The notes under the pieces: generated by a model
Databases searched by the model: none
What the model was told of the DNA's origin: nothing
The model's input: only the letters and a program-made list of their open reading frames with translations
In this document: piece after piece, positions 1-55,720 of the stretch
Layout: every line of letters starts with the position of its first letter
Position numbering within the stretch: position 1 is the first letter of the stretch
Assembly (NCBI GenBank): GCA_963575745.1
Contig: CAUYUJ010000140.1
Location: forward strand, 62,001 to 117,720
DNA: 55,720 nucleotides
Direction of reading: 5' to 3'
DNA from: Prorocentrum cordatum
Lineage: Eukaryota
Position numbers and translations under genes: made by a program

Positions 1-580
1 TGACCCATGGGAACTGCTTGAACAACTCGCATCGAAACACCTTCCATTCGATGCCCTCGTCGCAAGACTTTGCGTAATCGGGTTGCACGTTCCGCAATCT
101 CCCCAATGACAACTTACCATCATGCGATATGTTGTCAAATCGTTATGGCATTGGCGTTGGCACGGGAACTTCTGCGTTAAAGCAACGCAAACCCATGCTC
201 GTGTGCCCGCAAGTATAGCTTGCGAACTTGGCATCGCAATCATAGTGAGGTAACTGGCCTGGAGGATCACGCATGATTTTGAAATTGAACGTCTTGATCT
301 TCTCATACTCAGGTGTGTCCACTGGTGGGAGCTCCATGCAAGCTGGATCCATGAGGGCCGAATTTCCGAAACCATTCCTGAAGATCTTCACGATCAAATC
401 CAACCCCTCGCTCGGGACAATACCATCCCCATACCGATTCTCCGTACACACAAACATAAATATTGAATGTATCTTCTCCACCCTGAGGCAATCGATGTTC
501 CTGGCGATCCCACAGACATCCTCAAACAATGAAACCACAGGCGCGTATGGCTGCAAATGCGCTTGCTTGATTGGCATCAT
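1..580 (-). pseudogene. Degraded intronless coding sequence, probable retrocopy; weak ParB/Srx-like resemblance
   Basis: ORF 143-580 ends at TAA, but the same frame stays open to the window edge (RFDNISHDGKLSLGRLRNVQPDYAKSCDEGIEWKVFRCELFKQFPWV). It is preceded by degenerate SL relics at 644-679. The ParB-like idea rests only on the motifs ENRYGDG...IFRNGF and CGHTSMGLR and is inference. Confidence 0.5.
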
Positions 581-643
581 CTCACCACTGACATTCGTTC
601 TATGTTTATTCTAGGGAGGCGTTCATCACGCCGTGTGAAAGAA

Positions 644-679
644 TCCGAGCCCAAACGGCTTGAGCCAAAACTCGACGGA
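644..679 (-). other. Degenerate tandem dinoflagellate spliced-leader relics
   Basis: Minus strand reads TCCGTCGAGTTTTGGCTCAAG (last 12 nt identical to DinoSL, 5' TCCGT kept), then CCGTTTGGGCTCGGA (10/15 to the relic CCATTTTGGCTCAAG), ~65 nt upstream of the ORF at 580. Confidence 0.6.
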
Positions 680-1842
680 TATGCACAACAAACATGCAAC
701 AGAGGACTGCGTATTCGAGATGATATGTCGAATTTGCAACGCACCGCATTCTTGCAACGCTCGAGACAAGATTCTGAATGCGTTCACACGCAAGTTGATC
801 ATACTTTCCTATATGCATGGCCAAGAAAAGTCCAAGAAATGCTTGCGCTTTTGAACGCAACATTCAAGGACATTGCAATGCAACAACCTGGTTTTCAAGT
901 AAGCATGTATAAGTTAGCGAACTTAGTAACTTTGCGAGTTCAAGCTATCTGCCTCCAACTGCACCACCCGAGTTAGCCGACTTAGTAGCGCTACTAATGC
1001 TTATAACCGACTTGTAACATGGTTACAACTGAAGCTAACAATTAGTAAAACCGAGGGCCTTCAGAGGGGGGGGGGTCGAACTGGTAGTGACCACCCCCCG
1101 GTTTTCCGCCAGCAGCGGTAGAACAGGCTCTTTCCGTCCTTATACGCCAACGCTGCCCCTGGAGAGGGGCCTCTGGAGGCCAACGTCGGTCGCCAACGTC
1201 GGTCGCCAGTCCAGGGTGACGCCTGCCGGAACCCGCAGGCGCGCTGAGCCGTGCACCATCGCCGCCTCGGAGAGCGCGGTGTAGCCGGAGTGGTCCACCG
1301 CCTCGAGGTGAGGAGCGGGCGGGCGAAACGCGGAATCCGATGGACCTCCTCCGCCCCCAGGGCCGCCCGTCACAAGACGGCCGACAAGTGCACAGCCCTA
1401 CGGCATCACGGGGGGGTGGAAGCTCTCCAGCCGCCCTGGGACGGTCGCCCACGATAGCGGAAAAGTCTGTCAGACCTTGTTCGTCCGCCAGATGACGGGA
1501 GGACCTTTCTGTGCCACCTCCAACAGACGGCCGAGTGTGAACCTAACCCCTGCAGGTCAGATTTCTGAAACACCGCGGGGGCTCAGAACTCGAAGGGGGC
1601 TTCGGCCAATTGAACCCCAACGGGGTGTCTGGACCAGCAGGAGTAATCGCGCAGTGTCTTCGATACCTATCCCAATGATGGGAAACTGTATTCCACAGGC
1701 TTAGTGACGGATTGGGGCCCCAACTTTTGAAAGTGATTATTCCAATGCGGCGGCCACCGTCCAGGCCTCTGCTATAGTCGTCGACGCCGCCGTCGTCGTC
1801 ATCGCACTCGCACGCCACGTGCTGGTGATATGCCGAAAAAAC

Positions 1843-2027
1843 CTCCTCCTCCTCCTCCTCCTCCTCCTCCTCTCCCTCCTCCCCTCCTCCTCCTCCTGTT
1901 TCCTCCTCCTCCTCCTCCTCCTCTCTCCTCCTCATCCTCATCCTCATCCTCATCTCATCATCCTCATCCTCATCCTCATCTCATCCTCATCCATCCTCAT
2001 CCTCCATCCTCATCCTCATCCTCATCC

Positions 2028-2094
<67 letters not shown>

Positions 2095-2095
2095 G

Positions 2096-2181
<86 letters not shown>

Positions 2182-2419
2182 TCCCTCCTCTCTCCTCCCT
2201 CCTCCTCCTCCTCCTCCTCCTCCTCACTCTCCTCCTCCTCTCCCCCTCCTCCCTCCTCCGTCCTCCATCCTCCCTCCTCTCTCCTCCCTCCTCTCTCCTC
2301 CTCCTCCCTCCTCCCTCCTCCCTCCTCCTCCTCCCCTCCTCTTCCTCCTCCTCCTCCTCCTCCTCCTCCTCCACCTCCTCTTCCTCCTCCTCCTCCTCCT
2401 CCTCCTCCTCCTCGTCCCT
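1843..2419. repeat. Compound (CCT)n/(CAT)n/(CCT)n microsatellite
   Basis: Directly visible trinucleotide runs. Confidence 0.97.
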
Positions 2420-5400
2420 GTTGGTAGCGGACGTCGGGCTTGATATGGAGTCGCCCGAGGCCGTCATGAAGTTGGCGAAGCACTTGCTGAACATTGGGCG
2501 CTGGCTGGAGCGAGTCAGCAAATCGACAGCGTTGCAGGCGATCGACCCTTGGGTGGGCAACTTCTTCGCCTCTGGCTTCCAGATGTTCTCGGACCCGCAC
2601 GTCGAGGACAGTGTCGATGCGATCCTTGCTCGAGCTGATGAGGTGCTGGATACCTATGGCAAGAAGTGCCTGGAGGGCTGGAAGACATGGGCGGCCAGCT
2701 CTTCCGAGAAGGGGGCTGGACAGGCTCATCGCCACACCAGAGCGAAAGCAGCCCAGGAGATCTACGACTGGGGCAACCTGCACAACGACCTGGCCCAGCC
2801 GCACGTGCTTGCCGACAAATCCATGAGGTCCTGGGACAATATATGGGGACTGCATGAACAACAGGTCGTGGCGCTTCCGGCCGGCGCAAGTTCGTGGGCA
2901 ACACTCCCTGACATCACGGTCGCAAAGTTGCGTGCTGCGGCCCTTTCTTTTCCATGGCACACTGGAGTTGGCCAATTTCATGTTTCGCCTCGAAGCCTTT
3001 GGTATGTGAGCCATGTGGGGCTGTATGTGCTGGGCCAGTTGTTCTCAGCATGTGAAAGGCTGCACCAGTGGCCGCAGAAGCGTGTGGTCACCCAGATGGT
3101 CAGGCTGCCGAAGGAATCTGGCGGCAGCAGGCTCGTTGCCTTGATCCACGCGCTGCTGCGAGTGTGGGGCCGTGTGAGAAGGCCTCTTGCAGCTTCTTGG
3201 CAAAGCGATCACGTTGTGGAGGCCTTTTGGGGCACTGGGGCGGGTCGTTCGTCGGTTGACTGCGCTTTCAGTTTGAACTTGGAGGCAGAGATCGGCCACG
3301 AGCTGGACGAGGATGTGGTCAATGCCTCCCTTGACAGGATGAAGTGCTACGAGACGGTGCGGCTCGACGCTCTCTTGACGGAGGCTTGCGCGGTGGGCTT
3401 CCCACCCCGCCTGTGTTGGATGGCGGTGCAGACGTATGTACAACCACGTCTCATCAAGGCGTACGGGGGGCTGTCGTATGCGGTTGTCTCGCTGCAGGAC
3501 ATCTTGGCGGGCTCGCTCCTCATGGTCCTGCTGTACCGCAGTATGCAGAGCACGGTTAGCAATTTTATAAATGTGACTCCTCGCGCGATGATTGATGACA
3601 TCAGCTTTCAGTGGGTGGGGGAGCGGGCTGTGGGGCTGAGGCGGGACGGGAGGGATCCTGTGCATGAGCTCTACGCTGCTCTCCGTGCCTTTGTAGATCT
3701 TGTTAAGCCGTTGGGGTTGCGAGTTCAGTTCCCCAAGTGCGGTTTTGTTGCTAGCACTGGTCGTGCTCGTGAGCGGTTTAGTCGTTTTGCTGGTCTTTTG
3801 AAACTGGCTTCGAAGAAGGCCATGCAAAATATTGGGCACGAACTCCATGGGCCCCGGGTCCTGCGGGCCCAGGAAAAGTCTCGGGTGCGCAAAGTTTGTA
3901 CGCGCAAGGCCAAGCTGCTTAATCTCCGTCGTGCGGTGGGGAACCGAGTAGCCGGCCTGTGGCGCACAGGGCTCATGCCCTCGGCTGCGCACGGTGTTGG
4001 AGTGTCAGGAGTTTCTGACACTGCGCTCCGCACCCTTCGCACTATGGCGGGGGGGGCTGGCGGGGCGAAATCGATGTGCTGCCTTTCGTTGTACCTTGCC
4101 GCACAGGCTAGCTTCAGATATGATCCTGTTCTTGGTGCCACAACTTCGCTTGTGTGCCGTTACGCTGCCTGGATCTGGGAGCAGCGGGTGAGCCCTAGTC
4201 GCCTGCGCCGTGCCTGGGGCCGCATCAAGGAGCGGCTTTCTAGCCGAGTGACCTGGGCCGGAGCTCGGGCCCCATCTCCTCGACCTTCCTCACCCTCCTC
4301 AGAATTGGTTGGAACATGTTGCCCCCTACTGTGATTGTGGACGACGTAGGCAGGCACGTGGATTTGTTGCGCACCTGCCCTTCGGATGTGAAGCGATTTC
4401 CGGAGGAAGGTTTGCAGCGATGGCAGTCTCAAAGAATTCTGGCTTATTTCGAAGACAGTGCCGGCGAAACGTGTTGGCTTCGTGCTATGGGATCCTCGAC
4501 GAAGTGTTGGGGGATCCAGATGCGAGTTCCCTCAATTATGTTGGCAACAGTTGGGCCGACATGTTTGCCAAGTGGGGCGCCGCTAGTCATGCTGTTGGGG
4601 ATGTCTTGGTTGACGTCCACAAGCGAGAGCTGAAGCACGCGAAGGCCGCCGCTAATGTCTTTGCCTGGATGGTGCAGGCTGTGGCCCAGAAGTCGGCCGC
4701 GCTCCTTCCTCGGTCTCTGGAGCCACACGGCTCGGTGGAAGCCACGCGTATGCTCGAGCCTGCCCTGTCTCTCATTTCCCATGAGCTGTGGGTGTGCAAG
4801 CGTACTGGTGAGCAGAGGTGCGCGCAGTGTAACCACTTTGCTCGCACGCAGCTTTCGTTGAAGTTATTGCGAGCATCTGCGTGTACACCGAACGCCATCA
4901 AGCAAGGAGCGGCCGCCCGTTTTTTCCAGCTCTCACCTGATGTGTATGAGCCCCTGCTCCTGGCCCCTGCGGCCGAGTAGGCCATCCAAGCCGATGGCTT
5001 CGATCCTTCCCCTCTTCCTCCCTCGGTGGGCGAGGGGGAGGGGGCGGTGAAACGGGAGGTTGCGGCGTACCGTGCGCTTGGCCACGAGGCCGAGCGGCAT
5101 GGACGCGCTTTGATATGCCTGGAGTGTGGAGCGTTTATTGTCGATCAGGGTCGGAATCCAAAATTGATAAGACCTGTGTCGGACGATCTCGCGTCCCCTC
5201 CACGAGGGCCAATGAGGAGGCCCAGGTCTCTAGAGCTCTGCGAGGCCTTCACCCTCGCACGCGAGATCTGTTGGCTCCTCTCTCTCTCAGTCCGGGCCGG
5301 CTCGGCTAGAAGCGAGTTTTCCCCTGTGGAGGCGGGGGCGGGGGGTGGGGGAGGCGGAGGCGGAGCGAGCGTGTTGCCCTCTGCCTCGGCGTCGTCGTCG

Positions 5401-5681
5401 TCCGCTACCCCACCGCCACAGGCGCCGCCGCCTGCTGTGGGGCGCGGCGGTGCTGGCCTTCGTGGCCGTGCTCGCGGCCGCGGACGCGGCGCTGGCAGGC
5501 GAGGACCGCCCGCCCCCCGCCCCTCCCGTTAGTGTACGCACTCCAACTGTTTCTGACGGTTCGTCGTACGCGTCTTACGCCGCCCCAGGCTGAAAGCCTG
5601 GGCCCTTTGGCTTCTGGCCCCCTTTTAACTGCTGGCTGGCGATCGTGACTCGGCCGCCTCCTCAGCTGTCCTGTCCTCCTT
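2420..5681 (+). mobile_element. LINE-A: 5'-truncated, decayed non-LTR retrotransposon (RT + RNase H remnant + Cys/His motifs)
   Basis: RT motifs RLPKESGGSRLVAL..LRVWGRVR, SLDRMKCYETV and AMIDDIS; RNase H C-terminal motif GNSWADMFAKWGA; HELW..CAQC and H..LICLECG motifs. Identical 17-bp flanks TCCTCCTCCTCGTCCCT at 2403-2419 and 5682-5698. Confidence 0.88.
2446..4334 (+). pseudogene. Reverse transcriptase ORF of LINE-A (frameshifted before RNase H)
   Basis: Non-repetitive part of ORF 1830..4334 contains the non-LTR RT motifs; coding continues in other frames (4316..4633, 4309..4980). Confidence 0.85.
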
Positions 5682-6599
5682 TCCTCCTCCTCGTCCCTCC
5701 TCCTCCTCCTCCTCCTCCTTCTCCTCCTCCTGCTCGTTTTGATCCTTATACGCAAAGTCCGAGCCAGAGACGCCCGTTGCGTGGGAGGACGAGGGGGAGG
5801 ATGAGGAGGGGCAAGACGAGGAGGAGAAAGACGAGTTATGTTCCTAACCGAGGGCTTAGGGGGGTCCCCCTTAACAGTCAAGACCCTCTGAGGTTACAGT
5901 GAGCAAGTGGTGGCAAATCGAAGGCACTGAATCCGAAAGAGCTGACACATCTTGGGGTGCCGGGACGCCGGGGTCAGCCCAAGCCCAGGTCGGCCAGGTC
6001 CCTGTCGCGAAACCCAGCTGGCCGCTCAGCAGCTCCCAGACCCGAGCCAGTGGACAGTGGAGGAAAGGTGGAAACTTGCCCCACGTGGCTCCCAACCCGG
6101 GGCCAGCCAGCGGGAATTGCCCAGAAGTGCATGTCCTGATGGTTTCACCACGGGTCCCTGCACTCCTCCCTCCTCCCTCCTCCCTCCTCCCTCCTCCCTC
6201 CTCCCCCTGGGCCTATTGCTCCTCCCGCGGAGTCTTCAGACGATCCCCCGAGTCCCGGCACGGGCCCCGAGAGGCCGACAAAATGGCCAAAGACCTCCCG
6301 CCATGAGCTGTGCTGCGACGCGAGCACGTCTGGGTGGTTCACCCCCCGCCAGCGCTGACCCCCCCGTTGTTGGCGGCGCGAAGGGGGGGGAGGGGGGAGG
6401 GCGAGGGGCTAAGCCAGGTGCGCTCGAGTCATATCTGACGTCCTACCCCATCCCTCCCATCCCTTACCATGGCGCAGATCTCCTCTCTATTCGCACAACC
6501 GGATGTCGCAGCATGGCATATGATTACGTGGCTTAACACGGTGTTGAAGATCTGCTTTCTTCGGGAGGATATTTTCTAAATTTTGGGGCCTGTATGGAG

Positions 6600-7115
6600 G
6601 GGCCGAAAAACATGCCGTGGCATGGCGCTGGAAATAATGACGCCAGCGCTGCAGCGGGAGCACGATTCGGAACGAGCGGAAGCGTGGAAATGAGGCCAGC
6701 GCTGCAGCGGGAGCACGATTCGAAAGGAGCGGTAGCTCGAAAATGAGGCCAGCGCTTCAGCGAGAGCAGCATTTTGAACAAAAGCCCAAGCGCGGAAGCG
6801 CGGAAATGAGGACGCGCAGCCCAAAAATTGCGGGGGGCTTCTGCGGACCAGAAAATCAACGAATCGACACCGAATGTGGAATCACTTCCGATTGACTGTT
6901 TCGGGGGGCCTTTTTTTAATCTTGAAGCCATTTGGTACGACCGAGAACACTGCCGTGACATGGCGCTGGAAATAATAGCGCCAACGCTGCAGCGGAAACA
7001 CGATTCGGAACGGGTGGAAACGCGGAAATGAGGCCAGTGATGCAGCGGGAGCACGATTCGAAAGGAACAGTGGCCCGAAACTGACGCCAGCGCTTCAGCG
7101 ATAGCAGCATTTTGT
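6600..7115. repeat. Dispersed repeat family with ~45-bp internal units (GAAATGAGGCCAGCGCTGCAGCGGGAGCACGATTCG)
   Basis: About 1.5 tandem copies here; homologous copies at ~9275-9560 and ~11033-11360. Confidence 0.85.
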
Positions 7116-7255
7116 ATGCTACATATATCGGAGGTTGGGGGGTGAGATCGAAGTGGAACGGAGAGCCCCCCTACCGGGAAATCGATTTCGGTTTCGTGTT
7201 CGTGCGTGCCGCGCGGGCGAGGCGAAGCTGCGTGGGCGGGCGAAAGAAAATCTCC

Positions 7256-7450
7256 TGTGGCTGAGGCGCGGCCGGAGAAAAAGAACCTTGACCGGGCGGC
7301 CGGTGCCCCGCGGTGTCCCGCCAGTGTCCCGCTAGTGTCCCGTGTGGCTGAGGCGCGGCCGGGGCAAAAGAACCTTGACCGGGCGGCCGGTGCCGCGCGG
7401 TGTCCCGCCGGTGTCCCGCTGGTGTCCCTTCGGTGTCCCGTCGGTGTCCC
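7256..7450. repeat. ~87-bp tandem duplication plus GTGTCCCG subrepeats
   Basis: TGTGGCTGAGGCGCGGCCGG...AAGAACCTTGACCGGGCGGCCGGTGCC occurs at ~7256 and ~7343. Confidence 0.85.
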
Positions 7451-7782
7451 GATGATGACGTGGATGATTATGATGATGATGATGGTGGTGATGATGATGA
7501 TGATGGTAATGATGATGATGTTGATGATGGCGATGATGATGCTGATGATGATGATGATGATGGTGATGATGATGTTGGTGTCGTTGATGATGGTGATGAT
7601 GATCATGGTGATGCTGATGACGTCGATTGTGAGATCGATTGTGATTTCGATAGTGAGACCGAATGTGAGATCGATTGTGCGATGCTGATGGTGATGATGG
7701 CCATGATGGTGGTGATAATTTTGATAATGATGACGACGTTGATGATGATGATGCTGATGAAGATGATGATGATGATGATGAC

Positions 7783-7813
<31 letters not shown>

Positions 7814-7870
7814 TTAATGGTGATGTCGGTGATGATGATGACGACGTCGATAGTGATATCGATTGTGAGA
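7451..7870. repeat. Degenerate (GAT)n microsatellite
   Basis: Directly visible. Confidence 0.95.
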
Positions 7871-8495
7871 TCGGCAGCGAGACCGAATGGCAACGCAACT
7901 ATCTCCACTGGTATTGTCACAACAACATTCACCACTGTTGCCCATTGTTCCCCCCCCAACCTCCTTATCACCCGCAGGGTGGTCGTATAGGTGTATATAT
8001 ACACAACAACACACAACATCCTGGCAAAGGACCCGACCATATGCAGTTGTGAATACCGCAATTTTGAATCTGCCAGCGCTCCCCATGGGGTCACGAACCG
8101 TGCGGGGGGCGTGCCAAAATGCGTGGCGGGGCACACAACGCGAGCGAAGACGATAGGCCTGTGTGCGAGAGGCTGAGCGCGAATGAATCTGATTGTGAAT
8201 GAGTCTGCGTGCGAATCAGTCTACGTGCATAAACGTCGACGTCCATGTCGGCACGCTACTCCCGAGGATCGCGCCCGCTTCCTTCCCGTTCTTTTCTTCT
8301 CTCTCTCTCTCTCTCTCTTTGCCCGTGCACGCCCATGTCCGAGGCTGCGGGCGCGGCGCCGCACGGAGTCCCCGCGACGCACGCCGGACGCCCCGAAGGT
8401 GTCCCGGCGACGCGCACGGGTCGTCCGCTGGCTGGCTGATAGCGGGCAAGGCTGCGGCCGACGGGCAGAGAGACGACTGGGAGTGCCGAAAATAA

Positions 8496-9120
8496 GGCGG
8501 CGCCGCCATGCGGGCTGCGCCATTGGGGCCTCAGGTGGAGCTCCCTATGGCCCCACGAAACGTGTGACGGGTGTGCCAAAATAGGGCGGCGCCGCCATGC
8601 GGGCTACGCCATTGGGACCTCAGGTGGAACTCCCTATGGGGCCACGAAACGTGTGAGGGGTGTGCCAATAATAAACCGGCGCCGCCATGCGGACTGCGCC
8701 ACTGCGACCTTAGATGGAGCTCCCTATGGGGCCACAAAACGTGTGAGGGGTGTGCCAAAGTGGGGCAGCGGCGCCATGCGGGCTGCGCCACCGGGACCCT
8801 AGATACAGCTCCCCATGGGGCCACGAAGCGTGTGAGGGGTGTGCCAAAATGGGGCGGCGCCGCCATGCGGGCTGCGCCATTGGGATCTTAGGTGGAGCTC
8901 CCTATGTGGCCACGAAACGTGTGAGGGGTGTGCCAGAAATAAAGCGGCGGTGCCAGGCGGGCCGCGCCACTGGGACCCTAGATGGAGCTCCCTATGGGGC
9001 CACAACACCTGTGAGGGGTGTACCAAAATGGAGCGGCGCCGCCATGCGGGCTGCGCCACTGTGACCTTTGGTGGAACCCCCTTTATGAGGCCACGAAACG
9101 TGTGAGGGGTGTGCCGAAAA
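8496..9120. repeat. 89-90-bp minisatellite, ~7 units
   Basis: Unit GGCGGCGCCGCCATGCGGGCTGCGCCAYTGGGACCTYAGRTGGAGCTCCCTATGGGGCCACGAAACGTGTGAGGGGTGTGCCAAAAT; starts near 8496, 8585, 8675, 8764, 8853, 8943, 9032. Confidence 0.95.
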
Positions 9121-10085
9121 CAGAAACATGCGGAGAGCATGGCGAGGAGGGGGAGGAGGGAGGAGGGGGAGGAGGAGGAGGGGAAGGAAGGAAGGAGAAG
9201 GAGAACGCGGGGCACCGTCTCTTCAAAACGAGGACCCAACACCACAGGATGGTTTTGGGGGGAAAACGGATGCGCGGAAATGAGGACGCGTAGCTTGGCA
9301 TAGCATGGCGTGGCGACGCCCCAAGGTTGGGTGGGCTTCTGCGGCCCAAAAAATCAACGACTCGACACCGAATGTGTAGTCACTTCAATTTTTTTTTCGG
9401 GAGGCCATTCTCTAAGTGTTGGGGCCATTTGGTGCGACCGAAAGACATGCCGTGGCACGGCGCTGGAAATGATGACGCAAGCGATGCAGCGGGAGCACGA
9501 TTCGAAAGAAGCAGTAGCCCGAAAATGAGGCCAGCGCTTCAGCGATAGCAGCATTTTTGCATGCTGCACACACATACATATACATGTGTGAATATGTATA
9601 CACACATACACACAACATACCCTGGCGAAGGACCCAACCATATGCAGTTGTGAATACCGCAATTCTGAATCTGCTCGCGCTCCCCATGTGGTCACGAAGG
9701 TTGCGAGGGGCGTGCCGAAATGCGTGGCGGGGCACACAACGCGAGCGAAGACGATAGGCCTGTGTGCGAGAGGCTGAGCGCGAATGAATCTGATCGTGAA
9801 TGAGTCTGCGTGCGAATCAATCTACGTGCATAAACGTCGACGTCCATGTCGGCACGCTACTCCGGAGGATCGCGCCCGCTTCCTTTCCGTTTTTATCTTC
9901 TCTCTCTCTCTCTTTGCCCGTGCACGCCCATGTCCGAGGCTGCGGGCGCGGCGCCGTGCGGAGTCCCCGCGACGCACGCCGGTCGCCCCGCAGGGGCCCC
10001 GGCGACGCGCACGGGTCGTCCGCTGCGCGGAGCAGAGAGAGCTAGCTGGCTGGCTGATAGCGGGCAAGGGAGTGCCAAGAAAAAC

Positions 10086-10795
10086 GGCGGCGCCGCCATG
10101 CGGGCTGCGCCACTTGGATCTTAGGTGGAGCTCCCTATGGGTCCACGAAACGTGTGAGGAGTGTGCCAAAATGTGGCGGCGCCGCCATGCGGGCTGCGCC
10201 ATTGGGGCCTCAGGTGGAGCTCCCTATGGGGCCACGAAACGTGTGAGGGGTGTGCCATAAATAAGGCGGCGCTGCCATGCGGGCTGCGCCACTGGGACCC
10301 TAGATGGAGCTCCCTATGGGGCCACAACACGTGCGAGGAGTGTACCAAACTGGGGCAACGGCGCCATGCGGGCTGCGCCACTGGGACCCTCGATGGAGCT
10401 CCCTATGGGGCCACGAAGCGTGTGAGGGGTGTGCCAAAATGGGGCGGCGCCGCCATGCGGGCTGCGCCACTTGGATCTTAGGTGGAGCTCCCTATGGGGC
10501 CACGAAACGTGTGAGGGTGTGCCAAAATGGGGCGGCGCCGCCATGCGGGCTGCGCCACTTGGATCTGAAGTGGAGCTCCCTATGGGGCCACGAAACGTGT
10601 GAGGGGTGTGTCAAGAATAAGGCGGCGGCGCCAGGCGGGCTGCGCCACTGGGACCTTAGGTGGAGCTCCCTATGGGGCCACGAAACGTGCGAGGAGTGTC
10701 CCAAAATGGGGCGGCGGCGCCGTGCGGGCTTCGCCATTGGGACCTTAGGTGGAACCCCCTATGAGGCCACGAAACGTGTGAGGGGTGTGCCGAAA
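10086..10795. repeat. 89-90-bp minisatellite, ~8 units
   Basis: Same unit as 8496-9120. Confidence 0.95.
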
Positions 10796-13700
10796 CAGAG
10801 ACACGCGGAGAGCAATAGCAAAGAGGGGGGGGGGAGGGAGGAGGATGAGGATGAGGATGAGGATGAAGATGAGGATGAGGAGAAGGAGGAGGAGGAGGAG
10901 AAGGAGGAGGAGGAAGGAAGGAAGGAAGGAAGGAAGGAAGGAGGAGGAGGAGGAGGAGAACGCGGGGCACCGTCTCTTCAAAACGAGGACCCAACACCAC
11001 AGGATGGTTCTGGCGGGGAAAAACGGACGCGCGGAAATGAGGACGCGTAGCTTGGCATAGCATGGCGTGGCGACGCCCCAAGGTAGGGTGGGCTTCTGCG
11101 GCCCCAGAAATCAACGAATCGACACCGAATGTGTGGTCGCTTCAGATTGTTTTTTTCGGGAGGCCATTCTCTAAATGTTGGGGCCATTTGGTGCGACCGA
11201 AAACCATGCCGTGGCACGGCGCTGGAAATGATGACGCCAACGCTGCAGCGGGAGCACGATTCGGAACGAGCAATAGCCCAAAAATGAGGCCAGCGCTGCA
11301 GCGGGAACACGATTCGGAACGAGTGGTAGCCCGAACATGAAGCCAGCGCTTCAGCGAGAGCAAAAATTTGAAACAAAAACAAACAGAAACCCGTTTCCCG
11401 GAAATCCGGTGTGTAAGAAACCAGTGCGCGGAAGGGGGGCCCGATTTTCCCCGGTTGCCACCAGGGGAGAGAGGAGAGCAGTACTCATATTGTTTAATTG
11501 TGGAACGGAGGAAGGAGGAGGAAGAGGAGGAGGAAGAGGAGAAGGAGGAGAAGGAGGAGGAGAAGGAGGAGGAGAGGAGGAGAGGTGGCCATCTTCTCGA
11601 AATGCCCCCCCCCCCACTTGCCACCTCTTGAGGCGTGGAGAATGCACGCCACACAGCTGTCTGGGGCCAGCAATGGACCTGGGCGGCCCATGGGCGGAGT
11701 CTCGTTCTGCGTGTATAACCCGCTCAACTCGAACAAGACCCGCTCCCAGGACGTGATCGAGGAATTGAGCAACATAGACTCATATTCCTCATCGGGACCC
11801 AGCGGAGAACCAGCGGAGAGACGCTGGAGCCAATCTCCACCACCAGGACACTGGGCGCCTGAGTGGGGATGGCATAGTAGTCAGCATGTGAACAAAAGTT
11901 GGGGCTTGAGCGTGTGGATTAATAGTCGGCGGTTTCCTAAGTGTTGCGTCGGAGGCTTCATTTCAATACCAAAGGGACTAAGAGGGCGAGTTGCTGCATG
12001 TCAATTGGAGCGAGGTCCCCTTCGTTTGTTGCTGGTCGCGCTATAGTTTCCCCCATGCCCCAGCCGAGGACGTGCACCGAGAGAAGCGTGGGAGAGGACT
12101 ATCCGTACAATGACGAGATGGCTGACAGATTTGCTGGCGGCCACCTCCGCAAGATGGTCCCCTGTCACATGCACGGATAGGAATGGTCAGTTCAGTCACG
12201 TCGAAGGCGTCACGGAAATGCACAATTTGGGCTCGTTCAACTTCACGACAGAGCAGGTCTCCCCGTTGCTCACAGCCCACGAACTGACTGCGGTCAACAC
12301 GCATTTTGCACGAGGGGGCCCAACATATTTCAACAAGGGCGTCGCCAAGACGCTAGATTATCTGATGGTTCCGAGGACGTGGCGCTCTGCAGGCAGATGG
12401 TGTCGCACGCTCATCACAAGTGCGTGGAGGTTCCAAACTCACAACCTCAGCGGCATCTAGGACCACGTCCCCATGGCGGCCAGCTTCTCCCTGGAGGTGG
12501 TCGCGGAGCCGCACACGGAGCACAAGCGAGTGAAGTCTGATCGAGATCGCAAAAATGATTCAGCTCGGCGACAGTCGACGAGCGTTTGTGCAGCACGCGG
12601 AGTCTGGACCTCCTCAGCGGCGGGAAGAGCTCGCTGCGACGACATGGGAGGACACACCCGATTTTGTGGATTCGACGATCCACACGGCGATCGAGAATGC
12701 GGCTACCTAGTTCTGTACGACAACCCGAGGCGACACGGAGGACCACAAAGCACAAGCGAAAGAGGTCCGGCGATTGCTTTGGGAGCGACGCAATATCTGT
12801 TCGGAGTTTCAATATCTATGTGGGATGGGCGAGACAGAGGACTACAATGCGTCCATCGAGGTGCAGAAGAGTTACTTGGGCATGGATGTAAATCGGCATC
12901 GCCTTGTCACGGTGGACTACGACCGCGAGATGGCAGAGTTGCAGCGTCTCAGCAGGTGGATAAGGCAGCAGAGGCAAAAGTATTGGCAGGAGGTCGAGGC
13001 GTTGCAGTTCGATGGGTTCATGAGGGCGGTGGAGACGAACGATTTCTACAGGGTCCGCAAGATGGCGAGAATGGTGGCGCAGCGGCGCAGAGGAGGACGC
13101 ATGCGAGTTTATGGGCGGCATCATGTTTGAGGAACAGATGATGAGTGGACGGGGGAGATGAGACGACCAGGGCCCGCTGGCGGATGTTCGGCCGCCGAGA
13201 CCACGACCAATGAGATCCAAGCTCGACGGGGGCGCGCGGTGCGGCAGTGGGTCACGGGAAAGGAGATAGACGAGAAGATGAAGGACATCAAGCGAGCAAT
13301 CTGGAAAGCACGCATGTGGAGAAGCTATCCTTCCTGGAGTTCGAGTGTGGGATTATTGAGGTGCCGGTTTTTCCCCGCAATGGGTGAATGAAAGGATGGC
13401 GGCGAGGACTACTGGTCGTGGCCATGAGAGTGAGACCGAGAATCTGTGCACCCCCAATTTCTATGTGTATGCGAGGTGCATGGTAGAGGCGATCATGATT
13501 ACCTGGAGGTTTACACTAGATTGGTTGAGGGCAAAGGCCGCCAATATCGGCAAGGGCAACGAGAAGGAGGGAGTTGATGGGGAGAGGGCGGTAATGATTA
13601 TATGGAGTATGGCGAAACTGTACTACAAACATATTCTAATTCGAGCTGGCGCAGCAGGAATACCTTCTTGCGCGCATGGTGCCATCAAGCACCGCAAGCA

Positions 13701-13886
13701 ACAGGCGCGCAGCATCCGAAGAGGCGCCACGATGCAGCAAATGCATTGTTTTCGGTGAAGACTGGTAAGCTGCTGCAGGTTGTACATGCAAACATGACGT
13801 ATGAACATACAACGATGATGACTGATCGAGTCCAATTCGCGCACTTTGTTTTGTTTTCGGACACCACCGAGCACATGTTATTGATG

Positions 13887-13917
13887 GTGTGTGTGTGTGT
13901 GTGCGCGCGTGGGGGGT

Positions 13918-14005
<88 letters not shown>

Positions 14006-14009
14006 GGGG
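13887..14009. repeat. (GT)n plus poly-G run inside the LINE-B RT region
   Basis: Directly visible, immediately before codons MPGDP. Confidence 0.95.
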
Positions 14010-14836
14010 TATGCCTGGTGACCCTGCCATGGTACTCATATTTGTTATTGATTATTTAAGGGGGCTCGAGGAGCACGCATTGACAGCTACAGCATTGACT
14101 GACGTCACATCACCATGGACGGGGAGACAGGAGCAGGCGGCGATGAGTTTGTTCGTCGGTGATGTTTCGGATACGTTCAAGTTTAAGACCCAGGCGGAGG
14201 CGGAGGCGGAGGTGGAGGGAAAACGAACAAACTATTGACATAGCAAATGCTATGAGAGAGATGGGGCTGGACCAACCTATATATATATGTATACCGAAGC
14301 AGGAAACCATGCCGTACTGCTGTGGAAAAGGTGCGCGTTATTTGGAGAAGATGATCGTATCTGACATGGATATCGAGGGACACGCGGCAGCAGCAGCGAA
14401 ATATTCAGGAGTTCACATGACACCGAGATGTCCGGCGCAGATCGAGACAGGGCACCGCATTATGGCAGGAAAAGCAACATGGGCCTCCATGGGCAACTTC
14501 TGGACCTAGAACGCCCCCCAACGTTGGAAGATATCCATATACAAGGGGTACGTCGTCAATGCGATCCTCTCGGGCATCGAAACCTTTGCCAAGCCCCAGG
14601 GGCCCATGAAGGTTCAGGATTTCGCGGGGCTCGAGGGCTACGTCGCCAGGCAAGGACGCGTTGTCTATAGGAGGAGTGGCTTGTACGAGGGAGGACGGGT
14701 CCAAGAAGGCCCCCAGTAATCTTGAGGCGCTGGCGAAGCTGGGAATCGCAATTATCCTCGCGGAGGCCCGCACTCGGAGGCTAAAATGGCCACAGCAATT
14801 ACTGGCGAACCTTGAGTCGGCTGACCAGCTCCTGGG

Positions 14837-16394
14837 ACGGACGGATGGACGGATCCCCGAACGCGGTGCGGCCCCTGCGGGGGGCTGGGGAAGTGCGCCG
14901 TGGCGCGTGGGAGGGCACCCGCCTTCCCGGTCCTCCTCCCATCCCTTCTTAAACCACCTTCTTAAACCACCTTCTTAAAAGAAACCACTATTCTTGAACC
15001 ACCTTCTTGAAACCGCCTTATTAATCGCGACCGTGTAGCTGACGGCGTGCGGTAAATGATGATGTGCACTGCTTCCACCTGTCCCTGTTCTGGGTTTCGT
15101 CCTTCCATAACAGCGAATATTCTCGCAAATCGCCCTCCCAGCGGAACCAGTGTGTGCGCCACGGTCTCCGCGGCATCCCTCCCGCCAGGCTTCGCGTGGC
15201 GCACCGCTCAGCGCCGCGCCACTCCACTGCCCTTTTGCACCACCTGTCTGCCGGCATTCTCGCAATGTGCCCCGCCCATCGCCCTTTTGTAGCTAAGAAC
15301 GTGTGTACCCAAGATTGCATCCCGCATTCACTAGCCGCATCGCGCGCAACGTGCGTGGCGCGAATAATCCAAGAAACCCTCTGCTCTTGAGGCTGGCGTT
15401 TGTTGCCCACAATTCTTCGAAGCATATCGTTCTGAGTTGACTGCAGGCGTCTTTTCTCCTCCTCGATAGGCAACCACGATTCGCAACACCAGAGGACGCT
15501 TTTCGATACGCAGGCATCGAACAGCCGAAGGCGCTTTCTCAACAGGCCGCGCCTTGGGTTCAGAAGCGGCCACAGCTGATGAAATTTTGCCTACCCAGCC
15601 TTGATGCGCGAGGAGATCTCCTTGCTAGTGCGGCCAGCAAGGGTGAACTGCGTGCCGAGAATTTTAAAGCCGGTTGTAGCTGATACGACGGGAAACTGAT
15701 GCCCATGCACTTCAAGATGTCCTCGGTCATCGGCGCTGTTGTGCTGGATGAAACACTTATCTACATTCAGCGACAGACCTCTCTTTGCCAGCTCCGTCAT
15801 CGCGTCTCCAATCATATGCTGCAGCGCGTCTGCTGATCGCGCCACCAGAGTCGTGCCATCTGCAAACATCACGTGGCTCAGCCTTCTGCTTCCGTCCTCC
15901 TGCGAGCCGATGATCGTTCCCAAATTCTTTGCGTCCCAGGCCTCGCGTAATTTCTGGAAGATGGTTCTTGTGGCACTGTTGAACAACAGTGGCGAGATCG
16001 GATCTCCCTGCCGGACTCCACGTTGAATTTCAAATTCTGCGCTCGTTGTGGATCCGTCCAGCTGGACATGCGCTTTGCTTCCTAAGAATTACAGACCCAT
16101 CAGCATCTTACCGGTTATGTATAAGGCGTTTTCAACAGTGCTTGTAGCCACAACCAAGACACTTTTGGAATCGAAGCTCCAGCCCGAGCAGGCCGGGTTC
16201 CGTTCTGGTTACAGTTGTTCAGACGTGGTACACACTCTACGGGCAGTCGCAGAAAAGGCGGAGGAGTGGGGGGAGGAAGTTTGGATGGCATCGCTAGATC
16301 TGGAAAAAACGTTCGACAAGGTGCTGCACTCTGCTGTGTTCGAGGCGCTGGAGGAGGCAGGGGCGGACCCGGCCACGGTTCGCACGCTCCGGCA
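14837..16394 (-). mobile_element. LINE-C: 5'-truncated, 5'-inverted non-LTR retrotransposon nested in LINE-B
   Basis: Minus strand from ~16075: RGVRQGDPISPLLFN, VMFADG, FKILGTQ, WAGHIAR. Plus strand 16075-16394: NYRPISIL, QAGFRSG, SLDLEKTFDKV. Exact 13-bp TSD ACCAGCTCCTGGG at 14824-14836 and 16395-16407. (ACGG)-type tail at 14837-14854 and 13-bp TTCTTAAACCACC repeats in the 3' UTR. Confidence 0.93.
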
Positions 16395-17077
16395 ACCAGC
16401 TCCTGGGGGTCTTTTTCGGAAGCCTCAAGAGCGGGGACATCGAAACGCCGTCGTTCCAGGACCCCGAGGCAAAGATGAACCCGTGGGCCCAGCAGTGGCT
16501 CCAGGATGTCCAGGAGCTGGCGACGTACGAGGACCGGGAGTTTTTTTTTGTTCTGGAATACCATGATCATGACCCAGCACGTGCCATCCTGGAGGGGAGG
16601 GAAGAGTTTATCAAGCTAAACCGGACTGGCATGCGCGCGCACTTCATACACCATCGTGCCGAGCACGAGCCCCAGCACGCACAGAGCTTGCTAGGCGGAG
16701 AATTTCAATGCTGAGCAGAGGACGAAGAAGGACGACCTTGTCAAGCACGATTTTCCAGACAGAACTAGATTGGCTGCTCACTATGTGCACACTAAGGGAG
16801 GCACGCGCGGCAAGAGAATACTGTTTCAAGTGACGCGTTTCAGCTATATGTGCACTATATGTGGCACGGTGTTTACTACGTACGCGCAGGCGCAGAAGCA
16901 CCAGGGCGTTCGAAAGAGGCTTGTGTGTGGATCGTGCACGGTCAGGAAATGAAGTACGAATGGTGGTCTCATACTAACGTCTATGCGAATTTGTAGCGGA
17001 TGAGGCCCAAGAGCTGCGCCAGCACATTCTAGACCGCCACCTCAGTCAATACATCCACGAGCACCAGATTGAGTTCG

Positions 17078-17828
17078 ATGGCATGGCTCATCTAAAAATC
17101 AGGCCCGCAAGAAGGGACGACACAACCGCCGGGCAAGAAAGTAAAAAGCAAGGAGTCCGAGGAGGTGCTCACACGGCGTCTGGCAGTGCAGCTAGAGGCG
17201 AGGGTCAGGACTCTCGAGTATGCGCAGGCCGTCCAGGTCTTTCTTCCGCACGATCATCCACTGATCGAGGACGGCCGCAAGACCTATCAGAAGTACATGG
17301 ACACAGTCAAAGCAGAGGGGCCACAGCACGAACGGGGGCCCCCAGAGTTGCAGATTTTCGGTTCGAATCTATCCGTTATCGCCAGCTGGTTGAACGAGGG
17401 CACATCCAGCCCAGCCATGAAGAGATTCAAGGGGGTCCCCGAGAGATTGCTGCAGATGATGGCCCACACAGACAGAACAGGAGCCAGCGAGTGGGTGAAG
17501 GAGTACACGTTTTCGCCGACGTACGATCAACAAAAAAACGAGGATCACCGTGACCCTCCTCGGGCAGCTGCTCGTCGGAGTGACGGCAGAAGCAGCAGAG
17601 CAGCTTCTCAAGGACCAGATGGACTCCTGGGGGGGCGCGGCCACGGACCCCGCACTCGACGCCAAGCTGCAGAAGAGCCCGCTCGAGAATATTCCGATCC
17701 CCAGTGACACGAAGATCATGAATCTCAACAGCGTGCTGAGCCACATCCTGAGGGAGTGGGGAGGTGCCCGCAAACCTGGTCGCGCCCCGCGGGGAGAGAT
17801 GGCCAAGTTGCTGCAGGGCAAGAAGTAG
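17078..17828 (+). pseudogene. ~250-aa unknown protein downstream of the LINE-B RT ORF
   Basis: ATG at 17078 (MAWLI*KSGPQ...) is in frame with 17165..17707 (LAVQLEARVRTLE..QHERGPPELQIF). A frameshift in the A-run at ~17530-17538 joins frame 17550..17828 (..KPGRAPRGEMAKLLQGKK*). Confidence 0.65.
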
Positions 17829-18422
17829 GAGACGAGCCTCCGAGCGAGGCACCGCGGCCCGCGCGGGCCGTCAGCGAGCGGGGGCCTAGGGCTGGTGCTT
17901 TCTCCTCTGGTCCGAGGGCCCGCGGCCCCGGTGGCTGAGGCCCACCCTCGGCCACTCGCTCTCTGGCGGCGCTCCGCCCCTGTTTGCTCGGCGTGCCGAC
18001 AGCAGGGCTGGATCCGAGGTGGAAGCGTCAGCTCTAAGCTAGTAGGAGTTGCCCAGCGTCGTGATGCGTAGGCAAGATCGTGGATCATGAGGCGCGAATG
18101 GGATGGGTAAGTAAGGAGAGGAGGAGGAGCAGGAGCAGGAGGGTGAGGGGGTAAGGCCTCCTAGAAGGAGGCTGCTTCTCCGACGGCGCAGGCCTTGCAT
18201 CTATAGATGCGACTCGCGCCCTCGAAGAAGCAGCGTTCTTCTAAGAGGCCTTCCCCCCTCCCCCTAATCCCCTCTGCGCGTGGCCGACGTTAGCACTGAA
18301 CCCACGTTGCGTGAGCTCCGAGGGGTGAACCTTTCGCGTCCGACCGCTTCCGCGGGCCGCCCGCCGCTTCGAAAATCAACCCTCGCGTGACGTCCGCCAG
18401 CTCTCCCGCGGGCCTTCTGTTC

Positions 18423-18629
18423 GGACGCCTGACATGGGTACGGAAAAAATGGGTACAATGCCGAACAACACATGTTGTCCCAAACCAACAGCGGCCGCTG
18501 TTGGGCAGGCGGGCTTCTGTCTCGAATGGACACAGGCCGCGGCGGCGTGGACAGCAAATCCTGTTCAGAATGAACAAGAACTGCTCTTGGGCATTGTACC
18601 CATTCTTTCGGTGCCCATTTCGGGCGTCC
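18423..18629. repeat. Imperfect ~48-bp inverted repeat (fold-back/MITE-like)
   Basis: GGACGCCTGACATGGGTACGGAAAAAATGGGTACAATGCC versus GGCATTGTACCCATTCTTTCGGTGCCCATTTCGGGCGTCC. Confidence 0.75.
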
Positions 18630-18954
18630 AGATTCTGGAAGGCATCCGCCGAAGGAGAACTGTCGGCCCAGAACGGCCCAAATATGCTCGGAAATTTCGG
18701 TCCCCAAATCCTGCAGAATCCTGCACCCAGACCCGGGTCAGTGCGCCCCCGGCCCTGCAGGATCCTGCAAGATCTGGCGCTCTTGCTGACCCCCGTTTGC
18801 ATTGCCCCCCGTTCTTGAGCCGCGATCCTCGACCGAGGCACCACCGCCGGTGCTCCCACCGACCGCGGCGAACGTCTGGGTCTCTGAGGGCCTCCCGAGG
18901 CCTCCGGGAGCCTCCCGAGGCCCCTGAGGGCACCCGACGTGGGCAATATCTATA

Positions 18955-19022
18955 TCCATGTCCAGTGCGTCTCGGGCTTTTTTTAGAGGGGCACCACAAT
19001 GCCGAGGCGCACTGGACATGGA
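18955..19022. repeat. 21-bp stem hairpin
   Basis: TCCATGTCCAGTGCGTCTCGG / CCGAGGCGCACTGGACATGGA, 20/21 complementary, 26-nt loop. Confidence 0.85.
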
Positions 19023-20204
19023 CAAAATCAAGCCTCTATAGTAGGAGGGCAGATAATCCACCGCCATAATGACCACCCCGACACGCTAAGTCGTTTAGCA
19101 CAAACGCCCAAAGAAGGAATCGAACAGGGCAGGGCTGTTCCTGGTGGTCTTTCCTCCCTTGATAAAGGGGCCAGATTCTTATCCATACCCAGTGCGCCTC
19201 CGGGTTCTGGGGAAGGGAGCCCGCAACTCGATTCAGCGAATTTCAGTTTCCTGGACTACTACTACTGCTGCTTTACCATGATGGTGCACGAGCGGAGACG
19301 CGCGAGCACACCGAGATCAGGCATTCTCCAGTGCGTTCTCTGAAAATGTGCGGATACACATGATCCAACGAGTTGGATCTCGGAGACTTTGCGGCCCGAC
19401 CCCGCTCGAACCACTCGCAGAAGAAGCACCGAAAGAAGGACACACTCCCCGGTGCCTCCGGGGAATTGTCCGCTTTTCGCGGGGAAATGCCCGCTTTCAC
19501 GGGGGATATCGTGGAACCGGGCCGTAGCCCCACCCAGGTGTGCGTGATGCACTTGACCTGGTAGATGATGTCGTTGGGGGACAGGAGAAACCCGGGGGAG
19601 AACGACGATCCTGTAAGAGCGTGCCCAGATGAGACACCAGAACGGACATTTCGAGCCGTCGTCCCCGAGAGGCCCCAGGAGGAAAGAAGAGGCCCGCAAG
19701 ATGCCCCCCAGAAGCCCCAAGAGACTCCTTCAGACGCCCCCTCGTCGTCGTCGTCTGAAGGATCGGCGGCGCGGGTCGTGAGGCCTTCTCACTCGGCGGG
19801 AGGATGACGATCCCTCAACCTGCACTCGTACGCGCGGCGGCCTTTCCGCCACCCTCCTTCTCTGGACGAGTCGCCCGCCCTGTGGGAACTGCCTGGCGCT
19901 GGCGTCCAAAGGGCCTCCTCCTTCTGCTCCTCGGCAGAGCTGTCCCGGCTGAGCGCGTGCTGGCAGCACGCACTGTGCATTGTGCACGCGCTGGGTCCAG
20001 GACAAAAGCCATCCTAGTGTGAAACCGACTGTGATCTCTTGCCCTCGGTGTGCCTCATCATCTTATCCAGGAGAGGACTTGTGTATGTTTCTATCGGCCT
20101 CGCAAGCGCAAACTGAGACGTAACTCGTGGAGGATCACTACTCCGACCGTGTTGACCTACCCCACCCCACCCGCCGATGGGGGGCGTTGTGTGGCATCCT
20201 TCGG

Positions 20205-20350
20205 CTGCTGACTGCCACTCGCCCCACCTGTTGGACGTGATCCGAGGAGTGCTGCTCTGCGCAACTTGCGGGAATAGTTGTGTACACCGCCCCCGCAACC
20301 TTTTGAAGGAGTGTGGGCCCCCCGCGTTACGTGGGCGTGAGGGCGTGAGG
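20205..20350 (+). mobile_element. Probable 3' remnant of a LINE-A-like element (Cys/His motif)
   Basis: HSPHLLDVIRGVLLCATCGNS..RPRNLLKEC parallels GHEAERHGRALICLECGAF..PKLIRP at the end of LINE-A (~5080-5180). Confidence 0.5.
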
Positions 20351-21697
20351 TATTGTACTGCTTCGGAAAAGACTGCCCCGCAAGTCTTGTCTATCTTTCC
20401 CTGCACTGTGATGGAATCTGCTTGCCTCCTCCCTCCCCCCTGCTCCCTCCTCCTCGATTCTTGCGCCTCGCGCCATCTGGCGCCCTCTCGGTTCTGTGCG
20501 CTGGGATGCCTGGGGCTCAGTGCTGGGCCTGTACCCCCCTCGGTTCTCGGGGCGAGAGCCCTCAGCAAGACGGCGCGCAGATTGCTGCTGGGGAGACCAG
20601 AAAGTACCAATACCGTTGCTCCCCGGACCTCCCACGGGGTGCGTTCGGACTCGGATTTCGAGGCGTGTCCAAACGTGGCGACGAGGGCCTCCCAGGAGGC
20701 CCACAAGAGGGGGAAAACGAGGCAAGCGCAGCGGTGCCAGTACCGCTTCCTCCTCCGACAGACGGCGCGAAGACTGCTGCAACTGGCCATCGCTCGGACG
20801 GCCATTCCCTGTTTTTTCGGTTTCGTGCGTGGTTTTTCCGCCACATGATCAAGCTCCTCGATGGTCCTCGACGAAGGAAACATGCACACGTCCGAGCGAT
20901 GCCAAGGCAAGGCCGAGCCCCGCCCTTCCTCCGCCTCCCCGCGCGAGCGGGAGCGCGACTACGCCGCACGAGCGGGAGCACCCCCTGGGGAGGAGCCGGG
21001 CGCCGCCTCCACGTCGGCCCCCTCGCCGAGGAGCCGCCCGACGTCCCGGTGGAGCCCCGCGAAGGCCGCCTGCGTCGGGCGCCCGCGCGCCCCTCGTCTT
21101 GAAGGTCCCAGGATAGCTGCAGTGCAAATTGCAGCTGCAATTGCCGCAAAATTTGCAGGGGACGACGTCGGGTGAAATTGCCTGAAATTGCAACAAAAAT
21201 TGCAGATTGCTGCTGAAATTGCCGCAACAATCGCCGCACGTCGGGTAAAATTGCCTGCATCCTAGCCTATTGCTGCAATAGGTTCCTAGGACCTTGCAAT
21301 AGCGCACTTCGCTGCCCCGATAGGCATCACGCAGCACGCATCGTATTGATACGGAGCTCAGCACGCACGGTCAGCCCGTACAGTAAGAATGTGCGGTAAG
21401 GATGCAGGGGCCTTGGACGCCCATGCCGAGGCTCTTCGAGCGGGGCTGGCCTTCGAAAAGTAGTTGAGGATGGGCGGAAGATTACCGTAAAGGCAAGGAT
21501 GCAAGGGTACCCTTGGGAAGTCGCTCATCCTTAATGTGCGGGTTGACTGAAGGCTGAAAACGTAGGTCCGACGCGATGCAATCGCCAACACGTGTCCCGA
21601 TACGTGGAGCCAACACGCAGCGTATTGACACGGAGGTCTTGAACACGGGACGTGTTGCGTTTCAAAACGGGCGTATCGAGGCAACTAAGGGCCCAGC

Positions 21698-21894
21698 TAG
21701 GGAAACGAACAATGACATAAACACAAAAACTCGGAGGTCCGCGCGGATCTCTCGGATCGGCGCTGGACCCCCCTGGCGGCGCCTCCGGCACCGCCCCTGG
21801 CGCGCTCCGCGCGCCAGGGATGGGTGTCCATGTCCGAGCCGCCAAATCCGCGCGGACCTCCGAGTTCTTATGCTTGTCATTGTTCGTTCCCCTA
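21698..21894. mobile_element. MITE-like element with ~50-bp terminal inverted repeats and TA flanks
   Basis: TA-GGGAAACGAACAATGACA..AACTCGGAGGTCCGCGCGGAT ... ATCCGCGCGGACCTCCGAGTT..TGTCATTGTTCGTTCCCC-TA; internal hairpin CCCTGGCGCG/CGCGCCAGGG. Confidence 0.8.
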
Positions 21895-22834
21895 CCAAAG
21901 CCGTGCGGTGACAGACCGTGCGGTGACCTCAAGGACCTCACTGGTCGGTGCGTTACCACACGGCATTGGGACCCTAGAGGCCCCAGCCGTCCGAGACATC
22001 CTCGAAGAGCGGCCTAAGACCCAAAACTGTGCGGTGACCCCGACTTCCCACCGACTCACCACACGGTGTGGCCACCACCCCGTTTGGGGGGGCCCCCGAT
22101 TCGTCGTAAAACTACCCTCCAAAAAACGCCCCCGTTTCTTCTGCTGTTGGAGGTTTCCTCGCCCCGGGCTCTTCTCCAGCAGCTGCGCCTCGCCGAGAGC
22201 GTTCCGAAAGTGCCCCCCGACAATCCCGAAAGGCCGCCAGAGACTCGAGCTGATGGCCCGGAAAACACTCGGGCCCCGCCGCATGCTGCGCCCACCCACT
22301 CCGCAAGCCCCGGGAGCGTCTGGAACTCACGAAAGCGTTAACACGGAGGCGTACCCAGCCATCTGCAACAATAGAGGAAGGAGAACTATGCACGCATACC
22401 TCTTCTGGCCAGGCCCACCCTGAGCCCAGAATCGATGCATACGCCCTCCTGCCTTGGCCAGGAGGGCCCATGCACCGATCCTGGGCCCAGGATGGGCCCG
22501 GCCAAGATCGGTGCACGTGCATAGTTTCTTCCGCCCGAAACAAGTGGCCATGGCGGTGGGCCCGCTCTATATGAAGATGGTCACATGCCAGGAGACGCAG
22601 TGCGTATGAAAACTACAGGGGTGGCTTTCGCGTTCCACGATTCACGGGCAATTCTCCTCCTCCTCCTCCTCCTCCTCCTCATTCTTCCTCGTCCTCCTCC
22701 TCCTGCTCATCATCATCCTCTTACAGGGGAACGGTTTCTGGTCACCTTGAAGGAGTGCGCGACGGAGGGAAAAGACTGCCGATCTTACTATTTCTGGGGG
22801 TCCGATGGGCCACCGCTATGAACAACCTACCTGC

Positions 22835-23395
22835 AGCAGCAGTTGCGCAGTTGGCAGCCCCCCCCCCCCCCCCGGGGCGAGCCAAGTCTAGTCTGGATCT
22901 GCGTGTCACTACACCCCGCTGGACCTGCCAGCAGCGCTCGAAAGTGGCGGCAGTTGCGCAGCTGGCAACTCCCAAGGAGCCGCGAGGTCTCGCCTGGGTC
23001 TGCATGGCAACCCGTTACGCTGGACCTCCCAGGAGCCCACAAAAATTTCGACGCGACGGTTGCGCAATTGGCAGTCCTCCAAGGAGCCGCGAGGTCTCGC
23101 GGGGGGGTGCGTGACAACCCACTCCGTTGGTCCTCCAAGGAGCCCACGAAAGCGGCGACGGTTGCGAAGCTGGCAGCCCCCCAGGGAGCCGCGACGTCTC
23201 CTTTGACAACCGCCTCCGCTGCACATCTCAGGAGCCCACGAAAATGGCGACGGTTGCGCAGTTGGCAGCTCTCCAGGGAGCCGCGAGGTATTCTGCTGGA
23301 CTTCACAGGAGCCCACGGCAGTGGTGGCAATTGCGCAGTTGGCAGTTCTCCAGGGAGCCACAAGGTCTCGCCTGACAACCGCCTCCGTTAGACCT
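22835..23395. repeat. Degenerate minisatellite, ~6 units of 80-112 bp
   Basis: Core GTTGCGCAGTTGGCAG..GGAGCCGCGAGGTCTCGC near 22841, 22953, 23059, 23161, 23252, 23331. Confidence 0.85.
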
Positions 23396-23509
23396 CACAG
23401 GTGCACACGACAATGGCAACAGTCGCTAATGATGCGCGACAGAGGAACTACAGTACCGTCCAACATGCTGGAAACGTAGAAGTCATGTGAACATTTGTGC
23501 ACATAAAGA

Positions 23510-24520
23510 ATTCACTGCGTGTGGCTCCCCATATTTGCATCTATTTGCATGGACCTGTCCGCCGTGAATGCCTGGGCACAAGGGTGTTCGAGACTAAACG
23601 CACTTGGGATATACACGGGTGTTCGTTTGGTTGAGTGTGAGTGGCAGTTGGTCCAGGTATGGGAGTCTGGGGATGAGTGGGTCTGTGAATGCGTGAGTCA
23701 GAGTATGGGCGAGTCTGAGTACGAGTAAGTCTGAGTGTGGGTAAGCCTGTCTGTGAGTGGGCCTGGGTACGTATACCACGTACGAGTCTAAGCCTAAATG
23801 GAACTGAGGACGAGTGGGTCTGACTACGAGTGAAAATGAGGGTGTGTGGGTTTGAGTGTGAGTGGGTCTGAGTATTTGTGGTTCTTAGTGTGAGTAGGTT
23901 TGACTGCGAGTGAGTATGAGTATGAGTATGATGAGTATGAGTCTGAGCCTGAACGAGTCTGAGTACGAATGAGTCTGACAGTGGTTGGGTCTAGGTGTGT
24001 GTGTGTGTCTGGGTGTGCGTAAATTTGAATGCGAGTGAGTCTGAGTATGAAACTGATGCGTACGAGACTGAATCTGAGTGAATCTGAGGACGGGTGAGTT
24101 TGAGCCTAAGTGAGTCTGGAACGTCTTCACAATCTGGCCCCATTGGGGTGCTGAAACCAGCGCCTCGCCCGAGACATCCTCAGAATCTGCTCTGAACGCA
24201 AACGAGTCTGGCCACCAACACCAGCAAACCGAACGAGACATCCTCGCAATCGCCCCCCCCCACCTCCCCAGGGTGCGAAAACCAGCGCCTCGCCCGAGAC
24301 ATCTTCAAAGTCTGCTCCGAAAGCGGAGGATGTTCAAGCCCAGAACAAGCAAACCGCTCGAGACATCTGGCGGCTCCTCCTTGGGTGTGCTGAAGCCAGC
24401 AACTCGCCCAAGACATCCTCAGAATCTGCTCTGAACGCAGACGGATCTGCCTACCAGAAAAGGCAAGCCGCTCGAGACATCCTCACAATATGGCCCCCAC
24501 TGGGGTGCGACAACCAGCGC
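23510..24520. repeat. Dispersed composite repeat (GAGTCT-rich block plus ~120-bp GAGACATCCTC units)
   Basis: Homologous blocks recur at ~28350-28500, ~29240-29360 and ~29410-29780. Confidence 0.75.
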
Positions 24521-25077
24521 ATCATCATCAGCATCCTCGCCGTAAGCGTCGAGCGTGTGAGTCGTCCACCTTATCCCCGTCCCCCTCCTCCTCCTACTCC
24601 TCCTCATCATCATCATCACCATCATCATCATCAGCATCACCACCAACTGGGGGATAATAAAATTCGGGGCCCCCGGGGATACTAATCGATGTGTCCCGAC
24701 AAGACGCACGTGGGATGGATCACGAGAAAGGAGGAGGTCGTGGTCGTCGCAAGAGGACGACGACGACGACCTAGCCCTGCCACACGTTCGTGACTTAAAT
24801 AAGACATACCACAAGGAGGGAGGCGGAGAGGAGAGAGATGGGGAGGGGAGAAGGAGGGGGAGAAAGGAAAGAGGCCCCAGGACCAGCTTTCTGATTCAAA
24901 TAATCGGATTCGGGAGATTGCGTTTTGTTATGTGTAAAACCTATTGTTGTTTCATCAGTTGTCTACGTCGCATGCGTAGGAGATCATGGTGGCCAGTTCC
25001 CACCTTTTTGGTGTAAAGCCGCCCCGCATATATAAAAAAACTCCGGGGGGGGGGGGGGGGCTAGGGGGAAAAAGGAG

Positions 25078-27284
<2,207 letters not shown>

Positions 27285-27625
27285 AAGAAATAATCCGCCG
27301 ACCCTGTCGGCGTGTGTGAGGGGCTGTGTCGTTCGTCGTCGTCGTCGTTGCAATGCTCTAGCGGGCTTGAGGGACATCGACCCATGTCGTAACCACGTCA
27401 AAGGGAAGCCCCTTCCCTTTGTCCCTTCCCCGGCGGGGGGGGGGGTCCCTGGGGGGGTCCCAAGGGGGTTCCGGGGGGGTACCCCCGGGGCGGTCGCCAC
27501 CCAAATACGCTTTCACTCCCCGCGCGTCCGGCGCGGTCCCCGCGCGGTTCCAGAAACCCGCGCGGCTTCCCAGTTCCCAAAATGCCCCAGGCTGAAAATG
27601 ACGAAAGACTTGAACATGTAGAACA

Positions 27626-28225
27626 ACTCCTCCTCCTCCTCCTCCTCCTCCTCCTCCTCCTCTTCCTCCAGTTCCTGCTCCTCCTCTCCTTCTTCTTCTT
27701 CCTCCTCCTCCTCCTCCTTCTCCTCCTCCTCTTCCTCTTCCTCTTCCTCCTCCTCCACCTGCTCACTCTGCGGACTCCGAACCCCAGGCTCGAGGATCGA
27801 AGCTTTCTGGCGCCGCTGGAGCCCTCTCTTCGGCCACCCTCCTCCTCCTCCTCCACCTCCTCCTCCTCCTCCTTCTCCTCCTCCTCCTCCTCCTCCTCCT
27901 CCTCCTCCTCCTCCTCCAACTCCTCCTTCTCCCGCCACCCCCTGTCCTACTCCTCCTCCGCTCCTCTTCCTCCTCCTCTTCCTCCTCCTCCTCCTCCTCC
28001 TCCAACTCCTCAACCTCTTCCTCCTCCTCCTCCCCCCCTTCCCCCTCCTCCTCCCCCTCCTGCTCCAACCTCCACCTCCACGCTCCTCCTCCTCCTCCTC
28101 CTTCTAGCCCCTCCTCCTCCTCCTCCTCCTCCGCCTCCTCCTCCTCCTCCCTCCTCTTCCTCCTCCTCCTCATCATCCTCCTCGTTCTCCTCCTCCCCCT
28201 TCTCCTCGCCTCCTCCTCCTCCTCA
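27626..28225. repeat. (CCT)n microsatellite with a ~80-bp interruption
   Basis: Directly visible. Confidence 0.95.
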
Positions 28226-28529
28226 TCTACCACAACCTCCGTCTCCGCCCGCTTCGTCACCGACGTCGTGGTCCACTTCAGGGTCGACGGCACCGGCCGT
28301 CAGGCCTTCGCAATAGTATTAGTAAGATTAAACCTAGTAGTAGAAAGTATTCAGTGCGTGGACGCCCCATCTGTATATCTATTAGCATGGACCTGTCCAC
28401 CGTGAATGTCCAGGCGCAAGCGTTCTCAAATATAAACGGGCTTGGGTATTAACGGTCTGAGAACGAAACAAACTGTGAATGCGTTGGAGTGTGAATGAGT
28501 CTTAGTGGTGCGAGTGCGTCTCTGCGCAT

Positions 28530-29185
28530 GAGCCTGGGGCCTCCTGGGGAGTCCTGAAACCTCCTGGGTCTTACTAGGGCCTCCTCGAGCCTCTTGGAAC
28601 CTCTGGGGGCCTCTTGGGGCTTCCTGTGGTCTCTTGAAGCCTCCTGGAGCCTCCTGGAGACTCCTGGGGCCTCCTGGGAAGGATTCGTGCCCCCGGGCAA
28701 GCCCAATCTATAGGAACATACGTAAACCACTTAGGGTTGGAAAGGACAACCTATAGAAACATTTGTAAGCCACACCATGTTCGTCCTCGAGGAGTGGCCC
28801 AATCTATAAGAACATGCGAAACAACATTCTGAATTAGAGCCACTCCTGTTGCCTTCTGACGCCTCTTGCTCCTGGGGCCTCTTAGGGACTCTTAGGGCCT
28901 TCCGGGGCATCCTGGTGCCTCCTGGCGCTTCCCGTGACCTCCTGTGGCCTTCTGTGGCCTCCTGGGGCATCCTGGTGCTTCGTAGGGCCTCCTGGAGCCG
29001 CTTGTAGCCTCCCCTGTTGCCTCCTGGTGCCTCCTGTGGCCTCCTGGGGCCTCCCGGGGATTACTGGGGCCTCCTCGAGCCTCCTGTGGCCTCTTAGGTC
29101 TTCCTGTTGCCTCCTGAAACCTCCTGGGGCCTCCTGGGGCCTCCTGAAGCTTTCTGGAGCCTGCTGCAGCCTCCTGTGGCATCTT
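28530..29185. repeat. Degenerate 10-bp minisatellite (GGCCTCCTGG-like)
   Basis: Decamer periodicity in two blocks. Confidence 0.85.
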
Positions 29186-30244
29186 GGGGGGGATCCGTGC
29201 CCACGAGTCTCCACGAGTAAACAAGCAAATCGCTTGATACATTCTCGTCATCTGGCCCCCCTGGGGTGCGACAAACAGCGCCTCGCCCCAGGCATCTCCA
29301 AAAACTGCTCCGAAAGCGGAGGATGTTGGGAACCCAAACGGGCAAACCGCTTGAGACAGCCCCACATTGTGAGCGCGAAGGAAGAGTGAGATACCCGCGA
29401 GGAGGCGGTCTGAGTGTGAGCGATTCTGAATGTGACTAAATCCGAATGTGAGTGAGTCTGAGTAAGAAAATGATGAGAATGAGTCTCAGTCTGAGTGGGT
29501 CTGAGTACGATCGAATATGACTACGAGTGGGTCTGAAGGTGGATGGGTCGAAGTGTGAGTAACTCTGGGTGTGCGTAAATCCGAGGGCGAATGAGTCTGA
29601 GCATGAGGAGTATGGTGAGTACGAGTCTAAAGGCGAGTGGGTTTGACCATAAGTGGATATGAGACATCCTCACACTCTGGGCCCCCCTGGGGTACGAAAA
29701 CCAACGCCTAGCCCGAGGCATCCTCAGACGGTGCTTTGAACGCATACGAGCCTGGCCGACTAAACAAGCAAACCGCTCGGGCGCGAAAGCCAGAGCGTCG
29801 CCGGAGACACCACCAGGCGTTATTCATGTACGACCCGTCGCAGGTTAAGTCTTGCGTCGTCAGTAGAGCTTACGGGTACTTGGACGATCGCGTGGTCTCA
29901 CATGACACCCCCTTGCTCTGCGCTGGCAAGCATGCGTACCGCTCGAGACATCCACGCCATTGTGGCGCGAACGGAAGAATGAGATACCCCTGGGGGTGTT
30001 TCGACCCGCGCCGCGCCGCGCCTCCGCCATCATCATCATCATCATCATCATCATCACTACCACCATCATCGTCATCAGCATCACCAGCAACACCATCATC
30101 ATGAGCAGAATGAATATCCGCAGCAGCAGCAACATCATCCTCATCATCATCTGCATCATCAGCATGCGAAACAATATCATCACAACATAACACACCATTT
30201 CATACCATGTCATACCATAACAAATATATCCGAGCATGGAATAG

Positions 30245-32888
30245 TCAAGTCAAGTCAAATACGCCTTGCACCAAACGGTGCGTGAGCAGGGGTGAAAAAC
30301 AACGTGCGCGAACCATGCAACCAGCGTGCCTTCAGCATCTGGTCCACGCCTTCACCGCGCGCTCCCACGCTCGAGCTGCACCACCCTCCGGGTGGAAGTA
30401 AACAGCGAGTCGTTCGCGGGAGCCTGCGACCTTGAGACAATTGTTCCAGACTAAATGACCCCATGTCTGCCTCGGTCTGACCCGCTTTCTCGGGCCGGCC
30501 ACCTTGCGTAGCTCCAGGGTGCCCGGCTCAAACACCGATCGCCTCACAGGATCTTGGCCAGGTCGGCGCGCTAGCTGCCCCATGTAGATCATGTGCCGTC
30601 TTGCGAGGCAGTCGCTGAGCTTCGGCTGCTCGACGATTCCAAGTACAATGGCATTGGATACTTTGTTGATGTACGCCGGAGATATTTGGCATATCCTCTT
30701 GATGCAACGATTTTAACCTACGTCGCTCTGCTTGGTTCGGACACGCAGCAAAGAGGGCGCACATCAGCTTGGACACCACGCATACGTTGAATATGTGTAT
30801 CTTCTGGTCTCTGGTCAGGGAGGCATGTGACCAAATCGCGTGTAATATTTTGAAGTCCTGCATGGCTGCCCCGAGTCTGCGGCTCAATTCCGAAGCACAC
30901 CTCCCGTCGGCGGACAGCGTCGTGCCCAGGTAGACGAGGGGCTGCTTGTTGACGATGGGATCGCCAGTGTTGTCCGTGACGCCGTCCTCCGTCCGCACCT
31001 TCATGAGCTCCACTTTCTTCCAGTTGAAGAGGAGGCCGTAGTTCGCCCCAAACTTCTCGACGTACGTCATCAGCTCCTGGACGGCACCAGCGTCAGCGCC
31101 CATGGGCAGGGTGTCATCCGCGTACACCAAATCCCGGACCAGCTCCTCCGGCACCAGTCCACCTCGTCGCTCACGAAGCTCCTTGTGGGCATCATGTAGG
31201 AGCGTTGTCATCACAACTGCGCACAGAAATGGAGACAGAGGGCGCCCCTGACAGATGGCGTACTCCTGCGCCCTCTCCTGCGACTTGGCGCCGAAGTCGT
31301 CGACCACGAATCTGCGGCTTTGATATCTGGCAACGACCATGTTGACGAACCGGCCTGGGAAGCCACACCTCCGCAGAGAATTTGCCAGCGCCTCCGGCGA
31401 CGCGCAGTCAAAGGCCTTCGCCCAATCCAAAGCCAAGAAGACAGTCTTGCCGTCTCTAGCAGCCCACGTTGCTTCGAGAAATCGCCGGGCAATGAATATT
31501 GCATCAGCCGTACCACAGTTAGACCTGAATCCGAATTGTGTCTTCCATATGCGCTGCTCCGCCATGCGCCGGAGCATTACGAGTGCGAACATCTTATATC
31601 CGATCGGGAGGAAGCCGATCGGGCGATAGTTATTGCAGTCCGCGGGGTCGCCCTTCTTGTAAATCATTCTCACCTTCGCCTTCTGCCATGCATCTGGCAC
31701 GTCGCCCCTTTTCCCATACCAAAGTGCAGAAACGAGTGATCCATTCCAGCGCCCGCGTGCCGTCCTCGCATGCTGCTCGCCAGAACTCCGGAAGTATGTT
31801 GTCCATGCCCCCAGCTCGGCCTTGCCTAAGTTTGCCCGCTGCCTTGCTTACTTCTGCCTCTGTGATGGCGTCGAGGACAATCGGCAGCTCGTTCTCGTGC
31901 AAGGCGTCCATGGGCATTGCTGTCGTAGGGCGCGCTGCCCACTGCACTCTTTCTAGATGCGCCGCCAGAGCGTCGGCCCGGCTGTCGCTGTCCACGAGCT
32001 GGCCCGCACCATTCTTGAGTCGACCTTGCTGCGGGCAGAATCCTTTTCGAAGCTTCCTGATCTCGCCCCAGTCTCCTTTCGCAGTCAGCTCTTGCAGCCA
32101 GGCGGCCCGGTCGCTTGCGACTGCTTTTCTGATCTCTTTCGCCACTATAGTCTCGTCTGCCCGGTCCCCCCTCTGTCTGGCCACGGCGCGACGATCTATG
32201 CTCTCCAGCGTTCGAAGCCGTATCCACGGCTTCCTCGGGCGTCTGGTCTGCCGCGGGAGGGCGCACCCCGAGGCGCAGAGGAATCCGTCAGTGAGTTGGC
32301 ACCACGCTAGGTTCACGTCGGTGTGGTCCGGCGTCGCGGTAGCAAACTCCTCCAGTGCATCAGCAAGCTCATGCGTGAATTTATGTCAGGCGTCGTAGTT
32401 TTTAAACTTCGATGCGTCTGCCCTGGCAGCCTCGGTTTCGGGCGTCGTCTTATCCACCGTCGCGCGGACGCGCAACTGCAACAGAAAATGGCGCGATGAA
32501 AGCGGCGTGTCCCGGCAGACGCTCAGATCGAACACACTATGAGACCAAGACTGGGCGCACAACATAAGATCTATCTGGGAATGGGTCCTCCAATCCACTG
32601 TTTCGCCGGCGGACCGTCCTACGTTGTAGTTGGTAGCCAGCTGCTCTCGTGAGTATGGGAAAGATGTATTGGACATGCGCATGCCCAATTGCGTACGCAT
32701 CTCCACCAGCAGGTGTCTGTTCGCGTCAGTTTGACAAGTCTGCCCCGGATGCCGAAACACATATGGTCCGACGACCTGCCGTTTCGTCGATCCTTCTGTC
32801 ATATAACTTCGCATTGAAATCTCCCAGAACCATCTTTGGACCATGAGCAGACTGATAATGGACGAATTCCCCAATATCATGATATAAT
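30245..32888 (-). mobile_element. LINE-D: 5'-truncated RTE-like non-LTR retrotransposon (APE C-terminal half + RT)
   Basis: APE motifs VLGDFNAK, SQIDLML, SRHFLL; RT motifs KKGDP..NYRPIG, QFGFR, LDWAKAFD, QGRPLSPFL, LVYADD, LVYLG. (TTGAC)3-type 3' tail at 30245-30258; 82-bp flanking duplication. Confidence 0.93.
30528..31700 (-). pseudogene. Reverse transcriptase domain of LINE-D
   Basis: 390-aa ORF with the canonical RT motifs including YADD; frameshifted relative to 31630..32316 and 32386..32880. Confidence 0.92.
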
Positions 32889-33824
32889 CATGCGAAACGG
32901 TAGCATCGCAACATCACACACCATTCCATACCACGCCATACCATAACAACTATATCCTAGCATGGAATAGCATGGCATAGCACCACATAGCATGCCATAG
33001 CATAGCACGCCATACCGTCCATGGCATACCGTTCCATGCCATAGCAAACTATAAAAACAACACGTGTTTCAGAACATGCCGTTCCATAACATAACATCCG
33101 GGAGTGACTCCGGGCGAGGGAGAGGAGGAGGAAGGAGGTGAGTGGGCGGCCCCATTTCGGCGCGGTCGGAGTAAGAACAAGCAGCCCATCCTTCGGATAT
33201 GGGGAACACGAACCCCATCCTTTGAATATGGGGTGCATGGTCACACGAAACTCAACACAAAGCCCAACAGCAACAAGCACCCATCCAACACAAACAACAG
33301 CACACAATCATAACATCAACAACCGAAGCAGCAACAACAACCATCATGTTAAGACGTTTCAGTCTTACCTGCTCGCGTGCCAGTAGCACGTATATCCCAA
33401 GACCTCGATACCCGCCCTCTTCGTCTTCGAACGTACCCTCCTGGGGGGGATCTTCCTTGCCTGCCGCGCGTCATTGGCGCAGCCCGTGGAACAGTGGAAG
33501 AGAGGACGGATGGAAGGGACAGGGAAAAAGATGGAGCACGTCATTGGCAGGAGTCGGGCTAGGAGCAGAAAGCACGCGGCAAAACCAGACGGGCTGATCG
33601 GGCGGGTAGACCCTTACAAGCAGGTCGGGAAGGCGGGCCCCAGCGGCCAGGTCGAGCAGGCGGGCTGCCGAAGCGCGAGCAGGTACTGCGATAGCGATAG
33701 CGATAGCCCGTGCGAAGGCTCGAGCCCCAAGTGAACGGCGAGAAAAAAACAAGAGCGAGAGCACGATTCGTGACTATCGGGAGGGTCCCCTTACAACGGG
33801 GTCCGGAAGAAGGCGGAGGAGGAG

Positions 33825-35606
33825 CGAACGAAACCAATCGGTCCCGTTCGGGGCGGCTACCGCGCGCGCGCGGCGGCCTGCCGACTCAGGTCGCAGTCGT
33901 AGTTGTTGTAGGTGGAGTACTTGGAGGCGTAGTAGTCAGAGGGCTCGCACTCGCTGGACTCGCTGGAGTCGCACTCGTAGGAGTCGCCAACCAGCCCAGA
34001 ATGCGACCAGTCGGACTCGGAGCACACATCTTCAGCGTAGCCGAGGCACTTGGCGAAGTCGTACATGCCGTCAAACGTGTTACAGTCGCACGTATCAAAC
34101 ACTCCGAGCATGTCCAACATGCCGCTCTGGAGGAGCCACTGCTGGTCAACGGCCAGCTTCGAGTCAGGGTCGGCGGGGGGCTTCATCACGGCATCGGGCA
34201 TCCCATCGGATAACTCGCTTGGTGACAGCGCTTGACCAGGCCAATCAACACACTCTGCAATATCTGTACTCCATATCAGGTCCAGCACGCAAAACAGGAC
34301 GTCGTTCAAGGAGTCGCCGGCAACCGGGCCGAAAGTACCGAGCTCGATCTTCTGGCTGGGAATGTGCTGCACCTCGGCGGAGCCCACGGACTTGCTGATC
34401 ATCGTCTGCTTGACGGTGTTGAAGGAGGAGAGCTCTTGCAGGTGTCTTTCCTGGCGTGCTAGCAGCGTCTGCAGTTGACTCTCGGCAATGGGACACTTGG
34501 ACTTGGACGAATCGATGAGGGAGTACAAGCATTGCGCGTCGAAGGAGGCGGGCGAGCACGACAGCGCGGCATCGGCGTCCACAGGCGTAGCAGGAGTAGG
34601 ATTAAGGAGCAGCTTGGCAAACGTGTGGATTATGTCGGACTCGTCCTTGGCGGTGGGCTGGTCCCTGATGTAGGCGATCTGGTGCACGGCGGTGGTAGCA
34701 ATCTCGTCCTTGGCGTTGAGCTGGTCGTGAGCGTTGTCGCTCTGGAGGTCGGCGGTGGAGGCAGTCGCGGTCTTGTGGATGATGGCCATGACGTCGTTCA
34801 TCAGCGAGGCCTGCTTGGTGCCCAGCTGGTCCGCGACGGTGGCGAACTGGTGCTCGGCCGCGGCGATGACGTCGGCCAATTCCTGCTTGAACTCGGAGTT
34901 TTGGTTCTGACTTTCTCAAGGAGGCAGTCCAAAGCGCGTTGGTCCTCTCGCCGTAATTTGTCACTCTCGGCAAGCGCGTACTCCAACGTCTCGAGCTTCA
35001 CCCGCAACACGGCCAAGGAAGAAGCCGAGTGGAGCACAACATCATCACGCGGACGACCATGGCCAGATATCACCTCAGACAAGGAGACGGTGTCCAGGGA
35101 GTTGACCTTGTCGGTGTTCACTTACTTGTAGGTCGGCGGTGCGCCAGAAGCCGACGAGGCAGCCACCGGTGGAGCAGCAGGCTCATCAGCACGCGCTTCC
35201 TGTAGGAGAAGACCAGCTTGATGCTTGGCTCGATTGGCATCTCGATGATATCGGAGACGCTGACGAAGAAGCTCGGGAAGCAATCCCGCACCAGCAGCAG
35301 CTCCGCGAGCGAAGTGATGAGGAGCAAGCGCATGACGATCACCAATGGCGTGACTCCCCATGGAGTGAATCACCTTCGCCGCTGACTGCTTCAGGAACAG
35401 TGGGACGGCCAGCCATCGTAGTCCAGGACCTGGAAGGGGTTGAAGAAAGCTACGTTCCTCAACCCGAGCATGGCGTGCCGCGCGGCTAGCCAAGGAGCGG
35501 CGTCCAGGCATGAGATCTGAAGGGGGGAGGCGCCAGCACTCGATGGTGCACGTTCGCAGCACACTACCGATGGGTCATCGGTGGCTTGAGCCAAAATGGC
35601 TACGGA
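33825..35606 (-). pseudogene. SL-capped retroposed transcript of unknown function (coiled-coil-like, decayed)
   Basis: Starts with an exact DinoSL; colinear broken ORFs 35122..35562, 34801..35121, 33857..34879. Candidate TSD AGARGGCGGAGGAGGAG (16/17) at 33808-33824 and 35608-35624. Confidence 0.72.
35585..35606 (-). other. Exact 22-nt dinoflagellate spliced leader
   Basis: Plus strand CTTGAGCCAAAATGGCTACGGA = reverse complement of TCCGTAGCCATTTTGGCTCAAG. Confidence 0.97.
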
Positions 35607-38299
35607 CAGAGGGCGGAGGAGGAGGAGGAGGGCGGATGAGGAGGAGGCACCGCGTTGCATGCAGGAGGAGGAGGAGAAGAAGGAGGAGGAGGAGGAGGAT
35701 GGCTATACCCGACAAGAGGAAGACGGGGCGCCCCCGCGGGGACCGCCTGCACGCCAGAGCGACCCTGGGCAAGAATGCCATCCAGTGGCACGGCTTTCCG
35801 GGGTTCCGCGGGGGCCAAAAAACCAACTGCGCAGGCCGGTGGTGCAAGACGAAGCCAGGACGAGGACAACATCGGGTGAGGGTGAATCGAGAGTCTCTGA
35901 GATCCAATCGCGGAGACGTAAGACCCGGGTACGGGGGACTCGGGTTGGCCTGACGGGAGCTAATCTGAAACTTGACGCGAAACTCCCGCTGCAAACACCC
36001 CACGAAAACTGGACCGTCAAATTCCAGAACGCGCTGGCCAAATAACTCAGGCAGACCCGAGTTCTGGCTTACTCGAGTCTTACGCTTCCCCGATCCAGTT
36101 GCTCTGGAAGATGTTCAAGGGGCCCAAGGACACACAATAAATACACACAAATAACAGGATTCCCCACAGTTTATCATATTTTCTGGGTTTTTGTCTTCCC
36201 CCACTTCCTATATTTTCCCATCTCTCTAGGAACTCGACGATTCTTTGCGTCTGTGTGTTTTTCTCCCTCCTAAGATGTATCGGGAGCCGCGGCCTTCTCC
36301 TCGGAGCGTTCCAGAACGCTCTGAGAGCGTTCCGGAAAACTCTGGCACGGATTGATCCCCGCCCTAGCCTTAGGTCGGGCCTGTCCCACTACAGGAGGAT
36401 TTTGGAAGAAAAATAAAAAGTACTCCAAGAGTACCCAAAAGATGCCCCAAAATGCTCAAAAAAAAGTCCCCTGACAATTTTTTAAAATAATTGTTTAATA
36501 CTCCTCCTGTAGAGGGTCATGCCCGACTTAATCCTAGCCCCGTCAGAGTGCTGGGGCAAATCGGATCGGCTCGAACTGTGCATCGGATCGGGCTGCATCG
36601 GCACGGAATCGAGATCGAATCGGATCGGCTGCCGTCGGGCTGCATCGGATCGTCGGAATGTCGGAATCAAACCGGGTCGGGCCGGCCGGCATCGATGCCG
36701 AGTCTCATCGATCGGATCGAAGTTGGGCCCGCACCAGAGGTCACTCCAGCGAAGGGCAACTCTCACGAGCAGATGAGGGGACCGTCTCCAAGTGGGAAGA
36801 GGATGAGGTTTATGTTGCCCCCATCGTACTTAAGGACATCATCCCAGAAATAACTTCGAGCATCAAGAAGAGTATCGAAACAGTGTTAAACGAAAATCGC
36901 ATCCCAGGGCCCGACACGTGAAAACCCTCTTGTTTCGGTACTTTCCTGATGCTTGAAAATTATTTGTGGTGATCAAGGCTAAAGCAGGTTGGACCATCAT
37001 ACAGTAGGGTCCCGACCACAAGAAACCTTCCACAAGAAACCCAACCCTGAGACCCCAGGGCGTCCATTGATTATTGGTGTGGGCACGTCACGCCGTCCAT
37101 AGAAGAACCATCGAAGCCCAAGAAACCCAGGGCACCCTGGAGACAAGCAGGGTGTTTCTTGGCATGGGCCTCCACTGCTCCACTGTAAGGTGAGGTGCGC
37201 ATTATGGCCCGAGGCAAGTGCACGCCCAGGGGATCGGGAGGGGGGGCCAGAGGACGTGGTGATAGACGGCGAGGCGCCCTGAAATCGGGGGAGCCGTCAT
37301 CACGGCACCGGCCGTGAGATCCCCCCATCCCCAAACATGATCGCGTCGTACAAAAAATCAGGACGGGAAGTTTCTGGCTAGTTTCGGACCCGGGGGGGCC
37401 CTCGCCGGGCCTCGGGACCGTCAGGAAACGACTCAGGACGGAAAACCGGTCCTGGGGAAAGGGTCGGGACTTCCAGGGACGCCGTCCTGAAAAAATCAGG
37501 ACGTCGCATATCTGGGTCCTCTAAAAGCCATGATATGATGGCCCTGGCCATGCATCCACACCCTCCTACAGTCAACACTGACAGCAGGGCTGCACGATGA
37601 GGGTGCGAGGGCCTTGGAAGGCCATGCCGACACTTCTCGAGCGGGGCACGGCCAGCGAAAGTGGCCAAAGATGGGCCGAAGGAAAGGGATGCAAGGTACC
37701 CTTGGGAAGGTGACCCACCCTCATCATTGGCTTCCACTGTGGTCCTCGCCCCTCCTGGGCAGACTTGGGGCGATCCTTGGGGGGCTCCTTGGCCGCCTCG
37801 GGCCGTCGGAGGGCCGACGGGAAACAACTGCTCAAAAATCCTTCAAAAACCCAAAAAGGAGCATCCAGGAGCTGGGTTTCGGCGGGCCTTCCTGGAGGCT
37901 CTCTTGGGCTACACGCAGGAGTGACCCTGGGTAAGAGTGACCTTTGGTGCGCAGGACTAAGGGGGCGCAGCGTGGCCAAACCCAGGCCCGGCGCGCCAAC
38001 AGCCGCTATCGCATCGCGCTGAGCGATCGGGGGGACCCAGATGAGCCCGCACCAAAGATCATTCCGGCGAAGGGTCACTTTTGCGAGTAGTCGGCCCTCC
38101 CGGGCGCCCCCGCGCCTTCAGCAGCTCGGCGCCCAGCCGGGCCCGCCGCGCGGCGCGCCGCTCGGGCGCCATATATAGCCGCTCGCAGGCGGCGGCTCGG
38201 AGCCGCGGCGGGCCCTCCGCGCGTGGTTGCGGCGCTCGCGCGGCCTCCGCCCGCGGGCCGCGGCGGGAGGGGGAGGGGAGGGGAGGGAAGGGAGGAGGA

Positions 38300-38582
38300 A
38301 GGGGTGGTGGTGATGGTGATGGTGGTGGTGATTGTGGTGGTGATGGTGACGGTGGTGGTGGTGGTGGTGGTGGTGGAGGTGGTGGTGGTGGTGGTGGTGG
38401 TGGTGGTGGTGGTGGTGGTGGTAGTGGTGGTGGTGGTGGTGGTGGTGGATGTGATGATGAAGATGAGAACGGTGGTGGGGTGATGGTGAGGGTGCTGAAG
38501 ATGATGATGGTGGTGGTGATGGAGAGAATTGTGGTGATGATGCTGGTGATGATGACGATGATGATGATGGTGGTGATGATGA
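38300..38582. repeat. (GGT)n/(GAT)n microsatellite
   Basis: Directly visible. Confidence 0.95.
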
Positions 38583-38878
38583 AGGGACAGAGGAGGAAGG
38601 CGTTGTTCCTACCCCTGCTACGCTGGGGGGGGCAAGCCCCATGACCCCTGAAGACTGACGGCCACACACACACACAGTGAGCTGCGTGCGTGGAACACGC
38701 GGGGACCCACATGACAAGGCCACCACTGCCTTCGCAAAGAAGCTAGGCCAGAACTGAAAGGTCTGGCACGGAGCGGGATAACGGCCAGTGGGCGATTATC
38801 TTCGCGCTCTCGCCGCACTGCGGGTGGAGCCCGTATGAGGGGGACGGCAATGACGAGGAGGAGGAGGAGGAGCGCACG

Positions 38879-41800
38879 TGCCTCATGGGACTGGTTCGTG
38901 CGTCTATAATGAGAGAGCTGCCCGAACGGCCGCGCGCGCCTGCCTGAGCTGGGCGTCGGTCGCCCAGACCAGCGGCAGCAGCATGGGCCTCAACTTGTGG
39001 TAACTTGTGAAAGCTATCACGAGCGTCACGTGGGCTCGCTGTCGCCTGCCTTCCATCACGTCGTAGTCAGACTCACCCCCCGCGCCAAGGCGGACCCAAG
39101 GACACGCAGGGGGGAGGAACGACGCGAGGAGAGCAGCCGCGGCCCACAGACGCGGGCACACTATGTAGTGGGCGATCTCGCCTGGCAGGCTGCAGCCAAG
39201 CCGACAACGCGCCAGTGGGAGAATTTTAACCCGCCCACTCGTATTCCATGCGCCAGCTGGGGGCTTCATGTGAGGCCAGGGTCGGGGGGGGGGGGAGGGG
39301 ATCGAACGAGGAGGGCTCAGAGCGGGGCAAAGAGAGACGTGCATCTTTGAGCGATGCTAGTCTGAATGCGCCAACAAGGTGCGCACCATTTTCCCTGCAA
39401 GGCGCTCAACAGAGAACCGACAGCGAGGACACAGTCCTGGCTCCTCGTGCGAGCGCCGCGCCACTGCCGAAAAGTGTACCCTGCTGCTTGCCACACGCAC
39501 GACAGATTCATGCGCAGCATGGGTTCGGGGGCCCGTCGCCACCTCAGCCCATTCAGCTCGGACAGAGCGAAGAGCGATGGAGGTGAACGCAACAGCATAT
39601 GCCTAGCATGCGCTTCTTTCTGAAGCTGTCGGGGGGGAAAGGAAAGAACTGGGCAACATACGAGAGGCAGGGGCGGACGATCTTACGGAAGATACGCACA
39701 CGCGCGACAGCGGGGGCACGAGTGCTAGCAACTATCCTGCGTCGGGACCACCACTTTTGGCCCCCGGAGGCAAATTGATGTTCAATACTAGCACCTGGTC
39801 CAAATTGGACCCCTATATACCAGCAGAACCTACTTATCTCGAGCCCCGCCCATTCAGGGGTCACCGCCCAAACTTCCTCGCGCAACGCAGCTATCTCCGC
39901 TGGCGCTAGAATCTTCCAATCTGGAACAAGACGGCATTCCTTGGGCTGGAAGTTCAGATTCGACGGGGGCACAGGCAAGATAGGACGGCTGCCCGCTTCG
40001 CATGCAGCGGCGAGGTGACTGCAAACCGGGCCCGCCCCGAGCGCCCACAAGATCCCGCTCAGGGGCAGATCATTGCGCGGAATGGCAGGAAGGCGCGCAT
40101 CAGGGCATTTAGCGAAAGCCCCCTCAGAACGAGAAGCAGCAGCGAAGATCGGCTCCCAACGCTGCTTGATGACGTGGGCCATGGGCGCGGGCTCGCGCTC
40201 CACTGCGTCGGCGCCGCGCCGCCTGTGCTGGAGGCCGAGGTGCGCCATGCGTCTTCGCGAAGGGTTCCACGCCAGCGCTTGCCTCATAGTCGTCAGCTGC
40301 ATCTCCACCAGCCCTGGAGCACCTGCAAGCAAGTCGCCACCTTGGGGCAGCCGTGCTCTGCAAGAGGCCGACCGAGCCGCCTGCTGGGCCACTTCATCAG
40401 AGCGCTGCTGGCTGGATCACATGACGAGATTGCGGTGCTCGGCAGCGTTCTCAAGGTATACGGCGCTGTCGTCGGGGGCCCGCAGGAACAGCGGAGCGAT
40501 CTGAGAGCTTCCACGCTATCGATGGGCGGGGCGAGAGTCCTGCCGCCATACTGCTCGGACAATGGCCCGCGGCGTCATGCATTTCAGCTCTGCGGCCCGA
40601 TTGCAAGCTGGCAGCACAGGATATGTTTGCACTTCATCCCTCGCGGCGGCCGCGGCGAGGTGTACCAGCCCCTTCATGCAGGCGCGCTTCCCTTCCACGT
40701 CGTAGTTGAGCCAGTGGTCAGCGCCGATGCAATCCTGCAAAACCTGGCGGGGTAGGGACTGGTTGACAGCGTCGCTGACGTTGAGGCCTCCAGCATCCAT
40801 AGAAAAGGCAAGCCAGATCATCAGGATGAGCCCAGGACACATTCTGCGTCCAGCGAAGACGACTGCGTTGGCGTTGGTTGCACACTATCCCATACTTATG
40901 CATATTCGAGAACCGCACCACTTTGCTAGTGGCGGGGTTTGGAGTAGCGAATTGGTGCGCGCGTCCTGAAACGATATTGACTTGATCAAGTGGGGGTTCA
41001 TGACCAAAAGCCAGTTGTAGAATATGATTTGCGGATTGCCATGGTCTGATCATAGCGACCCCACCTCGATTTGGCCGAATGCCGTTCTCATCGGAGTCTT
41101 CGGGGCACCCAGGGTAGATAAGCTTGTGCTGTATATTGAACTGGTTCAGCATCGCCACCAGGGCAATGCATTGCCGCGGGCCTCTTGCAGCAGAAGCACA
41201 TGGGGGATAGGAGAAGCAGCTCCATCTGGAGGAACTTCTGATGCCGAAGCTGGTGAATGTAGCAGCCTAGCCCACGAGCGCCCCAACTAGCAACCCGCAT
41301 TTCTCGAGAGCTACCTTTTTCCACTTCCCAAGGACGCCACCTCCTGCTAGGAAAACGCCCATGCCGCAGCGTCCGCGCCCTGGAATTGTTGTTTGAGATG
41401 ATCTGCCATGAGCTGTATATTGATATTCTCCCGCGCAAATCCCCCTGGCGACCAACCCAACCTCGCGGCCTCATGCGGCCCCTGCGGTTGCACCTCGCCG
41501 GTGGGAGCTGAGTCTGAGTTGATGAGGCCAAGGGCGCGGGAAAGTCGCCGTTCTTGATCAGGATATTGTCGTTGAGGGAGCAGCAACGATATGTTACTTT
41601 GCCTTTCTTTGCGAACCTGCCTTGGTGATTTGTCAGAGTTGATATACAGCGCGCCCGTGGCTCCGCCGACCGCCAATTGCGAGGGGCGCCGCCAGGTTCC
41701 TCCAAGATGTCGAGGGTGCTGGGCCAGCTTGACAGCCCGAGCGATGCCAGCGGCACCGCCCGAACGACGAAAAAGAAAACACTTTGCCAGGAAACGGGCC

Positions 41801-42897
41801 GTAGACCGCGCACTATTCGCGTTGACGCCTGCATCGGGGATCCACTGCTTGAAGTAGTTCTGCACCTCGGTGCCGGCTGTGGCTTGAAGGCGGCCGATCC
41901 TAGAGATGCTGGAGATCCGTCGTGCACGGCGAACCTCGCCAACTCAACGGCGCCTGCTTGGGCGTCAGCAGCCTGAGCCAGCATGCGCCGCGCAGCTTCG
42001 AGATCCGATCGGAGAAGTCCTTGGCGAGCCCCCGTGGAGACAGCTCGCGCTTGAAGGCGCCGAGTGTCACATTTGCGCGCGTCCCGCCGCGCAGCTTGGG
42101 GCCGCAGAAGTCCAACATCGGCGCCGCGAGTGTCGCTGAGGGCTTATCCCATGATGGAGGTGAGCTCCGATCGCACCCCGAGCATCTGCTGGCAGAAGGC
42201 TGCCGCGCCCGCCGCCTCGAAGCCGTTTGCCGTGGAGGCGGCTGAACTCCTCGAAGATCCATCGGCACTTTCGGCCACATGTCCAGTAGAGACAGCACGT
42301 CCAGCACCGCGCCGCAGGTCACCACGCCCATGAAGCGGATCTCCCTTGCGATGACCAGGCACGCCCTCTGGGGGGGTCGGGGCGAGCTCGGTCTCGCGAG
42401 CCAGACTTGGCGTGGGCGACGGGGAGACGCCCGCAGCACCAGTACCACAATGGCCGCCGTCAGCAGAAGCAGGAACGCTCGCGCCGCGGCGCAGGTCGGA
42501 CTCATCATCGCGGCACGCATGCTCACGGCTCCCGCTACAAGAACGCGACGCGGAGCCATCGGCCCGATCTCACCGCCGACGACGAACCTCGCCTCGCCCT
42601 CTCTTCGACGTCGCCGTGCACGACGGTCATGAGCAGAGGCGCCGCTGCTGGCCCTTCTGGGATCGAAGGCTCCATCGCTCGGCAAGCGACGCGACGCGTG
42701 AAATATGAGGGTTGAGGGCGAGTGTCAGAAAGAGAACTTATGAAATAGGTCGGGGGGGCCACAAGTCACGAGCACTGAAGCCCCAGCGCCGCGAGGCCTG
42801 CCCTCGCAAGAAGGGCGCTCTGAGCCGCCCCCGTCGGCCGCGATCAAGCTCGAAACACCTGGGAAGCGTTTCGAACTTGAGCCAGAATGGCTACGGA
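38879..42897 (-). mobile_element. LINE-E: 5'-complete, SL-capped non-LTR retrotransposon (ORF1 + APE-RT-CCHC ORF2), internally deleted
   Basis: SL at the 5' end; putative ORF1 remnants ~42680-41500 (LYINSDKSPRQVRKE); APE motifs RVASWGARGL, DVLLLQEARG, RGGVA, IVSGRA; RT remnants PLSGILWAL and WYIGVQFGPG; zinc knuckle CRLGC..HYIVC. TSD GGAGGAGGAGGAGGAGCSCACG (21/22) at 38857-38878 and 42910-42931. Confidence 0.83.
42876..42897 (-). other. Dinoflagellate spliced leader, 21/22 match
   Basis: Plus strand CTTGAGCCAGAATGGCTACGGA. Confidence 0.95.
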
Positions 42898-42965
42898 AGG
42901 GGGGGGGGGGGAGGAGGAGGAGGAGCCCACGCCACTGGAGAGGCGCACCGCCCCTCCACCCGCGG

Positions 42966-45900
42966 CTAGGCCTCGGCCGCGCTGGCCGCGCCGCCCGCCT
43001 CCTCAGAACTGAAGTCGTAGAAGTCGCCGTCCACCATATAGTCAGCGGCGACGCCCGCGCCGTCGGCATCCAGCCCGTCGCAGTCCATCATCTCATCGTG
43101 ACTGAGCGCGGGCAAGTGTTCGTCCCCATCAATAGGACCCGGACGCAGATCTCCAGCATCCCCATCATCTCCAGCACCCCCGTCAGGAAGTGGTGCATCA
43201 TCAATATTCTCCACTTGCTCCTCCTCCACGCCATCGCACATGTCTTCCAGACCATCATGACTAGGTCCAGTAGTACCGCCCGCACTGGGCCCCATGGCAG
43301 CAGCCAGCTCCTCGGTGAATTCGCCCTCTTCCTCGTAGTCGCCCCCGATCTCAGACTCAAGGACCGCGGAGGTGTTCAGCACAGTACAACTGTCGCAGTC
43401 CGCGTCCCCGACGCCGGCTCCAGTGGGAGTTCAGCAACGTCCTCATCCTCCTCAGCGCGAGCAATGTCTGTCCCAAGGCTGGGAAGGGGGCGCAGATCCA
43501 TAATCACCTTTCAATTCCAGGAGAGACCCAGGGTTGCGCAGCATCCACAGTACTAGCCTTGGTTGGTCTTCAGGAAGAGCATAATGCGAGTCCAGAAATT
43601 GAATGGCCGTGCTCAACTGCGATGGAGTCAACATCCTCGTATCATCATCTCCTCGAGGCGTCTCATGCATGGAGGCGGTGACCGCGGACTTGACGAACAG
43701 GCTGACCATTTGGAGTGCCCGAAGTTGATTGGTGGCTCGACGTTCCTTTGTTTCAGCGCCACCTTGGTCACCATTCGTAGCTACCGAAGAGGCAGCATAA
43801 TTCGATCGATGAACCGCATCCAACTTTCGATCAGGGCATATCGCCGCGAGGCCGTGCGCCGCCATAATTTGGTTGAACAGATCGACCGACCTGCCCGATA
43901 CATCTTCCCCTGGTAAATCTTCCTTCCGCCGCAGAAGCCGATGGCACCGCAGGATGCGCCGCAAAAGACGGCGCGGTGGCCAACCCTTCCAGGGCCGCGC
44001 TGCTTGCGGCGCCGCCCTCCGCAATGCCGACGTGGATGATGTCGCCGTTCTCACCGCGGGCCGCGTCTCCTCCGTCTGGTACCGCGTCCGAAGGCGAGGT
44101 GGCCGCATCTGAAATGTGGGCGGCGTCCACGGCCTCTAGATTATCATCACCATGACACACCGAACTGCCCACTTGAGATGCCATAGTTGCTGCAAGAGCA
44201 TGGGTGAGTTCGTCTTCGTCAGCTGAGTCGGTCGTTGCTTCAGCGGCCAATCCCGCGGCGGTGCATAGCGCAGTCCCATTCTCTCCATCAGCGTCTTCAA
44301 CTGCGTGAATCAGCACGAGTTCGTCGAAGGGCGCTTCTTCATCTTCCAGAGAGAAGGGTTCGGTTTCAACACCAGTAGGGGGCGTCGATCCATATTCGCT
44401 GGCCAGTTCCAAATGGGATTCAGGGTGTTGCAATATCCAAAGAACTAGCTCTCGTTGCTCGTCGGGAAGAACGTAGAGTGTGCCCGGACATTGGGTAGCC
44501 AATATCAGCTGCTCAGGCGTTAGAATGTTTGTGTCCACATCTACCTGCTGTTCTCCATTGTGCGTGGCAGGAATTGCGGACCTGGCAAGCTCAATGACCG
44601 TCTGTGGCGTTCGACGTCGAATGAAAGCTTGGAGTGCTTCAGGGTCTGCATGCCCTTGCCCGCTGCCTGCAGCGCCCCCGAAACGCACGCGCACCTCAGC
44701 TGTCCCATGTGAGGTCTGCTCTTCGCTAGAGCCCGCTGTCGCAGATTGCCCCCCCGCCGAGGACAACGCGGTGCCGCCGTGACACGCGCCGCCAAGAGCC
44801 CCATCATGAAATATTACACCGAAGCCGCGCATTGCCATTGCACGGTTGAACAGATCCTCCGAAGTGCTGGGTGCACCTTCCTCAGGTATATGCCCCACTG
44901 CAGGGGGCGACGGCGCTGCGCGCGGCGCCGAGGAAGAGGCGGCCGTAGCATTCCCAGTCTCGCGGCGTTGGAGCTCCCGCGAACGGCGCCTCGCCATCTG
45001 AACTAGTGCTTCGAATTCCTCATCCGTACAAATCAGCCCAAAATGGTGTGAGTATTCAGCGGGATCAAACGTATCACCTTCCAATATTGGCGGCGCCGTA
45101 GCACCTGCCGCAGACGCTGCAACTGCGCCAGCCGCTTCCGCCATGCGCTCGATGTCGCCATCCGGAAGGTTAGGGCAACCGTCTTCCGCAATGCTTCCGT
45201 CATCTTCGCCAGGGCATGGCCCATCACCCGCGCCGCGCTCAGGTTGCGCACGGCACTGAAAGAAGGAACGGCTGAGAGAGGATATCTTTGGGAGGCGAAC
45301 GGCGTGGAGACTTCTGATCCTGCGAAATGCCAGCACGCCCTTCCTCAGGCATCCTCGTGATGTTCGGGCACCAGTCCACATGTCGCAGTAGTGCCATCCC
45401 TTTACGCATCAGCAATGTGAGTCTGCGGCGATCGAGAGAAGGCCATTGATGCTGAACTTGCCGTCGCAAGCGTTCCCGTGGGATCGCCCCCGAGTACCAG
45501 CCACGCATGCAAAATTCGATAGCCATTTCCCATCTCTCCGTGCTGTCCGATAATGCGTTAGCCTCGCGCTGGAGGAGGTCTCTGAAACAATTAAATCGCA
45601 GTGTGTCGGCGACGTAGGGCACGCACCATTCCAACCACTGTTGGAAGTCGCTTCCGCTGCTGGAGAGAACCAAAGAGGGGGTCCAGCCCTGTGCCCAGGT
45701 GCCAATGCGATCCACCAACGCAGCTCAACGGGGGTGGTTCATGTGCGGCAGCTCGGGCGCAGCGCCCACAGTAGTGCATGGCGCACCCCGTGAGAGGTCC
45801 AGCGTCGAGGGTTTGGCGCGCCGTTCGCAGTTGTCGCCGGCACGCAGCATCCGAGCAAGTTCTTCCGCACGATGATCAAGGACATCCAGGCCGTCCTGGC

Positions 45901-46063
45901 TACGAACTTCCAGCTCAGGAACAAGATGGCGAGCTTCGTGCAGTAGAAAGGTAACCTCCTCGATCACTTCCCTGGTGACCTTGGGAAAAGCCGAGGCGCG
46001 GTGCGCCCAGCCGCGAATAGCGAATAAATCGCGCCCACGATGCCTTGCAATTCGCCGGCCCAA
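42966..46063 (-). pseudogene. Large intronless, frameshifted acidic protein of unknown function with an internal domain duplication
   Basis: Colinear ORFs 45725..46063, 45239..45718, 43831..45381, 43452..44108, 42966..43382; duplicated peptide LTPxQL..A.Q....Y.LP..Q..LVLW.L..P.S.LEL...YGS.PP. Confidence 0.6.
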
Positions 46064-46199
46064 CGGGCCAGAGGCGTGCTTAGCTCTCCGGTAACCGGTA
46101 AACAGTATTTCTGGTTCGCGCGCGCGGGGCGGCCCCTGGGGGCCCCTGGGTCAAAAGTACCCCGGGCGGAACCCGGGCGGGGCCCGGGACGCCCCCCCA

Positions 46200-46775
46200 G
46201 ATCCTCCAGGATCGCCCCAAGAGGGCCCCAAGAGGCCCCCAACACAATCCATGACAGGTCCGATACGCCCGAAGATCGCTCCACGGCGCCCAAGATGGCC
46301 CCCAGACGGCCCAAGAGGTCTCCAAGATGACCCAACAAGCCTCCAAGATGCCCCAAGAGGCCTCCAGGGGCACTCCCAAGAGGGCCCCAAGAGGCAAACA
46401 TCAATGTTTTGTTTCTTAGGTGTTGGACAGATTTGGGCGTTTCCACCTTTTCGGTTCCCCGACGCCCCTAAACGGCTCAAGAGGCCTCCAAGATCGCCCC
46501 AAGAGGGCCCAAGAGGCCCTCAAAAGGGCCCCAAGACGGCCCAAGACGGCTCCAAGACGGCCCCGACACGGCCCCAGAGGCCTCCAACACGGCCCAAGAG
46601 GGCCCCAAGAACGCCCCCAACACGGTCCAAGAGAAGTCCGAGACGCCCAAAGATCGCTGCACGACGCCCAAGATGGCCCCCGGACGGCCCAAGACGTCTC
46701 CAAGATGGCCCGAGATCGAGGCCTCCAATATGCCCCAAGAGGCCTCCAAAAGAACTCCCAAGAGGGCCCCAAGGA
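46200..46775. repeat. Degenerate ~11-bp minisatellite (CCCAAGAGGGC/CCAAGACGGC-like)
   Basis: Directly visible periodic CCAAGA motif. Confidence 0.85.
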
Positions 46776-46793
46776 GCAAAACATTTTTTTTTG

Positions 46794-46794
<1 letters not shown>

Positions 46795-46842
<48 letters not shown>
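46795..46842. repeat. (TA)n microsatellite
   Basis: Directly visible. Confidence 0.97.
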
Positions 46843-46844
<2 letters not shown>

Positions 46845-46994
46845 CACCGGTCGGAAGAAGTAGGTAGAAACATGAAGTAGGAAGGCGGAAGAAGTAGATT
46901 GCATTCGGGGCCGCCCAAAAAAACAACAGCAACAACAATTACAAGAAGTAGATTGCAAATTTCCGGGCCCTGTCTCAGCGGCGCGCAGTAGCGC

Positions 46995-49900
46995 TAGGTC
47001 GCTTGGCTCCTCGGATGGCCCCATTCCTTGGCTGGTTTCGGTTGTTCTGGCTTGTTTTCGTTTGTCCGTCGATCGCAGTGGCAGCCTTTCGGTCGCTCGG
47101 CCCTTCGGCTGGCCAAATGCGTTGGTTTTGTTTGTTTCTGTTTGTTTTCGCTTGTCCGTCGGCTGCACTGGTCGCCCCAGGCCCGCCCGCGGCCTTTCGG
47201 TCGCTCGGCCCCTCGGCTGGCCAAATGCATTGGTTTTGTTTGTTTTTGTTTGTTTTCGCTTGTCCGTCGGCTGCACTGGCCGCCCCAGGCCCGCCCGCAG
47301 CCGTTCGGTCGCTCGGCCCCTCGGCTGGCCCAATTCACTGGTTTTGTTTGATTCTGTTTGTTTTCGCTTGTCCGTCGGCTGCGCTGGTCGCCCTGCGCAC
47401 GCCCGCCGCCCCGCGGTCGCTCGGCCCCTCGGCTGGCCCCATTCCTTGGTTTTGTTTGATTCTGTTTGTTTTCGCTTGTCCGTCGGCTGCACTGGTCGCC
47501 CCAGGCCCGCCCGCCGCCCCGCGGTCGCTCGGCCCCTCGGCTGGCCCCATTCCTTGGCGTTCTTTGTTTCTGTTTGTTTTCGCTTGTCCGTCGGCTGCAC
47601 TGGTCGTCTCAGGCCCGCCCGCCGCCGTTCGGTCGCTCGGCCCCTCAGCTGGCCCAATTCCCTGATGTTGTTTGTTCTTGTTTGTTTTCGCTTGTCCGTC
47701 GGCTGCACTGGACGCCCCAGGCTCGCCCGCCGCCTTTGGGTCACTCGGCCCCTCGGCTGGCCCCGCTCCCTGGCTTTCTTTGTTTCTGTATGTTTTCGCT
47801 TGTCCGTCGGCTGCACTGGTCGCCTCAGGCTCGCCCGCCGCTCCGCGGTCGCTCGCCCCCTCGGCTGGCCAAATGCATTGGTTTCGCTTGTGTTTGTTTG
47901 TTTTCGCTTGTCCGTCGGCTGCGCTGGTCGCCCCAGGCTCGCCCGCCGCTGTTCGGTCGCTCGGCCCCTCGGCTGGCCCAATTCCCTGATGTTGCTTGTT
48001 GTTGTTCGTGTTCGCTTGTCCGTCAGCTGCGTTGGTCGCCCCAGCCTCGCCCGCCACCCCGCGGTCGCTCGGCCCCTCGGCTGGCCCCTTTCCACTGTTT
48101 CGTTTGTTTTTGTTTGTTTTCGCTTGTCCGTCGGCTGCGCTGGTCGCCCCAGGCTCGCCCGCCGCCCCGCGGGCGCTCGGCCCCTCGGCTGGCCAAATTC
48201 ACTGGTTTTGTGTGTTTTTGCTTGTTTTCGCTTGTCCGTCGGCTGCACTGGTCGCCCCAGGTTCGCCCGCCGCCCCGCGGGCGCTCGGCCCATCGGCTGG
48301 CCCAATTCATTGGTTTTGTTTGTTTTTTGTTTGTTTTCGCTTGTCCGTCGGCTGCACTGGTCGCCCCAGGCCCGCCCGCCGCCCCGCGGTCGCTCGGCCC
48401 CTCGGCTGGCCCCATTCATTGGTCTTGTTTGTTTCGGCTTGTTTTCGCTTGTCCGTCGGCTGCACTGGTCGCCCCAGGCCCGCCCGCAGCCGTTCGGTCG
48501 CTCGGCCCCTCGGCTGGCCCAATTCACTGGTTTTGCTTGTTTTTGTTTGATTTCGCTCGTCCGTCGGCTGCACTGGTCGACCTGCGCACGCCCGCCGCCT
48601 TTCGGTCGCTCGGCCCCTCGGCTGGCCCCATTCCCTGGCTTTCTTTGTTTCTGTTTGTTTTCGCTTGTCCGTCGGCTGCAGTGGTCGCCTCAAGCTCGCC
48701 CGCCGCCCCGCGGTCGCTCGGCCCCTCGGCCGGCCAAATGCATTGGTTGCGTTTGTTGTTTGTTTTCGCTTGTCCGTCGGCTGCGCTGGTCGCCCCAGGC
48801 CCGACCGCCGCCGTTCGGTCGCTCGGCCCCTCGGCTGGCCCAATTCACTGGTTTTGCTTGTTTTTGTTTGATGGTCGCCTCAAGCTCGCCCGCCGCCCCG
48901 CGGTCGCTCGCCCCCTCGGCTGGCCAAATGCATTGGTGTTGTTTGTTGTTGTTTGTTTTCGCTTGTCCGTCGGCTGCGCTGACCGCCCCAGGCCCGCCCG
49001 CCGCCGCTCGGCCGCTCGGCCCCTCGGCTGGCCCAATTCAGTGGTTTTGTTTGTTGTTTTTGTTTGTTTTCGCTTGACCGTCGGCTGCACTGGTCGCCCT
49101 GCGCGCACCCGCCGCCTTTCGGTCGCTCGGCCCCTCGGCTGGCCCTTTTTCCTTGGCTTTCTTCGTTTCCGTTTGTTTTCGCTTGTCCGTCGGCTGCACT
49201 GGTCGCCCCAGGCTCGCCCGCCGCCCCGCGGTCGCTCGGCCCCTCGGCTGGCCAAATGCATTGGTTTTGTTTGTTGTTGCTTGTTTTCGCTTGTCCGTCG
49301 GCTGCGCTGGTCGCCCCAGGCCCGCCCGCCGCCGTTCGGTCGCTCGGCCCCTCGGCTGGCCCAACTCACTGGTTTTGTTTGTATTTTGTTTGTTTTCGCT
49401 TGTCTGTCGGCTGCACTGGTCGCCCTGCGCACGCCCGCCGCCTTTCGGTCGCTCGGCCCCTCGGCTGGCCCCATTCCCTGGCTTTCTTTGTTTCTGTTTG
49501 TTTTCGCTTGTCCGTCGGCTGCACTGGTCGCCTCGGGCCCGCCCGCCGCCCCGCGGTCGCTCGGCCCCTCGGCTGGCCAAATGCATTGGTTTTGTTTGTT
49601 TTTGTTTGTTTTCGCTTGTCCGTCGGCTGCCCTGGTCGCCCCGGGCCCGCCCGCCGCCGTTCGGTCGCTCGGCCCCTCGGCTGGCCCAATTCATTGGTTT
49701 CGTTTGTTTTTGTTTGATTCCGCCTGTCCGTCGGCCGCACTGGTCGCCCTGCGCGCGCCCGCCGCCTTTCGGTCGCTCGGCCCCTCGGCTGGCCCCACTC
49801 CCTGGCTTTCTTTGTTTCTGTTCGTTTTCGCTTATCCGTCGGCTGCACTGGTCGCCTCAGGCTCGCCCGCCGCCCCGCGGCAGCTCGGCCCTTCGGCGGG

Positions 49901-52900
49901 CCCCATCCATGGTTTTGTTTCTGTTTGTTTGTGTTTGCTTGTCCGTCGGCTGCGCTGGTCGCCCCAGGCTCGCCCGCCGCCGTTCGGTCGCTCGGCCCCT
50001 CGGCTGGCCCAATTCACTGGTTCTGCTTGTTTTTGTTTGATTTCGCTTGTCCGTCGGCTGCACTGGTCGCCCTGCGCACGCCCGCCGCCTTTCGGTCGCT
50101 CGGCCCCTCGGCTGGCCCCATTCCCTGGCTTTCTTTGATTCTGTTTGTTTCCGCTTGTCCGTCGGCTGCAGCGGTCGCCTCAAGCTCGCCCGCCGCCCCG
50201 CGGTCGCTCGACCCCTCGGCCGGCCAAATGCATTGGTTTTGTTGGTTGTTGCTTGTTTTCGCTTGTCCGTCGGCTGCACTGGTCGCCCCAGGCCCGCCCG
50301 CCGCCGTTCGGTCGCTCGGCCCCTCGGCTGGCCCAATTCACTGGTTTTGTTTGTTGTTTTTGTTTGTTTTCGCTTGTCCGTCGGCTGCACTGGTCGCCCT
50401 GCGCGCGCCCGCCGCCTTTCGGTCGCTCGGCCCCTCGGCTGGCCCCATTCCCTGGCTTTCTTTGTTTCGTTTGTTTTCGCTTGTCCGTCGGCTGCACTGG
50501 TCGCCTCAAGCTCGCCCGCCGCCCCGCGGTCGCTCGCCCCCTCGGCTGGCCAAATGCATTGGTTTTGTTTGTTTTTTTGTTGTTTTCGCTTGTCCGTCGG
50601 CTGCGCTGGTCGCCCCAGGCCCGCCCGCCGCCGCTCGGTCGCTCGGCCCCTCGGCTGGCCCAATTCACTGGTTTTGTTTGTTGTTGTTTGTTTGTTTTCG
50701 CTTGTCCGTCGGCTGCGCTGGTCGCCCTGCGCGCGCCCGCCGCCTTTCGGTCGCTCGGCCCCTCGGCTGGCCCCTTTCCTTGGCTTTCTTCGTTTCTGTT
50801 TGTTTTCGCTTGTCCGTCGGCTGCGCTGGTCGCCCCAGGCTCGCCCGCCGCCCCGCGGTCGCTCGGCCCCTCGGCTGGCCAAATGCATTGGTTTTTTTGT
50901 TGTTTGTTGTTTTCGCTTGTCCGTCGGCTGCGCTGGTCGCCCCGGGCCCGCCCGCCGCCGTTCGGTCGCTCGGCCCCTCGGCTGGCCCAATTCACTGGTT
51001 TTGTTTGTGCTTTGTTTGTTTTCGCTTGTCTGTCGGCTGCACTGGTCGCCCTGCGCGCGCCCGCCACCTGTCGGTCGCTCGGCCCTTCGGCTGGCCCCAT
51101 TCCCTGGCTTTCTTTGTTTCTGTTTGTTTTCGCTTGTCCGTCGGCTGCACTGGTCGCCTCGGGCTCGCCCGCCGCCCCGCGGTCGCTCGGCCCCTCGGCT
51201 GGCCAAATGCATTGGTTGTGTTTGTTCTTGTTTGTTTTCGCTTGTCCGTCGGCTGCACTGGTCGCCCCAGGCCCGCCCGCCGCCGTTCGGTCGCTCGGCC
51301 CCTCGGCTGGCCCCACTCCCTGGCATGATTTGTTTCTGTTTGTTTTCGCTTGTCCGTCGGCTGCACTGGTCGCCTCAGGCTCGCCCGCCGCACCGCGGTC
51401 GCTCGGCCCCTCGGCTGGCCAAATGCACTGGTTTTGTTTGCTTTTGTTTGTTTTCGCTTGTCCGTCGGCTGCACTGGTCGCCCAGGCCCGCCCGCCGCCG
51501 TTCGGTCGCTCGGCCCCTCGGCTGGCCCAATTCAATGGTTTTGTTTGTTTTTGTTTGTTTTCGCTTGTCCGTCGGCTGCGCTGGCCGCCCTGCGCGCGCC
51601 CGCCGCCTTTCGGTCGCTCGGCCCCTCGGCCGGCACCATTCCCTGGCTGTCTTTGTTTCTCTTTGTGTTCGCTTGTCCGTCGGCTGCGCTGGTCGCCTTA
51701 GGCTCGCCCGCAGCCCCGCGGTCGCTCGGCCCCTCGGCTGGCCAAATGCATTGGTTTTGTTTGTTTTTGTTTGTTTTCGCTTGTCCGTCGGCTGCACTGG
51801 TCGCCCCAAGCCCGCCCGCCGCCGCTCGGTCGCTCGGCCCCTCGGCCGGCCCAATTCACTGGTTTTGTTTGTGTTTGTTTGTTTTTCGCTTGTCCGTCGG
51901 CTGCACTGGTCGCCCTGCGCGCGCCCGCCGCCTTTCGGTCGCTCGGCCCCTCGGCTGGCCCCATTCCCTGGCTTTCTTTGTTTCTGTTGGTTTTCGCTTG
52001 TCCGTCGGCTGCACTGGTCGACTCAGGCTCGCCCGCCGCCCCGCGGTCGCTCGGCCCCGGTTTTGTTTGTTTTTTGTTTGTTTTCGCTTGTCCGTCGGCT
52101 GCGCCGGTCGCCCCAGGCCCGCCCGCCGCCGCTCGGTCGCTCGGCTGGCCCAATTCACTGGTTTTGTTTTTTTTTGATGTTTTCGCTTGTCCGTCGGCTG
52201 AACTGGTCGCCCTGCGCGCGCCCGCCGCCTTTCGGTCGCTCGGCCCCTCGGCTGGCCCCATTCCCTGGCTTTCTTTGTTTCTGTTTGCTTTCGCTTGTCC
52301 GTCGGCTGCGCTGGTCGCCTCAGGCTCGCCCGCCGCCCCGCGGTCGCTCGGCCCCTCGGCTGGCCAAATGCATTGGATTTGTTTGCTTTGGTATGTTTTC
52401 GCTTGTCCGTCGGCTGCGCTGGTCTGGCGCCTCAGGCCCGCCCGCCGCCGTTCGGTCGCTCGGCCCCTCGGCTGGCCCAATTCACTGGTTTTGTTGTTGT
52501 TTTGTTTGTTTTCGCCTGTCCGTCGGCTGCACCGGTCGCCCTGCGCACGCCCGCCGCCTTTCGGTCGCTCGGCCCCTCGGATGGCCCCATTCCCTGGTTT
52601 TCTTTGTTTCTGGTTGTTTTCGCTTGTCCGTCGGCTGCACTGGTCGCCTCAGGCTCGCCCGCCGCCCCGCGGTCGCTCGGCCCCTCGGCTGGCCAAATGC
52701 ATCGGTTTTGTTTGTTTTTGTTTGTTTTCGATTGTCCGTCGGCTGCACTGGTCGCCCCGGGCCCGCCCGCCGCCGTTCGGTCGCTCGGCCCCATCGGCCG
52801 GCCCAACTCACTGGTTTTGTTTGTTTTTGTTTGTTTTCGCTTGTCCGTCGGCAGCACTGGTCGCCCTGCGCGCGCCCGCCGCATTTCGGTCGCTCTGCCC

Positions 52901-54653
52901 CTCGGCTGGCACCATTCCCTTGCTTTCTTTGTTTCTGTTTGTTTTCGCTTGTCCGTCGGCTGCACTGGCCGCCTCAGGCTCGCCCGCCGCTCCGCGGTCG
53001 CTCGGCCCCTCGGCTGGCCAAATGCGTTGGTTTTGTTTGTTGTCGTTTGTTTTCGCTTGTCCGTCGGCTGCGCTGGCCGCCCCGGGCCCGCCCGCAGCCG
53101 TTCGGTCGCTCGGCCCCTCGGCTGGCCAAATACATTGGTTTTGTTTGATGTTGTTTGTTTTCGCTTGTCCGTCGGCTACACTGGTCGCCCTGCGCACGCC
53201 CGCCGCCTTTCGGTCGCTCGGCCCCTCGGCTGGCCCCATTCCCTGGCTTTCTTTGTTTCTGTGTGTTTTCGCTTGTCCGTCGGCTGCGCTGGCCACCTCA
53301 AGCTCGCCCGCCGCCCCGCGGTCGCTCGGCCCCTCGGCTGGCCAAATGCATTGGTTTTGTTTGTTTTTGTTTGTTTTCGCTTGTCCGTCGGCTGCGCTGG
53401 TCGCCTCAGGCCCGCCCGCCGCCGTTCGGTCGCTCGGCCCCCCGGCTGGCCCAATGCATTGGTTTTGTTTGCTTTTGTTTGATTTCGCTTGTCCGTCGGC
53501 TGCACTGGTCGCCCTGCGCGCGCCCGCCGCCTTTCGGTCGCCCGGCCCCTCGGCTGGCCACATTCCCTGGCTTTCTCTGTTTCTGTGTGTTTTCGCTTGT
53601 CCGTCGGCTGCACTGGTCGCCCCAAGCTCGCCCGCCGCCCCGCGGTCGCTCGGCCCCCCGGCTGGCCAACTGCACTGGTTTTGTTTGTTTTTGTTTGTTT
53701 TCGCTTGTCCGTCGGCTGCACTGGTCGCCCCAGGTCCGCCCGCCGCCGTTCGGTCGCTCGGCCCCTCGGCTGGCCCAATTCACTGGTTTTGTTTGTTTTT
53801 GTTTGTTTTCGCTTGTCCGTCGGCTGCACTGTCGCCCTGCTGCGCACAAGCCCGCCGCCTTTCGTCGCTCTCAGAGCCCCCCGGCTGCCCCATTCCCTAA
53901 AAAATGTTGTTTCATTGTTCTGTTTTTTTCGCTTGTCGTCGGCTGCACTGGTCGCCTCAGGCTCGCCCGCCGCCCCGCGGTCGCTCGGCCCCTCGGCTGG
54001 CCAAATGCATCGGTTTTGTTTGTTTTTGTTTGTTTTCGCTTGCCCGTCGGCTGCGCTGGTCGCCCCAGGCCCGCCCGCCGCCGTTCGGTCGCTCGGCCCC
54101 TCGGCTGGCCAAATTCACTGGTTTTGTTTGTTTTTCTTGTCCGTCGGCTGCACTGGTCGCCCTGCGCACGCCCGCCGCCTTACGATCGCTCGGCCCCACG
54201 GCTGGCCCCATTCCCTTGCTTTCTTTGTTTCTGTTTGTTTTCGCTTGTCCGTCGGCTGCACTGGTCGCCTCAGGCTCGCCCGCCGCCTTTCGGTCGCTCG
54301 GCCCCTCGGCTGGCCAAATGCATTGGATTTGTTTGTTTTTGTTTGTTTTCGGTTGTCCATCGGCTGCACTGGTCGCCCCGGGCCCGCCCGCCGCCGTTCG
54401 GTCGCTCGAGGCCCCTCGGCTGGCCCAAGTCATTGGTTTTGTTTGTTTTTGTTTGGTTTTCGCTGTCCGGTCGCTGACACGGGTCGCCCAGGCCGTGCAG
54501 CCGCCGTTCGGTCGCTCCGGCCCTCGGCGGCCAAGATGCATGGGTTTTGTTTGATTTTGTGTTTGTTTTCGCTTGTCCGTCGGCTGCACTGGTCGCCCTG
54601 CGCACGCCCGCCGCCTTTCGGTCGCTCGGAGCCCTCGGCTGGCCCCATTCCCT
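46995..54653 (+). repeat. 108-bp satellite array (~70 monomers), mostly a 3-monomer (~324-bp) higher-order repeat
   Basis: TTTTCGCTTGTCCGTCGGCTGC recurs at 47145, 47253, 47361, 47469...; three monomer types alternate. Confidence 0.97.
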
Positions 54654-55720
54654 ACAAGCGAAACAAACAGAAACAAAGAAAGCCAGGGAATGGGGCCAGC
54701 CGAAGGGCCGGGCGACCGAAAGGCGGCGGGCGAGCCTGGGGCGACCAGTGCAGCCGACGGACAAGCGAAAACAAACAAAAACAAACAAACCCAATGAATT
54801 TGGCGATCCGAGGGGCCGAGCGACCGGAAAGCGGCGGGAGAGGCTGGGGCGACCAGTGCAGCCGACGGACAAGCGAAAACAAACAAAACAAAGAAAACAA
54901 TTGAATTCGGCCAGCCGAGGGGCAGAGCGACCAAAACGCGGCGGGCGAGCCTGGGGCCACAAGTACAACCGACGGACAAACGAAAACAAACCAAAACAAA
55001 CAACACCACGGAAATGAGCCAGCCGAGGGGCCGAGCGACCGAAAAGCCGCGGGCGAGCCTGGAGCGACCAGCGCAGCCGACGGACAAGCGAAAACAAACA
55101 AAAACAAACAAAACTAAGCATTTGGCCAGCCGAGGGGCAGGGCAGCGCGACCGAAAGGCGGCGGGCGAGCCGGAGGCGACCAGTGCAGCCGACGGACAAG
55201 CGAAAACAAACAGAAACCAAACGAAACCAAGGACTGGGGCCAGCCGAGGTGCCGAGCGACCGAAAGGCGGCGGGCGTGCGCAGGGCGACCAGTGCAGCCG
55301 ACGGACAAGCGAAAACCAACAAAAACAAAGAAAACCAGCGAATCTGGCCAGCCGAGGGGCCGAGCGACCGCGGGGCGGCGGGCGAGCTTGGGGCGACCAT
55401 TGCAGCCGACGGACAGGCGAAAACAAACAAAAACAAACAAACCCAACGAATTGCGCCAGCCGAGGGGCCGAACGACCGCGGGGCGGCGGGCGAGCCTGGG
55501 GCGACCAGTGCAGCTGACGGACAAGCGAAAACAAACAAAAACAAACAAAACCAAATAATGGGGCCAGCCGAGAGGCCGAGCGACCGCGGGGCGGCGGGCG
55601 AGCCTGGAGCGACCAGCGCAGCCGACGGACAAGCGAAAACAAACAACAACAAACAAAACCATGAATGGGGCCCGCCGAGGGGCCGAGCGACCGCGGGGCG
55701 GCGGGCGAGCCAGGGGCGAC
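54654..55720 (-). repeat. Same 108-bp satellite in inverted orientation (~10 monomers, runs off the window)
   Basis: GCAGCCGACGGACAAGCGAAAACAAAC is the reverse complement of the monomer. Confidence 0.97.

What the first reader, a model, noticed from the sequence alone, without database searches (positions are those of the whole stretch)
35585..42931. Both intact SLs sit immediately downstream of (CCT)n pyrimidine tracts: a possible self-regenerating trans-splice acceptor
Seen on the sense (minus) strand: CCTCCTCCTCCTCCTCCGCCCTCTG|TCCGTAG-CCATTTT... and CTCCTCCTCCTCCTCCCCCCCCCCCCCT|TCCGTAG-CCATTCT... Established: the AG within an integrated SL is reused as an acceptor, which is why relic SLs start at CCATTTT. 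Inference: landing in a (CCT)n tract supplies a polypyrimidine tract just upstream of that AG. A new insertion could then be re-trans-spliced out of any read-through transcript, giving a promoter-free expression and mobilisation loop.
Basis: inference. Interest (0 to 1): 0.8.

Follow-up and report, generated by a model that had tools for sequence, protein, structure and literature searches.

The report
Spliced-leader retrocopies sitting in (CCT)n microsatellites
Two genomic copies of the dinoflagellate spliced leader do sit directly behind CCT repeats, but elsewhere such copies abut simple repeats of any composition, so the repeat more likely marks where the copy was inserted than a splicing signal.

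Summary
Two copies of the 22-nt dinoflagellate spliced leader (SL) lie on the minus strand, at 35585-35606 (exact) and 42876-42897 (1 mismatch). Their 30 upstream bases are 90% and 93% pyrimidine. Only 0.77% of minus-strand positions reach that.

The acceptor reading is not what the wider evidence points to.
- Both units also carry the same CTC-type repeat at their far end. For SL1 this is a 17-nt motif found nowhere else in the window, so each unit sits inside a (CCT)n tract.
- Among other dinoflagellate-type genomic SLs, 17 of 77 evaluable loci abut a microsatellite of any kind: TA, CA, TG, CAT, CT, GA, GACA, GGGT. In control windows the rate is 0.3%. Only 2 of 77 are pyrimidine-rich, and one is polypurine.
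- That polypurine case is a full-length LINE that starts with the SL and has (GA)n on both sides.
- Both window copies look decayed. One has a frameshift, the other has no homologues.

Best reading: SL-capped cDNAs were inserted into microsatellites by LINE-type reverse transcription. No RNA data could be laid, so re-trans-splicing at these loci is untested.

A striking by-product: giant-virus MAGs encode the SL at a fixed distance from an early-promoter-like motif.

The parts
35585..35606 (-). SL1: exact 22-nt dinoflagellate spliced leader TCCGTAGCCATTTTGGCTCAAG. It is followed by CC, not by a GT donor, so it is not an SL RNA gene.
   Evidence: contrast with the SL RNA genes listed
35607..35699 (-). 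Interrupted (CCT)n tract directly upstream of SL1. A single G at 35607 lies between the tract and the SL.
   Evidence: (TRF 35615-35699)
35608..35624 (-). Candidate 5' target-site duplication, CTCCTCCTCCGCCCTCT
   Evidence: the motif CTCCTCCTCCGCC[CT]TCT occurs exactly twice in the window, at the two ends of the SL1 unit
33825..35584 (-). Body of the SL1 unit. It has a 251-nt leader and then a low-copy gene 78% identical to a Prorocentrum cordatum 'unnamed protein product'. Relative to that paralogue it is read in three frames (35333-35193, 35121-34900, 34909-34244), because of a 71-nt extra segment and a 1-nt frameshift. The stop codon is at 33857-33859. There is no poly(A).
   Evidence: low depth in DNA contigs
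33808..33824 (-). Candidate 3' target-site duplication, CTCCTCCTCCGCCTTCT, 32 nt after the stop codon
42876..42897 (-). SL2: spliced leader with one mismatch (TCCGTAGCCATTCTGGCTCAAG), followed by TT
42898..42925 (-). (CTC)5 + C-run + T directly upstream of SL2. The tract begins 40 nt after the stop codon (ORF end 42966) of the upstream minus-strand ORF.
38873..42875 (-). Body of the SL2 unit: about 4 kb, low-copy, only frame-shifted ORFs, no detectable homologues
38855..38872 (-). (CTC)6 at the far end of the SL2 unit, 31 nt after the last ORF's stop. It is the same repeat as on the 5' flank.
30028..32975 (-). APE-type LINE. It is 5'-truncated, with a GDFN endonuclease remnant and RVT_1 (E 2e-26), and has an (ATG)n 3' tail at 30028-30165. 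It is preceded head-to-tail by an ~85-nt copy of the same LINE's 3' end (about 32890-32975).
1842..5735 (+). Reverse-transcriptase-bearing element (about 2418-5658) with sense-strand (CCT)n arrays on both sides (1842-2417 and 5659-5735)
644..679 (-). Third, degenerate SL (TCCGTCGAGTTTTGGCTCAAG) plus a relic (CCGTTTGGGCTCGGA), with no repeat or pyrimidine tract upstream

Best explanation
Both SLs are the 5' ends of full-length, SL-capped cDNAs that were reverse-transcribed and inserted into pre-existing (CCT)n microsatellites. On this reading the repeat is the insertion target, split by the insert and left on both flanks. The most likely agents are microsatellite-tailed, LINE-type retroelements priming on a nicked repeat.

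Shown: the SLs are genomic and are not SL RNA genes. The same repeat lies on both flanks. Retroelements in the same window and in another dinoflagellate-type contig have the same architecture. Adjacency of genomic SLs to microsatellites is widespread and independent of base composition.

Inferred: the enzymatic mechanism (target-primed reverse transcription with priming inside the repeat, which would explain the missing poly(A)), and that the single G before SL1 is cap-derived. The pyrimidine richness would then be a by-product of which repeat family is targeted or abundant in this genome.
For: (1) Both flanks carry the repeat. The 17-nt motif CTCCTCCTCCGCC[CT]TCT occurs 2 times in 55.7 kb, exactly at the two ends of the SL1 unit. 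SL2 has CTCCTCCTCCTCCTC upstream and (CTC)6 about 4 kb downstream, 31 nt after its last ORF's stop. The background chance of a pure C/T tract of 14 nt or more starting within any 120 nt is about 5%.

(2) Retroelements in the window are built the same way. The LINE at 30028-32975 has an (ATG)n tail and sits head-to-tail on a fragment of its own 3' end. The RT element at 2418-5658 has sense-strand (CCT)n on both sides.

(3) L266 is a 9.1-kb contig built as (AG)n | SL | one 2536-aa ORF with Exo_endo_phos + RVT_1 + RNase_H | AAAAAA | (GA)n. It is a full-length LINE that begins with the SL and lies in a microsatellite.

(4) Survey. In metagenome loci, 13 of 65 evaluable class-G SLs have SSR>=0.75 in the 30 nt upstream. 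This compares with 0.29% of 2800 control windows in the same loci (binomial p about 1e-20), 0 of 28 SL RNA genes and 0 of 25 viral-type loci. In MAG-contaminant loci the figure is 4 of 12. Three further loci (L006, L037, L044) abut one and the same 21-nt minisatellite.

(5) L254 is a solo 22-nt SL flanked by a perfect 18-nt direct repeat. SL sequence therefore does integrate with duplications of the size proposed for SL1.

(6) Both window copies look decayed. Insertion bias therefore explains the repeat without invoking selection for expression.
Against: - Neither window unit has a poly(A) remnant, so they are not canonical processed retrocopies.
- The SL1 unit carries a 71-nt segment absent from its paralogue's protein. 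This may be a retained intron or an insertion.
- The SL2 'duplication' is the commonest repeat in the window and proves little on its own (73 occurrences of the 15-mer).
- Only 1 of 4 fully fetched SL contigs (L266) showed the repeat at the far end. The other three may simply be too short.
- The SSR threshold was chosen after looking at the listing.
- Control windows come from short-read contigs, which under-represent microsatellites. Real genomic backgrounds can be far higher: 6-11% in this window, and 25% simple repeats in Polarella (PMC7245778, passages).
- About 78% of surveyed SLs have no adjacent microsatellite.
- No empty site was found.
Confidence: 0.5

Rival explanations
1. One reading: the (CCT)n tract acts as a polypyrimidine tract for the AG inside the integrated SL. 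Read-through transcripts are then re-trans-spliced there, giving promoter-free expression and further retroposition. The association arises by selection or survivorship.
For: - The sequence upstream of the AG is a near-ideal (Y)n-YAG in both copies.
- Reuse of the SL's AG is established in the literature and is visible here as SL+relic tandems in L005, L015, L054, L081, L084 and L257.
- All 3 CCT-flanked retro-units in the window have CCT rather than GGA on the sense strand.
- Upstream windows with 80% or more pyrimidine occur in 2 of 65 loci, against 0.39% of controls.
Against: - The common denominator elsewhere is 'repeat', not 'pyrimidine': TA, CA, TG, CAT, GGGT, GA and GACA tracts, and mean pyrimidine fraction 0.517 against 0.493.
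- L266 has polypurine upstream (pyrimidine fraction 0.03).
- The repeat also lies at the far end of the units, which an acceptor role does not predict.
- Both copies look like pseudogenes.
- The degenerate third SL, which already carries a relic, has no tract.
Confidence: 0.12
2. The CT tracts are ordinary sense-strand intergenic spacers of a unidirectional gene array, possibly signals for 3'-end formation or trans-splicing. The SL entered by recombination of a cDNA with the resident gene at its native acceptor site.
For: - Three consecutive minus-strand units end as stop codon + 31-40 nt + CTC tract: the upstream ORF ending at 42966 (40 nt), the SL2 unit (31 nt) and the SL1 unit (32 nt).
Against: - There is no general rule in the window. 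Of 70 ORFs of 150 aa or more outside repeats, 4 have a C/T tract and 4 an A/G tract within 120 nt after the stop, which is about the 5% background.
- No AG precedes either SL.
- The DNA upstream of SL1's tract is a very high-copy non-coding repeat, not a gene.
Confidence: 0.18
3. Coincidence: two unrelated SL retrocopies happen to lie next to the most common microsatellite class of a very repeat-rich region.
For: n=2. CCT/GGA tracts are frequent here (52 pure tracts of 15 nt or more). By count of repeat loci, the odds of two sense-strand CCT neighbours, given that each SL has a repeat neighbour, are roughly 8% (my estimate).
Against: Random placement gives about 6e-5 for the pyrimidine criterion and about 1% for any repeat. 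The same adjacency recurs in unrelated contigs.
Confidence: 0.1

Closest known systems
Recycled or retroposed cDNAs with genomic DinoSL and relic DinoSLs (Slamovits & Keeling 2008 as cited in PMC6050394, PMC7245778 and PMC9651163; Song et al. 2017, PMC5585692)
   Same: The 22-nt SL is encoded in DNA at the 5' end of a gene-like unit and is not followed by the SL RNA intron. The internal AG explains relics that start at CCATTTT.
   Different: These are full-length SLs that directly abut a microsatellite, with the same repeat at the far end and no poly(A). I found no mention of microsatellite, pyrimidine or target site in the texts searched and no relevant paper for DinoSL + microsatellite.
Non-LTR retrotransposons with microsatellite 3' tails or microsatellite-specific insertion (recalled from memory: R1-clade Waldo/Mino/Kibi/Koshi, Dong; tail-primed L2/CR1-type LINEs). 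No call here tested these names.
   Same: The repeat lies on both sides of the insert. The LINE in the window has an (ATG)n tail and a head-to-tail arrangement. L266 has an A6(GA)n tail inside (AG)n.
   Different: Here the mobilised RNAs carry a trans-spliced leader. The repeat motif differs from case to case. No endonuclease specificity has been shown.
Polypyrimidine-tract-directed SL trans-splicing of trypanosomatids (textbook knowledge; papers seen only in the listing)
   Same: A pyrimidine tract lies directly upstream of an AG that could accept an SL.
   Different: Such a requirement has not been shown for dinoflagellates (PMC2488372 passages: no consensus beyond AG), and the tract is not general among genomic SLs.
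SL-gene-specific LINEs (recalled from memory: SLACS, CZAR, CRE of trypanosomatids; NeSL-1 of nematodes)
   Same: An association between spliced leaders and non-LTR retrotransposons.
   Different: Those elements insert into SL RNA genes. Here the LINE RNA itself acquires the SL (L266) and inserts into microsatellites.

Membership tests
DinoSL-tagged retrocopy (retroposed SL-mRNA) | DinoSL encoded in genomic DNA, upstream of and on the same strand as a gene-like unit | tested here: met
DinoSL-tagged retrocopy (retroposed SL-mRNA) | Not an SL RNA gene, that is, no GT donor or Sm-type intron after the exon | tested here: met
   The SLs are followed by CC and TT. The 29 metagenome loci that I hand-assigned to the SL RNA gene class are nearly all followed by GTA... 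and a ...CCTTTT-type tail (L097, a TT-start variant, was assigned by eye).
DinoSL-tagged retrocopy (retroposed SL-mRNA) | Intron loss relative to the parent gene | tested here: inconclusive
   SL1 has a 71-nt segment absent from paralogue P0002, and the parent gene's DNA could not be fetched. SL2 has no relatives.
DinoSL-tagged retrocopy (retroposed SL-mRNA) | Poly(A) remnant at the 3' end | tested here: not met
   No A-run precedes the downstream repeat in either unit. L266 has AAAAAA.
DinoSL-tagged retrocopy (retroposed SL-mRNA) | Target-site duplication | tested here: inconclusive
   SL1 has a 17-nt motif unique to its two flanks. For SL2 the shared sequence is only the common repeat.
Functional trans-splice acceptor with polypyrimidine tract | Pyrimidine tract directly upstream of the AG | tested here: met
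   90% and 93% pyrimidine in the 30 nt upstream
Functional trans-splice acceptor with polypyrimidine tract | Transcripts joined to a new SL at that AG | not testable with these tools
   No RNA run was listed, and only DNA-type contigs could be laid.
Functional trans-splice acceptor with polypyrimidine tract | Tract generally present upstream of genomic full-length SLs | tested here: not met
   2 of 65 metagenome loci and 0 of 12 MAG-contaminant loci have 90% or more pyrimidine. These are other species, not this genome.
Microsatellite-targeted non-LTR retroposition | EN+RT element with a microsatellite tail present | tested here: met
   The window LINE has an (ATG)n tail. L266 has Exo_endo_phos + RVT_1 + RNase_H and an A6(GA)n tail.
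Microsatellite-targeted non-LTR retroposition | Same repeat, same orientation, on both sides of the insert | tested here: met
   SL1, SL2, the RT element at 2418-5658 and L266
Microsatellite-targeted non-LTR retroposition | Empty site, or demonstrated endonuclease or priming specificity | not testable with these tools
   The genome is not held, and no second copy of the flanks exists in the window.

The most novel reading that the evidence does not exclude
Dinoflagellate LINEs whose own RNAs are SL-trans-spliced integrate full-length SL-capped cDNAs, both their own and host mRNAs, preferentially into micro- and minisatellites. In this Prorocentrum-like genome the favoured tract is sense-strand (CCT)n. 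By accident this gives each new copy a ready-made (Y)n-YAG acceptor at the SL's internal AG, so copies are born re-trans-spliceable.
Probability: 0.15. Interest if true: 0.75.

Novelty: new variant of a known kind. Interest (0 to 1): 0.5.

Why it matters
Retroposition of SL-tagged mRNAs is held to be a main driver of gene duplication and genome growth in dinoflagellates, but where and how the cDNAs integrate is unknown. The review PMC6050394 (section 7, read) leaves even the class of retroelement open.

Three pieces of evidence point to target-primed insertion by non-LTR elements into simple repeats:
- a repeat-flanked architecture;
- a full-length LINE with an SL head;
- a solo SL with an 18-nt duplication.

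This is testable genome-wide in any long-read dinoflagellate assembly. It also warns that 'SL + upstream context' should not be read as a splicing signal without RNA evidence.

Tried and rejected
- RNA evidence: no RNA holder was listed. The four runs laid were DNA-type Logan contigs only. They show that 33900-35340 and 39160-45500 are low-copy and that 35768-38311 and 33224-34071 are very high-copy. The 'joints' between 356xx and 38852 rest on 20-nt repeat matches, so I disregard them.
- Rfam, whole window: 0 matches.
- SL2-unit ORFs: no Pfam family, no homologue among 5.8 billion clustered proteins, and none among 1.84 billion representatives.
- Similarity of the SL2 unit to the window's RT elements: none by tblastn.
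- A shared 3'-end motif among the SL1, SL2, upstream-ORF and RT-element ends: only CGTNNG + CTCCTCCTCC. This is too short to use.
- A general 'stop codon + CT tract' rule: not supported (4 of 70 against 4 of 70).
- Families among the sequences downstream of the SL: 86 sequences compared, comprising the survey loci plus the two window units and L266. The only matches were trivial ones.
- Far-end repeats in L267, L268 and L269: none found. The 11-mer in L267 precedes rather than follows an A6 run and is not convincing.
- Earlier findings of this scan: none.
- Structure prediction and complex prediction were not used, because no protein question was decisive.
Full report
**What is there.** The window is GC-rich (0.54-0.65 in most 2-kb bins) and very repeat-rich.

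On the minus strand it holds two copies of the dinoflagellate spliced leader. I recognised the 22-nt sequence from memory. The papers read here print it as DCCGTAGCCATTTTGGCTCAAG (PMC7245778, passages).
- SL1 lies at 35585-35606 and is exact.
- SL2 lies at 42876-42897 and has one T>C change.
- With up to 3 mismatches there are exactly 2 matches, against 0.01 expected.
- Neither is followed by a GT donor. SL RNA genes recovered from metagenomes are followed by GTA... and a ...CCTTTT-type tail. These are therefore mRNA-derived copies, not SL RNA genes.

The only protein relative found for the window's genes is an 'unnamed protein product' of Prorocentrum cordatum, at 78% identity. No whole genome is held for the window.

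- The 30 nt upstream are 90% (SL1) and 93% (SL2) pyrimidine. Only 0.77% of minus-strand positions reach 90%.
- Against 'any simple repeat', 6.0% of 30-nt windows score SSR>=0.75 and 11.2% score >=0.6. The two sites score 0.70 and 0.85.
- Random placement is therefore unlikely: about 6e-5 on the pyrimidine criterion and about 1% on the repeat criterion.
- A third, degenerate SL with a relic behind it (644-679, minus) has neither feature upstream.

**The repeat is on both sides of each unit.**
- SL1 unit. The 17-nt string CTCCTCCTCCGCC[CT]TCT occurs twice in the whole window. One copy ends one base before the SL (35624-35608, then a single G). The other lies 32 nt after the stop codon of the unit's gene (33824-33808).
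- SL2 unit. CTCCTCCTCCTCCTC lies upstream, followed by a C-run. (CTC)6 lies about 4 kb downstream, 31 nt after the stop of the last ORF. A pure C/T tract of 14 nt or more starts within a given 120 nt at about 5% of positions.
- Neither unit has a poly(A) remnant.

**Other retroelements are built the same way.**
- The RT-bearing element at about 2418-5658 (+) has sense-strand (CCT)n arrays on both sides.
- The APE-type LINE at 30028-32975 (-) has RVT_1 at E 2e-26 and a GDFN endonuclease remnant. It ends in an (ATG)n tail and sits head-to-tail on an ~85-nt copy of its own 3' end.

**Both SL units look dead.**
- The SL1 gene matches its paralogue in three different frames. It has a 71-nt extra segment and a 1-nt frameshift. 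An assembly error cannot be excluded for the single base.
- The SL2 unit has only broken ORFs. None has a Pfam family or a homologue.
- DNA-type contigs of a related sample show both units at single-copy depth. The DNA just upstream of SL1's tract (35768-38311) and downstream of the unit (33224-34071) is very high-copy repeat.

**Survey of other genomic SLs: metagenomes.** I sorted them by regex and by eye into three classes:
- 29 SL RNA gene loci;
- 25 AT-rich virus-like loci;
- 72 others, called class G.

Of the 72 class-G loci, 65 have 30 nt or more upstream. Results for those 65:
- 13 score SSR>=0.75 and 17 score >=0.6 in the upstream 30 nt.
- In 2800 control windows from the same loci the rates are 0.29% and 2.1% (binomial p about 1e-20).
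- The corresponding counts at SSR>=0.75 are 0 of 28 SL RNA genes and 0 of 25 viral-type loci.
- The repeats are TA, CA, TG, CAT, CT, GGGT and GGT/AGT types.
- Only 2 of 65 are 90% or more pyrimidine (L116 and L090).
- Mean pyrimidine fraction is 0.517, against 0.493 in controls.

Of the seven class-G loci dropped for short flanks, L066 and L070 are pure (CA)n up to the contig end. Three loci (L006, L037, L044) abut the same 21-nt minisatellite but have unrelated downstream sequence.

**Survey of other genomic SLs: MAG contaminants.** A second, independent set came from the same core pattern in prokaryote MAGs, that is, in contaminating contigs. It gave 20 loci: 6 SL RNA genes and 14 others, of which 12 are evaluable.
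- 4 of 12 abut microsatellites: (GT/GC)n, (TCA)n, (GA)n and (GACA)n.
- Two of these are purine-rich on the sense strand, with pyrimidine fractions of 0.03 and 0.23.

**Caveats on the survey.**
- I set the SSR threshold after seeing the data.
- The species are unknown and are not the window's species.
- Short-read contigs under-represent repeats, so the control rate is too low for real genomes.

**A worked example.** L266 is the complete 9096-nt contig behind one of the MAG loci. It reads (AGAGAC/AG)n, C, SL, a single 2536-aa ORF with Exo_endo_phos (E 5e-9), RVT_1 (E 5e-11) and RNase_H (E 1e-5), then 35 nt, AAAAAA, (GA)n and unique sequence. Three conclusions follow:
- A full-length LINE can begin with the SL, so its RNA was trans-spliced before reverse transcription.
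- It lies in a microsatellite that remains on both sides.
- That microsatellite is polypurine on the sense strand.

L254 holds a solo 22-nt SL between two perfect copies of an 18-nt sequence. This is a target-site duplication of the size proposed for SL1.

**Interpretation.** The best-supported reading is that the two SLs mark full-length SL-capped cDNAs inserted into (CCT)n microsatellites by LINE-type, target-primed reverse transcription. Priming inside the repeat would explain the missing poly(A). I give this 0.5.

The tract does create a textbook-looking (Y)n-YAG site, and all three CCT-flanked retro-units in the window have CCT rather than GGA on the sense strand. However:
- it does not predict the far-end repeat;
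- it is not general across SL loci;
- it is contradicted in composition by L266;
- the two copies show no sign of being kept functional.

A third reading treats the CT tracts as native intergenic spacers and has the SL enter by cDNA recombination at the acceptor site (0.18). It fits the three consecutive 'stop + 31-40 nt + CTC' ends. It fails a crude window-wide test: 4 of 70 ORF ends have a C/T tract and 4 of 70 have an A/G tract, which is about background. Pure coincidence gets 0.1.

**Literature.**
- Full-text 'find' for microsatellite, pyrimidine, target site, acceptor or repeat gave nothing on the sequence upstream of genomic SLs in PMC5585692, PMC6050394, PMC12014239 or PMC2488372.
- PMC6050394 (section 7, read in full) proposes instead that a TTT(G) motif inside the retroposed SL acts as a promoter. 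It leaves the mediating retroelement open.
- The search 'DinoSL + microsatellite' gave 2 papers. I searched one for the terms (PMC11453091), where 'microsatellite' occurs only in the reference list. The other (PMC5029500) I saw only in the listing.
- The search 'dinoflagellate + trans-splicing + polypyrimidine tract' gave 8 papers. By title and abstract, none concerns dinoflagellate acceptors.
- Supplements were not opened.

**By-product.** The same core pattern occurs in 119 stretches of IMG/VR contigs, mostly giant-virus MAGs. Findings on these:
- There are 139 SL copies in all.
- 128 have AAA[AT]TGA within 100 nt upstream.
- In 123 of them that motif starts 47-49 nt before CCGTAG.
- The base before CCGTAG is A in 132 of 139.
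- An ATG follows at a median of 48 nt.

I scanned 57 of the 84 downstream ORFs of 120 aa or more. Fifteen have a Pfam family (DUF4116, CCCH and RING fingers, NADAR) and the rest are ORFans.

This looks like genome-encoded host-SL mimicry at the transcription start of early-type genes. Three searches found no report of it by title or abstract. PMC9651163 (passages) cites a proposal of SL 'molecular mimicry' for an RNA virus of Symbiodinium.

Noticed in passing
L127-L245 (IMG/VR, mostly GVMAG contigs up to 267 kb); also the 25 virus-like loci among L001-L126: Giant-virus MAGs carry many exact copies of the dinoflagellate SL core. There are 139 copies, and 128 have AAA[AT]TGA within 100 nt upstream. 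In 123 of them that mimivirus-early-promoter-like motif starts 47-49 nt before the SL. The SL is preceded by A in 132 of 139, and an ATG follows at a median of 48 nt. This suggests viral mRNAs that begin with a genome-encoded host SL. Downstream genes are mostly ORFans, with DUF4116, CCCH and RING fingers, and NADAR among the hits. Three literature searches found no report of it.
   Followed up: partly
L266 1-9096 (= G001:C12): A full-length APE-type LINE (2536-aa ORF with Exo_endo_phos + RVT_1 + RNase_H) starts with the full DinoSL, ends in AAAAAA(GA)n and lies in (AG)n on both sides. The contig is filed under a bacterial MAG.
   Followed up: yes
L254 403-460 (minus strand of the locus): A solo 22-nt SL (GCCGTAGCCATTTTGGCTCAAG) lies between two perfect copies of TTTTGCTTGCAGGCGTGA, an 18-nt target-site-duplication-like structure. 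It sits in a 209-kb contig filed under a Rhodospirillaceae MAG.
   Followed up: partly
L246-L265: Twenty loci in GTDB 'prokaryote' MAGs hold the exact dinoflagellate SL, as SL RNA genes and retrocopy-type loci. One lies in a 5.3-Mb 'chromosome' record (L247). These look like eukaryotic contamination or chimeric assembly.
   Followed up: no
window 644-679 (-): A degenerate SL (TCCGTCGAGTTTTGGCTCAAG) is followed by a relic-like CCGTTTGGGCTCGGA. This is an older, already recycled copy without any repeat upstream.
   Followed up: partly
window 8479-9120 and 10086-10795: Arrays of an 89-bp unit read, on the minus strand...GC(G/A)(T/C)AGCCCGCATGG...CCATTTTGGCACACC. Both halves resemble the SL, with a GC-rich insert between them. 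Not explained.
   Followed up: no
window 47084-54650; 25078-27284; 1842-2417; 27627-28224: Very large arrays: a 108-bp satellite (about 70 copies), (AGT)n of 2.2 kb, and two (CCT/CTC)n arrays of about 0.6 kb each on the plus strand. The first of these has an embedded (CAT)n block.
   Followed up: no
window 35768-38311 and 33224-34071: Non-coding sequence at depths of hundreds to about 15,000 in Logan DNA contigs, where neighbouring unique DNA has depth 1-4. These are very high-copy repeat families flanking the SL1 unit.
   Followed up: no
window 15342-16461: Another decayed reverse-transcriptase remnant, in two pieces on opposite strands (24-30% identity to the LINE RT by tblastn).
   Followed up: no
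L006, L037, L044: Three SL loci with unrelated downstream sequence all abut arrays of the same palindromic ~21-nt unit, GGACCCCGGGGTCCTTTAAAA. This may be a preferred target or the end of a mobile element.
   Followed up: no

What the first reader, a model, noticed from the sequence alone, without database searches (positions are those of the whole stretch)
38857..42931. A LINE retrotransposon whose 5' end is the spliced leader itself
Seen: a 21/22 full-length DinoSL is followed directly by a ~200-nt leader, putative ORF1 remnants and an APE-RT-CCHC ORF2, all bracketed by a 22-bp TSD (12 extra nt lie between SL and TSD). Established: dinoflagellate mRNAs are SL trans-spliced and recycled as retrogenes; SLACS/CRE and NeSL elements insert into SL-RNA genes, which is a different arrangement. 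Inference: this LINE's RNA was trans-spliced and copied to the very first SL base. The element may therefore use host trans-splicing, rather than an internal promoter or a 5' ribozyme, to define and cap its 5' end.
Basis: partly seen in the sequence, partly recalled or inferred. Interest (0 to 1): 0.85.

Follow-up and report, generated by a model that had tools for sequence, protein, structure and literature searches.

The report
Spliced-leader-headed decayed LINE copy in dinoflagellate
A broken copy of a jumping gene (a LINE) in a dinoflagellate genome starts exactly with the 22-base leader that these algae splice onto their messenger RNAs, which suggests that LINE-type machinery copied a leader-bearing RNA back into DNA, but one copy cannot show that this is the element's regular way of life.

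Summary
The sequence features are real. On the minus strand, a 21/22 DinoSL (42897-42876) lies 12 nt inside a 21/22, 22-bp direct repeat (42931-42910 and 38878-38857). That repeat brackets a 4-kb poly(A)-less unit whose 3' 2 kb is homologous to APE+RT non-LTR ORF2 proteins.

The copy is badly decayed. The RT core is missing (motifs 1-A and motif C 'ACADD'), and there are in-frame stops and frameshifts. APE is seen only as motifs. The 1.6 kb between the SL and ORF2 has no detectable homolog.

My best reading (0.6) is a single target-primed retrotransposition of an SL-trans-spliced RNA that ended in the LINE's own 3' end and was copied to SL base 1.

That the lineage routinely uses trans-splicing to make its 5' end is not shown (about 0.3). 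No genome was held and no second copy could be fetched.

In the one DNA run with exact matches, SL plus the first 30 nt of leader is about 40 times deeper than the LINE body. A diverged copy stops aligning at about 42688. This fits a foreign leader, from 5' transduction or a template-switch chimera.

I found no paper describing an SL-headed LINE. Interest is moderate; I class it as a new variant of known kinds.

The parts
42910..42931 (-). 5' copy of the 22-bp flanking direct repeat (candidate target-site duplication), CGTGGG + (CTC)n
   Evidence: 21/22 identical to 38878-38857; among 17 (CTC)n tract starts (136 pairs), 4 pairs share at least 5/6 of the upstream hexamer. This is the only pair whose hexamer is not itself CTC-like.
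42898..42909 (-). 12 extra nucleotides (C11T) between the repeat and the SL
   Evidence: Not duplicated at the 3' side. The origin is inferred: untemplated addition at the 5' junction, or microsatellite-derived.
42876..42897 (-). Full-length dinoflagellate spliced leader, 21/22 (T13 to C)
   Evidence: 2 matches in the window against 0.01 expected; followed by TT, not a GT/GC donor.
42844..42880 (-). 17-bp hairpin made of the last 5 nt of the SL plus leader nt 1-32
   Evidence: fold; 0 of 1000 shuffles of the 32 nt after the SL fold as well (-26.6 kcal/mol). The function is unknown.
42676..42875 (-). 200-nt leader. In run X1 it is much more abundant than the rest of the element
   Evidence: summed contig depth is 161 at 42846-42890 (11 contigs) and 16.6 in bin 42686-42846 (29.3 at site 42801), against 2.5-7.5 (0-7.5 counting four near-empty bins) over the body. 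No Rfam match. No second copy in the window.
41347..42675 (-). Undecoded region between the first ATG and ORF2 (possible ORF1 remnant). Open frames of 274, 141, 351 and 198 aa
   Evidence: No homologs. Diverged copies (about 16-17% different) exist in X1 over 41594-42688.
40700..41300 (-). ORF2 start and APE-like endonuclease remnant, frameshifted and shortened
   Evidence: Motifs read. Weak position-consistent match to P0090 residues 18-29. Not significant.
40123..40695 (-). Post-APE linker of ORF2, with two in-frame stops
   Evidence: (P0001 E 3e-21; P0051 and P0067 E about 1e-6), and alignments.
39964..40122 (-). All that is left of the RT core: a motif B remnant (LPLSGILWALG...AAACE). Motifs 1-A and motif C are deleted
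   Evidence: about 297-299 residues of relatives against 160 nt. (alignment with P0003 and P0065).
39580..39963 (-). RT motifs D/E and the thumb region
   Evidence: 128 hits, most over query residues 152-270; this region follows RVT_1 in relatives..
38907..39356 (-). C-terminal domain with the CCHC knuckle (CRLGC...HYIVC) and the natural ORF2 C-terminus
   Evidence: E about 2e-8; alignment.
38879..38906 (-). ORF2 stop (TAG, 38906-38904) and a 25-nt 3' tail without poly(A)
   Evidence: Relatives end at the same place.
38857..38878 (-). 3' copy of the 22-bp flanking direct repeat

Best explanation
This is a dead, internally deleted copy of a dinoflagellate non-LTR retrotransposon. Its ORF2 is of the APE - RT - C-terminal CCHC type, from a lineage whose RT motif C reads ACADD. 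It entered this site in one target-primed reverse-transcription event, from an RNA that already carried the spliced leader.

Proposed steps:
1. A sense-oriented LINE copy was transcribed, most simply as part of a longer polymerase II transcript in a co-oriented gene array.
2. The precursor was SL trans-spliced about 200 nt upstream of the first ATG.
3. The RNA ended at the LINE's own 3' end, 25 nt after the ORF2 stop, without poly(A). This is the end that this kind of RT recognises.
4. An ORF2 protein (its own or a relative's) nicked a (CTC)n-bearing target 35 nt downstream of a host ORF's stop.
5. It copied the RNA to SL base 1. Twelve extra nucleotides were added at the 5' junction, and a 22-bp staggered cut gave the flanking duplication.

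Shown: the SL, the repeat, the ORF2 homology, the missing RT core, and the poly(A)-less 3' end.

Inferred: trans-splicing of the template, who supplied the RT, and when the deletions arose.

Within this reading I lean slightly to the leader being foreign: a 5' transduction from the parent copy's upstream flank, which already had an SL acceptor. I give that about 0.25-0.3, and about 0.3 to the leader being the LINE's own 5' UTR.
For: - SL 21/22 at the 5' boundary: 2 matches in the window against 0.01 expected.
- A 21/22, 22-bp repeat brackets exactly SL through the ORF2 3' end. Its non-microsatellite hexamer match is the only non-CTC-like one among 136 tract pairs.
- The 3' 2 kb is homologous to ORF2 proteins. 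There are 128 hits at E<=1e-3, best 8e-17. Of 12 long hits scanned, 8 carry RVT_1 and 3 carry Exo_endo_phos plus RVT_1. The mapping is colinear and CCHC is retained.
- There is no poly(A), and the ORF2 C-terminus coincides with that of relatives. This agrees with the published description of Symbiodinium LINEs: TSDs, conserved UTRs, no poly(A) (PMC5890265, figure legend read).
- TT follows the SL, so this is not an SL-RNA gene (PMC6616646 section 3.3).
- The upstream ORF, both SLs and a second LINE fragment all lie on the minus strand.
Against: - This is one copy only. No second copy of the family was obtained from any collection.
- The 1.6 kb between the SL and ORF2 has no homolog, so its belonging to the LINE is unproven.
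- APE is not statistically supported.
- Sixteen of the 22 repeat bases are (CTC)n, which is very common here: 217 hits of a 13-mer.
- The motif CGTNNGCTCCTCCTCC occurs a third time, 26 nt after the stop of the ORF behind the window's other SL. So it may be a target or tail motif rather than a pure duplication.
- The X1 depth profile shows the SL-leader joined to many loci that do not share the LINE body.
Confidence: 0.6

Rival explanations
1. One reading: SL trans-splicing is the regular way this LINE lineage makes and caps its 5' end. Full-length progeny would then normally begin with the SL, and the leader would be the LINE's own 5' UTR. The terminal AG of an encoded SL could serve as acceptor, so that each cycle replaces the SL without leaving a relic.
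For: - Established knowledge: dinoflagellate nuclear mRNAs are SL trans-spliced (passages in PMC5585692, and PMC7245778), and LINE proteins prefer the RNA they were translated from (recalled). A translated LINE RNA should therefore carry the SL.
- In run X1 the start of the leader is joined to the 3' part of the SL in the contigs that cover it (11 contigs).
- Song 2017 found the GO term 'RNA-dependent DNA replication' enriched among DinoSL-relict genes (PMC5585692).
- There is a single SL without a relic.
Against: - No second SL-headed copy of this LINE was seen.
- In X1 the leader is about 4-40 times deeper than the body, the opposite of 5'-truncating LINEs. A diverged body copy stops aligning at 42688.
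- The description of full-length SymbioLINEs mentions conserved 5' UTRs but no SL (PMC5890265: 0 occurrences of 'spliced leader').
- A preprint argues that DinoSL retroposition and RT genes are independent (10.1101/783902).
Confidence: 0.3
2. Template-switch chimera of the U6/L1 type. The RT finished, or abandoned, the LINE RNA and jumped onto an abundant SL-bearing RNA, either an mRNA 5' end or an 'SL-like' small RNA, and copied it to its 5' end. The LINE RNA itself need not have been trans-spliced.
For: - In X1, SL plus 30 nt is a discrete high-copy unit (11 contigs, depth 161), and 3 contigs diverge right after it at 42845.
- The unit forms a strong hairpin.
- Expressed 'SL-like' loci without GU/GC donors are reported in Fugacium (PMC6616646 section 3.4).
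- L1 chimeras with full-length small RNAs at the 5' end are known (recalled).
Against: - Such chimeras are rare among LINE insertions (recalled).
- Several X1 contigs continue along the window's leader beyond +30 (depth 16.6 in bin 42686-42846, 29.3 at site 42801).
- No junction signature could be examined.
Confidence: 0.2
3. Coincidental neighbours. An SL-headed retrocopy fragment and a LINE fragment arrived separately, and the flanking 22-mer is a microsatellite-driven chance match or a shared target/tail motif.
For: - (CTC)n tracts are abundant.
- There is a third copy of CGTNNGCTCCTCCTCC at 33830-33815.
- The other SL unit's candidate flank repeat is no better than (CTC)n controls: score 29 against up to 33 among 38 tract segments.
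Against: - The 5' copy lies just upstream of the SL and the 3' copy abuts the natural ORF2 end. Two independent events would have to share these ends.
- The non-repeat hexamer match is the only non-CTC-like one among 136 tract pairs.
Confidence: 0.1
4. A site-specific LINE inserted in an SL-RNA gene (SLACS/CZAR/CRE or NeSL type).
For: Only the adjacency of a LINE and an SL.
Against: - The whole SL lies at the element's 5' end.
- It is followed by TT rather than a GU/GC intron (PMC6616646).
- No SL-gene sequence follows the 3' end. The far side is the 22-mer repeat and the 3' flank of a host ORF.
Confidence: 0.02

Closest known systems
Recycling of processed, SL-bearing cDNAs in dinoflagellates (Slamovits & Keeling 2008, recalled; Song et al. 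2017, PMC5585692, passages read)
   Same: A DNA-encoded DinoSL marks a copy made from a mature trans-spliced RNA.
   Different: Here the cargo is a LINE, not a host gene. The SL is complete rather than a relic. There is no poly(A) remnant, and a 22-bp flanking duplication is visible, which points to a LINE-type (TPRT) insertion.
SymbioLINE elements of Symbiodinium (de Mendoza et al. 2018, PMC5890265, passages and figure legend read)
   Same: Two-ORF LINE layout with Exo_endo_phos + RVT_1 in ORF2, flanking duplications, and no poly(A) tail.
   Different: No DNMT signal in the upstream region (Pfam). That paper does not mention an SL at the 5' end. I could not see its supplements or the consensus sequences.
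SLACS/CZAR/CRE (trypanosomatids) and NeSL-1 (nematodes), recalled
   Same: LINEs physically associated with spliced-leader sequence.
   Different: Those insert into SL-RNA genes at a fixed site, and SLACS borrows the SL gene promoter. Here the SL is a complete 5' cap-proximal copy outside any SL gene.
L1Tc/ingi with the Pr77 internal promoter (PMC1874656 and PMC8190864, abstracts from the search listing only)
   Same: LINEs living in a host where mRNAs are SL trans-spliced.
   Different: Pr77 gives unspliced transcripts, so those LINEs bypass trans-splicing. The present copy carries the SL.
L1 5' transduction and U6/L1-type chimeric retrocopies (recalled)
   Same: A foreign 5' segment joined to a LINE inside one duplication. 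This matches the excess copy number of the SL-leader.
   Different: Not demonstrated here. The 5' segment would be an SL-bearing RNA or flank.
Cer1 of C. elegans (PMC3315495, passages read)
   Same: A retrotransposon RNA that receives a spliced leader.
   Different: In Cer1 only a spliced 2.4-kb subgenomic mRNA carries SL1, and the 8-kb genomic RNA is not trans-spliced. It is an LTR element.

Membership tests
Non-LTR (LINE) retrotransposon | Reverse transcriptase of non-LTR type | tested here: inconclusive
   Homology to the RT thumb, motifs D/E and motif B of APE+RT proteins is strong. But motifs 1-A and catalytic motif C are deleted, and Pfam RVT_1 does not hit the window.
Non-LTR (LINE) retrotransposon | APE-type endonuclease upstream of the RT | tested here: inconclusive
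   Motifs are seen by eye in the right place and order. No significant match. Relatives P0027, P0067 and P0090 do carry Exo_endo_phos.
Non-LTR (LINE) retrotransposon | Flanking target-site duplication, no LTRs | tested here: met
   21/22, 22-bp direct repeat. It is the only non-CTC-like hexamer match among 136 (CTC)n tract pairs. No long terminal repeats.
Non-LTR (LINE) retrotransposon | C-terminal CCHC domain of this ORF2 lineage | tested here: met
Dinoflagellate processed retrogene | DNA-encoded DinoSL at the 5' end | tested here: met
Dinoflagellate processed retrogene | Copy of a host mRNA with a poly(A) remnant | tested here: not met
   The cargo is LINE ORF2. There is no A-run at the 3' end.
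SL-RNA-gene-specific LINEs (SLACS/CRE/NeSL) | Insertion inside an SL-RNA gene, with SL gene sequence on both sides | tested here: not met
   The SL is followed by TT, not GU/GC (criterion from PMC6616646). The far flank is not SL-gene sequence.
SymbioLINE-Dnmt | ORF1 encoding a cytosine methyltransferase | tested here: not met
   No DNA_methylase hit for any upstream frame, even at E<=10. Decay could hide it.
SymbioLINE-Dnmt | TSD, no poly(A), APE+RT ORF2 | tested here: inconclusive
   TSD and the lack of poly(A) are met. The ORF2 domains are only partly demonstrable. No SymbioLINE sequence was available to compare.

The most novel reading that the evidence does not exclude
Dinoflagellate LINEs have no 5' end of their own. 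Each cycle, host SL trans-splicing supplies the cap and the first 22 bases, and cis-acting ORF2 protein copies that SL back into DNA. The encoded SL, with its U-rich tract and terminal AG, would then serve as the acceptor (and perhaps the promoter-like TTTT motif) for the next round, giving a self-renewing SL head. The same poly(A)-independent TPRT machinery, with a taste for (CTC)n targets, would be the long-sought engine of DinoSL retrogene formation.
Probability: 0.3. Interest if true: 0.8.

Novelty: new variant of a known kind. Interest (0 to 1): 0.55.

Why it matters
The field knows that dinoflagellates recycle SL-bearing cDNAs on a large scale. It does not know which reverse transcriptase does it.
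- One review calls the agent unknown and favours LTR elements (PMC6050394, passages read).
- A preprint even treats retroposition and retrotransposition as independent processes (10.1101/783902).

A LINE copy that is itself SL-headed, poly(A)-less and bracketed by a 22-bp duplication is a concrete example of LINE-type insertion producing a full-length SL-bearing retrocopy. That makes the question testable: look for the same duplications, tails and (CTC)n targets at retrogenes.

It also raises a contrast with trypanosomatid LINEs, which bypass trans-splicing with an internal promoter. Do LINEs in a trans-splicing host depend on the SL instead?

Tried and rejected
- Whole genome: none held.
- Other copies in the window: none by blastn or by tblastn with 128 relatives.
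- Public collections with the leader as a DNA pattern: metagenome contigs 0, genome contigs 0.
- Public collections with a protein alignment:
  - Viral contigs: none.
  - Metagenome contigs: one locus, L120, which proved spurious. 0 of 128 relatives hit it, and it holds no SL.
  - Genome contigs: none.
  - P0090 and P0027 in viral contigs: none.
- Exact DinoSL in IMG/VR gave 119 loci, but they are AT-rich giant-virus bins with 0 LINE hits.
- Sequencing runs: no RNA holder listed, so nothing can be said on expression. X2, X5 and X6 gave only microsatellite or tiny pieces.
- Protein searches for the 5' region and APE found nothing: word-indexed; Atlas; PDB; Pfam; own APE HMM.
- A hint that 42262-42017 resembles RT motifs 0-2 (tblastn E 3.0) was not borne out by phmmer. 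I treat it as chance.
- DNMT-like motifs that I thought I saw in the upstream frames got no support.
- Paralogy between the upstream host ORF and the second SL unit's ORF: no tblastx hit. The alignment beyond the 16-nt motif is not significant.
- A TSD for the second SL unit is no better than (CTC)n controls.
- GC3 and GC profiles gave no usable frame or junction signal. Rfam gave nothing relevant.
- SL-derived peptides at the N-termini of relatives: 0 of 128.
- Our earlier findings: three look-ups, all empty.
Full report
**What is in the sequence**

The element lies on the minus strand. Read 5' to 3' it has these parts:
- the 22-mer CGTGGGCTCCTCCTCCTCCTCC (42931-42910);
- twelve extra bases, C11T (42909-42898);
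- TCCGTAGCCATTCTGGCTCAAG (42897-42876), which is DinoSL with one change (TTTT to TTCT);
- a 200-nt leader up to the first ATG (42675);
- about 1.3 kb of open but undecodable frames;
- an ATG at 41300 that opens an ORF2-like region running to a TAG at 38906-38904;
- 25 more bases;
- the second copy of the 22-mer, CGTGCGCTCCTCCTCCTCCTCC (38878-38857).

The SL pattern has 2 matches in the window at up to 3 mismatches, against 0.01 expected. The other match is a perfect SL at 35606-35585 on the same strand. There is no A-run at the 3' end.

**Is it a LINE?**

Pfam recognises no relevant family in any of 12 ORF pieces. An exhaustive phmmer search with the 287-aa frame 40416-39556 found 128 proteins at E<=1e-3, with a best E of 8e-17. 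Of 12 long hits scanned, 8 carry RVT_1. Three of them (P0027, P0067, P0090; about 1000-1200 aa) carry Exo_endo_phos plus RVT_1.

Mapping these proteins back onto the window and phmmer of all 27 minus-strand pieces against them give colinear homology:
- the post-APE linker (40884/40695-40123);
- the RT thumb (39963-39580);
- the following region (39682-39320; E 4e-14 against the 128 fetched proteins);
- the C-terminal domain (39356-38907; E about 2e-8 against the 128 fetched proteins).

In the C-terminal alignment the window keeps the C..C..H..C knuckle, as do 11 of 13 rows. The reading frame ends where relatives end.

The RT core is gone. About 297-299 residues of P0067 and P0006 correspond to only 160 nt of the window. 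The closest relatives, P0003 and P0065 (63% and 53% identical), show two things. The window jumps from the linker directly into motif B (LPLSGILWALG). It also lacks about 52 residues that include motif C, which reads ACADDV in this lineage.

Two in-frame stops and at least two frameshifts interrupt the alignable part.

APE is seen only as motifs in the right order from the ORF2 ATG: MRVASWGARGL, VLLLQEARG, RGGVAMI. One weak, position-consistent match to P0090 supports it (E 3.2). Nothing significant came.

So 'APE-RT-CCHC' is right as ancestry, not as present content. P0090's RT matches solved R2 and L1 structures only weakly (E 2e-8 to 5e-4). I did not place the clade.

**The 5' 1.6 kb**

I found no homolog for any upstream frame. 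The searches were the word-indexed search, Pfam up to E 10, PDB and the 128 relatives.

Two things I thought I saw did not survive testing. One was an RT motif-0/1-like stretch at 42262-42017. The other was DNMT-like motifs, which a SymbioLINE would have. Both failed.

The leader begins with a 17-bp hairpin that includes the last 5 nt of the SL. None of 1000 shuffles folds as well. Its meaning is unknown.

**Is the flanking repeat a duplication?**

Sixteen of its 22 bases are (CTC)n, which is abundant here. The six bases before the tract also match, 5 of 6.

I found 17 (CTC)n tract starts in the window, which make 136 pairs. Only 4 pairs share at least 5/6 of the upstream hexamer. The other three are CTC-like continuations.

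The 5' copy lies 35 nt after the stop of a long upstream minus-strand ORF. The 3' copy abuts the natural ORF2 end. One insertion event is the economical reading.

A caveat remains. CGTNNGCTCCTCCTCC occurs exactly three times in the window against 0.06 expected. The third copy (33830-33815) sits 26 nt after the stop of the ORF that follows the window's other SL. It could be a preferred target, a shared tail motif or chance. Similarity beyond the motif is not significant.

**Other copies**

No genome is held. All scans of the collections failed, or in one case returned a spurious locus.

The one informative source is run X1, a DNA run kept as contigs, which may be the very sample behind the window. 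Of 109 contigs laid, 7 are at least 99% alike, 2 are 95-99%, 30 are 90-95% and 70 are under 90%.
- Exact contigs cover parts of the element.
- Copies that differ by about 16-17% cover 41594-42688, so the upstream region is at least low-copy repetitive.
- Summed depth is 2.5-7.5 in most body bins (0-1.6 in four). It is 16.6 for bin 42686-42846 (29.3 at site 42801), and 161 in 11 contigs over 42846-42890. That last stretch is the last 15 nt of the SL plus the first 30 nt of the leader.
- All 11 of those contigs carry the same two differences from the window.
- Three of them diverge from the window right after +30.
- The diverged contig that covers 42444-42688 has 116 further bases that do not align.

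Contig depths are crude, and 183 rows of the output were not shown. Even so, the picture is of an SL-leader module that is much commoner than this LINE body.

**Context**

The second SL heads a frameshifted ORF with no recognisable family. Its candidate flank repeat is no better than (CTC)n controls.

Downstream lies an unrelated RTE-like LINE fragment (RVT_1 E 2e-26), 5'-truncated in APE. It is bracketed by an 87-nt direct repeat at 86% identity. This shows that LINE insertions with clear duplications occur in this region.

**Mechanism and rivals**

My best reading (0.6) is that an SL-trans-spliced RNA, ending in the LINE's own poly(A)-less 3' end, was copied by target-primed reverse transcription to SL base 1. 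Untemplated bases were added at the 5' junction, and a 22-bp staggered cut made the duplication.

Whether the leader is the LINE's own 5' UTR or a 5' transduction from the parent's flank is open. The first would make SL-heading the rule for the lineage (about 0.3).

A U6/L1-like template switch onto an abundant SL-bearing RNA is a real rival (0.2). The discrete high-copy SL+30 unit favours it, and expressed 'SL-like' loci without GU/GC donors are reported in Fugacium (PMC6616646 section 3.4).

Chance adjacency gets 0.1. Insertion into an SL-RNA gene is excluded by the TT after the SL and by the flanks.

SL divergence (1/22) and repeat divergence (1/22) are compatible with an age like that of the neighbouring RTE insertion. 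I therefore cannot say whether the deletions predate the insertion.

**Literature**
- I read passages of PMC5585692: the GO term 'RNA-dependent DNA replication' is enriched among DinoSL-relict genes, and the RT source is unknown.
- I read passages of PMC6050394: which retroelement mediates retroposition is unknown, and LTR elements are favoured.
- I read passages of 10.1101/783902: retroposition and retrotransposition are called independent, and LINEs are old (Kimura 20-30).
- I read passages of PMC8045281 and PMC12014239.
- I read passages and a figure legend of PMC5890265: SymbioLINEs have TSDs, conserved UTRs and no poly(A), and the text has no occurrence of 'spliced leader'.
- I read passages of PMC3315495: only Cer1's subgenomic mRNA carries SL1.
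- I saw the abstract of PMC1874656 in a search listing only: Pr77 gives unspliced L1Tc transcripts.
- Four full-text searches listed no paper that describes a LINE whose 5' end is the SL. Supplements, such as the SymbioLINE consensus sequences, were not seen and could bear on this.
- What I say about SLACS/CRE/NeSL, L1 cis-preference, 5' transduction and U6/L1 chimeras is recalled.

**Verdict**

The element is a decayed LINE, not an intact APE-RT-CCHC unit.

The core inference, that an SL-bearing RNA was copied to its first base by LINE-type insertion, is the best reading. The adaptive claim rests on one copy and is weakened by the copy-number profile.

I class it as a new variant of known kinds. 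Interest is 0.55. It would rise to about 0.8 if a genome-wide census shows SL-headed full-length copies as the rule.

Noticed in passing
L001-L119 (IMG/VR loci), e.g. L020:6001-6021, L054:3298-3318: The exact DinoSL occurs in 119 IMG/VR stretches (134 distinct contexts). Nearly all are AT-rich giant-virus bin contigs. There the SL sits directly after a conserved AT-rich motif and in front of ORFs, sometimes with tandem SL or relic copies (L024). This looks like genome-encoded spliced leaders at viral gene starts. A listing of 12 of 16 papers for 'giant virus + spliced leader + dinoflagellate' showed none on this.
   Followed up: partly
window 35606-33815 (-): A second, perfect 22/22 DinoSL lies 7.3 kb downstream on the same strand, also preceded by (CTC)n. 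It heads a frameshifted ORF with a 63-nt triple repeat and a Cys/acidic C-terminus that ends at TAG 33859-33857. There is no poly(A). No family was found. Its candidate 17-nt flank repeat is not better than controls.
   Followed up: partly
window 33830-33815, 38878-38863, 42931-42916 (-): CGTNNGCTCCTCCTCC occurs exactly three times in the window (0.06 expected). The sites are both flanks of the LINE and a point 26 nt after the stop of the second SL unit's ORF. It could be a target-site or 3'-tail motif. Unexplained.
   Followed up: partly
window 32970-30158 (-): An unrelated RTE-like LINE fragment, with RVT_1 E 2e-26 and a weak DUF6451 hit, truncated inside APE (VLGDFNAKL onward). Its 3' end carries (TTGAC)3. 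It is bracketed by an 87-nt direct repeat, 30158-30244 and 32884-32970, at 86% identity.
   Followed up: partly
window 42880-42844 (-): The last 5 nt of the SL and the first 32 nt of the leader form a 17-bp hairpin with a CCC loop (-26.6 kcal/mol; 0 of 1000 shuffles fold as well). The same 45 nt is the high-copy unit in run X1, whose contigs all carry C at 42857 and 42855.
   Followed up: partly
window 42966-45408 (-): The upstream host ORF has an internal duplication: modules around 44520-44400 and 43630-43500 share ...P(E/S)QL...LP(D/E)(E/D)Q..LVLW(I/M)L..P.S.LEL...YGS.PP. It ends in an acidic tail. Pfam found no family.
   Followed up: no
window 47000-54000 and 25000-27000: There are long stretches of extreme strand asymmetry: AT skew about -0.75 over 47-54 kb, and GC skew of +0.6 to +0.7 with low GC at 25-27 kb. 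These are probably simple-repeat arrays. I did not examine them.
   Followed up: no
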